Of a stretch of DNA of 64,000 nt, positions 1 to 64,000 are shown one piece after another. Numbering within the stretch: the stretch's first letter is position 1; each line of letters starts with the position of its first letter. A program made the translations under genes and the position numbers. Origin of the DNA: Paraspadella gotoi (taxonomy: Eukaryota > Animalia > Chaetognatha); assembly GCA_051294375.1 (NCBI GenBank), contig CM119267.1:23251486-23315485 (forward strand). The letters run 5' to 3'. The notes below the pieces were generated by a model. It ran no database searches. It was not told where the DNA came from and saw nothing but the letters and a program-made list of their open reading frames with translations.

Positions 1-3000
1 GTTTCGCGAAGATCAGACCCACCATAAATGCCTTGAGGAGAAAGTTGAAAGACATCGTATTATAATTACTTGTGACGCAGAGACAGATCACGCTTAATTT
101 GCTTCCCAACCTACTTATGATCATTTTTACTTCACTGGTCGCCATATTTGATTCATAATCTTTTAGCTATAGTTGTTGGTTGGTACTCGGTGACCTAAGG
201 TACTGTCTCCATGAGTGTTAACCGCCCACAAGAAGGGCAATAGGGTCAGGAAAAGAAGAAATCTGACAAAAAGTCCAGAAAAATGCTTACAAAAAATTTT
301 AGTAGCGTTATGTTAAAAGCCTTGGTTACCTTACGAATATACATAATAAGCTTTAACAATAGATATTCATTATCTACAGAAAAAGAGCAATATTTCAGAC
401 CCATTATTAAATAATTTTTTATTTGGGAATAGTACAAAAAATGCAAATGAATTATGCTACTAGAATTACAAAATAATTTTTTTCTTTTTATCTATTTTGA
501 ACTTGTTCATTGTAATAGACCCATCATCATAACAGCAAAGATTTTTCAAAAGATTTTTCAAAAGAGCAATGATAAATTTGGCTGCTTAATATGCAAGAAT
601 AATATGCTTAATTAATTTTTAATTATTGAAGAGATAGAATAATTTAATTTTCGTAAAAAACATTTTTGTGTTCAGAATTTTAGATCTAGACTATAACCAA
701 AATTTTGAATTTTGAAAAATATCAGATTCAAGGCATTCAATTTTGGAACAATCTGATGTTTTTCGTTTTTTTGATATCTTTATTTTTTATGCAAAACTAA
801 AATTCTGAATGACCATTGGTCAAGTCGAATATTTTTTTCCAAATCTTTAAAGAAGTAAAGCTTTGCTCAAATTCAGAATATTAGATGTTTTATATAAAAA
901 AATGATAAAAGATTATAATAAAATAAAATTAAAAAAATATATGTTTGTATTTGTATCTATTTAAAATTGTAAATAGATAAACATTAAACAAGCGTGGGTC
1001 AAGCTTTTTGTTTCCAGTTAAAAATAATGAAAAATGATTATTTTTTTCACAGACAAAAAGGTAGACAACCAAACTGTTTATATCAAACTGAAAATAACTT
1101 TTTAATTTATAATTTTATATATTTTAAAATAACATTTTATTATGCTACTATAAGTATTTTTGGTTGTTTTTATTTTAACTAAAAAATACATGCAAATTTA
1201 TAGAGTATAAGAGCTTTATTGGTAATCAAAATGTAATTCAGTCTTTCCTTTTTCCAAATCCGAAAGAATAACAAAAAAATTAATATCCCTTCATTAAAAT
1301 TTTAACTCCAAAAAATGTTATACTTTTAACTAGGTTTTAAACAAATCCTGTCTTAACATTTTTGGATAAAATTTATAGAAACTAGTTCAGAAATGTGCCC
1401 TATGATTAGGGCTTTAATTTGATACCTTGCCCACCATCCTATCTCTTTTCTTTCAAAAGTTATGCAAAAAAATAACTTTTTTTATCATCGGAGAACTAAG
1501 GATTTGAACTCCGCAGTACAAATCTTTGTTAAATAAAAAATTTCGGCAAAGCGGGAGTATCTCAATTTATCCTATTTGTATTATACCTAAATTTCAAATA
1601 AAAAACTAAAGAAAAATTTTTTTATCATTAGACATATCACTTTCAGTTGTACCCATCGTCTTACTCATTTATGGCTTATGGTTTAAGAATTCAGAGAAAC
1701 AAAGTATCTCGTCCAAATTTCAACTTTTACACTGTATTTTACTGTATCATTCAAGCCGAATCATATTTTGCATATATTTTTCCAGCATAACTGTCAGGAA
1801 GGGATGGCTTATTAGTACAAATGGTCAGACAAAGTAAATTCAATGACCGATAATTTTTTTTTCATGCACATGAAATTAAGCGTGATCTGTCTCTGCGTCT
1901 TGTATTATTTTGGTTAATCATTTTACAGAATGTAAAGACCTGAATCATGACGCCTAGTGCCGATTGGATCATCATTATCACAATAGCTTCTGGGCATTCC
2001 TCTGCAAATGAAAAAAAAAAAAGGCTTATAAGTTCTTCATGGGCGACCGGATTTTTAAAGTCACAGCAATTTCTTTCTCCCTCATCTACCATTAGTAAAT
2101 TGCCCATTCAAACCTGTTGTATGGCGAGAACCGTAACCGATTGTATGCTGAGTTTCGATGGAAAATAAAAATGCTGATGTGAATGAATATATTTCCATCA
2201 CGCACGGCTTCCAGCCTTCTCTGCCATAATTTTCGAGATCGTTGTGAAGCCAGCATATGAGATACCATATAGTGCCGAACACCAACCAGCTAAAATAGTT
2301 ATGATTATCGAGATTTTAAGAAGCCTTAAAGCAATTACATTTTATTTCTATATTTATTAAAGAACCTCATTCGCGAGACCTCACCTCACCACGAAGCTCG
2401 CAAAAAAAATGAAGAAACTCCAGCGCCACCGGATGTCGATGAGCGTGGTGAAGATGTCGGCCAAATACCGACGCCGTCTCTCCTGGATGTTACAATGAGA
2501 CACGTTGCACTCCCCGTTCTTGAAGACAAGCCGCTTCATGTCCTTCTTCATCTTCCTGATTTTCCCCGCGGGCGAAGCCGAGTCGATCGATGTCACAGTG
2601 TTATCATTGTTGAAGCTACGGTAGGCGTTGGCGGAGCCGCCGAGAACGACGACTGAATCAGGGTCTTCCTCGAAGTGGGCGACAACGCCGCCGCCACCCC
2701 GGCCGACGCCGTCCGTTGCGGGAGATGACGGAGCACTTGGCCGGGTAGCCGGCGCCCAGCCCGTCGGGGTAGTGGGCGCCACTGTCGTCTCGGGCAGAGT
2801 CGTGGTAGTCGGCGATTGCCGGCCCGGCGGCCGACCATTCCGACCGCCCACGTCGGCGACAGGATTGTACTTTGGCTCCACGACGTAACCCATGTTGATT
2901 GAGGAGTCGCTGGGGCGCGGCGACGACGACGCTGCGCCAAAATCCACGCCGATAGACGAGGAGCCGTTGAGACGCAGCGAGTTTGGGCGCTCGACGGTGA

Positions 3001-4161
3001 GTTTAATGCCTCCCACGCGGCACCGACCGTTCGGTCGTTCCCGCGCGGGGGTGCGTGCGTCGGGCGACGAAACTTCCGGCGTCCGAACTCGAGGCGTACG
3101 GTTTTCTGGCGTCCGAACAACAGTTGATTGATTATCAGGCGTCCGGACTTGAGGCGAGCGAATTTCCGGCGTTCGAATTTGAGGCGTCCGAAGTTCCGGC
3201 GTCCGCGATGGAGAGTAAAGGTAGAACTGGGGAGTTTCCTCGTTGGGAGTCGGTTGTGGCGATGGCGTCGTCGGGCTGATGGAGTTGTTCTGGAGGGGGG
3301 GTGTTTTCGAAGGTTTGGGGGAGAAGAGGACGAAAAAAGGGGGAAATGAAGAAAATAAATGGTTGTCGATGTTGCTTAAGGGGCGTCGCTTTATTTTGAC
3401 TATGTTTATTTCGAATTCCCCCGCCGTTCTCCAAGTTTTCTTCTCTCCCAGGATTCCCTGCTTTGTTTTTCTTTTCAGCATCGACTCTCGATCTTTAGCG
3501 GCAGAGATACAGCTTTTTTTCCGATTGGTTTAATGGGCTACAACGTTTTAAGATGGATCGGCAACGCGTCTAATCATTCCTCGAGCTCTTTGGCCCTTTA
3601 CGGGCGGTCTTATTTATAGCGGCTTAAGAGAGAGGTCATTCTCTCTCGTACGTAATCGAAGCATTTGATTTAAGACTTCAATTTGGCAAATTTTACTTGG
3701 AGAGAATTTTTCTTTAAATATTTTCAAAAATTGGTGCTTAAAAAAAAATTCAAAAAAACCCCCAAGAGGTCCAAAGAGAAAGAGAGCGGCAAGATGATGA
3801 GTAGAAATTTATTTTCAAGCAACCATCGATCTTTTTTTTTCGATGATGATTGATGATGATGCTGCTAATGATGATGATGATGCTGCTAATGATGAAACCG
3901 CTTTGCAAAAATCTCTCCTACCTGTTAGCAGTTGAACCCCATTCAACCTTCGGTCTTGGGCTCAGACCATTTTCTATCCCTTTTTATCTTTGATGTTGAT
4001 AAAACAATTTCACATTGCAGCTCCCAAACACTTCCGGGCCGCGATTCGTTTAAACTCCTAATTTTCTCTCTCAGAGACGAGAAACTTCTTCCTACCTGTA
4101 GGAGTTGCTGGTGCGAAACGCTGTTTTGAAGTATGCGCTTCTTTAAAGCAGGATGCTGCAT
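1..4161 (-). CDS. Inward-rectifier K+ channel (Kir2-like), 3' part outside window
   Basis: Exons 4161-4096, 3289-2385, 2289-2114, 2001-1940 and 31-1 join in frame with GT-AG ends. Motifs: [46 protein letters not shown] (selectivity filter), [16 protein letters not shown]. The first exon is less certain than the rest. Confidence 0.92.
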
Positions 4162-7100
4162 CTTTGGACCAGCCTTAAAATTGTTTTAAGGTGATAAAGG
4201 AATGAGTGAATGCGACTGAATTTGGTACTACTAATAATAAATAAATAAATAATAATAATAATTTTATACTGGTAATTAACGTCAATCTGTTTTATTGGCT
4301 GATTTTAATAATTTTACCCTCTTTTGAAAATTCTAACTGATCGAACATCGTGCGCTATTTCCGACTCTATAAATATTCCCACTTTTATCAGCTCATGTTT
4401 CCTTTACCCACCTTTCAAGGAAATATCAATAAGAGCATTATCAAAGTCGAATGAGAGTCCATGAGTCTTTGGTCTTTCTCCCGACCCGCGGATGGGGCCC
4501 GGTCGAAAATAAGTTTCTCGGCAATCCGTCACATTACCTCGTTTATCGTTTTAAACGAAATCTGGCAATTATAACTTTGACGTGAGCTGATAAAAAACGA
4601 GCGACCCCGGTGAAGATGGGAGATGGTCGTCGCATCCTTCCTCTCTCTCTCTCTATCTTTGTGCGAGGGTGAGATGGTGAGAACGGGAGCAGAGAATTTG
4701 TGGGTATGATTTAGAGAAAAAACTACGTGTCGGAGAGAAAGAGAAAGCGAGTGGGTTACGCGAAGAAGTCTGGCGCGGATACTTTTTCGTTGCGAAAGAG
4801 AGAGTGAGAGAGATTTTTTTTTTTTTGCGTGTGTTTTACTCTTTTTTTTTTTTTTGAACATTCATCGTTCACTCGGAAAAAGTTCATGGGCCCATCGGCG
4901 ATTTTTTTCTGTGGAGAGAGAAGGGTGAGGGTGAAGATATTAAAGAGAGTTTTAGCAATTCTCATCGCCTTTTCATATTCTTTTTTCGAAATTTTAAATT
5001 GTGGTTTATTGTGCGACTTTGTACCTACTAATTTTGAAAGCCTTTTTTATGTCTTTAGCCTTAGCTCAATCACTCTCCCCTGTTCAACGTGTTTGGGTCT
5101 TTTCTCTCTTTTGAATCTTCGATGAGTCAATCTCCTTCTCTTTCAATCTCTTTTGACCAGGTAAAAAGTTAGGAGGAAAACAGACAGAAAAAAACCACAA
5201 AGAGAAAAAGACACGCCCCTTTTTTTTGTTCCGAGAAGGCGAAAATTTACGTCATTTGTTTCCAAGCTGAAATTTTTTCTTTCTTTTTACTTCAGTTGAT
5301 ATTCTGAGGTGGAATGATTTTTTTTTCTTAGTCCCGATACCTGATGACCTTCGTGGTTGGTTGTTGTTGTTGTTGCGGTGGTCTAATTTCCAGTTTTTTT
5401 CGCATGTCTAAAGAATCGGTTAAACTTTATATAAATTTATAATAAACTCTTACATAAGTCTAAAGTCAGGGGCAAGATAGCTTATTTATTAAAAGAATGG
5501 ATAATTTTTATATTTCATAACGTTAATAATTTTTCTTAGAATTTAGTATTTAAAGCGGAATTATTTTAATTAATTATTAATTACATAATATTTAAGTGCA
5601 TTGTCATTGCTATTTGACCATACAAAAAGGTAAAGTTAGATTTCGAGTTCGGATAAATATTTTTTTTCGTAGTCGATGGACGTTGACGGATGAAAAACGT
5701 TTTGTTATTGGATCCAATCGTTCGATCATGAAAATCAACCCTTAAAATCTTTTATTATTTCAAAACTGTTAAAAATATTTTGAGCTCTGCCCCTGGGCAA
5801 ATTGTTGTTGTATGAAAATTGAAAACGAAAACTTTTTCTTTTTATGATTTAGTCATCGCAGTTCCGGATTTTAATTTTTTCATTGAAATATTTTGGAATA
5901 TTCTTCCGGTTGAATTCACAAATTGAAATGATTTTTTTAATTTTTCGGAGAAATGAATGCGAAAATTTTTTTTAAGAAAAGGGGGCCGGTACGGCACACG
6001 AGCCGACTGTGCTTTGACCTTCCTTTTGGTAGTAGGTTAGGACCAACGACGGGCCGAAAAAGCGGCCAAATGTCGTGCCTTTGGTTCCGACCTCCACGAA
6101 CGAAAAGAAAAAAAAAGATTTTGGTCATTGGCTTCTGAAAATCTTGGGATGGAAAGGGAAAGATTCGTTTGTATTGGAATAAATAAATATAGTTATGGTA
6201 AATAACCCTTCGATTCTATTGGCTATGAAATTGTTACAACCAATATGTTTAAGTTGTCCCTAGCGTATTACCAGCTTAAGCTCGCGGGCAAACTTGATCA
6301 ATTCTTTTTTGAAAAACCAACAATGTGGGCCCAACATAAAAAGTTTTCTGTATTTTAGGTGTGCCTCTCTAGTGCTTGTCGTCCGTTATATTAAGTTGCA
6401 TGTATGGGTTTTCAAACCTTAAATATTTTCCCCCAACTCCAAGCAACAAATGCAGGCGTTGACCTAGGCAAAACGGTACTTCTTTGAGAGACCATCTGTC
6501 TACCTTCAGCGCGAGAATGAGGACCTGCTCGCATCCCGAAGTCCCGTGATTGAACTGTCGCCTCATGTGAACGGAATTGCTTGACTTTTTGTCTCCTGAT
6601 ATTTTCTTTTTTCTGAATTATTTCTAACTTTTTCGCTTTACTTAGTTTACTTTATATGAATTTTTTTCAACCATTCCCGTAATTATTTGTTTGCTTTCTT
6701 TTTTTCTTTCAGAAAAAAAACTATGGGTTAATGATAAGACAAGATTTGACGCTTGTCGGAGTTTTCAAGTTTTGTAAAGCAAGAAAATCCTACTAAAAAT
6801 TCTGTCTTTGATTTCGTGCGTCGACGGCTTCTAATGAGTTTGCGGACGCAAAGAAAAAGAAACGGCGCGTCTTTTTCAGGTCTGTCAACAACCTGAGCTG
6901 AGCAAAATATTGATTGCTTATATTTTTAAGCAAAATATTGATAGTTTATTTTTTTAAACACTTTAAACACTTTTTAACACTTTAACAATACTACATTAAT
7001 GTAAATGAAAAGACAGGCAAGAATTAAGAAATATCGATTGATTTCTCTTTGCGAGACGAAAAAACGGTCGATGCAGAAAAACGGCGAGGAGGGGCGACGT

Positions 7101-7292
7101 GCGAAGAAACGTGGTGAAGATAAGGTTGACAGAAAATGCAAGATAAGGGGATTAGTTATGGGATTATCTTGGGAATGTCAAGTTTTTTTATATGTGTTGG
7201 GCGGTAAAAGAAAACGGAGTGGAAGCGGAAAAAACAATGACGTTCGAAAGCCAACTCATCGATTCGCTCCGTGTGACGAATTTTATATATAC

Positions 7293-7294
<2 letters not shown>

Positions 7295-7352
<58 letters not shown>
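7295..7352. repeat. (GA)n microsatellite
   Basis: Uninterrupted GA dinucleotide run. Confidence 0.95.
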
Positions 7353-7356
<4 letters not shown>

Positions 7357-8089
7357 AATAAAGAGAAACGTGTGCGACGTCTTCTTTTGAAAAAAAAATT
7401 TGAAAAAAAACTTGTCAACGAGTAGGGAAAAGCGGAATTATTTGCCAAACGAAACTAAGGGATGCCAGATCTTTTTACGGAAAAAGGAAAAAAAAAGACT
7501 TCTCAATCTCATCTCATGTTGGAACGCGCATGGACTACCGAGATAAATTTTACTTTAGTTTGTTTCCATTTTTAAAAGCTGAGATGCTCATTTCAATATT
7601 TCGTGGATTTTTTAATGTGAAATTAAGGTTATTAGTTTTATTTTCTATGAATAATTTATCCACAAATGGTTTCCTTTGTTCAAATCTTCGACGTGAGATT
7701 CTGAGGGAATTTTCAGATACAAATTACTTTTGGGAATTTCAAAATTCGAATAGCTCTCTCTCCAATTTGCGTTACAGGATCTTTAATTCTTAATAGAAGA
7801 AAAACTTCATAATTAAATTTTTTTTTCTTTAAGGCTTCTTTCATCACTGGTTGCCAATTTTGTGAAATTATTAACTTTTGATTTTTAATAGTTTTAAATT
7901 TGTTTTTATTCCGTTCTTTATATTCAGTATTGTAAAAAAAATCCAAAAAATTTGTCGTTTATACTTAATTCAATTCTTTCAGCCACCGTCGTTCTTGCGC
8001 ACAGAATTTTACGAAACTAACTGCGTCGTTAAATTGATTCTTGAAATACAAACAAACTCGTCCGAGACGAAAACAAACAAAGTTTTTCG

Positions 8090-9090
8090 GTGCCGAATGA
8101 ACGAGAGAGGGAGGAAGCCATCGAGTCGAGTGCGGCGCGTTAAGTCGTCGTCGCCGCCGCCGCCACCGCGCCGTCACCGCCTTCGCGGCGATCGGCGAAG
8201 AGGAGGAAATCGTTTCTCCGCTCGCGAAGGCGCGAGGATCCGGGCGTAGCGAATTCGAGCCTAGCGACCGAGTGAGACGCATTAAGGACGTCGATGGGGG
8301 GGAGCGGGAAGGAAAGGGGTGCCACGGTCCGTACCACGGAGCCTGAAAGAGGTTGGGGTTGAATAGTGGAGAAAAAGAAAAAAAAATGCAGTAAAAAAAA
8401 ATCAACCGAAGCTCATTTGAGGAGATATGAGATTACTTCTAGCTGAAGAAATGCACAAGTGAGATAATTTTGAATTAGTCAAAAGCGATTTTGATAGACG
8501 TCGTAATCCAACTCGAGACGGTGTTCTCAGTTCGAGATTGTCAAAATTTTCTTTAAAATCTATGTACGACTGTATGTATACGTAGGATAAGAATTAATAA
8601 GAATTTATTTTTTTATTTTTTTATTTCAAAGTCATCGTAGAATAATTTATTTTTCTTAGGTAATCTAGTTTAATCGCTTACGTTTTTCTTTATTTTAAAA
8701 AAAATATTTTTTGAGAGATTTCTACAAAAACTATTTTCTTATAAATGATTGTCGTCCAATTCATCCTGCAATTAAGCAATGTTGAGAAAAATCATCTTAT
8801 AAACTTAAAAAATCATCTTATAAACTTAACTCATGAGGAAGAAGAAAAAATATATTCCCTCGAAAAAAAAGAAGAAAACTCAAGCATCGTAACTTGTTAC
8901 GAGGATCTTTGTATACTTCTAGGACCCATTATTACTTTCCAAACTACGGTTTTTCGCGGCGAGTCTTACCTTCTGTGCTTTAACCGCCGGCCCAGTTACC
9001 CCGCGCAAAATCCTTCGTCCAGGGACCTTTTTCGTCCTCGGGGTTTAGTGCGTGAAAGGGAGGGGGGTATGAGACGAGGACGTTAGGCCA
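8090..9090 (-). other. Probable upstream (5' UTR or non-coding) exons of the Kir transcription unit
   Basis: Strong minus-strand donor GAAG|GTAAGA at 8970/8969 and pyrimidine-rich acceptor TTTCAG| at 8343/8342, flanking GC-rich blocks. No recognisable protein. Confidence 0.35.
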
Positions 9091-11170
9091 TCGTCGAATG
9101 TAAAACTGTGATAATGATGATAACTGATATTTACGAAGGGGGTTTGAAATGGGGAGAAAAGGAGGGTGAGGGAAAAAATATTCCTTGGCTAATTTTACGT
9201 TTGAAGTTGCAGGAAACGCCGCATTTTTCGACCTTGAATAGAAATTTTACAACCTCGTTTTTCGGAATTTCAGGCAGAAAGGTTTTAAAGGCGGAGAGTT
9301 CTTTTGGAAGAAGTTTCTGCTATGGTAGTTTGTACTTTTTTCTTACAGTTGCTATTTTTCTGTCGCTCAATTGCGTTTTTGGACTCCGTTTTTTGATTGC
9401 GAAATATTGAACGAAGTAAAAGTTTTATTTTTAAGTATCTGACTTTATGTACGCATCAGAAGTTTCGTCTCATTGCATTACTTTTTCTTAACTCTACCAT
9501 GGTCAAAGAGAACTATATTTGACCTCCCCAAAAAATCTTTTGGTTCATCGAAGCTGAAAATGAGAGTACTACTACTTGGAGATTCATTGTAACTGCCGAG
9601 TAATTTGAGTCCCTGAGTGAAAAACCAAGGACGAGAGAGAGAGTGAGAGAGAGAGAGAGAAAGAAAGAATCGCCTACATCAGAAGCCGGAAATAGAACGA
9701 GTCGTCGACAAGGGCAAAGGAAAATTCGAAAGAAGAATGAAGATCGGAGACAAAGAGGCGCAGACAGAGAGTGAGACAGAAAGACAGAGAGAGAAAAAAG
9801 GTGGGCTTGCGGGACCAACTCATCGTAAAAGCCGTCCGGGGTTAATTTGAAAGGTTGGACAGAATCTCGTCCGCCGTTCCGATTTAATCATGATTTTGAT
9901 ACTAACTCGATCATTGAACTGTATTTATACGTACAAACTATACAACTCGCGATACAAACTCCTCAATCTAAGTCCCCGCCGTGGGCGAGAAAATGTAGAC
10001 GGACGAATATTGATAGAAAGCGCGGGTCGTTTTCTCCTCTTCTCTCGACCCGCGGGGGTCATCTCCATTTTCGAGTCCGACGCCTCCGTCTGACCCTTTA
10101 TCAGGCTTCCATCCGAGTTGCCCGATTCGTGACAAGCCAAACGATACCCGCCTGTTCCGGGGGATTGCTACACTAAATAATTGGACCCACCTTAGTTTGA
10201 TTCCATTGAATAATGATTACAATGTCGCTTAACTGTTTTGTATCACTTGTTGGGTTCCATATTTCCGCCTGACCAGAAAGATAAATGGCGATCAATATTT
10301 TGTCCGTTTCACACTCTCTTAACGGAATTTGCTGTGAACAAAACACGGTACTCTCGGTAGTAAGATGAAACAAATGAGATCGCAATATCTGCGCTCTGCG
10401 TTCAAGTGGGTACAAATTCGTTGCAAACTTGTCGAATGGCCATAGATTTCACTCGTAACTCTTTTATATTTTTTATATTTATATCGTAGCGACGGTTTAG
10501 CTTAAGAGCCGTTTTAGTCTCAGGTCGTTATAGTTACGACCTTTCCAGTGTCAACGGCGCGCTCGTTTATAATTTTTTTATTTTTTTATCGGAGCGTCAG
10601 TCTTTTGGATGTAATGGGTGACCTCGCTTCTCTCTTCGTTTCCTTCTCATTCTTCTTTCTTTTAATATAAATATCCCGTTATCTTTGTCCTTAAAGTTGA
10701 GGCTCAACGCCGACTGGTCATTGGCCGCAATTTCGTTCTATTTTCGATTGCGAAAGCGTTGACATCGCGTCCAATTCTTTTTATCTACCTTGACGTTGTA
10801 ATTCTATGTATTTAAAAATTCAATTGTGACAATTTGAGACCCGCGGCGAGAAAAACCTTTAAATATTTTGTTTTCATTTTTATTAAGTACTGCTTTTTAA
10901 TGATTTTTTAAACTTTTTAACTGATTTTTTTTTCATTTTTTAGTACTGCTTTTTTTAAAACTAAAATCGTTATATTATTTATCACTTTTGATTTGCCTTG
11001 GCAATGAGCAGGAAAGATAACTTTAATTATATAAAATAGTATTAATATTATTATCCATTAAAAATATAAATAGAATATATTTACAAATGCTTTAATAATT
11101 AATTTGGACTTTCTAGCCTTAGTTTTATTAGATTAATCAAAATTGAGATATCTTTTGAATATAAAATAAA

Positions 11171-11470
11171 GGGTGTGGATAAGGCGCTCAGTGGGCTGAA
11201 GATGACTATCCGTAACTTCTATAACCCCCTTTAGTAGCCATGGAACGGGTCCTGGGCTTGGAACCAGGCTTGAGGGGTTGCCACGCCCCCAAGGCGGCTT
11301 ACGGCCGTCCTCACGCTTCCCGCAGGGTAGGTACCAGGTTGGGATTGAACCCGGTACCTAGTGGTCATGAGCTGATGGCTTTACTCAATGAGCCACCGGG
11401 TCAGGACTGAAGGTGTCATGCTTATAGGCGGGGTGAACCTAGGCAATGCCCGACTACAAGGGTAGATTTA
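11171..11470 (-). mobile_element. tRNA-derived SINE-like interspersed repeat, copy 1
   Basis: Minus strand has A-box-like TGGCTCATTGAG and B box GGTTCAATCCC (11351-11341) in a degenerate cloverleaf with a CAT anticodon loop. 11324-11448 aligns by eye with 62711-62830. Confidence 0.7.
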
Positions 11471-12762
11471 GTAATATTAAAACATTTTACATAATTAGTG
11501 ATTTTAAATTAGATTCTTTAATAAAATAAGCTATATATTTTAAAGGATAGATTTTAAGTTAAAGATATTTTAAGTTCTATTATTTTCACTAAACTTAAAC
11601 CGGTTATGTAAACATATATATAATATATATATATATATTCAAGATGCTGACTTAATCGGATTAACGACACTGGGAAGAAATTCTATCTCAAAGCTGATTC
11701 GCGGAACCAAGGAAAATCAGAAAATTACGATGCGCGAAAATTAGCACAGACTCAGCGGTTTTACGTTTTCGCTATATTTTGCTTAATGTTAATGTTAATG
11801 TTAAAAATGATTATATTTTTGAAATCTGCTCAATTATGCCTTTCGCTTAATATATTGATTATAATTTTTTTTCCTAATGAATATTTATATTTTGTACAAT
11901 GTACATCTGAACAAACAAACGGATCAGAGCCAGAGAAAACAACAACAATAAGGTTTGCATGCTTTCGATTGGTACGTATATTTTTTTATGTTCCAAAAAA
12001 ATTTCGTTTGTTTGTTTTTAAAAAAAAAAAGTTATTCTTTTTACGATAATAAACGCCCTACCAACAAAAAAAACTTTTTCTTAAAACTGTAAATAAATAT
12101 GATGTATAAAAAAATATATATATTATTCTTTTAAGGGCTATTAGAAAATATAAATAATAATATTTTTTTATTTAAATAGAGTCTTTGGGGGAGATACAAG
12201 TGCATTTATTTTTTGCCAATATTTCAATTCACATAGTGGAATCATTTTTCAAGGAAGTTTAGTTACAAGTGATTCAGATCAAAGATCAAAAATCAAAAAG
12301 CATAGATCAAAGCATAAGATAATGATAATATTTGATTGATTTCCCCGCAAGCAGCATAATTTAAATTGTATATATCTAAAATCATATATCAAAACCTTAA
12401 AATTAAATGGTTTTCATAAATTTGATTGCGAAATGTGCAAATGCCAGAGTACAGTATTCTGTAGAGTTGTGGTCAGTGAATCGTGAATGACTCTGGCCGC
12501 CGATCACTCGTGTTCCTTTGTTTTCATTTTCTTTCCTTTCGTTTGTCTTTGACATTTTGGCTTCGCCCAGATGTCGCTGCCTCTCGAGTCACACTTCCGC
12601 CTTTTTCTCGAAATGGCTTCCACGAGATTCCTCGCTTGAATCCCTTTGTCGCCCTCTTGGAAACTCGACCATTGTTTTTCTCGGTCCACCTCGTCTCCTC
12701 GAATCTCGCGGCGATCGAGCCTTCCACCGCCTCGTCATTCCTCTTCCCTCGCTCTTTCCGCC

Positions 12763-14601
12763 ATGGCATCGACGAGCCTTCAACAAAGTCGCGCTCCGCC
12801 CCCTTCCACGAACCCCAATCCCCAACCTGGGCCCACACCGCCCGAGACTCGCGTCGCCGAAGTCGCCAGCATGGAATATCCCTTCTGCCACGACGTCAGC
12901 GTCAAGTACGAGAAATTGACCAAAATCGGGCAAGGCACCTTCGGCGAGGTGTTCAAGGCGCGGAACAAGGAGACGCGGGCGTTGGTGGCACTCAAGAAGG
13001 TAAGTTCTCTTTGGTGGGGGGACTCGGGGACTCAATAAAAGTAATGTTATAACTATGAGTAGGAAATTAATTCTGATGTTGGAAGATATTATGAAATCTT
13101 GGGATTTGGCTGCACGTGGTGTTATATAGTACTAAACCTAAAGAGTCGTGATGCGTAAAAATGAGAATTTTCCCCTTTCGTTCGCAATAAAGCATCGTGA
13201 GATTGATTCTACAATAATATAAACCCAATCTTCATCTTTTCCCGATTTCATTTCTATTTTACTTCCTCCTCCCAGGTCCTGATGGAGAATGAAAAGGAGG
13301 GTTTCCCCATCACCGCCCTCCGCGAGATCAAAATCCTCCAGCTTCTCAAACACGAAAATGTAGTCAATCTACAGGAGATCTGCCGGTCCAAGGCTTCCCA
13401 GTATAACCGGTTCAAGAGCACCTTTTATCTGGTTTTCGACCTGTGCGACCACGACCTAGCTGGCCTCCTGTGCAACGTCAACGTTAAATTCAGCTTGGGA
13501 GAGATCAAGAAGGTCATGCAGCAGCTCCTCAACGGCCTCTACTACATACACAGCAACAAGATCTTGCACAGGGACATGAAGGCCGCGAATATCCTCATAA
13601 CCAGGACGGGGCTGCTTAAGCTGGCGGATTTCGGACTGGCCAGGGCGTTTTCGCAAAGCGTCAAGAAGTCACAGCCTAATCGGTATATGTCTTTAGCAAA
13701 AGGAGGATGTCTTTTAAGTTGAGAATTACCTTTTTGAAAGAGGTAGGGATATGCGTTACTTATTCTCAAAAAACATTGTATATTTGTTGATATAAAGATA
13801 ATGTAACCAAGTTATCCGAGGCTCATACTTTTGCCAGTAAGACATACTAATAAAATTTTCTTTTTCAGCTACACTAACCGCGTTGTCACCTTGTGGTATC
13901 GCCCTCCCGAGCTTCTTCTCGGCGAGCGCAACTACGGCCCCGCCATCGACCTTTGGGGCGCCGGCTGCATAATGGCGGAGATGTGGGTCCGCAGCCCCAT
14001 CATGCAGGGCTCGTCGGAGCAGCACCAGCTGACCCTCATCTCCCAACTCTGCGGTTCCATCACCCCGGAAACCTGGCCGGGTGTGGACAACCTCGACCTC
14101 TACTCCCGGCTAGAGCTGCCTAAGAATTCCAAGCGCAAAGTGAAGGAGCGCCTTTTGCCCTACATGAAGGACCAGCACGCCCTCGATCTCCAGGACAAGC
14201 TGCTTACTCTCGACCCGGCAAAACGCATCGATTCGGACAACGCGCTAAACCACGACTTTTTTTGGACTGATCCCATGCCTCAGGACCTCACGGTCATGCT
14301 CTCGAAACACACCACCTCCATGTTCGAGTATCTGGCACCACCGCGTCGCCCGGGCAACGTCACCGCGGCTCAGATGGCAGCAGCGGCCGCATCCTCGTCC
14401 ACCGCTGGCCAGCCGCAACGAACAACTCGACCCGCGCACCACCAGCACGGCGCGGGGGCCTTCAGGGGTCAAGCGTCGCACGCTGCGCACCCGAGCCACG
14501 CCGGTCACGCCCACCACGCTACGCATTCAGCGTCGGGTCACACGAAATCAACCGCCGGTCATCAGGCGGAATCCACGCAACATTTCGAGAGGACCTATTG
14601 A
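12763..14601 (+). CDS. CDK9: Cyclin-dependent kinase 9
   Basis: Exons 12763-12999, 13276-13682, 13869-14601. [20 protein letters not shown] signature, [27 protein letters not shown]. Confidence 0.97.
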
Positions 14602-15286
14602 GAGAAATCTGTGTTCATCACCCAAAAGTGTGATCCGGAAAATCCCGCAATTTAATCGGAAACGAAAAAATGACAATCTTACGCTGTGATTGGTCGCTCC
14701 CGCTGCCTTCTGTCTTTCCCGCCTTCCTTTCCCCCCCTTTTTTAATCGGTTCCTATGTCTGCGGATTAATTTGCCGAATATAAAACTCCGGCTTGAAATT
14801 ATTAATGTTTCTCACTCCAATGATACTCCTTTTATTTAATCTATTTTTAAATAAAAAAAACCTCTCTAGCTCAATTTCGATTTAGTACGACTAAATGCAG
14901 ATAATTTAAACATTAACGAAGAAATGCGTTTTTTTTTGCCCATTCCTTCCATTCCGTCGTCATTGAACGATTATTAGTGTAGTAGCTTTCGTTAAATTTT
15001 ATTGCCCAAAGATTACCGTGATTCTTGAGAGACGGAGAAAGATTCCCTTGATTGTTCTCGTTCTTTCTGGATCTTTAAAACGTGATGTCTAAATCGGCCG
15101 CCTACTCGACTTTGTCCCTCATACTTGCCTTCTTGCCTTCCAGAGACAAAGATATTCCCTATCAGTGGGAATAAAGACTCTTACGAAAACGAACTTAACC
15201 GAACGAGCCACTCCTAATCAAATCCCTCAAACTTCGACGTTCATTTTTATCCTTTTCGCGTCGCTACCATTCTCACCGCCGCCAAT

Positions 15287-17486
15287 ATGGCCGCCGAGGA
15301 CGTGAAGCCTCCAGCGGCGCAAAAGCTGGAGAAGAATTTCTCCAAGATAGTGCTCACTCTGGAGAACGTCTTGATTCAGGCGGAAAAGGTGGAGACGACG
15401 CCGTCGTCCGAGGACGGCCTCGACGCTGAGACGGAGATGGATCTCAGAATCTTGGGAACCGAACTCATCCAGATCGCCGGCATGCTGCTCAAGTTGCCGC
15501 AAACGGCCATGGCCACTGGTTGCGTTCTCTTCCAGCGGTTCTACTACTCCAAGTCGTTCGTGCGACATGCTATGGAAATCGGTGAGAAGAAAGAAAAATA
15601 TCTTGATTTATATTTTTTTATTAATAAAGATGTTATTGCTCATGTAATTGTACATGTAATTGCTCAATTCGATTTTTCCCTCAGTCGCCATCGGCTGCAC
15701 CAACCTCGCCGCGAAGATCGAGGAAGCACCAAGACGAATCAGGGATGTCATCAACGTTTTTCATCACATTAAACAGGTTAGTTTATTCTCGACTTGAGTC
15801 AAAAAGTGATCGTCCTAAAAATCATTCTTTTCTCGTTTAATTAATCAATTACACCCCACTTTCTTTCTCCTCCTTAAGGTCCGCTCGGGACGCACGATCT
15901 CCCCGCTCGTGCTCAACCAAGACTACATCTCTCTCAAGAACAACGTGATCAAGGCGGAACGACGCGTGCTCAAAGAGCTCGGATTCTGCGTCCACGTCAA
16001 GCATCCCCACAAGATGATCATCATGTACCTGGAGATTCTCAACTGCAAGTCGAACAAGCAGCTGGCGCAAAAATCCTGGAACTACATGAACGACAGTCTG
16101 CGGACAAACGTGTTCGTGCGTTACTCGCCCGAGACGATCGCCTGCGCCTGCGTGTACCTAGCCGCGCGGCAGTTGGAGATCCCGCTGCCCAACCGGCCGC
16201 ATTGGTTTCTTATTTTCGACGCGACGGAGGAGGACGTGCGAGAAATCGCACGCACGGTGCTCTCCCTCTACTCCCGGCCAAAGGCCTCGATCGAACGGCT
16301 CGAGGCCGTCGTCGAAGAGGCCAAGCAACGGCAGATGGCAGCAAAGCAAAAGGCCAAGGAGCCAATCGCAGCGTCGCAAACAGAAATTGGCGCCGGGTTC
16401 TCCCCGGCTTCGAATTCGAGGCCGGCGACGCCAAGCAAGAAGCCGGCCGTCGGAGGTCCCGCCTCCGCGTCAGGGAACGCCGCGACTGGAACTGGCGCGG
16501 CGCCGTCTTCCTCACCTCAGGGCGCCCTTGGCCGCGCCCTCTTACGGCTGAAGAAAGAGAAAGAAGAGGAGGAGGATTCGGCGCCGAGCGAGAATCAAGA
16601 GAACCATCGCCTTCACTCCCGTCACCGCGGCGCTCGTAAAGAGCGAGGCCGGGACCGCGCCGGGCGAAAGCCGCGGCGCCCCGACTCTCGCTCTTCCGAT
16701 TCGAGTTCGCGGTCGACGCCGCCGCGAAAGCAGCCTCACCAACGTTCGTCCGCCGACAGCCGTGGCACACCTACCTCACCTCTCCCTCCAGTCGCCAAGG
16801 TCGCCCCTCCGCCCAGCCCCAAACTGCCCCGATCGTACTCGAGCCCTCGCCTCTCGCGAAGCCCGTCCAACAACGCCGTCGGATCGGCGGGGCCGATGGC
16901 GAGGAGCGATTCGCCATCGCCGAGTCGTTCGCCGAGTCCGAAGCGGAAGAGAAACGCGTCTCCATCGACAAAGACCAAGAGAGACGGCGGCGGGCATCAT
17001 CGCTCTCGCACCGGCGGAGATTCTTATATACTTATAGACGACGATGACGACGAGTTCGGGAAATCCAAGGACCATCGATCCCGGTCGCGAACAGCCCCGG
17101 TCAAGCATCGTAAGGACAAGGACGGCCTGGGCCCGAGGAATACCGATCTGAGTGCCGACGGCGTCGGTGGGTTCTTTCGCGGTCCGGGCGGAGGCGGCTT
17201 GATCAGGCCTCCTCCAAGAAGCCCCTCGCGTTCTCCGATTCGGATGGACGATTATTCGCCGACCTACAAGAAAAAATCCTCCAAAAAGTCCTATTACAAG
17301 GAGAAAGATCGATCGTATAAGACGGAGGAACGTTCCTCCTCTTCCTCCAAGAAAAAGTCTCATCGCAACGGACACTCGAAGGAGCGGGAGCGTTACGGAG
17401 GGCGAGACGGCGATTACATGGGCGTCGGTGGAGCGGGACCCCGGGATTACTACAGGGATGACTTCTATGTCAAGCACAAGCGGTGA
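15287..17486 (+). CDS. CCNL: Cyclin L with RS/SP-rich C-terminus
   Basis: Exons 15287-15581, 15685-15776, 15879-17486. [79 protein letters not shown]-rich tail. Confidence 0.96.
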
Positions 17487-18840
17487 CGAGCTCCGAGGGA
17501 CTGCAGAAAAAAAAACCACGGGATGCGAAAGCGGGGAATCGAACGTGGCCTTCCTGAGAGAAAGAATACCTGCGGACGGAGAGAACGGGCAAAGACGCTT
17601 CCCTACTCCTATCCTCCCACCCTACCCAAATTTACCACTTTCCTCGCGCGCTTTCGTCTCTCCGTTCCTCTTTTTCTCTTTCTTCTTCGTTTCCCCCTCG
17701 TTCGCTTTTCCTCTCCCCTTTTCTTTTAGCTCTCTCCTCCCTCAAACTCCAAGACAGCGTCGCCGACTCTACAGATTCGTCGTTGGGATCAAGGTGATTA
17801 CCCTCTTTTTGTTTTCCCCTTCTTTTTCTTTTGTGTTCATATATATATATATTCTTTTTCCATCTAGATTTCATTTTGATCTTTATATTTAAAACGAGGG
17901 AAGAAAGCTTAACGACTTTTGGCGTTCCGCTTATTTTTCCCCCCGCTTTTCTCTTTTGCAACGACCTTAAATAATTGTAATTTTGGCAATCGACCTAAAA
18001 CAATCGAACCTAACAACTTTTAACTTTTATAGGCCGTTACAAATGAGAAATTTTCTAAAAAGACGACCACTTGTACCTAGACAAGCGGGTCGTTTTATAA
18101 AAAAAAAACTCTTTAGGTACACAATACTGTGTTTATACAAAACTACGTTATTCTTCGATAAAAGAAAGCCGTTTATGCGCGACAAATTTGTTCGCCTGAC
18201 TTTTGCCCTAAATTAGGGTCATTTTTAAATTTTTGGCTTAAACGAAAAAAATGAAACTTTTAAGCCCCGATCATCTGTTTGAAAGGTAAAAAAAAACAAT
18301 TTTAGTTGAAACGATGTTAATAGTATCTATAGAATACTTTTTTTGGTTCAAGTTAATATTCCAATGCGTTTATTAATCATTGGTGCTTTACAAACAAAAA
18401 ACTCATCCATGTCTCTGACTCCATTTGCGTTGCATTGGGATAATAGCTGCCGATGTAAAGTAAATTTACCTTTGAATATATTTTGAAACTATTATTTCAC
18501 GTTTTCGAGTCTTTAACGAAAGAAAGTTTCTTCATCCGTTCTTTTTCAAAACAAGTTGTTATTTCGTCGATGTACTATGTATTCTAAATTCATTTAGTTG
18601 AATTTATCTGAACAAGAAAATAAAGAAAAATTACAAAATATTCAAAAATCTTAGTTCTTATTTCGATCCATAATATATATTTTTTTTATTGGAGGGGTTG
18701 AGGGGGAGGATGGGAGTTTCTGGGGAGGGACGGGCATAACTTGCGATCGTTTGTGCCGTGTATCCGGTCGCCTAATTTTTTTCTGCTCGTTTCCGCCGTT
18801 CGAACCCTCATCTCAACGAGTTTCGTTTCATTTTCGGCAG

Positions 18841-19816
18841 AGCCTCTCGAAACATTGGTTCAGAGCCTCTTCCCTCTGCCAGAAGTCTCTCAAAATGTGT
18901 ACCGCACTGCGCCTTCTGCCCCGGCGCTTCTGCGGCAAGGGCGTTGGCGCCTGCCCCGCTCAGTTCTCCGTCAGTGCATTCGGGGACTGGCGCTAGTATA
19001 AGGGAGTATAACACCAAGTTGATGTATCGTTCCTCCATTTAAAAAAAAAAAAATAAAAAAATAGAGAAGAAAGAAAACGTTTTTCTTAACAAAGGTTCTC
19101 ACTTTATCTTTATGCTCTTAATATCTTTTTCCCAATTTTTTTTCCCTCCCCACCCCCTCCCATTCTCAATTATCACTCAGGTTTTCACTCCGGTGTTCCA
19201 GCATCGATGTGGACCCAAAGATATTGTCTCCGGATATTATTACAGGTGGATAAAAATATATGAAAATTTTGAAAAAGCGATATAGAACTTTTGTATGTTC
19301 GTTTGAAAAAAATGGAAGTTAACGTGTTTACTTTTAAATTTTCAGAATCTGATGTTGATCGGATCTCTGAGATTGGGGCAAGGTGATACTCCTTTTTCCT
19401 CCATCAAAGGTGAGTTAAGAGCAAACGAAACGTGAGAGGCTTAATTGATGTGTTAAAAAACTTTGTTTATTTTTTCTTGCGCTTTTTTTACGCCTATTTT
19501 AACGATATCGTTCAAAGCTCCGATATAAAAAGTTGAGATCTTCGTCATTTTTCGTAATGGAAAGCTAAAAAAACTTTGTTTCATTGGCTCTTATTCAATC
19601 ACTTAGTTTTGAAACGAACCGACATTAATTAAGCTTCTCTTTTCATTGTCTGAGCTGATGCACGATTTTAATTAAAATCAAATTTGTTTTATTCAGAAAA
19701 GGGTTAATTATAAACAATAATTTAATTTACAATTTTATAATTTTATTTTACAGCTCTCCACAATATTGGACACAATCTTGAGGTAGCATATCGGTTATCG
19801 TCAATTGCCATACCAG
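18841..19816 (+). other. Cluster of small exon-like blocks, unidentified transcript
   Basis: Acceptors ending at 18840, 19180, 19345 and 19753, and donors near 19022, 19246, 19410 and 19816. No recognisable family. Confidence 0.35.
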
Positions 19817-20961
19817 GTAACCTCTGAGTAGTAAATCCTGCTGAATTGTTAATGATTTATTGACAAATCAACCTATATCACCTAAAAAAAATTAAATGTT
19901 TGGATTTAAGATTTTTTTGAAATATTATTCATTAAAACTTGCCCATGAAATATAATGAAATGAAAATAAACTCATTTTTTCATAATATTATTATCCTACG
20001 ATGATATTTTTGGACATGAAAATAATTTTTTATATCACTAAATAATCTGCTATTAGCACTCAAGTGATCATTAGGTATGTTTTTTTTTTGTTTTTTAAAT
20101 GGATACATCTTAAGCAGTATAATTGATATTTATATATATGGATATTTTGTTGTTGTATCAATATAACAGGGGTATAAAATCTGTATGAGAGTGTTACCCT
20201 GATTATACATGACATCAAAGCTTAATCAGAATAGGACAATATGCAAATGAGATTGAGGAACTCGATCTCTATTTCAGATAATTCATAAATAAATCTGCTA
20301 AAATCAATTTCCTACTTTTCTTTCACGATTTTTAAGATATGTTTAATGATAAGGACCAACATCTATTTGTGGTTCTGTGTCCGAATTAGGAGTATTCAGT
20401 TTAAATAACTTTTAGGACAATTTAAAAAGTTTTTAATACTTTTAGGTAAATTAATTTTATTTTATTTATATAAGATAAGACTAAAAATTCTTTTTAAGGA
20501 TTTGTAATTTTAAAACCATAAGAGTTGGTTGCATATTGCGTTTTGTTTAATATTTGAAATAAAGTTAAAGTTTTTAACAAATAATAACCCTACGATAAAT
20601 TTATCATTTTTCTTATAAAGTTTATATTTTTTTTTCCAAATAAAAAAATTTGTTTATTTATGTTTGTTTATTTTGACTAGTGTGTTTGACACATTTATAT
20701 ACGCTTTTAAATAATATTTTGAACGCTTTACACATGCAGTTTGTAACCTAACCTAATGACAAAATAGAATTTATATAAAAGTTTTTATCATTTTTAACCA
20801 TTTAAATTTTGTTTTACTATTTATATTAACTATTTATCTTTACTAAAATTGTAAAATTTAAATATGAATTTTAATGAAAAACGTGCGTGAATTTTGAATG
20901 AGGTTTGATTTTTATAATTAACCACATATTACCGAATGGATAAATGTAAATGTAATATTTT

Positions 20962-21195
20962 TATTTAACAGTAGAAGACGTTTGAAATTGTTTTCAACAA
21001 CGATTTTATTGTAGCAAGACGTACATGTTTCGGCTTTAGACATACGAGCCTTCATCAGCGTCAAATTTGTTTGTGAATTTTTTGAAAGCCGAAAAGTACG
21101 TCTTGCTTCAATAAAATCGTTGTTGAAAACAATTTCAAACGTCTTCTATTAATCCAAAACACAACGAAACGAAAGGAAATTCACGATATTTAACA
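20962..21195. mobile_element. Fold-back insertion, Penelope-like pLTR remnant
   Basis: About 65-bp inverted arms (20972-21037 / 21085-21148), a short tail, and flanking direct repeat TATTTAACA (20962-20970, 21187-21195). Contains a hammerhead motif. Confidence 0.7.
21018..21062 (-). ncRNA. Minimal type I hammerhead ribozyme motif
   Basis: GACG-CUGAUGA-A-GGCU(loop)AGCC-GAAAC-AU-GUA^CGUC: full core, 4-bp helix I, 4-bp helix II, palindromic ACAUGU helix III. Confidence 0.75.
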
Positions 21196-22128
21196 ATATA
21201 AAAATATTATTGAAAGTAAGATAAATCATATTTATAACATACATTTTATTTTACATATCCTGCCTGCCAAGTATTAAATAGAACTATTTTTTATCATGAA
21301 GAGTTCTGTAAAATAATTTGTTTTAACCTCCACATACTCAATCTATTTGTATTAAAATTTTAATTAGTAAAGTAGATGCTCTATTTCCAGAAAACATTTC
21401 CCTGCTAAATAAGTGTATAAGTAATAATTGTATTTTTAAAAATATAAAGAATAAATTAAGGTATAATATAAATATGTATTTATTAATGTATTTAATAAAA
21501 TATTTCATAAAATATGTATTTTTAATTTTTTTTTTTAATTTTAAAAATTAACATCATTATCGTCATACTATAATTTTATAGTTCTTATTAATTAATAAAA
21601 CAAAAGTCTGTGTAAAGGTATAAATCATATTTTGTTTTTAACTTTTCAACTGTAAGTCCATTTTAAAATTTTTAAAAAAATATTAATTTTTTTGTATTAT
21701 AATATTTAATCTTTTAATATATAATCTTTTTAGCTCTTAATGGAAATCTGAATATTTTAAAATTTTCGTGTTATTTCTGATATTTTTATATTATTTTTGT
21801 ATTACAGAACTTAGTTTACATGTCTGCTTACTATTTAGTATTACATTTTTATTGTTGTACCAATTTCATAATGAAGCATAAACTTTGCAGTTGCAGCATC
21901 GTATTTTTATTGATCATTTAACTAGCCTTCCAAAAATTATTACTTTGTTCTTGTTTTATATTGCTATTGAATGAAGTTTGCGGTTAATATATACCCAAAA
22001 ATGGTAATTACGCATCTTGTGCGATTTGTGTATTTCTAAATTAAAAATGAGAGCGAGCGAATATCGGCTTAAAAAGTTGCTCCACGAGTAATTGCGGCAT
22101 TTAAAAATCTTCCTCAAAAGCATCTTTT

Positions 22129-22278
22129 TAAGTTAGGATGATTGAGGCAAAATCTTTTTGGTTTACAACGAATTTTATTTTTCATAGAAAAATAAAATTC
22201 GTTGTAAACCAAAACCATTTTGTCTCAATACATATAACAACGAAAAAAGAAAGGTTTTTACCACTAAGTTAGGATGAT
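22129..22278. mobile_element. Short hairpin-plus-tail insertion with 14-bp target-site duplication
   Basis: TAAGTTAGGATGAT at 22129-22142 and 22265-22278 flanks a near-perfect palindrome (about 22141-22229) and a tail ACAACGAAA..GAAAGG like that at 21161-21176. Confidence 0.75.
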
Positions 22279-24088
22279 AAAATCCTTATTCCTTTTACTG
22301 AAATTCGATCTAGCAAATTCTAATCATCATTTTTTTACATTTTTTAAAAGTCTACTAGTTTTTTTTTTGATAAGTCATGAAAAGAAATGTCTTAGCAAGA
22401 GGTTTAAATTCTTTTTATTCTTTTAATTTTAATTTATTTAAGGTTATGCTCGATTTATCTCAACTGAGTATCACAATAAACAATTCAACAGGATATACTT
22501 CTATTATCTGGTTATGGCAATTGTTTTATTCATAAAAAATCAGCTCAGACATTGCTCTTTAAATAATGGAGGAAAAGATATCACGCATCAAATATACTTA
22601 ATCGCTTTTTCATTTCATATTACCTAGACTTTTTTCCGTTAAGTGTAAAAAAGGTGGTCCACATCGATGCGCGGAACGCGGTCGCCGTATCTCTGGCGCA
22701 TATGTATCACAGTTTCAAGTGGTAAGTTTCTTTCGACAATAGCGCGAATTTTTTGAAGCGACTCGTTTTTATACTCCCCTCGCGATTTCTTATTATTGAG
22801 TGTCGTAACGTTGAAGCGAGGAGTCTGAACGTCTTCAACCTCATTCGTCATCATCACCGGCGGGAAGTGATTTTTTTTACGTGGATGGACACCGAGGATT
22901 ATTTGGTATTCTTATTGCGATGAATCTCTTTATTACCAGTTCTTTCTCACCTCCAAGTAAGTTGTGAAAAATTGTCATTTCTTTTGCTAATACGCGCGTT
23001 AAAAGAGAGTAGTAAGACAAGTTCAGCTAGTTAAGATAAGCTAGATGGAAAGTATAGAGTTAGTCGCAAAGCGCGATTGTTTGAAGAGCTATCAAATGAT
23101 TTTCTGCGATTTCGTGACCTTGTTTGGTTTCTCGTCACAATTCAACGGACAAATATATGAACACAATACAATTGGCCAACAATTTAACACCAGTTAAACA
23201 CGTAGTTCTGTCAAATAAAATTTTTCTTACTACTATAAATCTTAATTCATAGTAATGACAAATTGAAGTAATTAAATAACTAATAATACATGAGAAAGAA
23301 ATAAAAAGAGCTCCAAAAGCCTAATAAAAGTTATTGTTAAAATTTTTTTCAAATTTTAGATGATAGGTGGATAAATGGAAAAAACCTTTTAAAAAAATCA
23401 TAATCATTTTTATTATTTGCTAAATAGAATATTCGACCTAACCTTTCAAGTTCAATCGGAATCTATTTAACATTATTTATAGGAGAGAACTTAGTTTCCA
23501 AACTGTTCCGCCTTAACAGATAAATTAATAACATTATAAATAGTCGTTTCAGCAAGAGGATATTCTTTTAGTTCTATCCTAATAAGCTCAGGGTTTTTAA
23601 ATTATATGCAAATTTACGAAGGAGTTTCGGTAAGAGTTGCGAGTAGTATTTTGTCAAGCGAAAATTTTCGATATGGAATGGATCATCAAACTTCGTCGGA
23701 GAAGCAAAGTTTGAGGAAGCGGCGAAACGGGGGATTCGATGGAAAGAATTAATGAAACTATCACTTATTCAATATTCATGTATTGATTGTTGGACAATTA
23801 CTCGGTTGAATCATTTTTTTCCCCTTTGTCACCTCTCCCGCGATTAATTATCACGTCAGCATTTTACGTGTTTTTTTTTTTTTTGTGCTTTTTTCCTTAT
23901 CACCAGCGAGGCTTAATTCTCCCCTCCCCCAAATTTCCAATTCCAAAAATTGGAACCTCGCGACTTTTTTTTTGAATCGAAAAGTCTAACTTGGGCCGCG
24001 CGTGCTCGGTCTTTCTCTTGCTCCTCCTCGATGGAGGCTCCTCTTAAAGACCCGCGATCGGCGTCGCGCGAGAAACTCGATCGTCGTC

Positions 24089-25675
24089 ATGAGCGTCGTC
24101 GTCGGTGACGGCGCCTTCGACTTCGGTCCTCTTCCTCATCATCATCATCATCATCATCATCCCCTCGATTCGACTCATGAAGCCGCCGTCGCGGAAGGAT
24201 TCTCGGTCGATCTGGACAGAGTCGGTTGCGGCGCGGTCGACTTTGACGCCGACGGCGGCGACCGAACTCATCCGGGGATTCGATCCTCGACTCGACCTCA
24301 GGAAAGGCCGGAGATCGACGAGTCTTCGGACGGCTTCGTCGGCGACGTCGACGCCAAGGATTCGGTGATAGACGCGACCAATTCCGCCGTCGACCGCGAC
24401 TCCCCTTCGCCGATACCGTCCTCCATGCAGCTGCAGAACAACCTTCAGTTTAGATTCCTCAATCCGGACGACATAGGTGATAGGCTTATGCATTGAAAAA
24501 ATAATGATTAATTGGCCATTCGTAAAGATAAACATTGGACTATTTATTATGAAAGTAAACTCAAAAAAGTCGATGCATAAATATAAACAAAGAAATACCG
24601 TACACGGTGTACCCTGGTTTTGTTTTTTCGACCAGACGAATTGAAAAGCTTGTGCAAAGAGTGTTTTCCCGTCGAGTATCCCGAGGAGTGGTATCAAGAC
24701 ATCACCAAAGACGATGGGCGGTTCTTCTCCTTGGCTTCCACCCTTAAGGTAAAGTTAAGGCAGGATCTGGTTTTGTGCCTCATTCTACAATTGCGCGTCG
24801 GTCGAGGAATATATTTCTGTTTAGCGAACACAGTGATTTTTCTCTTTGAGATTGAAGGATGCGAATATCCATGGGGATGTCGAAAATCGAACACGGAGTA
24901 AAATTTCTCAATTCATGACTTGATTTTTCCACAGGGAAAAATTGTCGGATTTATTGTCGCTGAGATCAAGACGCGACTGCGATGCAACAAGGAAGATCAA
25001 GACATTCTGTCGACTTCCTACCCTTATTCCACGCCAGTCGCTTATATTCTAAGTTTGGGTAAGCTTTGCTTATTGCATTATATGTTGATAGTCAAGACTG
25101 TCGTTAATTTTTGTTTCTCCTTTCCGCCATTCGCTTGAAAAGGCGTCTCCTGTCAGTTCCGGTGTCGAGGAGTTGGATCTCTCCTTCTGGACAACCTCCT
25201 CTCTCACTTAACCTCCAAGGACCAAGACAACTGCAAGGCCGTTTTCCTGCACGTTCTCTGGTGAGGGGGGAAGGACTTGTTTGTCTATTACTTCTCTTTC
25301 ACTAGTCAAATAAAAGGGATAATAGTTTTACTCCTCTTCCCCTCTTATTGCAGCACCAACGTCCAGGCCATTCGCTTCTACGAGAAGCGTCACTTTTCTC
25401 GTCACAGCTTCCTTCCCTTTTACTACACGATTCAGGGAAAACTCAAGGACGGTTTCTCTTATGTGCTCTATCTCAACGGGGGACGGCCCCCTTGGACATT
25501 ACGCGGGACGCTGGAGCGGGCGGCGGTGACGCTGGCGTCGCTGCGGCCCTGCCGTGTCTCTACCCGCATCCTCTGCCGGGCTAACCAGTGGCTGTGGTAT
25601 CTGATATGCGCCATGGTGTACGGCGTGAAAAAGACCTCGATGAGCGCCGTGGCCATGGGGTGGCAGCGGACTTGA
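24089..25675 (+). CDS. NAA60: N-alpha-acetyltransferase 60 (NatF)
   Basis: Exons 24089-24476, 24636-24748, 24935-25058, 25143-25260, 25354-25675. FPVEYPEEWY.DIT, YILSLGV...FRCRGVGSLLL, AVFLHVL.TN..AI.FYE, FLPFYY.I.G...DGFSYVLY.NGG.PPW. The start could be 24425. Confidence 0.93.
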
Positions 25676-26472
25676 AGAAAAAAAAAGGGTGGGGATTGTG
25701 ATTGGGCGAGGGAGGGGGGCGCCGTCCAACGGTTTTACTTTACGGCTTGACTGGTTGTTTTTGTTTGTTTTTTTTTTCTGTTTTTTTTTTTTTTGATCAG
25801 AAACAATCGAGTTAATCTGCGCCCTTTTTTTTTTGTAGTTAATTTTTAGTCTGTTTTTAGTTTAAATCTGCGTTACGTTTCGTAATCGGTGGATGAGTTA
25901 ATTTTTATTTTGGGCTTCGGGGCCTCGATTCAGTTATCGTCTTCTGCTAGAAATTATACAAGTTTATTTATTTTGTTGCCGCGAAAAATAATAATGTTCT
26001 GGTTTTTATATGACGATTTTTTCTCATGCCTTCACCATCCCCCTTTCAAAAAAATCACGATCAGATAGCTTTGCAGCAGCTTTCTCTGTCGATTCGCTGC
26101 TTTGCAGACTTTAGGCAAGTTAGTAGTGATGTTGTCTTAAAAAAAAAAACAACAAAAAAACCAATCTTTCAAAATTCATCATTGCATCTAGTCACGCTGT
26201 ACAATTCAAGCTTGATTATCGACTCGGGGCCTCGTCACATCCCAGGTCGTCGTGACATTCGTTTCACTCCCTCTTTTCTTGCTCTTCCCGTGAATTGCTG
26301 ATGGTCGTTTTATAATTTTTTTCCCGTTGAAGCAACATTGTGATATCCCCGTTTTTGCAAAAGAGCGGGCGAAACACTTGACTTAAAAAAAATGTACTTG
26401 GTTCCATGCGCCGCGCTCATTCCGCCTCCGAATTGGTTTTGACTTGAAAAAAAGACAAAATAAATTGAAACA

Positions 26473-28157
26473 ATGAATCTGAGGAAACAAAAGGGTTATT
26501 TGGTGGTTCTGTGGATGATCGCTCAATATCAAAACGTCGAACCCGCGGACGAAGGTAAACAAAAAATAGTTATGATAGTCCGTTATTGTGATCGTTGAGC
26601 CTCATACCATTAAAGTTTACCTAGTTAAAAGACACACAGTCGACCATACTACTTGAGATTTTAATTTTTTTTCATCAAAATAGAACAAGTTTTATATCTA
26701 ATAAAGAGGTGTAAAGAGAATGATTTACAATTAAAAGCTGAGGCGTTGGCCAACGAGGATTGCGAGTGCGAATCTTGGGAACGCCTCTCGGAAGACATGC
26801 CCAGCGAGGTGGTCCACTGCATCCGCAACGACGGCTGCACCGGCATGTCCTGTGCCGGCAAAAGCCCCGACGGCGACATTGGCCGGATCGGCTTGCGTTT
26901 TGAGGTTTACCCATGTCGCGTCCCCATCGAACTCGAGGTTCACTTCAACGCCTCCAAGATGGGAGTCAATTGGACGCAGTCCTTTCATGAGCCCATCTTT
27001 AATCTCACGGAGAGAGTTCCGGGGTTCCACTTCATGGATCACACACTTCAGACGCGGTTCGCGCTTTACGTCCAACTAAACATGACCAGGGTGAGGATCG
27101 TCGTTTGAATGAGATTATTATTAAAATGACATGGGATAGGATAGGAACTTCAACTGAATAAGGGAAAAAGAGAGACCTTTTATCTCACTTAACGTAAACG
27201 ATTGTCGAGGGTTTGTTGTAACCGGTGAGAGTAAATCCAGCCTTGAAGAAAGAGAAATGTTAAGTCGAGTTTCCCAAACCCCTCCTCCCCCGCTTCCGCT
27301 CTTTCCCAGGAAGTCTCCAGGCACGACGTTCGCCTTGGAGTCAGCCTCCTGGGAAAATATTCTGCGCCGTCCAACGGATCGGCGTCTCCTACAGCGGATC
27401 AGTGGTTTCACATTTACGACGTGATCGATCACCAAGCGTTGCGAATGCCCAAGTGCCTCAATGGAAAGCCGATGCCGGAGAAGTGCCGCGTGGAGAACGC
27501 CCAGTGTCGGATCGACGATTTCGAATCCTGCCTTTCGACCGAAATCTGTCGTCAAATGAGTTCGGACTCCCACAACGGAACATGTCGATGTCGCGGGGAG
27601 CTCGTCAGGGACGAAATCAACTTCGACTGTGTCGATCCTTCGGGATTGACGCCGACTGACGACCCGGGAGTCTCGACGCCGGGACCCATGGACGAGTGAG
27701 TTGACAATTTGGTGGCTTTTTTTGTCGCAGTTGTTTTTATTTTTATTTTTTCACGCGACTTTTCACTCTCGGGCGCGGATAACGTTAGAAGAAATTACTT
27801 TCATAATTGATTTTTACTTTGCTATTGAAATCTCCACGAGAACTTTCCGCTAACCCTAAAATAACGTCTAATCAAAGTCCCAAGTATTATACATTAAAGA
27901 AGTTATTCAAAAAAGGATTTTTTTTTCGAACCTCCTCCAGGCCGTCCGGATCCAATGCGGGCGTCATCGTGGGCTCTCTTTTCGCCGTCGTGGTGGGCGT
28001 GTTGCTGATTGCGGCCTTTGGTTGGTGGTGGCATCGGCGGCGCCAGACGCGCCTCCGCATCGTGCGTCTCTATGACGACGACGAGGTGTTGATGCGGAAC
28101 GACGGGTACCGTCCCGTTGCCACCGCCGACCCCGACGACGGAAACCAGATCCTGTGA
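26473..28157 (+). CDS. Orphan type I membrane protein with Cys-rich ectodomain and EGF/EB-like module
   Basis: Exons 26473-26554, 26738-27090, 27310-27695 and 27941-28157 are in frame. Signal-like N-terminus, Cys-rich region, TM helix VIVGSLFAVVVGVLLIAAFGWWW followed by HRRR. Confidence 0.8.
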
Positions 28158-29513
28158 TACTTATATGCGCCGCGTTGGTTCTGGGTAAACGCAACGCGAG
28201 GCGACGACGACGACGACGACGACGATGATGATTGAATTCCGGAGACATTTAATGTTGTCATGAAACTTCTAAAAATTTAGCCAATCAAATTTGGGTTTTT
28301 CTTGTTTCATTTATAAACAACAAGGTGTCACTCTCCTTTATTTCTCATTTTATTATCATTTGCGATCGTGGAAAAGCTCTCGGTCAGTCTTTTCGTTCGG
28401 TCGTCGTCGTCATTTCCGAGTCATCTCTCTCAAAGTCAAACGAATCTCGATTCGCGGAATCACCGACACTGATAGTGCCCTTTCTATTCCCAAACTAAAA
28501 CGAACTATTTGCCTTAAAAAGATCTGTATTATCTTATAACAAAGTATAATTCTATATATATGTAACTATAATAATTCCATATCTTTAATTTATGTTGTTG
28601 CGCTTCGAGTGGCTGATGATAAATTTGTTGGTTTTAAATTTTCCCCCCGCACTTTTTCTCCCTCACTTATTCTTTGATTTTCGATCTTTATTTACGAAAA
28701 GTGTAAAAGTGATCCGTTTTATTCATTGGTGTTGTACTTATTTTCCTGAATTACATGCACGTTTTCTCGGTTTACCGAGAGGTTAAAATTTACCGGAATA
28801 ATCTATCTTGATGATAGTTTTTATTTTTGCAAAGTGTTTCTCGTATTGGATTTGAACGAACATTGGTGTTAAGTTATGCAATGGGCATTGGTCTATCATA
28901 CAAATAAAATAACTTGGATGGAGGCTTTTTATTGTTCTAATGGTGCAAAATTTAAGTCTCAGCACACAAGCCATTGGGACGAACAGAATGCACATCTCAT
29001 CTGAAAAAACCTAAAGAAAGTGTCTAAGCTATTTAGTTATTATTATTACGTTTTAAGAGTAAAAAATTCATTCCCTCCTTTTATGGTGTCGGGAGCACAG
29101 CATTACCTAACCTCACTGACTAGTTTAATAAAACACAAGAAAAATTGTAAAATAAAATTATTAAATTAAGGAAAAATATTTGTTGATCTGAATTTAATAA
29201 AAGTTTTTTTCAGCTGTTAAATTTATTAAAAACTAAACTATCTAGTAGATATAAACTTTCTCCTATTGCGATTACTTATGCAATGAATTTGGAAAAAAAA
29301 AGCTTTGCGAAGGTATGTAAACCTTTTCTAATTGCTCATAATCATAGGATTGGATAAGAATTTTTAAATTAAACAGTACTTTTTCTTATCAGGATTTTTC
29401 TATCGACATAAATGGTCCGTGAATCATTCGATGAATTGATCTCCCGCCGCCCGTCATGGGCGCTCGAAAATTCCCGCTGATTCAGACTCTCGATTTTCAC
29501 AGTTCGTCTCAAA

Positions 29514-32500
29514 ATGAATTTCGAAGAAACGGAAACGATTTTTTCCAAGGTGAGGCTCGTTGCCTGTTTCTAACGCACTATAAGAATAGGAGCTTAGTAG
29601 GGTGGATGACGGAAAATATCACTGGGCCTTGCTACCGAGCCAGAACGACTATACCAGGATTTATGCAAACTCTATATTGGCCCCCCTAATTGTCGCCTTG
29701 TTTTGAAATTGGTACAACCAATGTAAAATTACCCATTTATTTAATAAACAAGCTATTTTGCCACTTACTTTGGACAGACTATGGTGGATTTAGACCTCGG
29801 TCCTGCGGTGACTCAAAAATAATTGGTAAAACCAATACTAGGGGATTGCTAATTTTAGCTACATGAAGTATCTTCAATCCGTTTTTGTTGTCTTAATAGC
29901 TGCTACTACTCATCTTAAGATGACCCATGAATTTTCCAACTGATTGCTCTACATTTGCAAAAGTTATGCTAAAAAATGTAAAATTTTGCTATTTATTTTA
30001 GCACTGACAACTTAAGGTTTTTTGACTTGCTCATGTCAGAATGCGACGTTATTTTGTCTATATTATGAACAAATTATGATAATATATGGCAAAGTTGCAT
30101 TTTTGTTAGTGATGTATAGTTTGTGTTTGAAGTTTCAGCTCCCCATCTTGCCCCGCCCTTCTTCCCAACTTACCACATATATGGGGTAAGATGGGGAGTT
30201 TGACCAGTTTTTAAAAAAAATTCAATACTTTAATACGGTTTACAATTAATTAATGAAACTCATAAAATAATTACACAAGACATAGGTCTATACATGTAAT
30301 AAAAATAAAAATGTTTTTAAGAAAAATAGAAAAATAGCTTAACATCACATTGTAGTGACTTTACTTGATGAGATTTTTGGTAAAAATTATCAAGAGTTGT
30401 TTAATGCGTGAAAGGCAAATATATTATGATCGAAGATCATCAACAAAAAAAGGAAACATAAAAACAAAACAGTAAAAAAGGTTACAATGGTCATAAGCAT
30501 AACAATAGAGAAAATCATGAAAGGGTAAACGAGATTACAAGGTCAGGTTTAACTGACCACTAAACGGTTAAGTGGTCGTTTGGTGAACGAGTTGTAAAGT
30601 TGTTGTTGTTGTTGTGGTTGTTGTTTAGACCGCTAAAACATTCTTACCACATCTTCCCCAATAAAAACATGCAAGAACTGTTTTTGGATGTGCTGTCTGT
30701 TCTGTTTTCATTCATTAAATCGGCATTCCAGGTAAAAGAGGCGTTGAAGAAAGAGTTGGAGACTCTCCACTGGCGCGTCTTCATCGCCGAGCGGAACCGA
30801 ATCGTCATCGAAAAGGACAAAATCGGAGGCGCCGTCGTCGTCAAGACGGAGGTCTCCTTCGAAGCCTTCGCCGACGGAGGCGGAGATGGCGATCCCAAGT
30901 GAGTTGCAAGAGAGGGTGGCAGATTTGTTGTTATTTAACATTTATTCCATTTTCTGAAATTGGTAATATTCTGAAAATTCTGAAATTCTGAAATTCGCAA
31001 TATTCTAATGTTACCCCATCAGATCCTTTCTCCCCATCTCCCTCGCTCGAGTTTCGCTCCCCAAGGAGGAACCCTCGTATGATTCCGACTCTTCGCCGGC
31101 GTCCCCAAAGCTTCCCGTCGCGGCGCCGATGACGTCGGAGATGCTCCACCAGATCGTCAAGGAGATCGACGCCGAGTACGAGATCACCGACGCGGACGAC
31201 GTCGGCGACGCGGCGGAACGTAGCGCCGATGCCCTCCTTGCCGCAGCCGGCTCGGTTGACCCTTTCGCCGCCGCGTCGTCCTCTACTAACGGAAGCCGTC
31301 CTCGCCGCCAGAAACGGCATCCGTGCGACCTCTGCGATGAGGCCTTCACCTCTAAAGTCAAACTCAAACAGCACTTTAAAGAGACGCACCCTCATGTGCG
31401 GCCGAGCGGGAGAGTTCGAGAAGTTCGTCTTAAGTGCCCGGTGTGCTCGGAGATGTTCGCAGATACTCAGCAATACCTTTTTCATCGAGAGGTGAAGACA
31501 AACTGATACTTAATATGAAAATATAGGGAAAAAAATATAAGAAAATTAACATTTCCAGGTACACAAACTGTCGCGACCTCCGGAGACTTTCAAGTGTCCC
31601 TTATGTGATAAATCTTTCCTCTCCTTTGAAACTCTTAATCGACATCAGTCGACTCACCAGAATCCCGCCAAGAAGCCTCCCTCCACGGAACCGGAAGAGG
31701 GCGAGCTGGAGGACGGCGAGTTAGTGGGCGTCGACGTCGTGAACTCTTCGTGCGATGTCGAGGAAGGTGGAAGCGGGGAGTCCGCGGACGCGTCCAGTGC
31801 GGGGGACGCAGTGGGCGTGGAAGGCACGGAAGGACAGAACGTGGTCTTGGAAACTCTCACCCCGCAGACGTACCTTTGTTTACAAAAAGAAGAACCACAC
31901 GACGTGGTCGTCGCCGTCGAGTCGGCGTCGATCGTTGTCAACCCCGAACAATCTCGTCGCGGGCGAAGGAGAAAGTCCGACGACGACAAATGGCTCTATC
32001 CCTGCAGAGTTTGCGGGAAGGTGTTCTCGACACCGGGGAATCGAAGTAGACACACCGCCGCCACTCATAGGGGTGAGAGAATCGTAAATTGGGGTGATGG
32101 CGTGGTTGCAACTCAACGATAAGTTCTCATTTCTTTTAACGAAGGTCGCAAGTTTACCTGCAAGCTTTGCGGAAAACTTCTTTCCGGCGATCTCAAGACG
32201 CACATGGACTCGGTTCATCTCAAGAAAAAGAAGATTTGCGAACTTTGCGGAAAAGGATTCAGCAATCACTCCAATCTCAGGATGCATTACAAGACGCGGC
32301 ATTCTTACATACCTTATTTGTGTAAAAGGTAGGCTGGCGCTGGCAATAATTGAGGGAGGAAAATACTCAAGTTTTAATATTTTGTCGTAAGGGAAAATTT
32401 TAGGAAATCTTTACTTCCAGATGCGGTAAGGAATTTTCGAGTTCGCAAGAGTTGAGCGACCACAAGTCGACGGCACACAAAGAGAGAATGCAGCGCGTCA

Positions 32501-33763
32501 AATGTCCCCACTGTCAGCAGGACTTGGCCAAGGGAAGGCTCAAGTGTCACATCGACGTCGTTCATCGGAACATCAGATTCAAGTGAGTGAAAAGGGAATT
32601 CCAGAGCTCTTTATTCCTCAATCTTTTTCTGGTTCGATAATTGGTGGACAAAAAAAAATTAAAGGTTGATGTTATGTAATTTTATGAGCATTCATTCTGA
32701 CAAGTTTCAAATTGAATGGTTTTTGGTCTTTGCTTGCCATGAGGAAAATAAAGAAAAACCTTTTAATGAGTTAATTTATTAAGAAGGTCACAATATTTTG
32801 AGGGCTTCTGCCTTTGATGAAGTCAGAAGCCTTTGAAATAAATTAACTCATTAAAATATTTTTCTTTATTTTCCTCATGGCAAGCAAAGACCAAAAACCA
32901 TTCATTTTGAAAAAGGTTGAGGTCTTGGGATTTTATATTTTTCCTCCTGAGCCTTGGCTCTATTTTAATATCATACGTACTATGCATAGATTATCCTTAC
33001 CCTCATTCCCTTTTCCCCTTCCTTTTAAACGCCACTCAGATGCCTCCTGTGCCCAAAAGAATTCACACAAAAGAAGCGCCTTCGGTCTCACATCGACTCC
33101 TTCCATGAAAAGATTAAACTTCCGTGCGATTACTGCGGGAAACAGTTCTCGCGGCTCGAGTATCTCAAATCTCACGTGATGGGGTCTCACGGCAAAGAAT
33201 TTTGGCCGCCCGTCGGTGGTAACGTCGAGGCCGTGGCGGCGCTGGAGGCTGCCGAAGACGACTTATCCGGCATCCTTGACGAGTCATTGCAGGCGAGGCA
33301 TCCGAAGGAAGGATTTTTTTCTTTCTTTTCAGAAAACCCCCCCGGCCTAAAAATTGGTTTTGTTCTTCTTCGATAGCTTTCGACGCTGGGCACAAGCCGA
33401 ATAAAAATCGACCCCTCCGATCTTCCCGACTCAACGCCCGACTCCGCGGTAGACTATCCCACCGACTCCCCCGTTAGCGGCGACTCTGCCCTCAACTCGC
33501 TAAACATCGCCCTTCCAGACTCCGAACGTCCTTCCGCTCCTCTACTGCACCAAATTTCTTCTCAAGATGGCAACATCTTGGTGACGCCGCTTGAGCAGAC
33601 GACGACGACGAACCCGTTGACTTACCCTTTGCCGAAATTCGAGGAAGACGATGGTGGTGACCTCAATCGGATAGAGTCGACGCCGCAGTTCGCCATCGCA
33701 GAGTCGGAATCTGGGCAAAAGACGGTTCTTATCGACCTTGTCACCGGAACCATCATACTTTGA
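29514..33763 (+). CDS. C2H2 zinc-finger protein (10 fingers)
   Basis: Exons 29514-29549, 30732-30898, 31023-31491, 31559-32072, 32145-32328, 32421-32582, 33040-33292, 33377-33763. Ten CxxC...H...H units. The last intron is GC-AG. Confidence 0.88.
30139..30198. repeat. Short inverted repeat, probably MITE remnant
   Basis: CTCCCCATCTTGCCCC (30139-30154) vs GGGGTAAGATGGGGAG (30183-30198), 15/16 complementary. Confidence 0.55.
32705..32912. mobile_element. Fold-back MITE-like element in zinc-finger intron
   Basis: About 80-bp near-perfect inverted arms (TTTCAAATTGAATGGTTTTTGGTCTTTGCTTGCCATGAGG... and its complement) with an inner GGCTTCTG/CAGAAGCC stem. Confidence 0.8.
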
Positions 33764-34428
33764 AAGTTTAGTTTATTTAGATTGGTTTTTTGTGCCCTCA
33801 AGCGACATCTTTTTTGTTTAGCTTCTAACTTAATTTTAATTGTGCATAATCAATTGTTATCGCTGTTTGCGAGGATGTTACCTCTTTTCCAGAGTGGTTT
33901 GTGACTCAATCATGTTCGCAATTATTATTTTTTTGTTACATTTTGGCACTCGAGCGAAAATTTATTCATAGACATAAAACAAAGACGAAAAACTTGAAAA
34001 TTGTTTTTTTCTTTCGTTTTTTTTCAGCTTTTAGTGTTTATACTTTAGAAGTAGAGACCGTGAATGATTTTTTGTAAAGTGCTAAAATTTCTCTAATTAC
34101 AAAGTCAGCTAGTCTCATTTACGTTTTGATTGATAAGAAAATCACATTCATTCCGAAGAGGCATAGATTTTTTCTTTCCAATTTCGGCTGTGTTATGAAT
34201 CTCTCGTGTTTTTTCACTGTTATCTTTCAACGCTCTGTCGCTTCTCTTTTTCAGCTTTCCACGATTCAATCTCTTTTCACTGTCGACTTTTAAAAATATG
34301 CGCATGATATCACCTTTCGCCACCGACTTATTTTCATTTCCTTTTATTACACTTTTAAACTTATCGCACTCATTTCATCTAAACTCCTCTCAAGTAACTC
34401 TTGAGCGGGGATCGCTCATTAAATCGCG

Positions 34429-37110
34429 ATGTTTCCCCGTTTCGTTTTCCTTCCTTTTAAACACAAACGCAATCTAATCCTTTCACTCATTTTCCTCGTC
34501 TCCTCCTACTTTTTCGTCCTTTTCATTTTCAAGAGGCCAAACTCGTCCAGCCCCATCTCCTCGGCCGCCTTCTCCATCCCCGTCGATGAGCCCACCCTCT
34601 CGCCCCTCGCTTCCTCCCCAGCCAATGTCCCGTCATCCTCCTCTTCCCCGCCATCACATCCTTGCGGCGCCCCGTCCCCCTGCGCGACTCCCCTCCTCCC
34701 TTTTCGTATCGCCACTGGACATGGCGCCAAACGTGGACCGGAAATCTGCGTTGACGGCGTCGACTTTATTTCTCCGGAAAAGCGCAACTTTGGTCGAGGC
34801 CTTAACGTCCTCGTTCTCGATCATCGATTCCGATTTGGAAACAAAAAATCCAATTCCGATCATAACAACAGCAACATCACCGTTAACCACAGCATAGCGA
34901 TCAGAGTATTCGATACTTACCTCGAATCCTCTACTCTCCTCCGCTTCCTCAAGTACGAAGCCACTCCCGAATCCGTCCTCATCTTCGCCTCTTTCGACGA
35001 AGCTTCCCAAGCGCTGGACGAAGATGTCAAACGCTGGCTCTCTCTCTACGGCGCCGCAGCGATCGAGCGCCTCTCCTTTCGCGGCACTTACCTTTTCGTC
35101 GGACAACGTGGCCTCTCGCCGGATAAATCTGTCGAGGCGGTGCGAAACCCTCGTAATCGCGACCGCTTTGCCCGCCAACTGGTCGTTCACGGCTGCCTAA
35201 AGATTCCCATGGGGCCACTGAAATTCGTACCGCTTCCGCCGCCGAGAGTGATTCACGGTGACGCGGTAAACTTTGGCGCAGCGCCGGCGAATTGCGGCGC
35301 CCATCGCGGTGGCTGTGGAAACGACCACTTTAGCCTGTCCGTGTACAGCGGACGCGACATGAGGGACGAACCGCGGGTCTGCATCGACGGGCGAGGGGTC
35401 ATGGCCAAGGGGCTTAACTCGGCAGGACGCGGGCTAAACCTAGTCGTGGTCAAACGCTCTGCTGAGGGCTTAGCGCGTGTGATACGCTTAGCTCGTTTTG
35501 ATACTTATGCGGAGGATTCCTCCGAACTGGAGTTGTTCTTGGAATCGCTCGTCGAGGGAGAGATCTTAGTGGCCGTGACTTTTGATGACGCCTCACGGAA
35601 ACTCTCCGACGCGGCGCGAGTGCTGCTCAACGAACTTGGAGCCGGAAACTCTCAAAACATCGGCCACCGAGACGCATGGTACTTTGTGGGTCAAAAGGGA
35701 ATCAAAGGTTTCACCCTATTCGAAGAGCTGCTTTTTTCCAGCCCGAGCGGGCGACATCCGCCCCCCATCGACCGCGCCCTTTGCTCTCCGTTTCGCTTGC
35801 CGTCTCGACCCGTAGTGCCGGATCCGACGCCCGCCGATTTCCGGCGTCGGCGGAACTTTTGCGCCGTTCATGCCGGATACGAATCCGAATTATGCGATCC
35901 TCGCCGGCTCGACGAAGCCGTCCCTACTCCACCACCGATCGATAATCCAACATTGTTTCGACATCCAATTTTTTTTGTGCCGATTTTTGTCTTCGCGGCA
36001 GATTCGCCCCAATGCCTACAACGCACTATCGCGACGCTGATGACTCAATCCGGTCTGCGATCAGAAATGGTTATAGTCATGACGCCCAAAAGACGAGAAG
36101 ACGAGATCGTCCCTTTGGCGCGAGTCTACGGCCTTCGGGTGGAGACGTTCGAAGACGACGACGCCGAAGCGGACGATCCGGCGTCGTCGCTTATGCGGCG
36201 CGGGGTCGACCGGGGATTCCGCGAATTTACGGCGGCGAAGTTGGCCTTTGTGTTGGAGGCCGGGGCGATTCTTTCTCCCGACTTCCTTTACTTCGCTTCT
36301 CAACTCTCGACGACGTTCGAGAGCGACGAGTCTCTCGTCGCACTTTCCGCTTGGAATCCTAACGGTTACGAGACGCCAAGCCTCGTCGGCGACCCCTCTC
36401 TCATTCATCGAGGCTCCGGCGCTCCCGGCGTCGCTTTTCTCCTCAAACGTCGATTTTGGGAAGACGAGGTGATCGAGGATTGGAAGCGTTGTTGCGCCGG
36501 GCGTCGCACGTGGCGGGGTTGGGCATTGAGCGGCGCCGCGGCGTCGAAGGAAATGGTTTTCCCCGACGTTTCTCGAGTTTTCTTGGAGCCGTTCTCTACA
36601 AAGGACGCCGCCCTCAATGAAAAGCCTCTGAGACGTAAGCGAAGGACGAACAGGATCCCGGTTACGAAGCCGAGCGACACCGAGGCTGTGGAAGCAGTCG
36701 AGTACGAGCGGCGACTGGAAAAGGATTTTGCCAATGCCGAATTTCTTGACGGACGATCGGAGGGACTTAAAATGTGCGCGGATTCGGCGGCTAACGAATC
36801 TTTAGTCTCCGAATCGCCAAACTTTCCGGCGCCGAACTTTGCCAAATCGGCGTCGAAGCGATTCGTTATTCCGGCATCGCAGTCTTTCGTCGACGACCAT
36901 CGCTCTCTCCGATGCCTCGCCCGCTGCTTCGGTATTTTGGTCGACGAGGACCTGCCCATTCTCGGACTTCACAATGGGGGAGTTTTGCGGATCAGTTTCA
37001 GAGGAAAGAGGGTGATGATTGTGTTGGTGGGATTTGCGAGTAGGTACGGAATTTACATGAAAGAAGGTGTTAAACCTTTTGAGTTGCGAAATTCGGGAAA
37101 ACGAAGCTGA
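34429..37110 (+). CDS. POMGNT1-like type II membrane protein: two ILEI/FAM3 domains plus GT13-like domain
   Basis: Intronless 893-aa ORF with an N-terminal TM. Two repeats of P.IC.DG...GRGLN.......FDTY....FD(E/D)AS..L...L..RD.WYFVGQ.G, then SPDF.YF and LSAWNPNGY. The DxD site reads EAG. Confidence 0.88.
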   Translation: MFPRFVFLPFKHKRNLILSLIFLVSSYFFVLFIFKRPNSSSPISSAAFSIPVDEPTLSPLASSPANVPSSSSSPPSHPCGAPSPCATPLLPFRIATGHGAKRGPEICVDGVDFISPEKRNFGRGLNVLVLDHRFRFGNKKSNSDHNNSNITVNHSIAIRVFDTYLESSTLLRFLKYEATPESVLIFASFDEASQALDEDVKRWLSLYGAAAIERLSFRGTYLFVGQRGLSPDKSVEAVRNPRNRDRFARQLVVHGCLKIPMGPLKFVPLPPPRVIHGDAVNFGAAPANCGAHRGGCGNDHFSLSVYSGRDMRDEPRVCIDGRGVMAKGLNSAGRGLNLVVVKRSAEGLARVIRLARFDTYAEDSSELELFLESLVEGEILVAVTFDDASRKLSDAARVLLNELGAGNSQNIGHRDAWYFVGQKGIKGFTLFEELLFSSPSGRHPPPIDRALCSPFRLPSRPVVPDPTPADFRRRRNFCAVHAGYESELCDPRRLDEAVPTPPPIDNPTLFRHPIFFVPIFVFAADSPQCLQRTIATLMTQSGLRSEMVIVMTPKRREDEIVPLARVYGLRVETFEDDDAEADDPASSLMRRGVDRGFREFTAAKLAFVLEAGAILSPDFLYFASQLSTTFESDESLVALSAWNPNGYETPSLVGDPSLIHRGSGAPGVAFLLKRRFWEDEVIEDWKRCCAGRRTWRGWALSGAAASKEMVFPDVSRVFLEPFSTKDAALNEKPLRRKRRTNRIPVTKPSDTEAVEAVEYERRLEKDFANAEFLDGRSEGLKMCADSAANESLVSESPNFPAPNFAKSASKRFVIPASQSFVDDHRSLRCLARCFGILVDEDLPILGLHNGGVLRISFRGKRVMIVLVGFASRYGIYMKEGVKPFELRNSGKRS

Positions 37111-37698
37111 TGGTGAACTAGCAATGAAGAATTTTACTCAAGTCACAACACTTCTTTGTTGAATTTTGCGCGGAAAATTACAACGATTGTAAAGATTTCA
37201 TATATTAATCGAAATAATTCAACTGACAAACACTGTCAGTACTATTTTTTGAAACCTTTGGATATGAACTCGTAGCCCTCATTGTCAGGAAGACGCCAGT
37301 CCTTCAAATTGATCTCATTTAAATATTTTGCCACGTTGTTTAAAAAATTATATTATTTATTTATTTATTATACTCAATAGGCAATGTTATGTTCAATTTA
37401 TCGAACATTTTAGGAGTCAGGAATGGGTCGGCCTTAACTTTGGCGATCTTAAAAGGTATTTGATCTTGGGTCGCAATCGGATCTGGATGGTGATATGGTC
37501 GGCGAGATGTCAGATCGAAACACATTTGATATGAGCATTGAATATCGTGTTCTCATTTCGAAGATCAAATTTTTTGAAACCAGCATGAGTGCCAAAAATG
37601 TTTTAAAAATAAGATAAAAAAAAGAAAGATTTGAGGAATGCTTTTTCGCGATACAAGGTTCGCCGAGGTCATGTCGCCGCTCGACATCACTTTCCTCG

Positions 37699-39750
37699 AT
37701 GCTGTATCCGTCTCCGGCGGAAGTGGAGAGACTCCTCGTCCTCTTCCCGGATCCGGAGGCGAGGATTCTCTCCTTCGTCGGACCCCACGCCGCCGTCCAC
37801 GCCGCCTCCTTGCCACGAGTCCGCCTCGAGGCCAAAACCGGCGGCCGACGCTTTAGGTGCGGTATCGATTTAGGTAAGCGATAAAAATGGGCGTGGTCGG
37901 ACCTGCCGGAAATAATCTAGTGTATAAAAAAAATATGAAAGGTGCTTATTACACGGTCACGCATTCGTTAAATACGAAAAGATTTGTTTTCTGGATATTT
38001 AATAGTATGTGAAATAAAAATCTGTCACGATCGATTATATGAAAGTTTCTGTGTATTTAATGTATGTATTATCAATTCTGATATTTGTTTTCAAACCGCG
38101 CCGCTCAGCTTGGCCTTTCGCCTTCACTTCCACCGCCACCGCCACCGAACCCGACTCCGCCCGTCGGAACGCCTTTCTCGCCGCTTGCAAGACTCTGTCG
38201 CAATTGGGGCTGTTGGACGCCAGAAAGGACGCCGAAGCGGAACGGCGTCGCTTCAAGCGGGCGCTCACTCACGATCTCTATCGCGCCGGGTGGCACCGGG
38301 CTCGGAAAGTAGGTTTTATTTAGTAATGTATATTATATATATATTATAAAAAAAACTTTCCTATAAAGGTTAGCGTAGACATCCAGTCGTCGTTAGAATC
38401 CCCTTCGTCAGCCGCTGCTTCAATCGCTCCCCCGCCCTTCGATAGGGAGTTTGCAGAATTCGTCGCCGACGCGGCAGCGCAGCGCGCGTGCCGAGGCGGT
38501 GTTTGGCGATGCAAGATTAAACTGGACTGGCCTAAACGAGTCGCTGTGGAGGCCGAGGGACTAACTCAGGTTTCTTGACTTTTATTCGAAGATAAACTAG
38601 TCGAAATAAAATAGCGGAGGTTGGAATTTTTAGTAAGAAAATAATTGATTTCAGTAATATCTTCTTTTTATTTTCTCCCAACAAGTCCGATGCTGAACGC
38701 AACGCCTCTGTCATGGCCTGCCTGGACCTCCGCATAAACCGCGCCTTTGACGCTTCTCTCCGGTTAGAATCTTTCAAGAGGCTTCGTAAACGCAGCGCCG
38801 CCCGCCACGTGCACGCCGCTTTGCCCCCGAAGCGGCCCGACTTTCTTCTCTGGACTGACGCCAGCGAGCGTGGCTATGGAGCTTACTATTGCCGCGCCGA
38901 TGCCGGCACCGCCCCCGCCGGCGAGCGGACCTGGTTATACCAACCCTGGCCCCACGCCATCGCCGAGTCGTATCTGGACGACGTGACTCACATCCTCGAA
39001 TTCTACGCCACCGTCTCCGCGATCTACACATGGGCGCGCCTTTTCCGAAGGGCATCGGTGCTTGTGCATTCTGACTCTTCCTCCGTCGTCCAGTACGTGA
39101 GGGAGGGAATCCCTGCTGCGGGAGGTGGAGGCGGAGGCGGAGAGGCGGGGCTGCGGTACGTGGATCGAGGCGGAAACGAGGGACTGAGCGACGAAGTTTT
39201 CGTCATGCATCTCCACTCGTTTCTGTGAGTTTTGAAGGAAAGAGATGGTTGGAGGTTTATCTTTGTTTTAATGAGCAATATTTACTGAGGAGAGCTGACC
39301 TCGGTCCTTCATCGGTGGCTTATAGTTTGTTCGGATATGATTTCTTATGGCCTGCAGTAATCGCTAATAAAAATGGATCAAATTTAAAAGTTTACAAAAA
39401 ATCATGCCAGAATGGTTTGTGATCGTTTTGTTTTAAGTACAAAGTTTTTTTTTGAACTTATCTATTTTCACATTACATTAATATCAAAATATTCTCCCCT
39501 GTACAATGTACATACCCGCATTGTACACATCCGCAGCTACAAAACCAAGTGCGCCTTCGACATCGGGTTGGACGCGGTGCATGTGAATCGTGAGGAGAAC
39601 CGATGCGCGGACTCCCTCGCCCGGCTTGAGCCCGAGGAGTTTCGGTTGATGGAGGGCCGTCGATCTATCTTGTCCAAACGCGCCAAGCAACTATTGTTCT
39701 TGCCCGTCTTTCAAATGTTTTCCCCCTTTGCCCAGACTTGTACCAGTTGA
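37699..39750 (+). CDS. Two DHX30-like dsRNA-binding domains fused to DIRS/Ty3-type RNase H (about 440 aa)
   Basis: Exons 37699-37873, 38109-38308, 38369-38569, 38686-39224 and 39537-39750 join in frame with GT-AG ends. Repeats FRCGIDLAWP...ARRNAFLAACKTLSQLGLLD and WRCKIKLDWP...EAEGLTQSDAERNASVMACLDL. RNase H motifs LWTDAS..GYGA, ILEFYA, VHSDS, AVHV..EEN.CADSLAR. The start codon is uncertain. Confidence 0.8.
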
Positions 39751-39820
39751 AGAATTTATTTATTTTTCTACTCATTCTTGATTGTTTTTCTGATGTTTTT
39801 ATTTTCAGGCAATTAAAAAA

Positions 39821-42300
39821 ATGAGTTATCCGCCGTACGGAGGAGGAGGATATCCCCCGGCTCCTGGGGGCTATCCGCCTCAGCCAGGATATCCGGGACA
39901 ACCTCAGGGAATGCCTCAACCCGGTGAGTTGGTGAAGATTAAATTAAATTGTTTCGCAACGAAACTTTCTGCTTTTCATTAGGCTATCCGCCTCAACCCG
40001 GTTACCCACCCCAAATGGGAGGTGGCGGCGGGGGCATCGGCTTCGAAGCAACCGCGACGGGTGGTGCCCCTCAGCACGGAGGCTATCCTCCGGCCGCGGG
40101 GGGATATCAGCCTGCGCCTGCAGGTTCTCCCTACGGACAGCCCCAACCTGGCGGCTACGGAGCTCCCCAACCGGGCTTCGGAGGGCCACCTCAACCAGGT
40201 TACGGGGCGCCGCCCCAACAACCGCCCTACGGTGCTCCGCCTCAGCAACCTGGTTACGGAGGTCCGCAACCAGGCTACGGAGCGCCGCCGCAACAACCCG
40301 GTTACGGTGCTCAACCTCAGTACGGCGGAGCGGCGGGAGGTATAAAAACAAGACGCTTAGTATTCTTTTTTACTTTTTATTATCAACTGGACCCATCATA
40401 TATTTAACATGTTTTCTATCTATTTGTCAGGCTATGGTCAACCCCAGCCTCCATACGGCGGTGGCGGCGGACCCGCTTATCCGTCCGCCCAGCCAGGTCC
40501 GCCCAACCCTCCTGCGCAAGCCTACCCGGGAGCCCAACAGCAACCCGTACCGCCGCCTCAGAGTAGCCTCTACCCGTCGGGTTTGGGTGCCGCGGCGCCT
40601 GCGTCGTCTCCCAAGCCGTCGCCGCGCTCGTCCCCGGCGCCGACCCCGCGGGCGCCAACTTTCCAGGGCACCGTCCGCACCGACCCGCGCCTCAACGCCC
40701 AGAACGAGGCAGAGGTTGGTCTTAGGACAGGAGAAATGTATTGTATCGGATCTGTCGTAAATAAAAAAAAGATTGTGAGGGTGCATGGTGATTGGTGAAC
40801 TGGTGATTAATTATGTCTATATTCAAAACAGGTGCTCCGCAAGGCCATGAAGGGATTCGGCACAGACGAGAAAGCCATTATCTCTGTCCTCGCGCGTCTC
40901 TCCAACGCGGATAGACAAAAGGTCGCCATCGCCTTCAAGCAGATGTACGGCAAGGATCTCATCTCTGACCTCAAGTCCGAACTTGGCGGAAAACTGGAGA
41001 AAGTAGGAGATTTTAATGGGGTTTTTTACTCCAGTTTTATTTTATTTTCTTATTGATTATTATGTAAATATTTATTCACCATTCTCTAAATTTCAGGTGG
41101 TCCTCGCCCTCCTAACACCGACCTCGTTCTATGACGCCCGTGAGTTGCGCGCCGCCATGAGGGGCCTCGGGACGGACGAGGCCTGCCTCATCGAGATTCT
41201 CGCCTCTCGCACCAACGAGCAAATCCACGCCATCAAGTCCGCCTATAAGACGGAGATGAAGCGCGACCTGGAGGCCGACATCATGAGCGAGACGTCGGGC
41301 CACTTCAAGCGTCTGTTGGTGTCTCTGTGCACGGGCGGGCGGGACGAGACTTCGTCGCCGGATCGGGCCAGGGCGCAGGTTTGTTTTAACGATGATGTAT
41401 GTTCAATTTGTCGACACCATTTGGTTAAAATCATTTACAATTGTTGACAAACAGGCGGACGCTAAGCTCCTGTACCAGGCGGGTGCCGGACGCCTGGGAA
41501 CCGACGAGTCCTCCTTTAACCGCGTCATCTGCGCCCAGAGCATGGCACAGCTTCAACTGGTCTTCGATGAATACCACAGGGCCATGGGCAAAAGCATCGA
41601 GCAGGCCATCAAAAGCGAAATGTCTGGGGATCTGGAATCGGGATTCTTGGCCGTCGTCCAGTGCATGAAGGATCGTCCGGAGTACTTTGCCACTCGACTT
41701 TATAAATCCATGAAGGTGAGTTGCTTTGTCCCTTTTTTGTTTTTTAGATTATAAGATTAAGGGATTTGTCAATGGCCCAGGTTATTGCGCAATTATTGCT
41801 TTATTCTTGCTTCGCCATTGCATAATATTTTTACGTATTTTTATTGTTTCCTAGTTTTTCATATAAGCAATTCGGTAGTCGTCATTTGGTTTCAAGTTCT
41901 ATTTTTTTGATTGGTAGGCATGTGTATGTATGTGATTTATTATCATTCGATTCGTTGTGTTTGATCGAAATAGTAAACGAAAACAAATTTTTGTCGTTGT
42001 TGTCGCCCAAAAATTTTGTTATGAACGTTTTTCGTTTCAGGGCGCGGGAACGGACGATCGGACATTGATCAGAGTCGTCGTTTCTCGTTGCGAGGTGGAC
42101 ATGGTGCAGATTAAGGAGGCCTTCCAGAGAAAATACGGAAAGTCTCTCATACAGGTGAGAAAAATCTAGGTCCCCGTTGCATTTTCGTGTATTAATCCTA
42201 AATATATAAAATTATATTTTACATTGCATTTTCTCATTAGTTCATAAAGGACGATTGCTCGGGCGACTACGAAAGAATCCTGGTGGCCCTTGTCAGCTAA
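39821..42300 (+). CDS. Annexin with long GYP/Q-rich N-terminus (ANXA7/A11-like)
   Basis: Exons 39821-39923, 39983-40339, 40431-40714, 40832-41002, 41097-41378, 41455-41715, 42041-42154, 42241-42300. Four repeats: [30 protein letters not shown]. Confidence 0.96.
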
Positions 42301-43345
42301 ACATTGTTGCGTCTCTCGGTGACGACTCTTTAAGCGCGCGAATAACATCTCTAGTCATTAGCCAATCGTCTTGTCCGTAACTAAAACGAAACGGATGATG
42401 CAAAAGAGACAAACTGAAACAAAATAAAACAAACTTTACTCAAAAATTATTGAGCTTTTTTCTTATTTTAGCTTGGTGGAGCAGGTTTTTTTTCCCCCTT
42501 TTTTGGATGTACAGCTTGAAGTATCAAGTTTGCATGCGACATTTGTAATTTTCTTCGAGATTTTACTTTATCAATCTTGACGCTGTTGAGGAACATTTAA
42601 AATAGTTTTTCCCAGAAAAGGCAGTATATACTTATAGAAAAAAATGTAGCCTTTCGAATCATTTTTAACAATTGCGCTTATTTTCTAATACTTGCAGCTT
42701 TTGTCCTGTGATTCCTGTATTCAATTTTTAGAAACTAGGAATTTATTTGAAAACAGTGTTTTTGCACTGTATCTTTACAGCAAGTAACCAAATATATACA
42801 AACTATAAACCGTATATAGCGTCAAAACCTCCGTTATCTATTTTTCAAAAAAATTTCGTCTCATTTGTTAGATTTGTCTACGCTACTTCGTCAGTATTTA
42901 AAAAATATATTTTCATGTTATCTTCATTAATGTTTTAACTTCGTATTTTTTTCGACAATCAAATACGTGTTTCCCTTTGTTGTGCTTTCTTTCAATCATG
43001 GAGTTAAATTTTCATGGCCATTTTTTATTTGAAAATGTCCTTAGTATACGCTAAAAATACAAACAAGTGGAATCCCTCAGGTTTTTCATTTATGTAGCAG
43101 ATTGATATTTAACGAACGTATTTCTGGTTTATGTATGGAGCTAGTTAAATAGATTGGCATTAAAACATAAGTAAATTGGCTACTGTTAATTGTTCGTCCA
43201 AAGTCAGAAGCTACCAACTGACTGACGAAGGACCCCACTTATATTTTTCTTTGTTTAATATTCGCTTCTTTTCGTTTTAAGGTCATTTAAATTAACAAGA
43301 CTAATTATTCACTGTCACATCGTGATTCACTTTTTCCAAATAAAA

Positions 43346-44806
43346 ATGGCGGACGACGATTGGGCGAAAGCCGTTGATTCCCAAGAGTTCAAACTGACGG
43401 ACATCGCGGCCTCCCTTCCCGCAACGACCCTTCCCGCCAAAGCCTCGCCGGCGCCCGTCGCCGCGCCGAAGAAAGCATCGCCCGACGCGTCCGAATGGGA
43501 CGAGGCGGAGCCTGAGCCCGACGCCGGCGAGCTCTCTCTCCTCAACAAGAAAGTTCGGACGAAACTTCATCAACTGAAGGGCGACTCGGTGGAGATCCAG
43601 CGTAAGGATCCCAACTCTCCTCTCTACTCTGTCAAGACCTTCGAGGACATGCATCTCAAGCCCGAGATCCTTAAAGGGATCTTTGCTATGGGCTTCAATC
43701 ATCCCTCGAAGATTCAGGAGACGGCCATCCCGTCGCTGCTCGCCGATCCGCCCATCAACATGATCGCCCAGTCTCAATCCGGGACGGGAAAAACGGCCGC
43801 CTTCTCCGTCACCATTCTGAGCAGGGTCGACAACGCCGTCCAATACCCGCAGGCCTTGCTTCTCTCGCCGACCTACGAGTTGGCCTTGCAGACGGGAAAG
43901 GTCATCGAGGAGATGGCCAAGTACTATCCCAATCTAAAGATCGCCTACGCCGTTCGCGGCAATATGCAGCCGCGCGGCACGAAGCTCACGCATCAAATCG
44001 TCATCGGGACGCCGGGAACCACACTGGATTGGGCCTTGAAGTTCAAGCATTTCGACATGAAGAAGATAAAGGTCTTCGTCTTGGACGAGGCTGACGTCAT
44101 GATCGACACTCAGGGTCATCACGATCAATCCATCCGTCTTCACCGCATGTTGCCAAAGACAGGCTGTCAACAGTTGCTCTTTAGCGCCACCTATTCGCCG
44201 GAAGTGATCACCTTCGCGGAAAAGGTCGTCGATAATCCCCTCATCATCCGTCTTCGTCGCGAGGAGGAGAGCTTGGACAATATCCGTCAGTACTACATCA
44301 AGTGCAATGACAGCAATCAAAAGTACAATGCTATCGCCAACATTTACGGCACCATCACCATCGGGCAAGCCATCATCTTTTGCCACACTAAAAAGTCGGC
44401 CAAGTGGTTGGCTACCAAGCTGACCGAGGACGGCCACCGCGTGGCCCTGCTCAGCGGCGAGCTGGACATCGAGCAACGTGCGGCGGTGATCAACCGATTC
44501 CGCTTGGGTAACGAGAAGATCCTCATCACGACCAACGTCTCGGCTCGCGGGATCGACGTGGCCCAAGTCACCGTCGTCATCAACTACGATCTCCCGATCG
44601 TCCACGAGACGAAGCGAGTCGACTTCGAGACCTACCTTCACCGCATCGGGCGCACGGGCCGCTTCGGCAAGCGCGGCCTCGCCATCAACATGATCGATAG
44701 TCACAAGAGCATGGACGATCTCCAGAGGATCGTGGAACATTTCGGAAAGAAGATCGAACTCTTGGACGCCGAAGACGTCGACGAGCTCGAGAAGTTGGAG
44801 CAGTAG
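43346..44806 (+). CDS. DDX19: DEAD-box mRNA-export helicase DDX19/Dbp5
   Basis: Intronless. DPNSPLYSVKTFE, AQSQSGTGKTAAF, PTYELA, DEAD, SAT, HRIGRTGRFG. Confidence 0.96.
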   Translation: MADDDWAKAVDSQEFKLTDIAASLPATTLPAKASPAPVAAPKKASPDASEWDEAEPEPDAGELSLLNKKVRTKLHQLKGDSVEIQRKDPNSPLYSVKTFEDMHLKPEILKGIFAMGFNHPSKIQETAIPSLLADPPINMIAQSQSGTGKTAAFSVTILSRVDNAVQYPQALLLSPTYELALQTGKVIEEMAKYYPNLKIAYAVRGNMQPRGTKLTHQIVIGTPGTTLDWALKFKHFDMKKIKVFVLDEADVMIDTQGHHDQSIRLHRMLPKTGCQQLLFSATYSPEVITFAEKVVDNPLIIRLRREEESLDNIRQYYIKCNDSNQKYNAIANIYGTITIGQAIIFCHTKKSAKWLATKLTEDGHRVALLSGELDIEQRAAVINRFRLGNEKILITTNVSARGIDVAQVTVVINYDLPIVHETKRVDFETYLHRIGRTGRFGKRGLAINMIDSHKSMDDLQRIVEHFGKKIELLDAEDVDELEKLEQ

Positions 44807-45029
44807 TCGGTTTCGGCAGTCGGAACNNNNNNNNNNTTTTTTTTTTTCACGTATTGATAGGACCACAATTTCGTTTTGGATGATAAAAAAAAATCCAATT
44901 TATGTTTACCGCTTCCTCGGTGTCTTATTATTCGTTGTTAAAATAATAAGTAGTTTTGTCCATTTTTCAGGAGAAAAAACTACTCAAACGAGAAAACAAA
45001 AGACAAAAAAAACCAAAAAAAGAAAGAAA

Positions 45030-46667
45030 ATGAATCGTAAATCGTTCAGTCCGGTCCTGCTCGGACTCGATTCATCTTTTCGACTGACCAAGTTTTCGGA
45101 TCTCAAAGGATGATTGTCCAAACTCCCTCGGGAGTTTCTCTTCAAACTCCTAGAGGGACTGGACGCGGCCAGCGATGAGTCCGACGAGCTTTCTCGGGAG
45201 GCGCCGGCTTCTCGCCCGCGATCCCGCGACCGTGGACTCGATTGCTGCGTCACCAAATTGCGATACGGCGGACTCTTGCTCATCCAGACCACCGACTTCT
45301 TTTATCCGCTCATCGACGATCCATACGTTCAGGGTGAGTTCGAATCAAAATGTGAAGCAATTGCGTTTCAGAAATAATAATATAAGAGAATAACAATATA
45401 TTATGGCAACAGAGGGACATGTGCGATGCCTGGGGTGTGAGGCATCTCCCGACAGCTGGCGCTCAGGGCTTTGGACCTGCAGTGACCACCCCATGTCACT
45501 GGCGTGTTTATGCCGACACCATCACACTTTAACCAGCGTGACCGTGAGGGGATTGAACCCGGAACTCACGGTTGGTGAACGAGTACTTAGCTGTCCAAGC
45601 CAATGGGACGAGCTGAGTTTCACCAAGCTATACGGGAGGCGAATTTGGGATTCACCACAATATCTAGTTTTGCTCATTAAAAAAAATGATTTAATTAGAA
45701 CTTGTCGAGACCCATCTAGTCTTCCATCAGTCACTCATCGATCTCTATTCAGGTCGCATCGCCTGCGCCAACGTTCTCTCCGATCTCTATTCCGTCGGCC
45801 TCCAGACGATCGACCACGTGGGTCTCTTGTGCAGCATCCCTCTCCGCATGACAGAGAAGGAGCGCGACGCCGTCTTGACGGAACTCTTGCGCGGTTTCGT
45901 CCACTGCGCGACAGAGGCCGGTGCTGAAGTCCAGGGCGGCCAAATGATCAACAATCCCTGGCTCTCGCTGGGCGGGATGGCGTCTACGATCGCTCGGCGC
46001 GGAGAACTCGTTCCGCCAAACGGCGCCGTCGCCGGCGACGTCCTAGTCCTGACCAAACCGTTGGGCACCCTGGTGGCTCTCAACACTTATCTCTGGCTGG
46101 ACAGAATGAAGGACCGACTCTCCCGCGTCAAAACTGTCATTAGCGACGACGAGATCGTCAAGGCTTACGAACGCGCCGTCGAGTCGATGCTTCGACTAAA
46201 CAAAATCGCCGCCGGTCTCATGCACAAGTACCATGCCCACGCCGCTACCGACGTCTCGGGCTACGGCCTTTTGGGCCACGCCAAGAATCTCGCCAAAGGT
46301 TAAGACGGATTTAGTTCTTGGGGCATGTTAAATTCAATGATCCTCATTGAACTCTTTATTTATTTTAGTTCAAAAGAACGAAGTCTCGTTGGTTATTCAC
46401 AATCTGCCGGTATTTGCCAAGATGGCCGCCGTGTCGCGCGCTTGCGGCAACCAGTTCGGCCTGACACTTGGCACCGCGGCGGAGTCGAGCGGCGGTCTGC
46501 TCATCGCCATAGGAAGAGAAGACGCTGCGGCTTTTTGCAAAGAGATCGAGAAGGTGGAAGGGCAACCCGCGTGGATCGTGGGAATCGTGGAAAGAGGAGA
46601 TCGAACGGCGAGACTCATCGACAAACCAAGGATCATCGATATTCCGATGAAGGAAGAGTCGAGATAA
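45030..46667 (+). CDS. SEPHS2: Selenophosphate synthetase, Sec-containing (SPS2 type)
   Basis: Exons 45030-45333, 45753-46298, 46369-46667. [13 protein letters not shown](45111-45113)-LSK at the Sec position, [55 protein letters not shown] in the 3' UTR. Confidence 0.93.
45120..45137 (+). promoter_or_regulatory. SRE-like hairpin downstream of Sec codon
   Basis: AAACTCC-CTCG-GGAGTTT, a 7-bp stem starting 6 nt after the UGA. Confidence 0.5.
45405..45660 (-). mobile_element. tRNA-related SINE-like insertion in SPS2 intron 1
   Basis: GC-rich block in an AT-rich intron, with minus-strand B box GGTTCAATCCC (45559-45549) inside an ACCGTGAG/CTCACGGT stem. Confidence 0.5.
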
Positions 46668-46822
46668 CCGAAAAAAAAAAGACTTTATTAAAAATTATGG
46701 TCACGATGACTCGATTGTCCATGCAGTAAGCTTCTTCCAAAGATTTTTTTTGTTTTATTAGTTATATTTTTTGTTATTTGTATATTTTCGTTCGTACTTT
46801 TTATTATTTCGAATTGTTCGTA

Positions 46823-46892
46823 GCCGATTCCCATGACGTTTTTCGAGGAAAGCCTCTCGGCCCTCGGACGAACCGACGACTTTTGAATCGGC
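46823..46892 (+). promoter_or_regulatory. Type II SECIS element
   Basis: Helix I GCCGATTC/GAATCGGC, core ATGA (46833) with GA (46875), 11-bp helix II, apical AAA (46849-46851), mini-stem GCC-TCTC-GGC. Confidence 0.9.
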
Positions 46893-46981
46893 GCGATCTT
46901 TTCCAGTTCGTTTGACCTTTTGATATTAACATTTTTTTTTCTTTCGTAGGTCACAGTTACAATATCATAATATTATATCCG

Positions 46982-47629
46982 ATGTCATTTCCTTTTTTAC
47001 GCCTCGATGAAGACGAAAACGAGCGTAGCGAATCGAGCGATTCGCCGACCAAGCGCCCGTGTCGAACTTGCACCGACTTTCAATCTTGGATGAAGACCAA
47101 CCGCGCCGCCGCTCGACGCAGAGTTTCTCGCCCGTCCTCCAAAGCCGACAATTCCCCGATCGGCGGGGATCCGTCCGGCGATCCCGACCGACCGGACGAG
47201 CGCAACCGATCGGACAACAACAATCCCGATCCCGCTTTCGTCTACACGGCGGCGGACCTCGACGATTTCCAGCTCGACAGTCCCGGCGCCAATTGCCCGC
47301 TCGATCGGACGGAACTGGGCAAGAACACCTGGTCCTTTCTCCACACCATGGCGGCCTATTATCCCGACAAACCCAGCGAAGAAACGCAGAAGGACATGAA
47401 GGATTTCATTCGTTTATTCTCCAAATTCTTTCCCTGCGAAGATTGCGCCAAAGACTTGAGGAGCGAGATCGCCGTCTTGACTCCCGACGCGTCGAGTCGA
47501 ACCTCGCTGTCCGACTGGTTTTGCAGACTGCACAACATCGTCAACGTGAAATTGGGAAAACCAGAGTTCGACTGCTCCCGCGTGGAAGAGAGATGGAGGG
47601 ACGGATGGAAGGACGGAACGTGCGACTGA
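46982..47629 (+). CDS. GFER: FAD-linked sulfhydryl oxidase ERV1/ALR
   Basis: Intronless. PCRTCTDF shuttle motif, [54 protein letters not shown]. Confidence 0.97.
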
Positions 47630-47848
47630 ATCCGATACATTCCCTCATTTGTTAAGCTTTTGCAATCTAGTCTGGACCCTTCGATTATATTTCTATCTTC
47701 CTCTTTCTTCGTTGCGACTTTAAAAAAAATATATATATTTTTCGTTTTAGGGAATTATTTTTTCGACTCGGATATATATCGAAATAAGTAATACGCAATT
47801 TACTCATACTAATAATATAAATAATATTTTTCGCATTCACCGTTCGAG

Positions 47849-50800
47849 ATGGCCGGCGTCGGCGGATCCACATTCGTCGAAATCCCTTCGCGTTTCGTGA
47901 CTTCGCGACGACAAAAACAAATGAATGTTGCCTCGGGCGGCGTCGGCAAAGTCGAAACCAAACGGTTGGCCGACTCTGCAGGCGGTTACGCCTACCGCAG
48001 CCTTTCCGCGGCGGCCAATGAAGGACGCTCCCTCGTCACGCAGAATCGCTACGTCCATTGGAAAGTTTCCGGATGTAACTTGGAGTTGAGCGAGGAATCT
48101 CTGGACGCCGATGTGGTGCTGGGTGACCTGAAGGTCGGATTCGCTGNNNNNNNNNNNNNTTGAGCGAGGAATCTCTGGACGCTGATGTTGTGCTGGGTGA
48201 CCTGAAGGTCGGATTCGCTGACGCCCCGATCCTTGGCGACGGCGTTTCAGTGGTGGAGACGGCGTCGACGTTGACCTTCCTCGTAGCGACAGTAGCCAGC
48301 GTTCATCGCCTCGATTTTCCCCACCCGTCCTGCCTCGGCATCGTCGACTCTTTCGTGGCCAACCCGCCTGGCAGCATCGACGCTAGACCGACGCTGCGTT
48401 CAGTCTTCGCCAACGCGACGCCGCCGGGCAAAGACGCCGCCTACTTGCACACCCTCGTCAACGCCAATCAATTGATTTGCGCCGCATCATGGCTTTCGTC
48501 CGACGATCAGGTTAAAGCCGAAAAATCTCTTTCTCGCCAGGCGATCGCCTGTTATTTCTTCTAAAAGCTAATCTCTCTCCAGGCTGTTTTCGCTCTGGGC
48601 ACCACGTCCTCCTCCATCTTGTTGATAATTCTCCCTCCGCCCGGGTCTCACTCCGAGGTGACCCAGATAGAATTAAAGCAATCAACGACCATCTCCCGGT
48701 TCTGGACGGGTCTGGTGCCGTCGGTCATTCGAGGCGGCGATGCCAAAGAAGATTCGGGGCTGCGATCCTTGAGACTTGTCATCCATCCGCTGGGCAATCA
48801 GTGCTTCGTCATCGCCGTCTGCCAGGATCACAAGTGAAGTCTTTATTAATTAATGAATTTCTTTTTATTTTCGTCGTCCTATTTTCCTCTCTTCGCTTCT
48901 CCCAGACTCCGCCTGTGGTCAGCCGAAACGGAGGAATGCGTACTCGTCACCGATTTGCTCTCCTTCGTTCCCGGTGACAAGGACCTAAGTTGCGCCCGAA
49001 AGCCGCTCATGAAAAAGTCTTGCGGCCCCATGCCCTCTTCGGTCTTCGTCGCCGTTTATTTGAGGTTCAAACTCCACGCTCAATTCCTGGTTTTTCAACC
49101 GGAAGCGGGAGCCAGCGGTCACGTGTTGCATCACGTGGCGACGTTGCATTGTCCTTCGTGGGATTTGATCGACTTTGCTCTGAGCAGCCACGCCATCTGG
49201 ATGGTGGCAACGACGCCGGAGGGGGAAACCGTCGTCAAATACGCGCTCATTAACGGGTGAGAGTTGAACGATCGATCAGATTTCATGAAATGGAGAAAGA
49301 TTTTTCAATCCGTCCTCCCGCAGCGATGTTCCCGAAGCCGGCGTCGACGATTGGCACTCGGTGGAACTGGCTTCGTTTCCCCTTCAATGCCTCGACATTA
49401 CCACTCATCGAGAACCCAGAGAAGTTTATCTTCAAACCCTCTTCGCCCCCGAACATTTTTGCCCAGCGACGCTCATGAAAGGTAGAAGTGGCCCCAAAGG
49501 AAAGGGAATGAAAAATTTGTCCGTTTTGCTTTTGTTTTGAACCTTCGATAATCATGCAACTCTTCTTCATCTCTCCCCGATGCTGCGCACTCAACAGCCA
49601 TTAAAATCTACCGCAAGTCCCCGTTGGACTCGACCATGACCGGAGTCGGCGCCGCCACGGTCGCCTCTCTCCGCGACGAGGTGGTTGCCGTCGTCGAAAA
49701 CGAGATCCACGCCTCCGCTGCCGACTACGAACTCGCCGAGGACGAGTACCGCGACCTACAGCTTCAGTGCTGGGCTCGCTTCTATTCACAGTGGTTGCAG
49801 TACCAGGAGGCCGTGGCGGAGCCGCTGGCCATCTTCGCCGACGGGGTGTCGGGCTTGGTCGGTCTAATTCGTAAAAATCGCCTCTCGCTACTCCGCCGGC
49901 TCGACGACGTTGACCGCCTGTCGCTCGTTTCCAAAACAACCACCCTGGACGATCTCTTCGCGTTGTCGGCGTCAGGGGCCGTCGATGATCGCGACTTGGT
50001 CACCTTCGCCCGCGCGCTCGCCCTTATTGACGAAGCCGTCTTTCCCGACGTCGCCGAAAACTTTATCAACGAGCTTTTCCTTTTGGAGTCGCCGCATACC
50101 ATCACTGACAAGATTTTGGTGAGAGAAGGGTTGGATATGGATTTCGGAATTTTACGATCAGTTGGTTTCATTTTTGATTATTGTATAACCAAGTCGAATT
50201 TAATATTTATTACAAAAACTCATTATAAAATATATCTTCGTTTCAGATGGAGTCTATTCTCCCCGAGTCGTCTCTCGGCGGCGGGGATTCCCCCACCCCG
50301 GCCGATGGCTACTACATCCTCTCCGCCGTGGGTGCCGTCCGCGATCTTCCCGCCGTCGCCGATTTCATCCTCAATCTGCTCGACTTCGCCAAAGGGGATC
50401 CAGAGAATCTCAGTATCAACGATATCGATCCAGGTTCGTAAGAAGCTGTGTTTGGGCGAGATTTGTGTGGGATCTTTGTGAGATTTGTGAGATTTTTCTA
50501 AGATTTTGTGTGAGATTTTTATTTTCTGACAGTGATTTCTCTTCAAAGCGAAATTCCATATATTTTTTTCCTTCCGCAGCCGAAGCTTTCGAGACGCCCT
50601 TTGGGCGATTTTTCTGCGGAGGTAGAGGAGTCTCTACTCTCGTGGCAAGCCTCAAGCATTTGGTCGGAACCCGACTCCGACTACTTCGAAACATCCTGCT
50701 GCTTTTACAGGCGAGATTTCAATCAATAACCGATCCGATTTTAACTCAATCGCTCACCCTCTTCTCTTTACTCTCTCCACTCTCCAGGTTGCCATCCGGA

Positions 50801-53800
50801 CTGCGTCCCAAATCCAGCTGAGACCCGATCACGCGCAGACCTTGCAAGTTAATCACATCCGGCGCGCCTCATCCTTGATCCAATGCTACTTTACTCTCCA
50901 TTGGGTCGTCGATTGCCCCGTGATCGACACTTCGCCGCCTCCGCCGTCTCAAAAGACCGCCACGCCCACCATCGTCGGGGTCGGGTCGAGAAACGCTCCC
51001 TCCTTCGCCGATTTTTCTCTTCGCAGCCCCTCCTCGCCCTTTAACGTCTCCTCCTCTTTTGTCCACGGCTCCTTCGCCTCGCCCGCTAACGCTTCCGCCG
51101 CCGCAAGCCCCGGGGTTTTCGCTCATCCCTTGACGCTCGCCGAGTTGTTTTTTCGCGGTAAAGAAATTAAAAAATTGAGTAAAATGAATGCAGAATTTTA
51201 TTCTTTAAAAATCCTCAGGAACCGGAGGTCATTACACTCGAGCCCTCTTGACCCGCGCAACCACCGCCGGTTCCTCGACGTGGACGTCAATCTACCAGCC
51301 GATGCTCACCATCGCCGCGCAACTCCTCTGGCCTTACTCTTCCAACACTTTGTTTCAGGTAAGACATTTCGGTCACCTGGCGGTTCGAACGTACTTCATC
51401 GTTTGACCCCCCTTTTTCAGGAATTTCTTCTCTCGCAAAACCTTCACGCGGAACTCTTGGAACACATCCGTCTCTTATCTTCCTGGTGCGAGCCCAACGC
51501 TTTTTCCCGCGTCTTCATGCAGGGCCAGTGCTTTTTAGCCGAGGGAAAGATCGAAAGAGCCGTCGATTGCTTTTTAAAGGCGGCGCCGGGTGAGTTGAAC
51601 GTTCGTTCAATTCGTCCGTTTATTTGATCTCCAAATCTTCCTCTCGACTTTCAGGCGTCGACAAGGAAGACTTTCTCCTGAATCGAATCATGGCGGCGAC
51701 GGAAGAGGATCTCCCCCGCGTCGACGCTCTTTACTTTCTCAAGATTCTTTCGATGCTGGAGACTTGCGGTCGCCCAGACGTCGTCGTCGACGTCGCCGAC
51801 GCCGCCATCAAGTCGCTCTCGTCGTCGGGCAGCGAAGCCAACGTTTCTACGCTGTGGAGTCTGCTGTTCAGGCATCACCTCGACGCCGGCCACGTTAAGG
51901 TTGAGATAAGAACATTCAAATGTTGTCAAAACTGTGTGAACAATCAGACGAATGATAGGTACGTAATCTTGACTGCTTTAACTTTTTCTCAGGACGCCTA
52001 CGAAGCATTAGTGGCGAATCCTGATCCGAATCGGCGCCGCGACTGCCTCCGCCAGTTTCTAATCGTCCTGACGGAGCGGGGGCAACTCCAACCACTCGTC
52101 AATTTCCAGTACGAGGATCTCCATGGAGACGTGGTGCAAATCCTCGAGTCGCGGGCCAGAGCCACCGACGTCGTGCAGGCAGCGAGTTATTACGATCTGC
52201 TCTACGCCTTTCACGTTCATCGGGAAAACTATCGACAGGTTATATTACATATATCTATATATATTATATTATATAGTATTATATAAAAAATAAAGATAGT
52301 GAAACAAGTAATTTTGCAACCTAAATATTAAAATTAAAACTAAAATTACTAGACATTTAAATGTCATTCTAGCCAGGTAGTTTGATTTACTTTTTTCGCA
52401 ACAAAAAAATTTAAAATAATAAAATCGCCTGTATCCGATAAGGTCCAAAGTTCAATTTCTTTAAACTGATAACTCAAGAACAAGTACAAGTACAGATAAA
52501 ACATTTCAAAAATTAAAAAAAATTAAATTCCGAGTGGTTTTTTGTTTTAATCATATCGAGCTCGACCGGCTGATGTAACATTGCTCCGATTTTTCGAAAT
52601 ATTTCAAAAAGTTTTTTTTTTTCGACCGCCACTCCATATTTCAGGCCGCAATCATCGCCTACGAGCAGTCGGAACGCTTCGCCGCCGCACTCGCCGCTGG
52701 CGGCGGTGGCGGTCTGACTGGCCTCCACTCCCGTGCCAAGTCCCTCTTGGCCTCGATGAACGCTCTTCGACTCGTTCTTCCGGAATATCGCTGGATTCTG
52801 GCGCCGGAATTCACTTCCGACGACGACGACATTTCCGACGAGTCCGAGACTTCGCAGGATAAACTCATTATCGAACTGGAGTGGATGGAACGCCTCTACG
52901 CCTCCGTCCACGCCCTCATTCAACTCGCCGTTCGAGATCGCTCCACAGCGGCCGCTGTGGTCTCGGGCCCCTTGCCCACGCCCACGGATCTCGTTGCTCT
53001 GCTTATGAAGGCCGGACTCGTCGACAAGGCGCTGGGGATCGCGCAGGTGAGTCATTTAGAGCGAAAAAGGACGTAACGATTTCGGCTTGTTTTCTTCTTT
53101 ACAGTGAGCTCTCGTATCATTTCCGCAGATGATGTCTTTGCCGTTGACGACGATTGTGGAGCCGCTGGTGGCCAAGTGCATCCAAATGTCCAAGTCTCCC
53201 TCTGATCCCGGTCCTCTATTACAAGTCGGCGAATCTCTGGCCTCCGCGCCCCGCGTTGCCGAATCCAACGCCTCGCCCGCCGACGTGGCTTGGAACGTCC
53301 TGGTCTCGCTTCTGGACAAGTTCGACAAACCCGCTGAAGACGGTGAGAGAATTTATTTTTGAAAAAAGTTGTTTAAAAAAAAGTAGGTCACTGCTTGATC
53401 ATCTTCAATGCCACTTTCGCTTTTCGTCTTTCGCTCTCACTGACATCTGACTCATTTATTTTTTTCCTACTCGCGCGCTGATTGGTCGAGCACCTTGTGT
53501 TTTCGAGGCCCAAGGATGGGGAAAAATGGGGAAAAACTCATTGTTCTTTACCAATGCGAAATGCATTCCACGCATTTTCTCTTTGTGTTTGTGTGTAAAC
53601 AAATCAGTATTGTCATTTGGTTTCTTATTTTCGTTAGCTTTACACATTTGACCTCCCACTAATATAGCTTGAGAAAATTATTATTATTATTATTACTATT
53701 ATTATTATTATAAAATTATAAATTATAAATATGCAAACAAGTAAACAAAAATACAAGATAAAAAAAATATCGTCTCCTTCTATCCAGGCTCCGGACAATG

Positions 53801-54245
53801 GCACAGCACGCGATGCTTGCGCGCCATCTTCCGCCAAGTTTTGAACGACGCCTCCGTCTCGCCGCCTCATCGTCTCGTCCTCCTCTACAAACGACGCAAC
53901 GCGGCCGAACTCTTAAAACTCTACCTTGACTCTGACCGCGTGGAAGAGGCGACGACTCTGGCCGTGGAAATTCTCGACGCCTGCCTCGGACGCGGGAAGG
54001 AGATCTTCGGTCTCGACCACTCGCTCCACTCCTCTGGCCCCGCTGTTTGCGCCCCCGTTACGCACGTGGATCAGTTGAGGCGTTGCCTTCGAAACTCGAA
54101 ACCGGGAGACGCGCTGAGGGCGGAGTTGTTGGAAAAGCTAGAGTCGAAGATCGCGGAATACATGTCCGCGCTCTCGAGATGCTCCAAAGATTTCGTGACC
54201 ATGAAACGGCAAACTCGGCCTTTTCCATCCATGGAAATATCCTAG
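47849..54245 (+). CDS. NUP160: Nucleoporin NUP160
   Basis: Multi-exon. NRYVHWK.SG..LELSEESLD, LVATVASVHRLDFPHP, CQDHKLRLWS, NPDPNRRRDCLRQF.IVL.ERGQLQ, LESRARA.D, YYDLLYAFH. Assembly gap at 48147-48159 and a GC-AG intron at 50711-50787. Confidence 0.93.
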
Positions 54246-54485
54246 TTTTTTTTTTTTGGAGGGAAGGGAGATTTTTTTTTTCTTCCCGTGCCCTTAGTAA
54301 CGATGCCGTTTTTATCGTTAGTTGTGAATGACAAACATTATATCGCCATACATATTACATAAGGTTGTCTATTTTCGAAATCCTACTTTGTTTTATTGTT
54401 TTCTAGATTTTTCTTAAGTCTTTTCGCTTAGCGAAGTTATTTATTGTTGAACTCTTTCTCTCTTTTCGCGACCGACCGAGCGACG

Positions 54486-55075
54486 ATGCCGAAGAATAAA
54501 GGAAAGGGAGGAAAAAACAGACGAAGAGGAAAGAACGAAAACGAGAACGAGAAGAGAGAGTTGGTTTTCAAGGAAGACGGGCAAGAGTACGCGCAGGTAA
54601 TCACGTTACCGATCTTACTAATTGATCTCAAATAACTCATGTTCGCCTTTCAATCTCCTTTCATTTAATCCCGCAAGGTCACAAAGATGTTGGGTAACGG
54701 CCGACTCGAAGCGATGTGCTTCGACGGCACGAAACGGTTGTGCCACATAAGAGGAAAATTGCGGAAAAAAGTCTGGATAAATCAGTCCGATATTATTCTT
54801 ATTGGATTGAGAGACTACCAGGTTGGCGGAGCCTCCTAACTTATTAAGATTCCGATTTTGTTAATAAAGAAACGCCTCCCCCTCCCGCTTCTCTCCAGGA
54901 CGCCAAGGCGGACGTGATCCTTCGCTACTCTCCCGACGAGGCGCGGTCGTTAAAGGCCTACGGGGAATTGCCAGAGTCGGCCAAAATCAACGAGACGAAC
55001 TTTGACGAGGAATACGAGGACGATATCGACTTCGCCGACGTCTCCGAAGAGGAAGACGCCATCGATGACATTTAG
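54486..55075 (+). CDS. EIF1A: Translation initiation factor eIF1A
   Basis: Exons 54486-54596, 54678-54821, 54899-55075. [35 protein letters not shown], acidic tail. Confidence 0.98.
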
Positions 55076-55614
55076 GACGGACGGGGAAGGACCGGATCCT
55101 CGACAACCCCCGCTAATCAGTCAACGCTATTTTCCTTTTCTTTTCTCGACGCTTTTCTTACGAGGAGACGATTCGACGTGTTTTCTTTTTTTTTTTTTAA
55201 GCTTGATTAAAGCTTTTATCGTTATCACTATGCATTCGGCAACGCAATGGACGCAAGCATTTTTAAGAATTTTTTTTAACTAGGATTGTATATACATATA
55301 TACTATTAAATTTTCCGCAGAAATCTAAACAACGAATCGTCTTCGCCTCTTATGTTTCTCGACTTTTTCAAAAAAAAAATTTTTCGGGTTAATCGTGGTT
55401 ATTTTTTAATCAGAAACAATTAACGGAGAGTTTATATATTTCAATTTAACTTTATCGGACTTAATGCAGTTAAAATTTGTCCCCCAAGGGAATTTATAAC
55501 GATTGAAAATGAAAGATCTGTGTATACGTTTGTTTTAATTTTGCATATAACGTTAAATATAATTAGTGAGAAAATGAACATGTCAACTTCTTTACGAGTG
55601 ACAGCGTGGAGGAG

Positions 55615-56189
55615 ATGTCGTTGATGAAGGGACTTCCTTTTCTCGCCTTCATGGGCGTGGCCTATTACGGAATGACTTACATGACAGACACTATGGTCAA
55701 GCATCGCTCCGCTCGAAAAAATGTTTTGAGTTTCCAGGAAGCTGAGGAGCAATTGGGTTTGAAATTGAAACCTCCGGACGAAAGGAACGTCCCCGGTAAT
55801 TATTAGATTTACTAACATACAATTATTAGGAGCTATTCTTGCAATTCGCTAGGTACATTTTGCTAATTCTAGTAAGGATAATAACGGGCAAAAACATTTA
55901 TTTAGCGATTCCTTAAGTTATGATATTTTAGTATTCTAGCCTGGCCGTCAGGACATTTTTTACGTTACTTTTTACAGTTTTTTAAAGCGTGATGGGAGCA
56001 GGTTGATAGAAAAACTTATCCGTCTTTTTCCTCTAAGCGGAAGTGATTTATGAAAAAGAAGTCCGAACAATGAATATTGACAATTGGGAAAATGTCCGCG
56101 GGCCGAGACCATGGGAGCCGGATACTATCCAAAGACTCGAAGATGAGAGAGAGCTGAAAATTGCAAAGAACCAGGGACAAAATGATTGA
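55615..56189 (+). CDS. COX16: Cytochrome c oxidase assembly protein COX16
   Basis: Exons 55615-55795 and 56038-56189. N-terminal GLPFLAFMG TM segment and DNWENVRGPRPWE signature. Confidence 0.88.
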
Positions 56190-56365
56190 GGATCTTGCCT
56201 TGGATCACTTGTATTTATTCCTCGTTTTGTTAAAAAGTACGATGTTATTTTTTCTTTACCGTTAAATATATCGTTCGTCGCTCTCTCTCTTTTGTATGCG
56301 CAATTTGACCGAAAGTCGAATTAAATTTTTGACAGAGAAAGTAAAAATTGTTTCTACCTCCGAAA

Positions 56366-58135
56366 ATGAACCATTCCACTTTGAATCCGTCTAAAGATGT
56401 TTTCTCCTCTTTGGATTACGTCGTGATGATCTCTTCCTTCGCGATATCGACGATTCTCGGTTCCTCTTATTTCCTCCGTCGCTTCGCGACGAAAGGGGGC
56501 GTCTCTTCTTCCGCTCGCGACTATTTTATGACGGAAGGGTCGATGGGTCTTTTGCCCGTGACGTTGTCCCTCATCGCCTCACGAATCTCGCCGCTGACCA
56601 CGCTGGGTTATCCAGTCGAGGTTTACTCTCACGGAATCTCAATTTGGTTCTTCGTCATCGGGGAATTTTTGGGCTGCGTCTTTGCCGCCGCCTTTTGTCT
56701 CCCAGTTTTCTTTCCGCTTGAGTTCGACAGCATCAACGAGCTGCTAGAGGGCCGCTTTCGTTCTCGAGCCCTTCGCTTTCTCTGCGCGGCGCTTTACGCC
56801 GTCAAGATCGTCATGTATTTGGGCGTGGTCCTCTACGGTCCCGCCGTGGCGCTCCATTCCACCACACCCCTCTCTATAGACGCGTCCATTGCCGTTTGTG
56901 GCGTTCTCTGCTGTCTCTATACGGCGCTAGGTGGCCTACGCGGCGTCGTTTGGACGGACGTCTTTCAGTTTTGTGTCATCGTCGGCGCGCAGGTGACGTT
57001 GCTCGTCATGGGGCTCGTGGAAACGGGGGGCGTGGCGGAAACCTGGCGAATCAGCGAAAAAGCAGGACGAATCAAGCTGCCTGAAACTAAGTTCGACATG
57101 CATTCCAGACATTCTTTTTGGAACATAATTCTCGCGCCGACGTTGGAGTGGACAATGCAAATGGGCGCCGCTCAAATGGCCATTCAAAGGCTAAAAAGTC
57201 TGAGGAGCGCCAGGGAGGCCGCGTTTAGCCTCGTTCTTACTGGCCTGGCCGTGGTATTAATCACTACGGCATCGATGGCATGCGGATTGGTCATAACGGC
57301 CAAGTTCATCAATTGCGATCCAATGTCCACCGGAGAAATCACCAATGACAATCAGTACTTACCTTATTTGGCTCTTACCATTTTTTCCAAGTATCCCGGC
57401 TTAACTGGGTTCTTCGTCGCCGCTATTTTCAGCGCTTCGTTGTCGTCCATATCTTCTGGCGTCAACGCCGTCGCCAACGTCGTCTGGGACGACTTCCTTC
57501 GCCAGTCGGCCTCAATTAGGAATATGTCGGAAACCTCGACCACATTCTCGATCAGGTTGCTCTCCCTTCTCGTCGGCGCCGTCCCCGTCGCCATCGCCTT
57601 CGCCGCCAAAGATTACGGGGACAACGTGCAAAAAATGGGCACGGTCTTTGTCGCGGTGACCATGGGCGCCACCAATGCTGTCTTTTTGAGTTGTTTCTTC
57701 GTACGACGGATCAACGTCCGCGGACTGATGGTCGGTTGCCTGGCCAGCGTCGCCGCCATCGGTTGGTGGGTCATTGGAGGAACCGTCCATTCGCCGCCCG
57801 TCGATAAATTAACGTCCAACGGAACCGCCGACTGCGAAGATAAGGCCGTATTTGCAGAAAAGTTCTATCCCACCCACGCGCCCGAAGACATCGACTGGTC
57901 TTCTTTTCCCTATCTTTTGTACAACATGAGCTTCTTGTGGTATCAATCTTTGGGAACGGCCATCGCTTTGGCCGTGGCCTTCGTCATCAGCCTCGTCTCT
58001 CGTGGAGACCAACCCGTCGCCGATGAGTTTTTATTTTCGTTTAGTAAGTTTACGACTGCGTTTAAGAGACAATCTCGCGAAACCTACGTGCCTGTGAATG
58101 TTAAACAATCCGAAGTTGAAAGTTCTGATTTATAA
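56366..58135 (+). CDS. SLC5 sodium:solute symporter (SMCT/SMVT/NIS-like)
   Basis: Intronless polytopic membrane protein. LPVTLSLIAS, LGYPVEVY.HG, YTALGGLRGVVWTDVFQ, PGLTGFFVAAIFSASLSSISSGVNA. Confidence 0.93.
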   Translation: MNHSTLNPSKDVFSSLDYVVMISSFAISTILGSSYFLRRFATKGGVSSSARDYFMTEGSMGLLPVTLSLIASRISPLTTLGYPVEVYSHGISIWFFVIGEFLGCVFAAAFCLPVFFPLEFDSINELLEGRFRSRALRFLCAALYAVKIVMYLGVVLYGPAVALHSTTPLSIDASIAVCGVLCCLYTALGGLRGVVWTDVFQFCVIVGAQVTLLVMGLVETGGVAETWRISEKAGRIKLPETKFDMHSRHSFWNIILAPTLEWTMQMGAAQMAIQRLKSLRSAREAAFSLVLTGLAVVLITTASMACGLVITAKFINCDPMSTGEITNDNQYLPYLALTIFSKYPGLTGFFVAAIFSASLSSISSGVNAVANVVWDDFLRQSASIRNMSETSTTFSIRLLSLLVGAVPVAIAFAAKDYGDNVQKMGTVFVAVTMGATNAVFLSCFFVRRINVRGLMVGCLASVAAIGWWVIGGTVHSPPVDKLTSNGTADCEDKAVFAEKFYPTHAPEDIDWSSFPYLLYNMSFLWYQSLGTAIALAVAFVISLVSRGDQPVADEFLFSFSKFTTAFKRQSRETYVPVNVKQSEVESSDL

Positions 58136-58481
58136 TACTGTAATTGTCATAGTTATAGTATGTATTTATTGCTTTATCAATCGAACAACGTTGATTACCG
58201 TCTAGCCATGGATCTCTTCAGTAGAATTATTTGTCGTATAGCTTTCTTTACCTATTCTGTCTGCCAGTTTTTTTTAATTTTTCCATTTCGTCACCATCGA
58301 TTTATGTTATATTATTGATTCACCATGTAACTTTTACAAATTAGTACTTAATTTGCATTTTTTCATGAAAAAATGATAAAATAATAACATATTTTTACAC
58401 AGAAAAATAAGAAAACTTCCGCCTTAAAATTTCTGGTGATAATCTAAGGATTTATTTAGCATATATTTATTATTATAAAAA

Positions 58482-60282
58482 ATGGCGACGGTTCACCCGG
58501 ATCCAAGCTTTAATCCCGAGGGAGTGTGCGAGGTCCTGCGCAAAGCCATGAAGGTAACTACCGAATGCTACTTTTCGAGGCGACTGCTACGCTGCAAGAA
58601 CCGGCAATTGTCACGATTTCCTGCAGGGCCTTGGCACGGACGAAAAAGCAATCATCGCCGCCTTGACGAGCGTCTCCAACGAACAACGACACCAGCTTAT
58701 CCTCGCCTACAAGCAGATGTACGGCAAAGACCTCATCTCCGATCTTAAGTCGGAACTCGGCGGGAAGTTGGAGAAGGTTCGGTCAGCGTCTTGAGAGCTA
58801 TTACGATTTTGTTTTAAAAATTTTTAAATATTACAAAAAAACAAAACAGGTCGTCCTGGCCCTTATGACTCCTGCCGTACTCTACGACGCCCGGGAACTG
58901 CGCGGCGCCATGAAAGGCCTGGGCACCAACGAGGCCTGCCTCATTGAGATCATGGCTTCTCGCTCCAACGTCGAGATCGCAACCATTAAAGCCGCCTACA
59001 AAAAGGTTGGAGTTCCTTAGGATTCTTCAAGTTCGTAATATAGGAAATTTACCTTTAAACTTAGTAAAATTAAAGTTTTTATATTTTTGTTTCAGGAATT
59101 TTCGCGAGATCTGGAAAAGGATTTGGCCGACGAAACTTCTGGTCATTTTAAGCGGCTCCTCGTCTCGCTTTGCAACGGATGTCGCGACGAAACTTCTGCG
59201 CCAGATCAGGCTGCGTCGCAGGTAAGGATTTTTTTTTGTTGCGAAGGGTGGGTTCTTGCTTCGAACAATGAATGATTGCCAATCATGAGTCTTAATTTCG
59301 AACATTACTATTCAGGCCAACGCGAAGGCCCTTCACGAGGCCGGCGCTAAAAAGTGGGGTACGGACGAGTCGACCTTCAACCGAATCCTTTGCACGCTGA
59401 GCCACGCCCAGTTGCGTCTCGTCTTTGACGCTTATCACAAACTCAGCGGGAAGACTATGGAACAGGCAAGAATCTTTAAAGTTTAAAAGTAATGAAATTA
59501 AGACTGTAAAATTTTATTATTTTTAATTAAAATTTTTTTCTTTAAATGCATAAAAATAAAAATAAGCCAATAAAATTATAGGCGATTAAGAGCGAGATGT
59601 CTGGAAGCTTGGAAGACGGGATGCTTGCCGTGGTGCAGGCGGCCCGGAGCAAGCCCGAATACTTCGCCACCAGATTGTACATGGCTATGAAAGTAAGTAA
59701 CTCAATTAGCTCTGTATCTATATTCTATATCTATGAATTTGTTGTGTAATGAAATATTGAAATAATTAATAAGAAATCAAGGAAACTGGGATTTTTTTTT
59801 CTTTGTTGAACGTCCGCTGTCTCATTCTGAAAGGCGATTGTTTTCCTTTTCTTGTTTCGATATTCCGACTCGAGCTCTGATTGGTTAATATCTTATGGGT
59901 GAGTAAGAGAGCCTTTCTTCCGATCGGCTTCTTTCTCAGTGAGAGATTTCAATTGTCCATGACGATGCTATTGTTTATATTTTTATTCCCTTTATATTCC
60001 TTTATATTTTTGGCTTGGTTGCCAGGGAGCGGGAACCGACGATGCGACGTTGATTCGAGTCATCGTATCTCGCGCCGAAATCGACTTGGCTCACATAAAG
60101 GAAGCCTTTCAGCGATTGTACGGAAAGCCCCTCGCCACGGTACTTTCTTACTTTCTTATGTTCCAGTTTTGGTTATTTTATTAAATTTTAGTGACAATTT
60201 AAAAAAAAAACCTTTTCCTTAGTTTGTCAAGGACGACTGCTCCGGAGATTACGAGAAAGTACTTCTCGCTTTGATCAAATAA
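58482..60282 (+). CDS. Annexin, core-only paralog
   Basis: Exons 58482-58553, 58627-58776, 58850-59005, 59096-59221, 59316-59465, 59582-59692, 60026-60139, 60223-60282. Four annexin repeats and one GC-AG intron. Confidence 0.95.
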
Positions 60283-61177
60283 GTCACGACTGCGAACAAA
60301 AAAATAAAATAATTTAAAAAATCAAACGAGTTTTGACGCTTTCTTATATAATGATTCTTCGCTTTACGAAGGCCTATGGAATGTTAAAACACTTAGCGGT
60401 AGCGGTCTTACAGTTTAAGGATGCAGTTACTTAAATCGACTGTGATGCATTTTTTTAAAAAGATATATATTATAATTTTTACAAAAGCTAGTAAACCTCA
60501 ATAGTTTTTTTTATATTGGGCTACGGAGTACAAAACTCATCCTTAAATTCCTTCATTTCTAGAATCGTCCTGATGATTACTCGTTTCCCGTGAAATAATT
60601 GTTGTTTCTCTCTCTTTATAAGATTATTCTTATTAAGACTAGTCAATTCTTCTGTCATCCGACTGTCCTTTTTTGTTGTTGTTTTCTGTCAAAATATCTA
60701 CAAATTGATGTTTGCCTTTGAAGCTTTTTATTCTAAACAACTTATTTTTTTCTTTATTTCGGGACTTAGTGTTGAATGTTCTCTGATTCCAAATGTGATT
60801 CCGCGTTTAACGATGTCAAGCTCCCAGCGGCAGCAACCGATGCATTGATCTGGCTTAGTTTGCGGCCTTTTGCTTTGCAGACCTATTAATGGAATTCTAG
60901 TGTTCAAATTTTTTTCATATTTTACGTGCTAGAGATAATTTTACAGGATTTCTAACAAAGAATTTGGGTATTTTCTGAAGAAATATATATTTATGGTGAG
61001 CGTGTCTTGTTATTCAATTTCAAGACTTTTTATTGGGTGACTCGTTCAATATTCAAAAGATAAAGCATGCTTGAACAATTTACTTATTTTTGATATGTTC
61101 TCTTTCGTTTAATTTGCATGTTTTATGGCGTCTTCTTACTCATTTAGTATTTTTTCAATTTTTAGTTGATTTTAAAA

Positions 61178-62306
61178 ATGAGTTCCAAAGATCAATCCAT
61201 TAAACTGAACGACGGGCGCTCCATGCCCCTCCTCGGTCTCGGCACGTGGAAATCGGCGCCGGGCGTTGTGGGCGCGGTGGTCAAGCACGCCCTCAGCGTC
61301 GGGTATCGTCACATCGACTGCGCCTTCGTGTACGGCAACGAAAAAGAGATCGGCGAGGCGTTGGAGGAGGCCTTTCGTGATGGAATCGTCAAACGCGAAG
61401 ACGTCTTCATCACCTCTAAGTGTTGGCTTACCTACTTGACCAAATCCAGAGCGCGCGAGTGTCTGAACACGACCCTCAAAGATCTTCGTCTCGACTACCT
61501 CGATCTATACCTCGTCCACTGGCCCATGGCCCTCAAGCAAGGCGTCGAAGTATTCCCTAAGGACGCCGACGGCAAAGTTGAATCCTCGGACGTTAGTTTT
61601 CTCGAAACTTGGGAAGCCTTCGAAGAGTTTCAGCAGGAAGGACTCGTCAAGTCCATAGGCATCTCCAATTTTAATAGCCTTCAAATCAAGGAGTTGCTGG
61701 AGAAGTGCCGTGTGCAACCAAGCGTCAACCAGGTATTTTAAATCTTTATTTTTATTTTTTTTAGCTTTTTAAATACCTTTTCGCGCGTTTTTTTCCACCA
61801 GTGCGAGATTCATCCTTTTCTCAACAACGAGAAATTGGTCAAGTTTTGTCAGTCGAAGGGAATCGCTATGACGGCCTACAGTCCCTTCGCCTCTCCCGAT
61901 CGCCCCGAAGCCAAGGCTGACGATGTCGTTTTGTGGGACGATCCCAAGATCAAGTCCATCGCTGAGAAACATGGAAGGAGCGTCGCGCAAGTAATACAAC
62001 CAATTGGTTTACACAAATTAGAACCAATTCTCATGCAAAGAAAACCATTTAATTTATTATTATTTAATTATTATTTAATTCTTTTCTTTCTAGATCCTGA
62101 TCCGCTTCTCCATCGAGCGCAACATTTCCGTGATCCCGAAATCGGCGGATCCGGGTCGCGTCAAGGAAAACTCCAACGTCTTCGATTTTTCCCTGGACGC
62201 GGACGACATGACCGCCCTCATGGACATGAATCGCGACGACGGACGAAGGATCAACGCCGATTTTTGCTCTCACCTTTTTAATTATCCATTTGTAGTGGAA
62301 TTTTAA
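61178..62306 (+). CDS. Aldo-keto reductase (AKR1A/1B-like)
   Basis: Exons 61178-61732, 61802-61990, 62094-62306. GLGTWK, GYRHIDCA.VY.NE, LDYLDLYLVHWP, SIGISNFN, VIPKS. Confidence 0.96.
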
Positions 62307-62710
62307 CGAGGGGCTGTTTAGTAACCCTGGACGAACAGTTTTATTGATGGAATATTTTTAAAACGTCTTTAGCTTGAAGTGTTATTATTTTTAGATGTTG
62401 ATTGGGATGCTTTTTTTAACGTTTTGGTTACCCTTTTCACCTTACGTAGTGGGCATTAAAAAAATTCACAGTAGAAAATTTCAAAGACAATTTAGGTCGA
62501 ATCTGTGATTTATCTGTGATTAAATTTCCTTTAAGGGCAACTGTGAATTTATAGTATTGGTGGCTGTTTTATGGGCGCCTTTTTTACATAATATCCCCGC
62601 TACGGAATTTTTTTAAACCTTGTGCATTGTGCCATGTTCTTTTGACGCACTTGCTTTTTTATACCAACTCGAGCTACATAATTTGAAGATAATTTGAAGA
62701 TAAGCAACGT

Positions 62711-62830
62711 AGGGTAGATACTGGATTGAGATTGAACCCGGAAGCAAGTCTTCTTGAGCTAATAGCTTTACTCAATGATCCACCGAGTGAAGGTGCCATG
62801 CTTAATGGCGGGCTGAACTTTCCGCAATGT
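62711..62830 (-). mobile_element. tRNA-derived SINE-like repeat, degenerate copy 2
   Basis: Colinear with 11324-11448 (ATTGAACCCGG, GCTTTACTCAATGA, TGAAGGTG.CATGCTTA, GGCGGG.TGAAC). Confidence 0.7.
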
Positions 62831-62930
62831 ACATTTTTTTGTTATTTTCTGATTCCCCTCAAATTTCAATGGCATTTTTTCAGAGCATATTTATTTCTAG
62901 CTCAAAAGACTGATCAAACTTGCGAAGACA

Positions 62931-64000
62931 ATGAAGGGGAAATCTCAACATCATCGGACCGAGAATCGGTTCCGGTTCAAATCTTTCGCGGATCGATTGG
63001 CCGACATCAACATCGACGTCGTCCACCGAATCTCCAGACCTGGGTCCGAGTTGGACGCCGACGCCGACCACACTCATTTTTACGAAGTCAGAATATCTGC
63101 TTTTTAGTTTTTAGAAATTGAATTTGGAGCCTCTTTCTATTGGTCATTTTACTTTTTTTTTCCTTTCCCAGGGTTTGCAAAAGTGGTCAGATCTTAATTG
63201 TACAGAGACCTTCAGTGGATTCGTAAAGGAGGTGGCCAATAAGTGCGAAACCTTGCCTCAGCTCTTGCATCATCAAGTGCGTTTATTTTGTTTCCATTAT
63301 ATCAACCGTCATTTGTAATTTTACTTTTTTATTGATTTATAGTAAAATTTGTATTCTCTTTAATTTTTTAAGCCGGCCATCGTGGACTCTTTGATCCGCC
63401 ACCTGGACCGCGGGAACGCCCTCTCCCTAGAGCCGCTCCTCGATCTCGCCGTTCAACTCGCTCGCGACGCCGGGCTCGAGTTCCGCCCTCACTTTCCAGA
63501 CACCTTCCAAGCATTCGTCCGCGTACTCGACCGTTTTCCGCAGGAGCCCGACGTTCTCGAGTGGACCTTCGCCTCTTTGTCTCACGTCTTCAAGTTTTTG
63601 TGGAGATACATCTTGAAAGACTTGGAAGGGACTTTTTGGTGAGTAAAAAATAAAAAAGTGCTTGATCGATTAATGTAATAGTTGAATGATTTTTGCGATT
63701 TTATTTTTTGTTTAATTATATTACATATTTAGGCTTTGCTGATTTAAAGTTTTAGACTTTTTAAAAATTCTTTCTTGGATTGCTTGGTTCATTGATCATT
63801 TTGATTTCTTTTTTTTAAATATAAAAACTACAATCCTCCTCTTTTCCAGCCTTCTCTCTCCCCTCCTCGACTCCCGGCACCGCCGCCGTCACGTTGTAGC
63901 CTTCGCCGCCGAATCCTACGCTTTCCTCCTCCGCAAGTCACGTGACCTTCCCGCCTTCGTCGACTTCCTCGTCGCCAAGTCGATCGTCGACTCGGATCTC
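62931..64000 (+). CDS. UTP20: SSU processome component UTP20, 5' part
   Basis: MKGKSQHHRTENRFRFKSFADRLADINIDVVHRI, LQKWSDLNCTE.F, TLPQLLHHQ, LEPLLDLAVQLARD, LEWTFASLSHVFKFLWR. Continues past the window. Confidence 0.93.

Follow-up and report, generated by a model that had tools for sequence, protein, structure and literature searches.

Inspection of the window (the whole 64,000-nucleotide, 64-kb stretch of Paraspadella gotoi DNA that was analysed) revealed a gene at 37699-39750, flanked upstream by an ILEI/GNT-I glycosyltransferase gene and downstream by an annexin gene (~39820-41750), that joins dsRBD repeats to an RNase H. The borders of all five exons are GT-AG and the spliced open frame encodes 442 residues, in agreement with the first-pass annotation, which had proposed five exons spliced in frame into about 440 residues. 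The features of the locus are the following:

37389..37455, + strand: predicted extra first exon, which with the acceptor 37657/37658 adds 36 residues (5 basic, 0 acidic)
37658..37698, + strand: in-frame Ser/Arg-rich codons upstream of the ATG at 37699, probably coding
37699..37873, + strand: exon 1, start of dsRBD repeat 1 (first helix, strands 1 and 2)
38109..38308, + strand: exon 2, remainder of repeat 1 (strand 3, last helix) and first helix of repeat 2
38369..38569, + strand: exon 3, strands of repeat 2
38686..39224, + strand: exon 4, which completes repeat 2 (last helix) and continues through the linker into the RNase H (D250, E297 and D322)
39537..39750, + strand: exon 5, end of the RNase H (R390, N393, D397), conserved basic tail and stop
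38857, 38998, 39073 and 39610, + strand: catalytic acids D250, E297, D322 and D397, respectively
39589 and 39598, + strand: R390 and N393, in exon 5 before D397

The surrounding region is intron-rich and also holds long single-ORF genes at 34429-37110 (ILEI + GNT-I, presumably POMGNT1-like), 43346-44806 (a DEAD-box helicase, presumably DDX19-like) and 56366-58135 (a sodium:solute symporter). A second annexin gene lies at 58621-59692, and its protein is 51-70% identical to that of the annexin gene at ~39820-41750. At 12640-17486, a CDK-type kinase gene directly adjoins a cyclin gene with an RS-rich tail, a pair that we take to be a CDK9-like kinase and a cyclin L-like cyclin. An inverted repeat at 32705-32912, with 83-nt arms that are 93% complementary and a 42-nt loop, is MITE-like and occurs singly in the window.

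The exons have a GC content of 55-65%, compared to 15-34% for the introns (with the ends of the first and last introns set 1-2 bases off), and the GC3 of the spliced gene is 0.70. When a profile built only from 12 named mollusc proteins was compared with the 1,228 six-frame ORFs of the window, the five exon ORFs occupied ranks 1-5, with E values of 2e-18, 5e-9, 1e-6, 0.003 and 0.12 (exon 1 alone is weak), and the spliced product scored E 2.7e-53. Since this mollusc-only profile ranks the exon frames first and scores the spliced product, homology supports the splice model. The alignment to the closest relative, the unnamed P0001 (an uninterrupted 627-aa ORF, 36% identical over the whole length, E 2e-88), is gap-free over all four junctions. 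One sequencing run, which we guess to be RNA, contains 0.56 of the words of 37500-41500, and the exons in 38359-39752 have no contig in three runs, which weighs neither for nor against the joins. We regard the gene as real. The fusion itself is independent of splicing, because exon 4 alone encodes both the final helix of repeat 2 and three of the four catalytic acids (D250, E297 and D322). The four acids lie exactly at the positions that had been assigned to the D/E/D/D series from the letters. With Pfam, exon 4 matches RT_RNaseH at E 0.038 (14.6 bits, under the cut-off) and exon 2 weakly matches Dicer_dimer (E 0.011); matches of exon ORFs to Toxin_20 and HRI2_3H were dismissed as chance.

Comparison of the family profile with the PDB gave a sole match under E 0.06, to the dsRBD of KIAA0890 (2DB2, E 3.4e-10), a protein that we take to be DHX30. 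The match falls on repeat 1, and a larger profile found the same structure at E 2.4e-8. Using 33 alignment rows, AlphaFold2 generated a model of the Littorina member P0038, standing in for the spliced protein of the window, with a mean pLDDT of 85.6 and a pTM of 0.58, in which two alpha-beta-beta-beta-alpha units are followed by a five-strand RNase H fold. Searches with this model returned dsRBDs at Z ~10 in VIA, mostly over repeat 1, with type B dsRBDs among the top, tied matches; Foldseek retrieved tandem-dsRBD proteins, 2DB2 and the Ty3 RT at E < 1e-3. Repeat 2 is assigned from the model and from its relationship to repeat 1: scored with a repeat-1 profile, 15 of the 16 repeat-2 segments exceed the best of 320 shuffles, so the two repeats are homologous. 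Both the duplication of the N-terminal motif and its DHX30-like dsRBD fold, as read in the first-pass annotation, are thus borne out. In the Atlas, the repeats give dsRBD-clan leads, all under 0.9, and a homodimer prediction for the tandem repeats, run with the alignment unused, scored 0.00, from which we draw no conclusion on dimerisation. DHX30 is described as having two dsRBDs at its N-terminus (PMC8140440), so the inheritance of both repeats as a block would be the simplest origin.

The same repeats had been termed duplex-RNA-binding modules, of which the fold is retained and the RNA binding is questionable. With the register set by the 2DB2 alignment, no row has two basic residues at the three lysine positions of region 3 (0/15 rows for repeat 1 and 0/16 for repeat 2). 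Domains without these lysines are described as protein-binding modules unable to bind dsRNA (PMC5716075), and duplex-RNA binding by the repeats appears doubtful. Some non-canonical RNA binding may still occur, because 2DB2, where a Lys-Lys pair is seen, itself keeps only part of the motif.

In the RNase H domain, the D, E and D are invariant in 33/33 rows, and the Asn and last Asp in all 32 rows holding that part (row 33 of alignment A2, which is exon 4 alone, was dropped from the counts of the last Arg, Asn and Asp, where its letters are an artefact). Seven residues ahead of the last Asp lies an arginine, R390, found in 31/32 rows and in each of the 16 longer ones. Its counterpart in the alignment is the Arg of Sulfolobus tokodaii RNase HI, to which the stretch preceding the last helix can be aligned directly. 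Compared with cellular RNases H, the His loop is shorter, and the profile is gapped against that of Chlorobium RNase H. Of the AVHV..EENRCADSLAR series proposed at first, the final acid (D397 at 39610) holds, and the His in AVHV does not correspond to the catalytic one. Pfam matches among the 33 rows are to RT_RNaseH (29, with E up to 0.05), RVT_3 (14) and cellular RNase_H (5), and the NCBIfam family RNAseHI_Thmprot matches 5/33; the curated cut-off is passed by 7/23 proteins for RT_RNaseH and 0/23 for RVT_3. On the strength of these RT_RNaseH matches, the domain is of retroelement type by sequence, as previously suggested, and all four acids are invariant where present.

At the level of structure, VIA matched the RNase H fold with a best Z of 13.1 (rmsd 3.3, 124 aligned), the top three being the RNases H of Halobacterium, LC11 and Sulfolobus (Z 13.1, 12.3 and 12.3), with human RNase H1 (2QK9) at Z 10.7; in Foldseek, the Ty3 RT was found at E 3.2e-4. 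The mean pairwise identity is 41% for the RNase H and 48% for the basic tail, compared with 35% and 23% for the repeats. The net charge of the RNase H is -5 in the window protein, -3 in P0001 and +3 to +12 in the other rows. A glycine run (39121-39150) occupies an RNase H loop, where inserts are longer in P0001 and P0002 and short in molluscs. In the Atlas, exon 4 matches unnamed clusters at 0.93-0.96, one of which has RT_RNaseH on 14% of its members; a single-sequence fold of exon 4 (pLDDT 34.6) was set aside. We consider it quite probable that the nuclease is active.

Searching 1.84 billion representatives with exon 4 yielded 23 proteins, of which 21 align as one family and two, P0018 and P0022, are outliers outside it; a profile search added members, with 18 matches among 7,773 candidates. 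Full-length homologues come from 13 named mollusc species and from unnamed records, so the gene is more than a one-off, a point for which the first-pass annotation had proposed an orthologue search. The species are eight gastropods (Patella caerulea, P. vulgata, Gigantopelta, Haliotis, Littorina, Batillaria, Nucella and Babylonia) and five bivalves (Mercenaria, Dreissena, Potamilus, Mytilus and Pinctada). Named members are labelled hypothetical or uncharacterized, or carry the UniRef automatic name RNase H domain protein. One locus was found per named species in these searches, which do not count copies. No longer fused form turned up in word-index searches covering 1,912 and 5,196 candidates. 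This negative carries little weight, and the searches likewise missed DHX30 itself. The combination of two dsRBDs and an RNase H is almost certainly the true architecture of the family.

In the tree of 17 full-length rows, the distinction between gastropods and bivalves requires one change, and none of 500 shuffles gave a value as low, although the gastropod-bivalve branch is weak (support 38/85; present in 52% of bootstrap trees). The well-supported groups, namely the two limpets, Nucella with Babylonia, and Potamilus with Mercenaria and Dreissena, agree with host relationships as we understand them. The tree of the RNase H alone needs two changes per class, and in it the window protein, P0001 and P0002 fall outside the clade that contains the molluscs (support 98), a placement subject to a long-branch warning. 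All eight genomic-looking fragments cease to align at one particular Val within the RNase H, as expected for read-through into an intron, which points to a shared intron near the fourth intron of the window gene. Among the unnamed fragments P0003-P0009 and P0013, 6/8 form a subgroup of their own and may mark further animal lineages. Conservation over gastropods and bivalves and the host-like tree favour the earlier view of a host gene rather than an element, and we consider it very probable that the gene is domesticated.

The position of the start codon bears on where the protein would act. The context of the ATG at 37699 is weak, with a pyrimidine at -3, and out-of-frame ATGs precede it at 37638 and 37671. 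It is overlapped by an ORF in another frame (37638-37856), which is 72 codons long and has two ATGs. Over 37658..37698 the GC content rises, and the tblastn match to P0001 begins at 37663; the true start is probably upstream of 37699. The donor of the predicted extra exon has the best score among 31 in-frame open single-intron models, tied with its own pairing to another acceptor, and the predicted 36-residue addition resembles a mitochondrial presequence.

Among the homologues, an N-terminal extension of 24-103 residues was measured in 10/16 rows, with basic exceeding acidic residues in all 10 (the extension of P0035 being excluded from this count), and it is absent or short in 5/16. A strict presequence rule applied to the first 40 residues is passed by 4/16 rows, two of them the near-identical limpets, versus 7% of internal 40-mers, so the signal is only moderate; the hydrophobic moments of the rows with extensions are modest (0.29-0.47). 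Isoforms both with and without the extension are annotated in Mercenaria, in parallel with human DHX30, for which a mitochondrial isoform produced by an alternative first exon, and isoforms with and without the signal, are described (PMC8430983). These basic, acid-poor extensions, together with the predicted upstream exon, were overlooked in the first-pass annotation; they hint at mitochondrial import, and we lean slightly towards the existence of a mitochondrial isoform.

The reading that we tentatively prefer, with somewhat less than even confidence, is that of an old domesticated RNase H with an address and docking module from DHX30 and a mitochondrial long isoform, cutting hybrids. The presequence would import the protein into mitochondria, where the lysine-less dsRBDs would attach the nuclease not to bare dsRNA but to a partner protein or an RNP. 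The duplex would be gripped by R390 and the basic C-terminal tail, catalysis would proceed through two metals bound by the four acids, and in RNA:DNA hybrids, for instance replication primers or R-loops, the RNA strand would be cut. Counting against this reading are the small number of rows that pass the presequence rule, the rows that lack an extension, the weak gastropod-bivalve branch and the net acidic RNase H of the window protein and P0001. RNA:DNA hybrids are, in our judgement, the fairly probable main substrate. They would fit either compartment, because human DHX30 is reported to resolve nuclear R-loops, and to have cytoplasmic and nuclear pools too (bioRxiv 10.64898/2026.10.25.761626).

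Alternatively, the same domesticated gene might have a nuclear or cytoplasmic role, with R-loops or replication intermediates of retroelements as its targets. This is a serious if rather unlikely possibility, with which the 5/16 rows and the one isoform without an extension agree, as do the DHX30 pools and R-loop resolution just mentioned (bioRxiv 10.64898/2026.10.25.761626) and the reported occurrence of DIRS1-like elements in molluscs (PMC3266345). The extensions of 10/16 rows, basic and poor in acids, speak against it, and no tested result links the protein to transposon control.

Another variant retains the gene and changes the substrate, the nuclease cutting double-stranded or structured RNA instead of hybrids, such as sense-antisense RNA duplexes in mitochondria or precursors of rRNA within RNA granules. 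R390 aligns with the Arg of the Sulfolobus tokodaii enzyme, the one RNase H reported to cleave dsRNA (PMC9719913), the attached domains have dsRBD folds, and DHX30 is described as a mitochondrial protein (PMC8430983; bioRxiv 10.64898/2026.10.25.761626). However, the region-3 lysines are lost, the activity is described as a single case among RNases H (PMC9719913), and no result here ties the Arg to dsRNA cleavage, so that we judge this substrate quite unlikely. It is unlikely as well, to a slightly smaller degree, that the family is a second mitochondrial RNase H, of molluscs and at least one other animal lineage, which regained an archaeal-style Arg and cuts both hybrids and mitochondrial dsRNA.

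As for the origin of the hybrid-cutting enzyme that we prefer, the 5' end of DHX30, with the targeting peptide and both dsRBDs, would have been copied and fused to a retrotransposon RNase H before the split of gastropods and bivalves. The nuclease, presumably resembling that of DIRS elements, would then have gained R390 by convergence, which we prefer over an archaeal-type donor. A donor of the latter kind (aRNH), cellular or non-LTR rather than a DIRS or LTR element, would alter the origin only and seems distinctly improbable. Its appeal lies in the top three VIA matches, in RVT_3 (14/33 rows) and RNAseHI_Thmprot (5/33), and in the catalytic Arg itself, which archaeal-type RNases H carry at that site, where LTR-element enzymes are described as having no conserved residue and are assumed to be weaker (PMC5348765, PMC4408406). 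Against such a donor, RT_RNaseH prevails in 29/33 rows and passes its cut-off in 7/23 proteins, compared to 0/23 for RVT_3. By a motif presumed typical of that group, the outliers P0018 and P0022 may also be DIRS-group RNases H. Furthermore, we know of no solved structure of a DIRS RNase H, so the structural ranking by VIA may be biased.

That the gene is a mobile element, or the relic of one, that captured DHX30 domains is scarcely credible: the RNase H is of retroelement type and capture of host domains by retrotransposons is on record (PMC6673714, PMC5890265), but the gene has four introns and a host-like tree, no Pfam match to RT, integrase, recombinase or gag was found at E 1e-4 among the 100 window ORFs of at least 118 aa, no terminal repeats, inverted or split direct, surround the gene (only short, low-complexity or 73-86% identical pairs occur in 30000-48000), and no second copy was found within the 64-kb window. 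The ORFs and repeats checked uphold the first-pass statement that RT, gag, tyrosine recombinase and terminal repeats are missing nearby, and scans of metagenome, viral and plasmid contigs yielded no loci, those of DIRS-type RNases H included.

The family shares features with several known systems. With DHX30 it has in common two N-terminal dsRBDs, the first matching 2DB2 (E 3.4e-10), but an RNase H stands in place of the helicase, winged-helix and OB domains, the Lys-Lys pair of 2DB2 is lost in the repeats, and neither the 442-aa protein nor any full-length homologue has a DEAH helicase core. Eukaryotic RNase H1 consists of an N-terminal accessory module plus a nuclease, a layout shared by the family together with the type-1 fold and four acids. 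The family differs from it by two dsRBD folds, an active-site Arg rather than His and a retroelement-type sequence; the hybrid-binding domain of RNase H1 was found by Pfam in 0/33 rows, and the P0038 model has dsRBD folds there. Mammals have domesticated genes derived from retroelements (PMC3670739), which likewise are host genes that grew out of part of a retrotransposon; NYNRIN/CGIN1 and RTL1 are examples. Compared to these, the present invertebrate family keeps the RNase H only, its active site intact, and joins it to the front part of a host helicase.

Similarity to the RNases H of DIRS-order and Ty3/gypsy elements is evident in the RT_RNaseH matches (29/33 rows) and in the Foldseek match to the Ty3 RT (E 3.2e-4). 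DIRS elements are described as defined by RT, gag, recombinase, methyltransferase and inverted repeats (PMC3266345), all of which the family lacks, and it has introns. Moreover, its conserved Arg lies where the RNases H of LTR elements are described as having no conserved residue (PMC5348765). The D-E-D-R-D site and the top structural matches are shared with archaeal-type RNases H (Sulfolobus tokodaii RNase HI and the aRNH of plant Tat and oomycete elements), whereas the N-terminal half of the family RNase H scores as LTR type, in an animal gene fused to dsRBD folds. Like the type B dsRBDs (domain 3 of TRBP/PACT/Loqs and dsRBD5 of Staufen), the repeats have the fold without the region-3 lysines by which that type is defined (PMC5716075), but by sequence they derive from DHX30. 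The family thus appears closest in layout to RNase H1, an accessory module plus an RNase H, yet would be a full member of none of RNase H1, DHX30 and DIRS elements. In line with the first-pass view that the architecture is undescribed, no published description was found by architecture or locus identifiers in a literature consisting mostly of open-access papers. Taken together, the gene likely encodes a previously undescribed RNase H, possibly working in mitochondria.

Animals are generally regarded as having two RNase H enzymes, H1 and H2, of which H1 serves mitochondria. If the proposed reading is true, the family would be a third animal RNase H, independently built, with all catalytic residues kept across gastropods and bivalves; RNase H1 is reported to be required for mtDNA replication in mice (PMC9719913). 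It would also be a case in which a domesticated retroelement enzyme stayed an enzyme and borrowed the address of a host helicase. An upgrade of retroelement RNases H by an active-site Arg has been proposed for plant and oomycete elements (PMC4408406, PMC5348765), and the family would offer a test case of whether this Arg alone upgrades such an enzyme.
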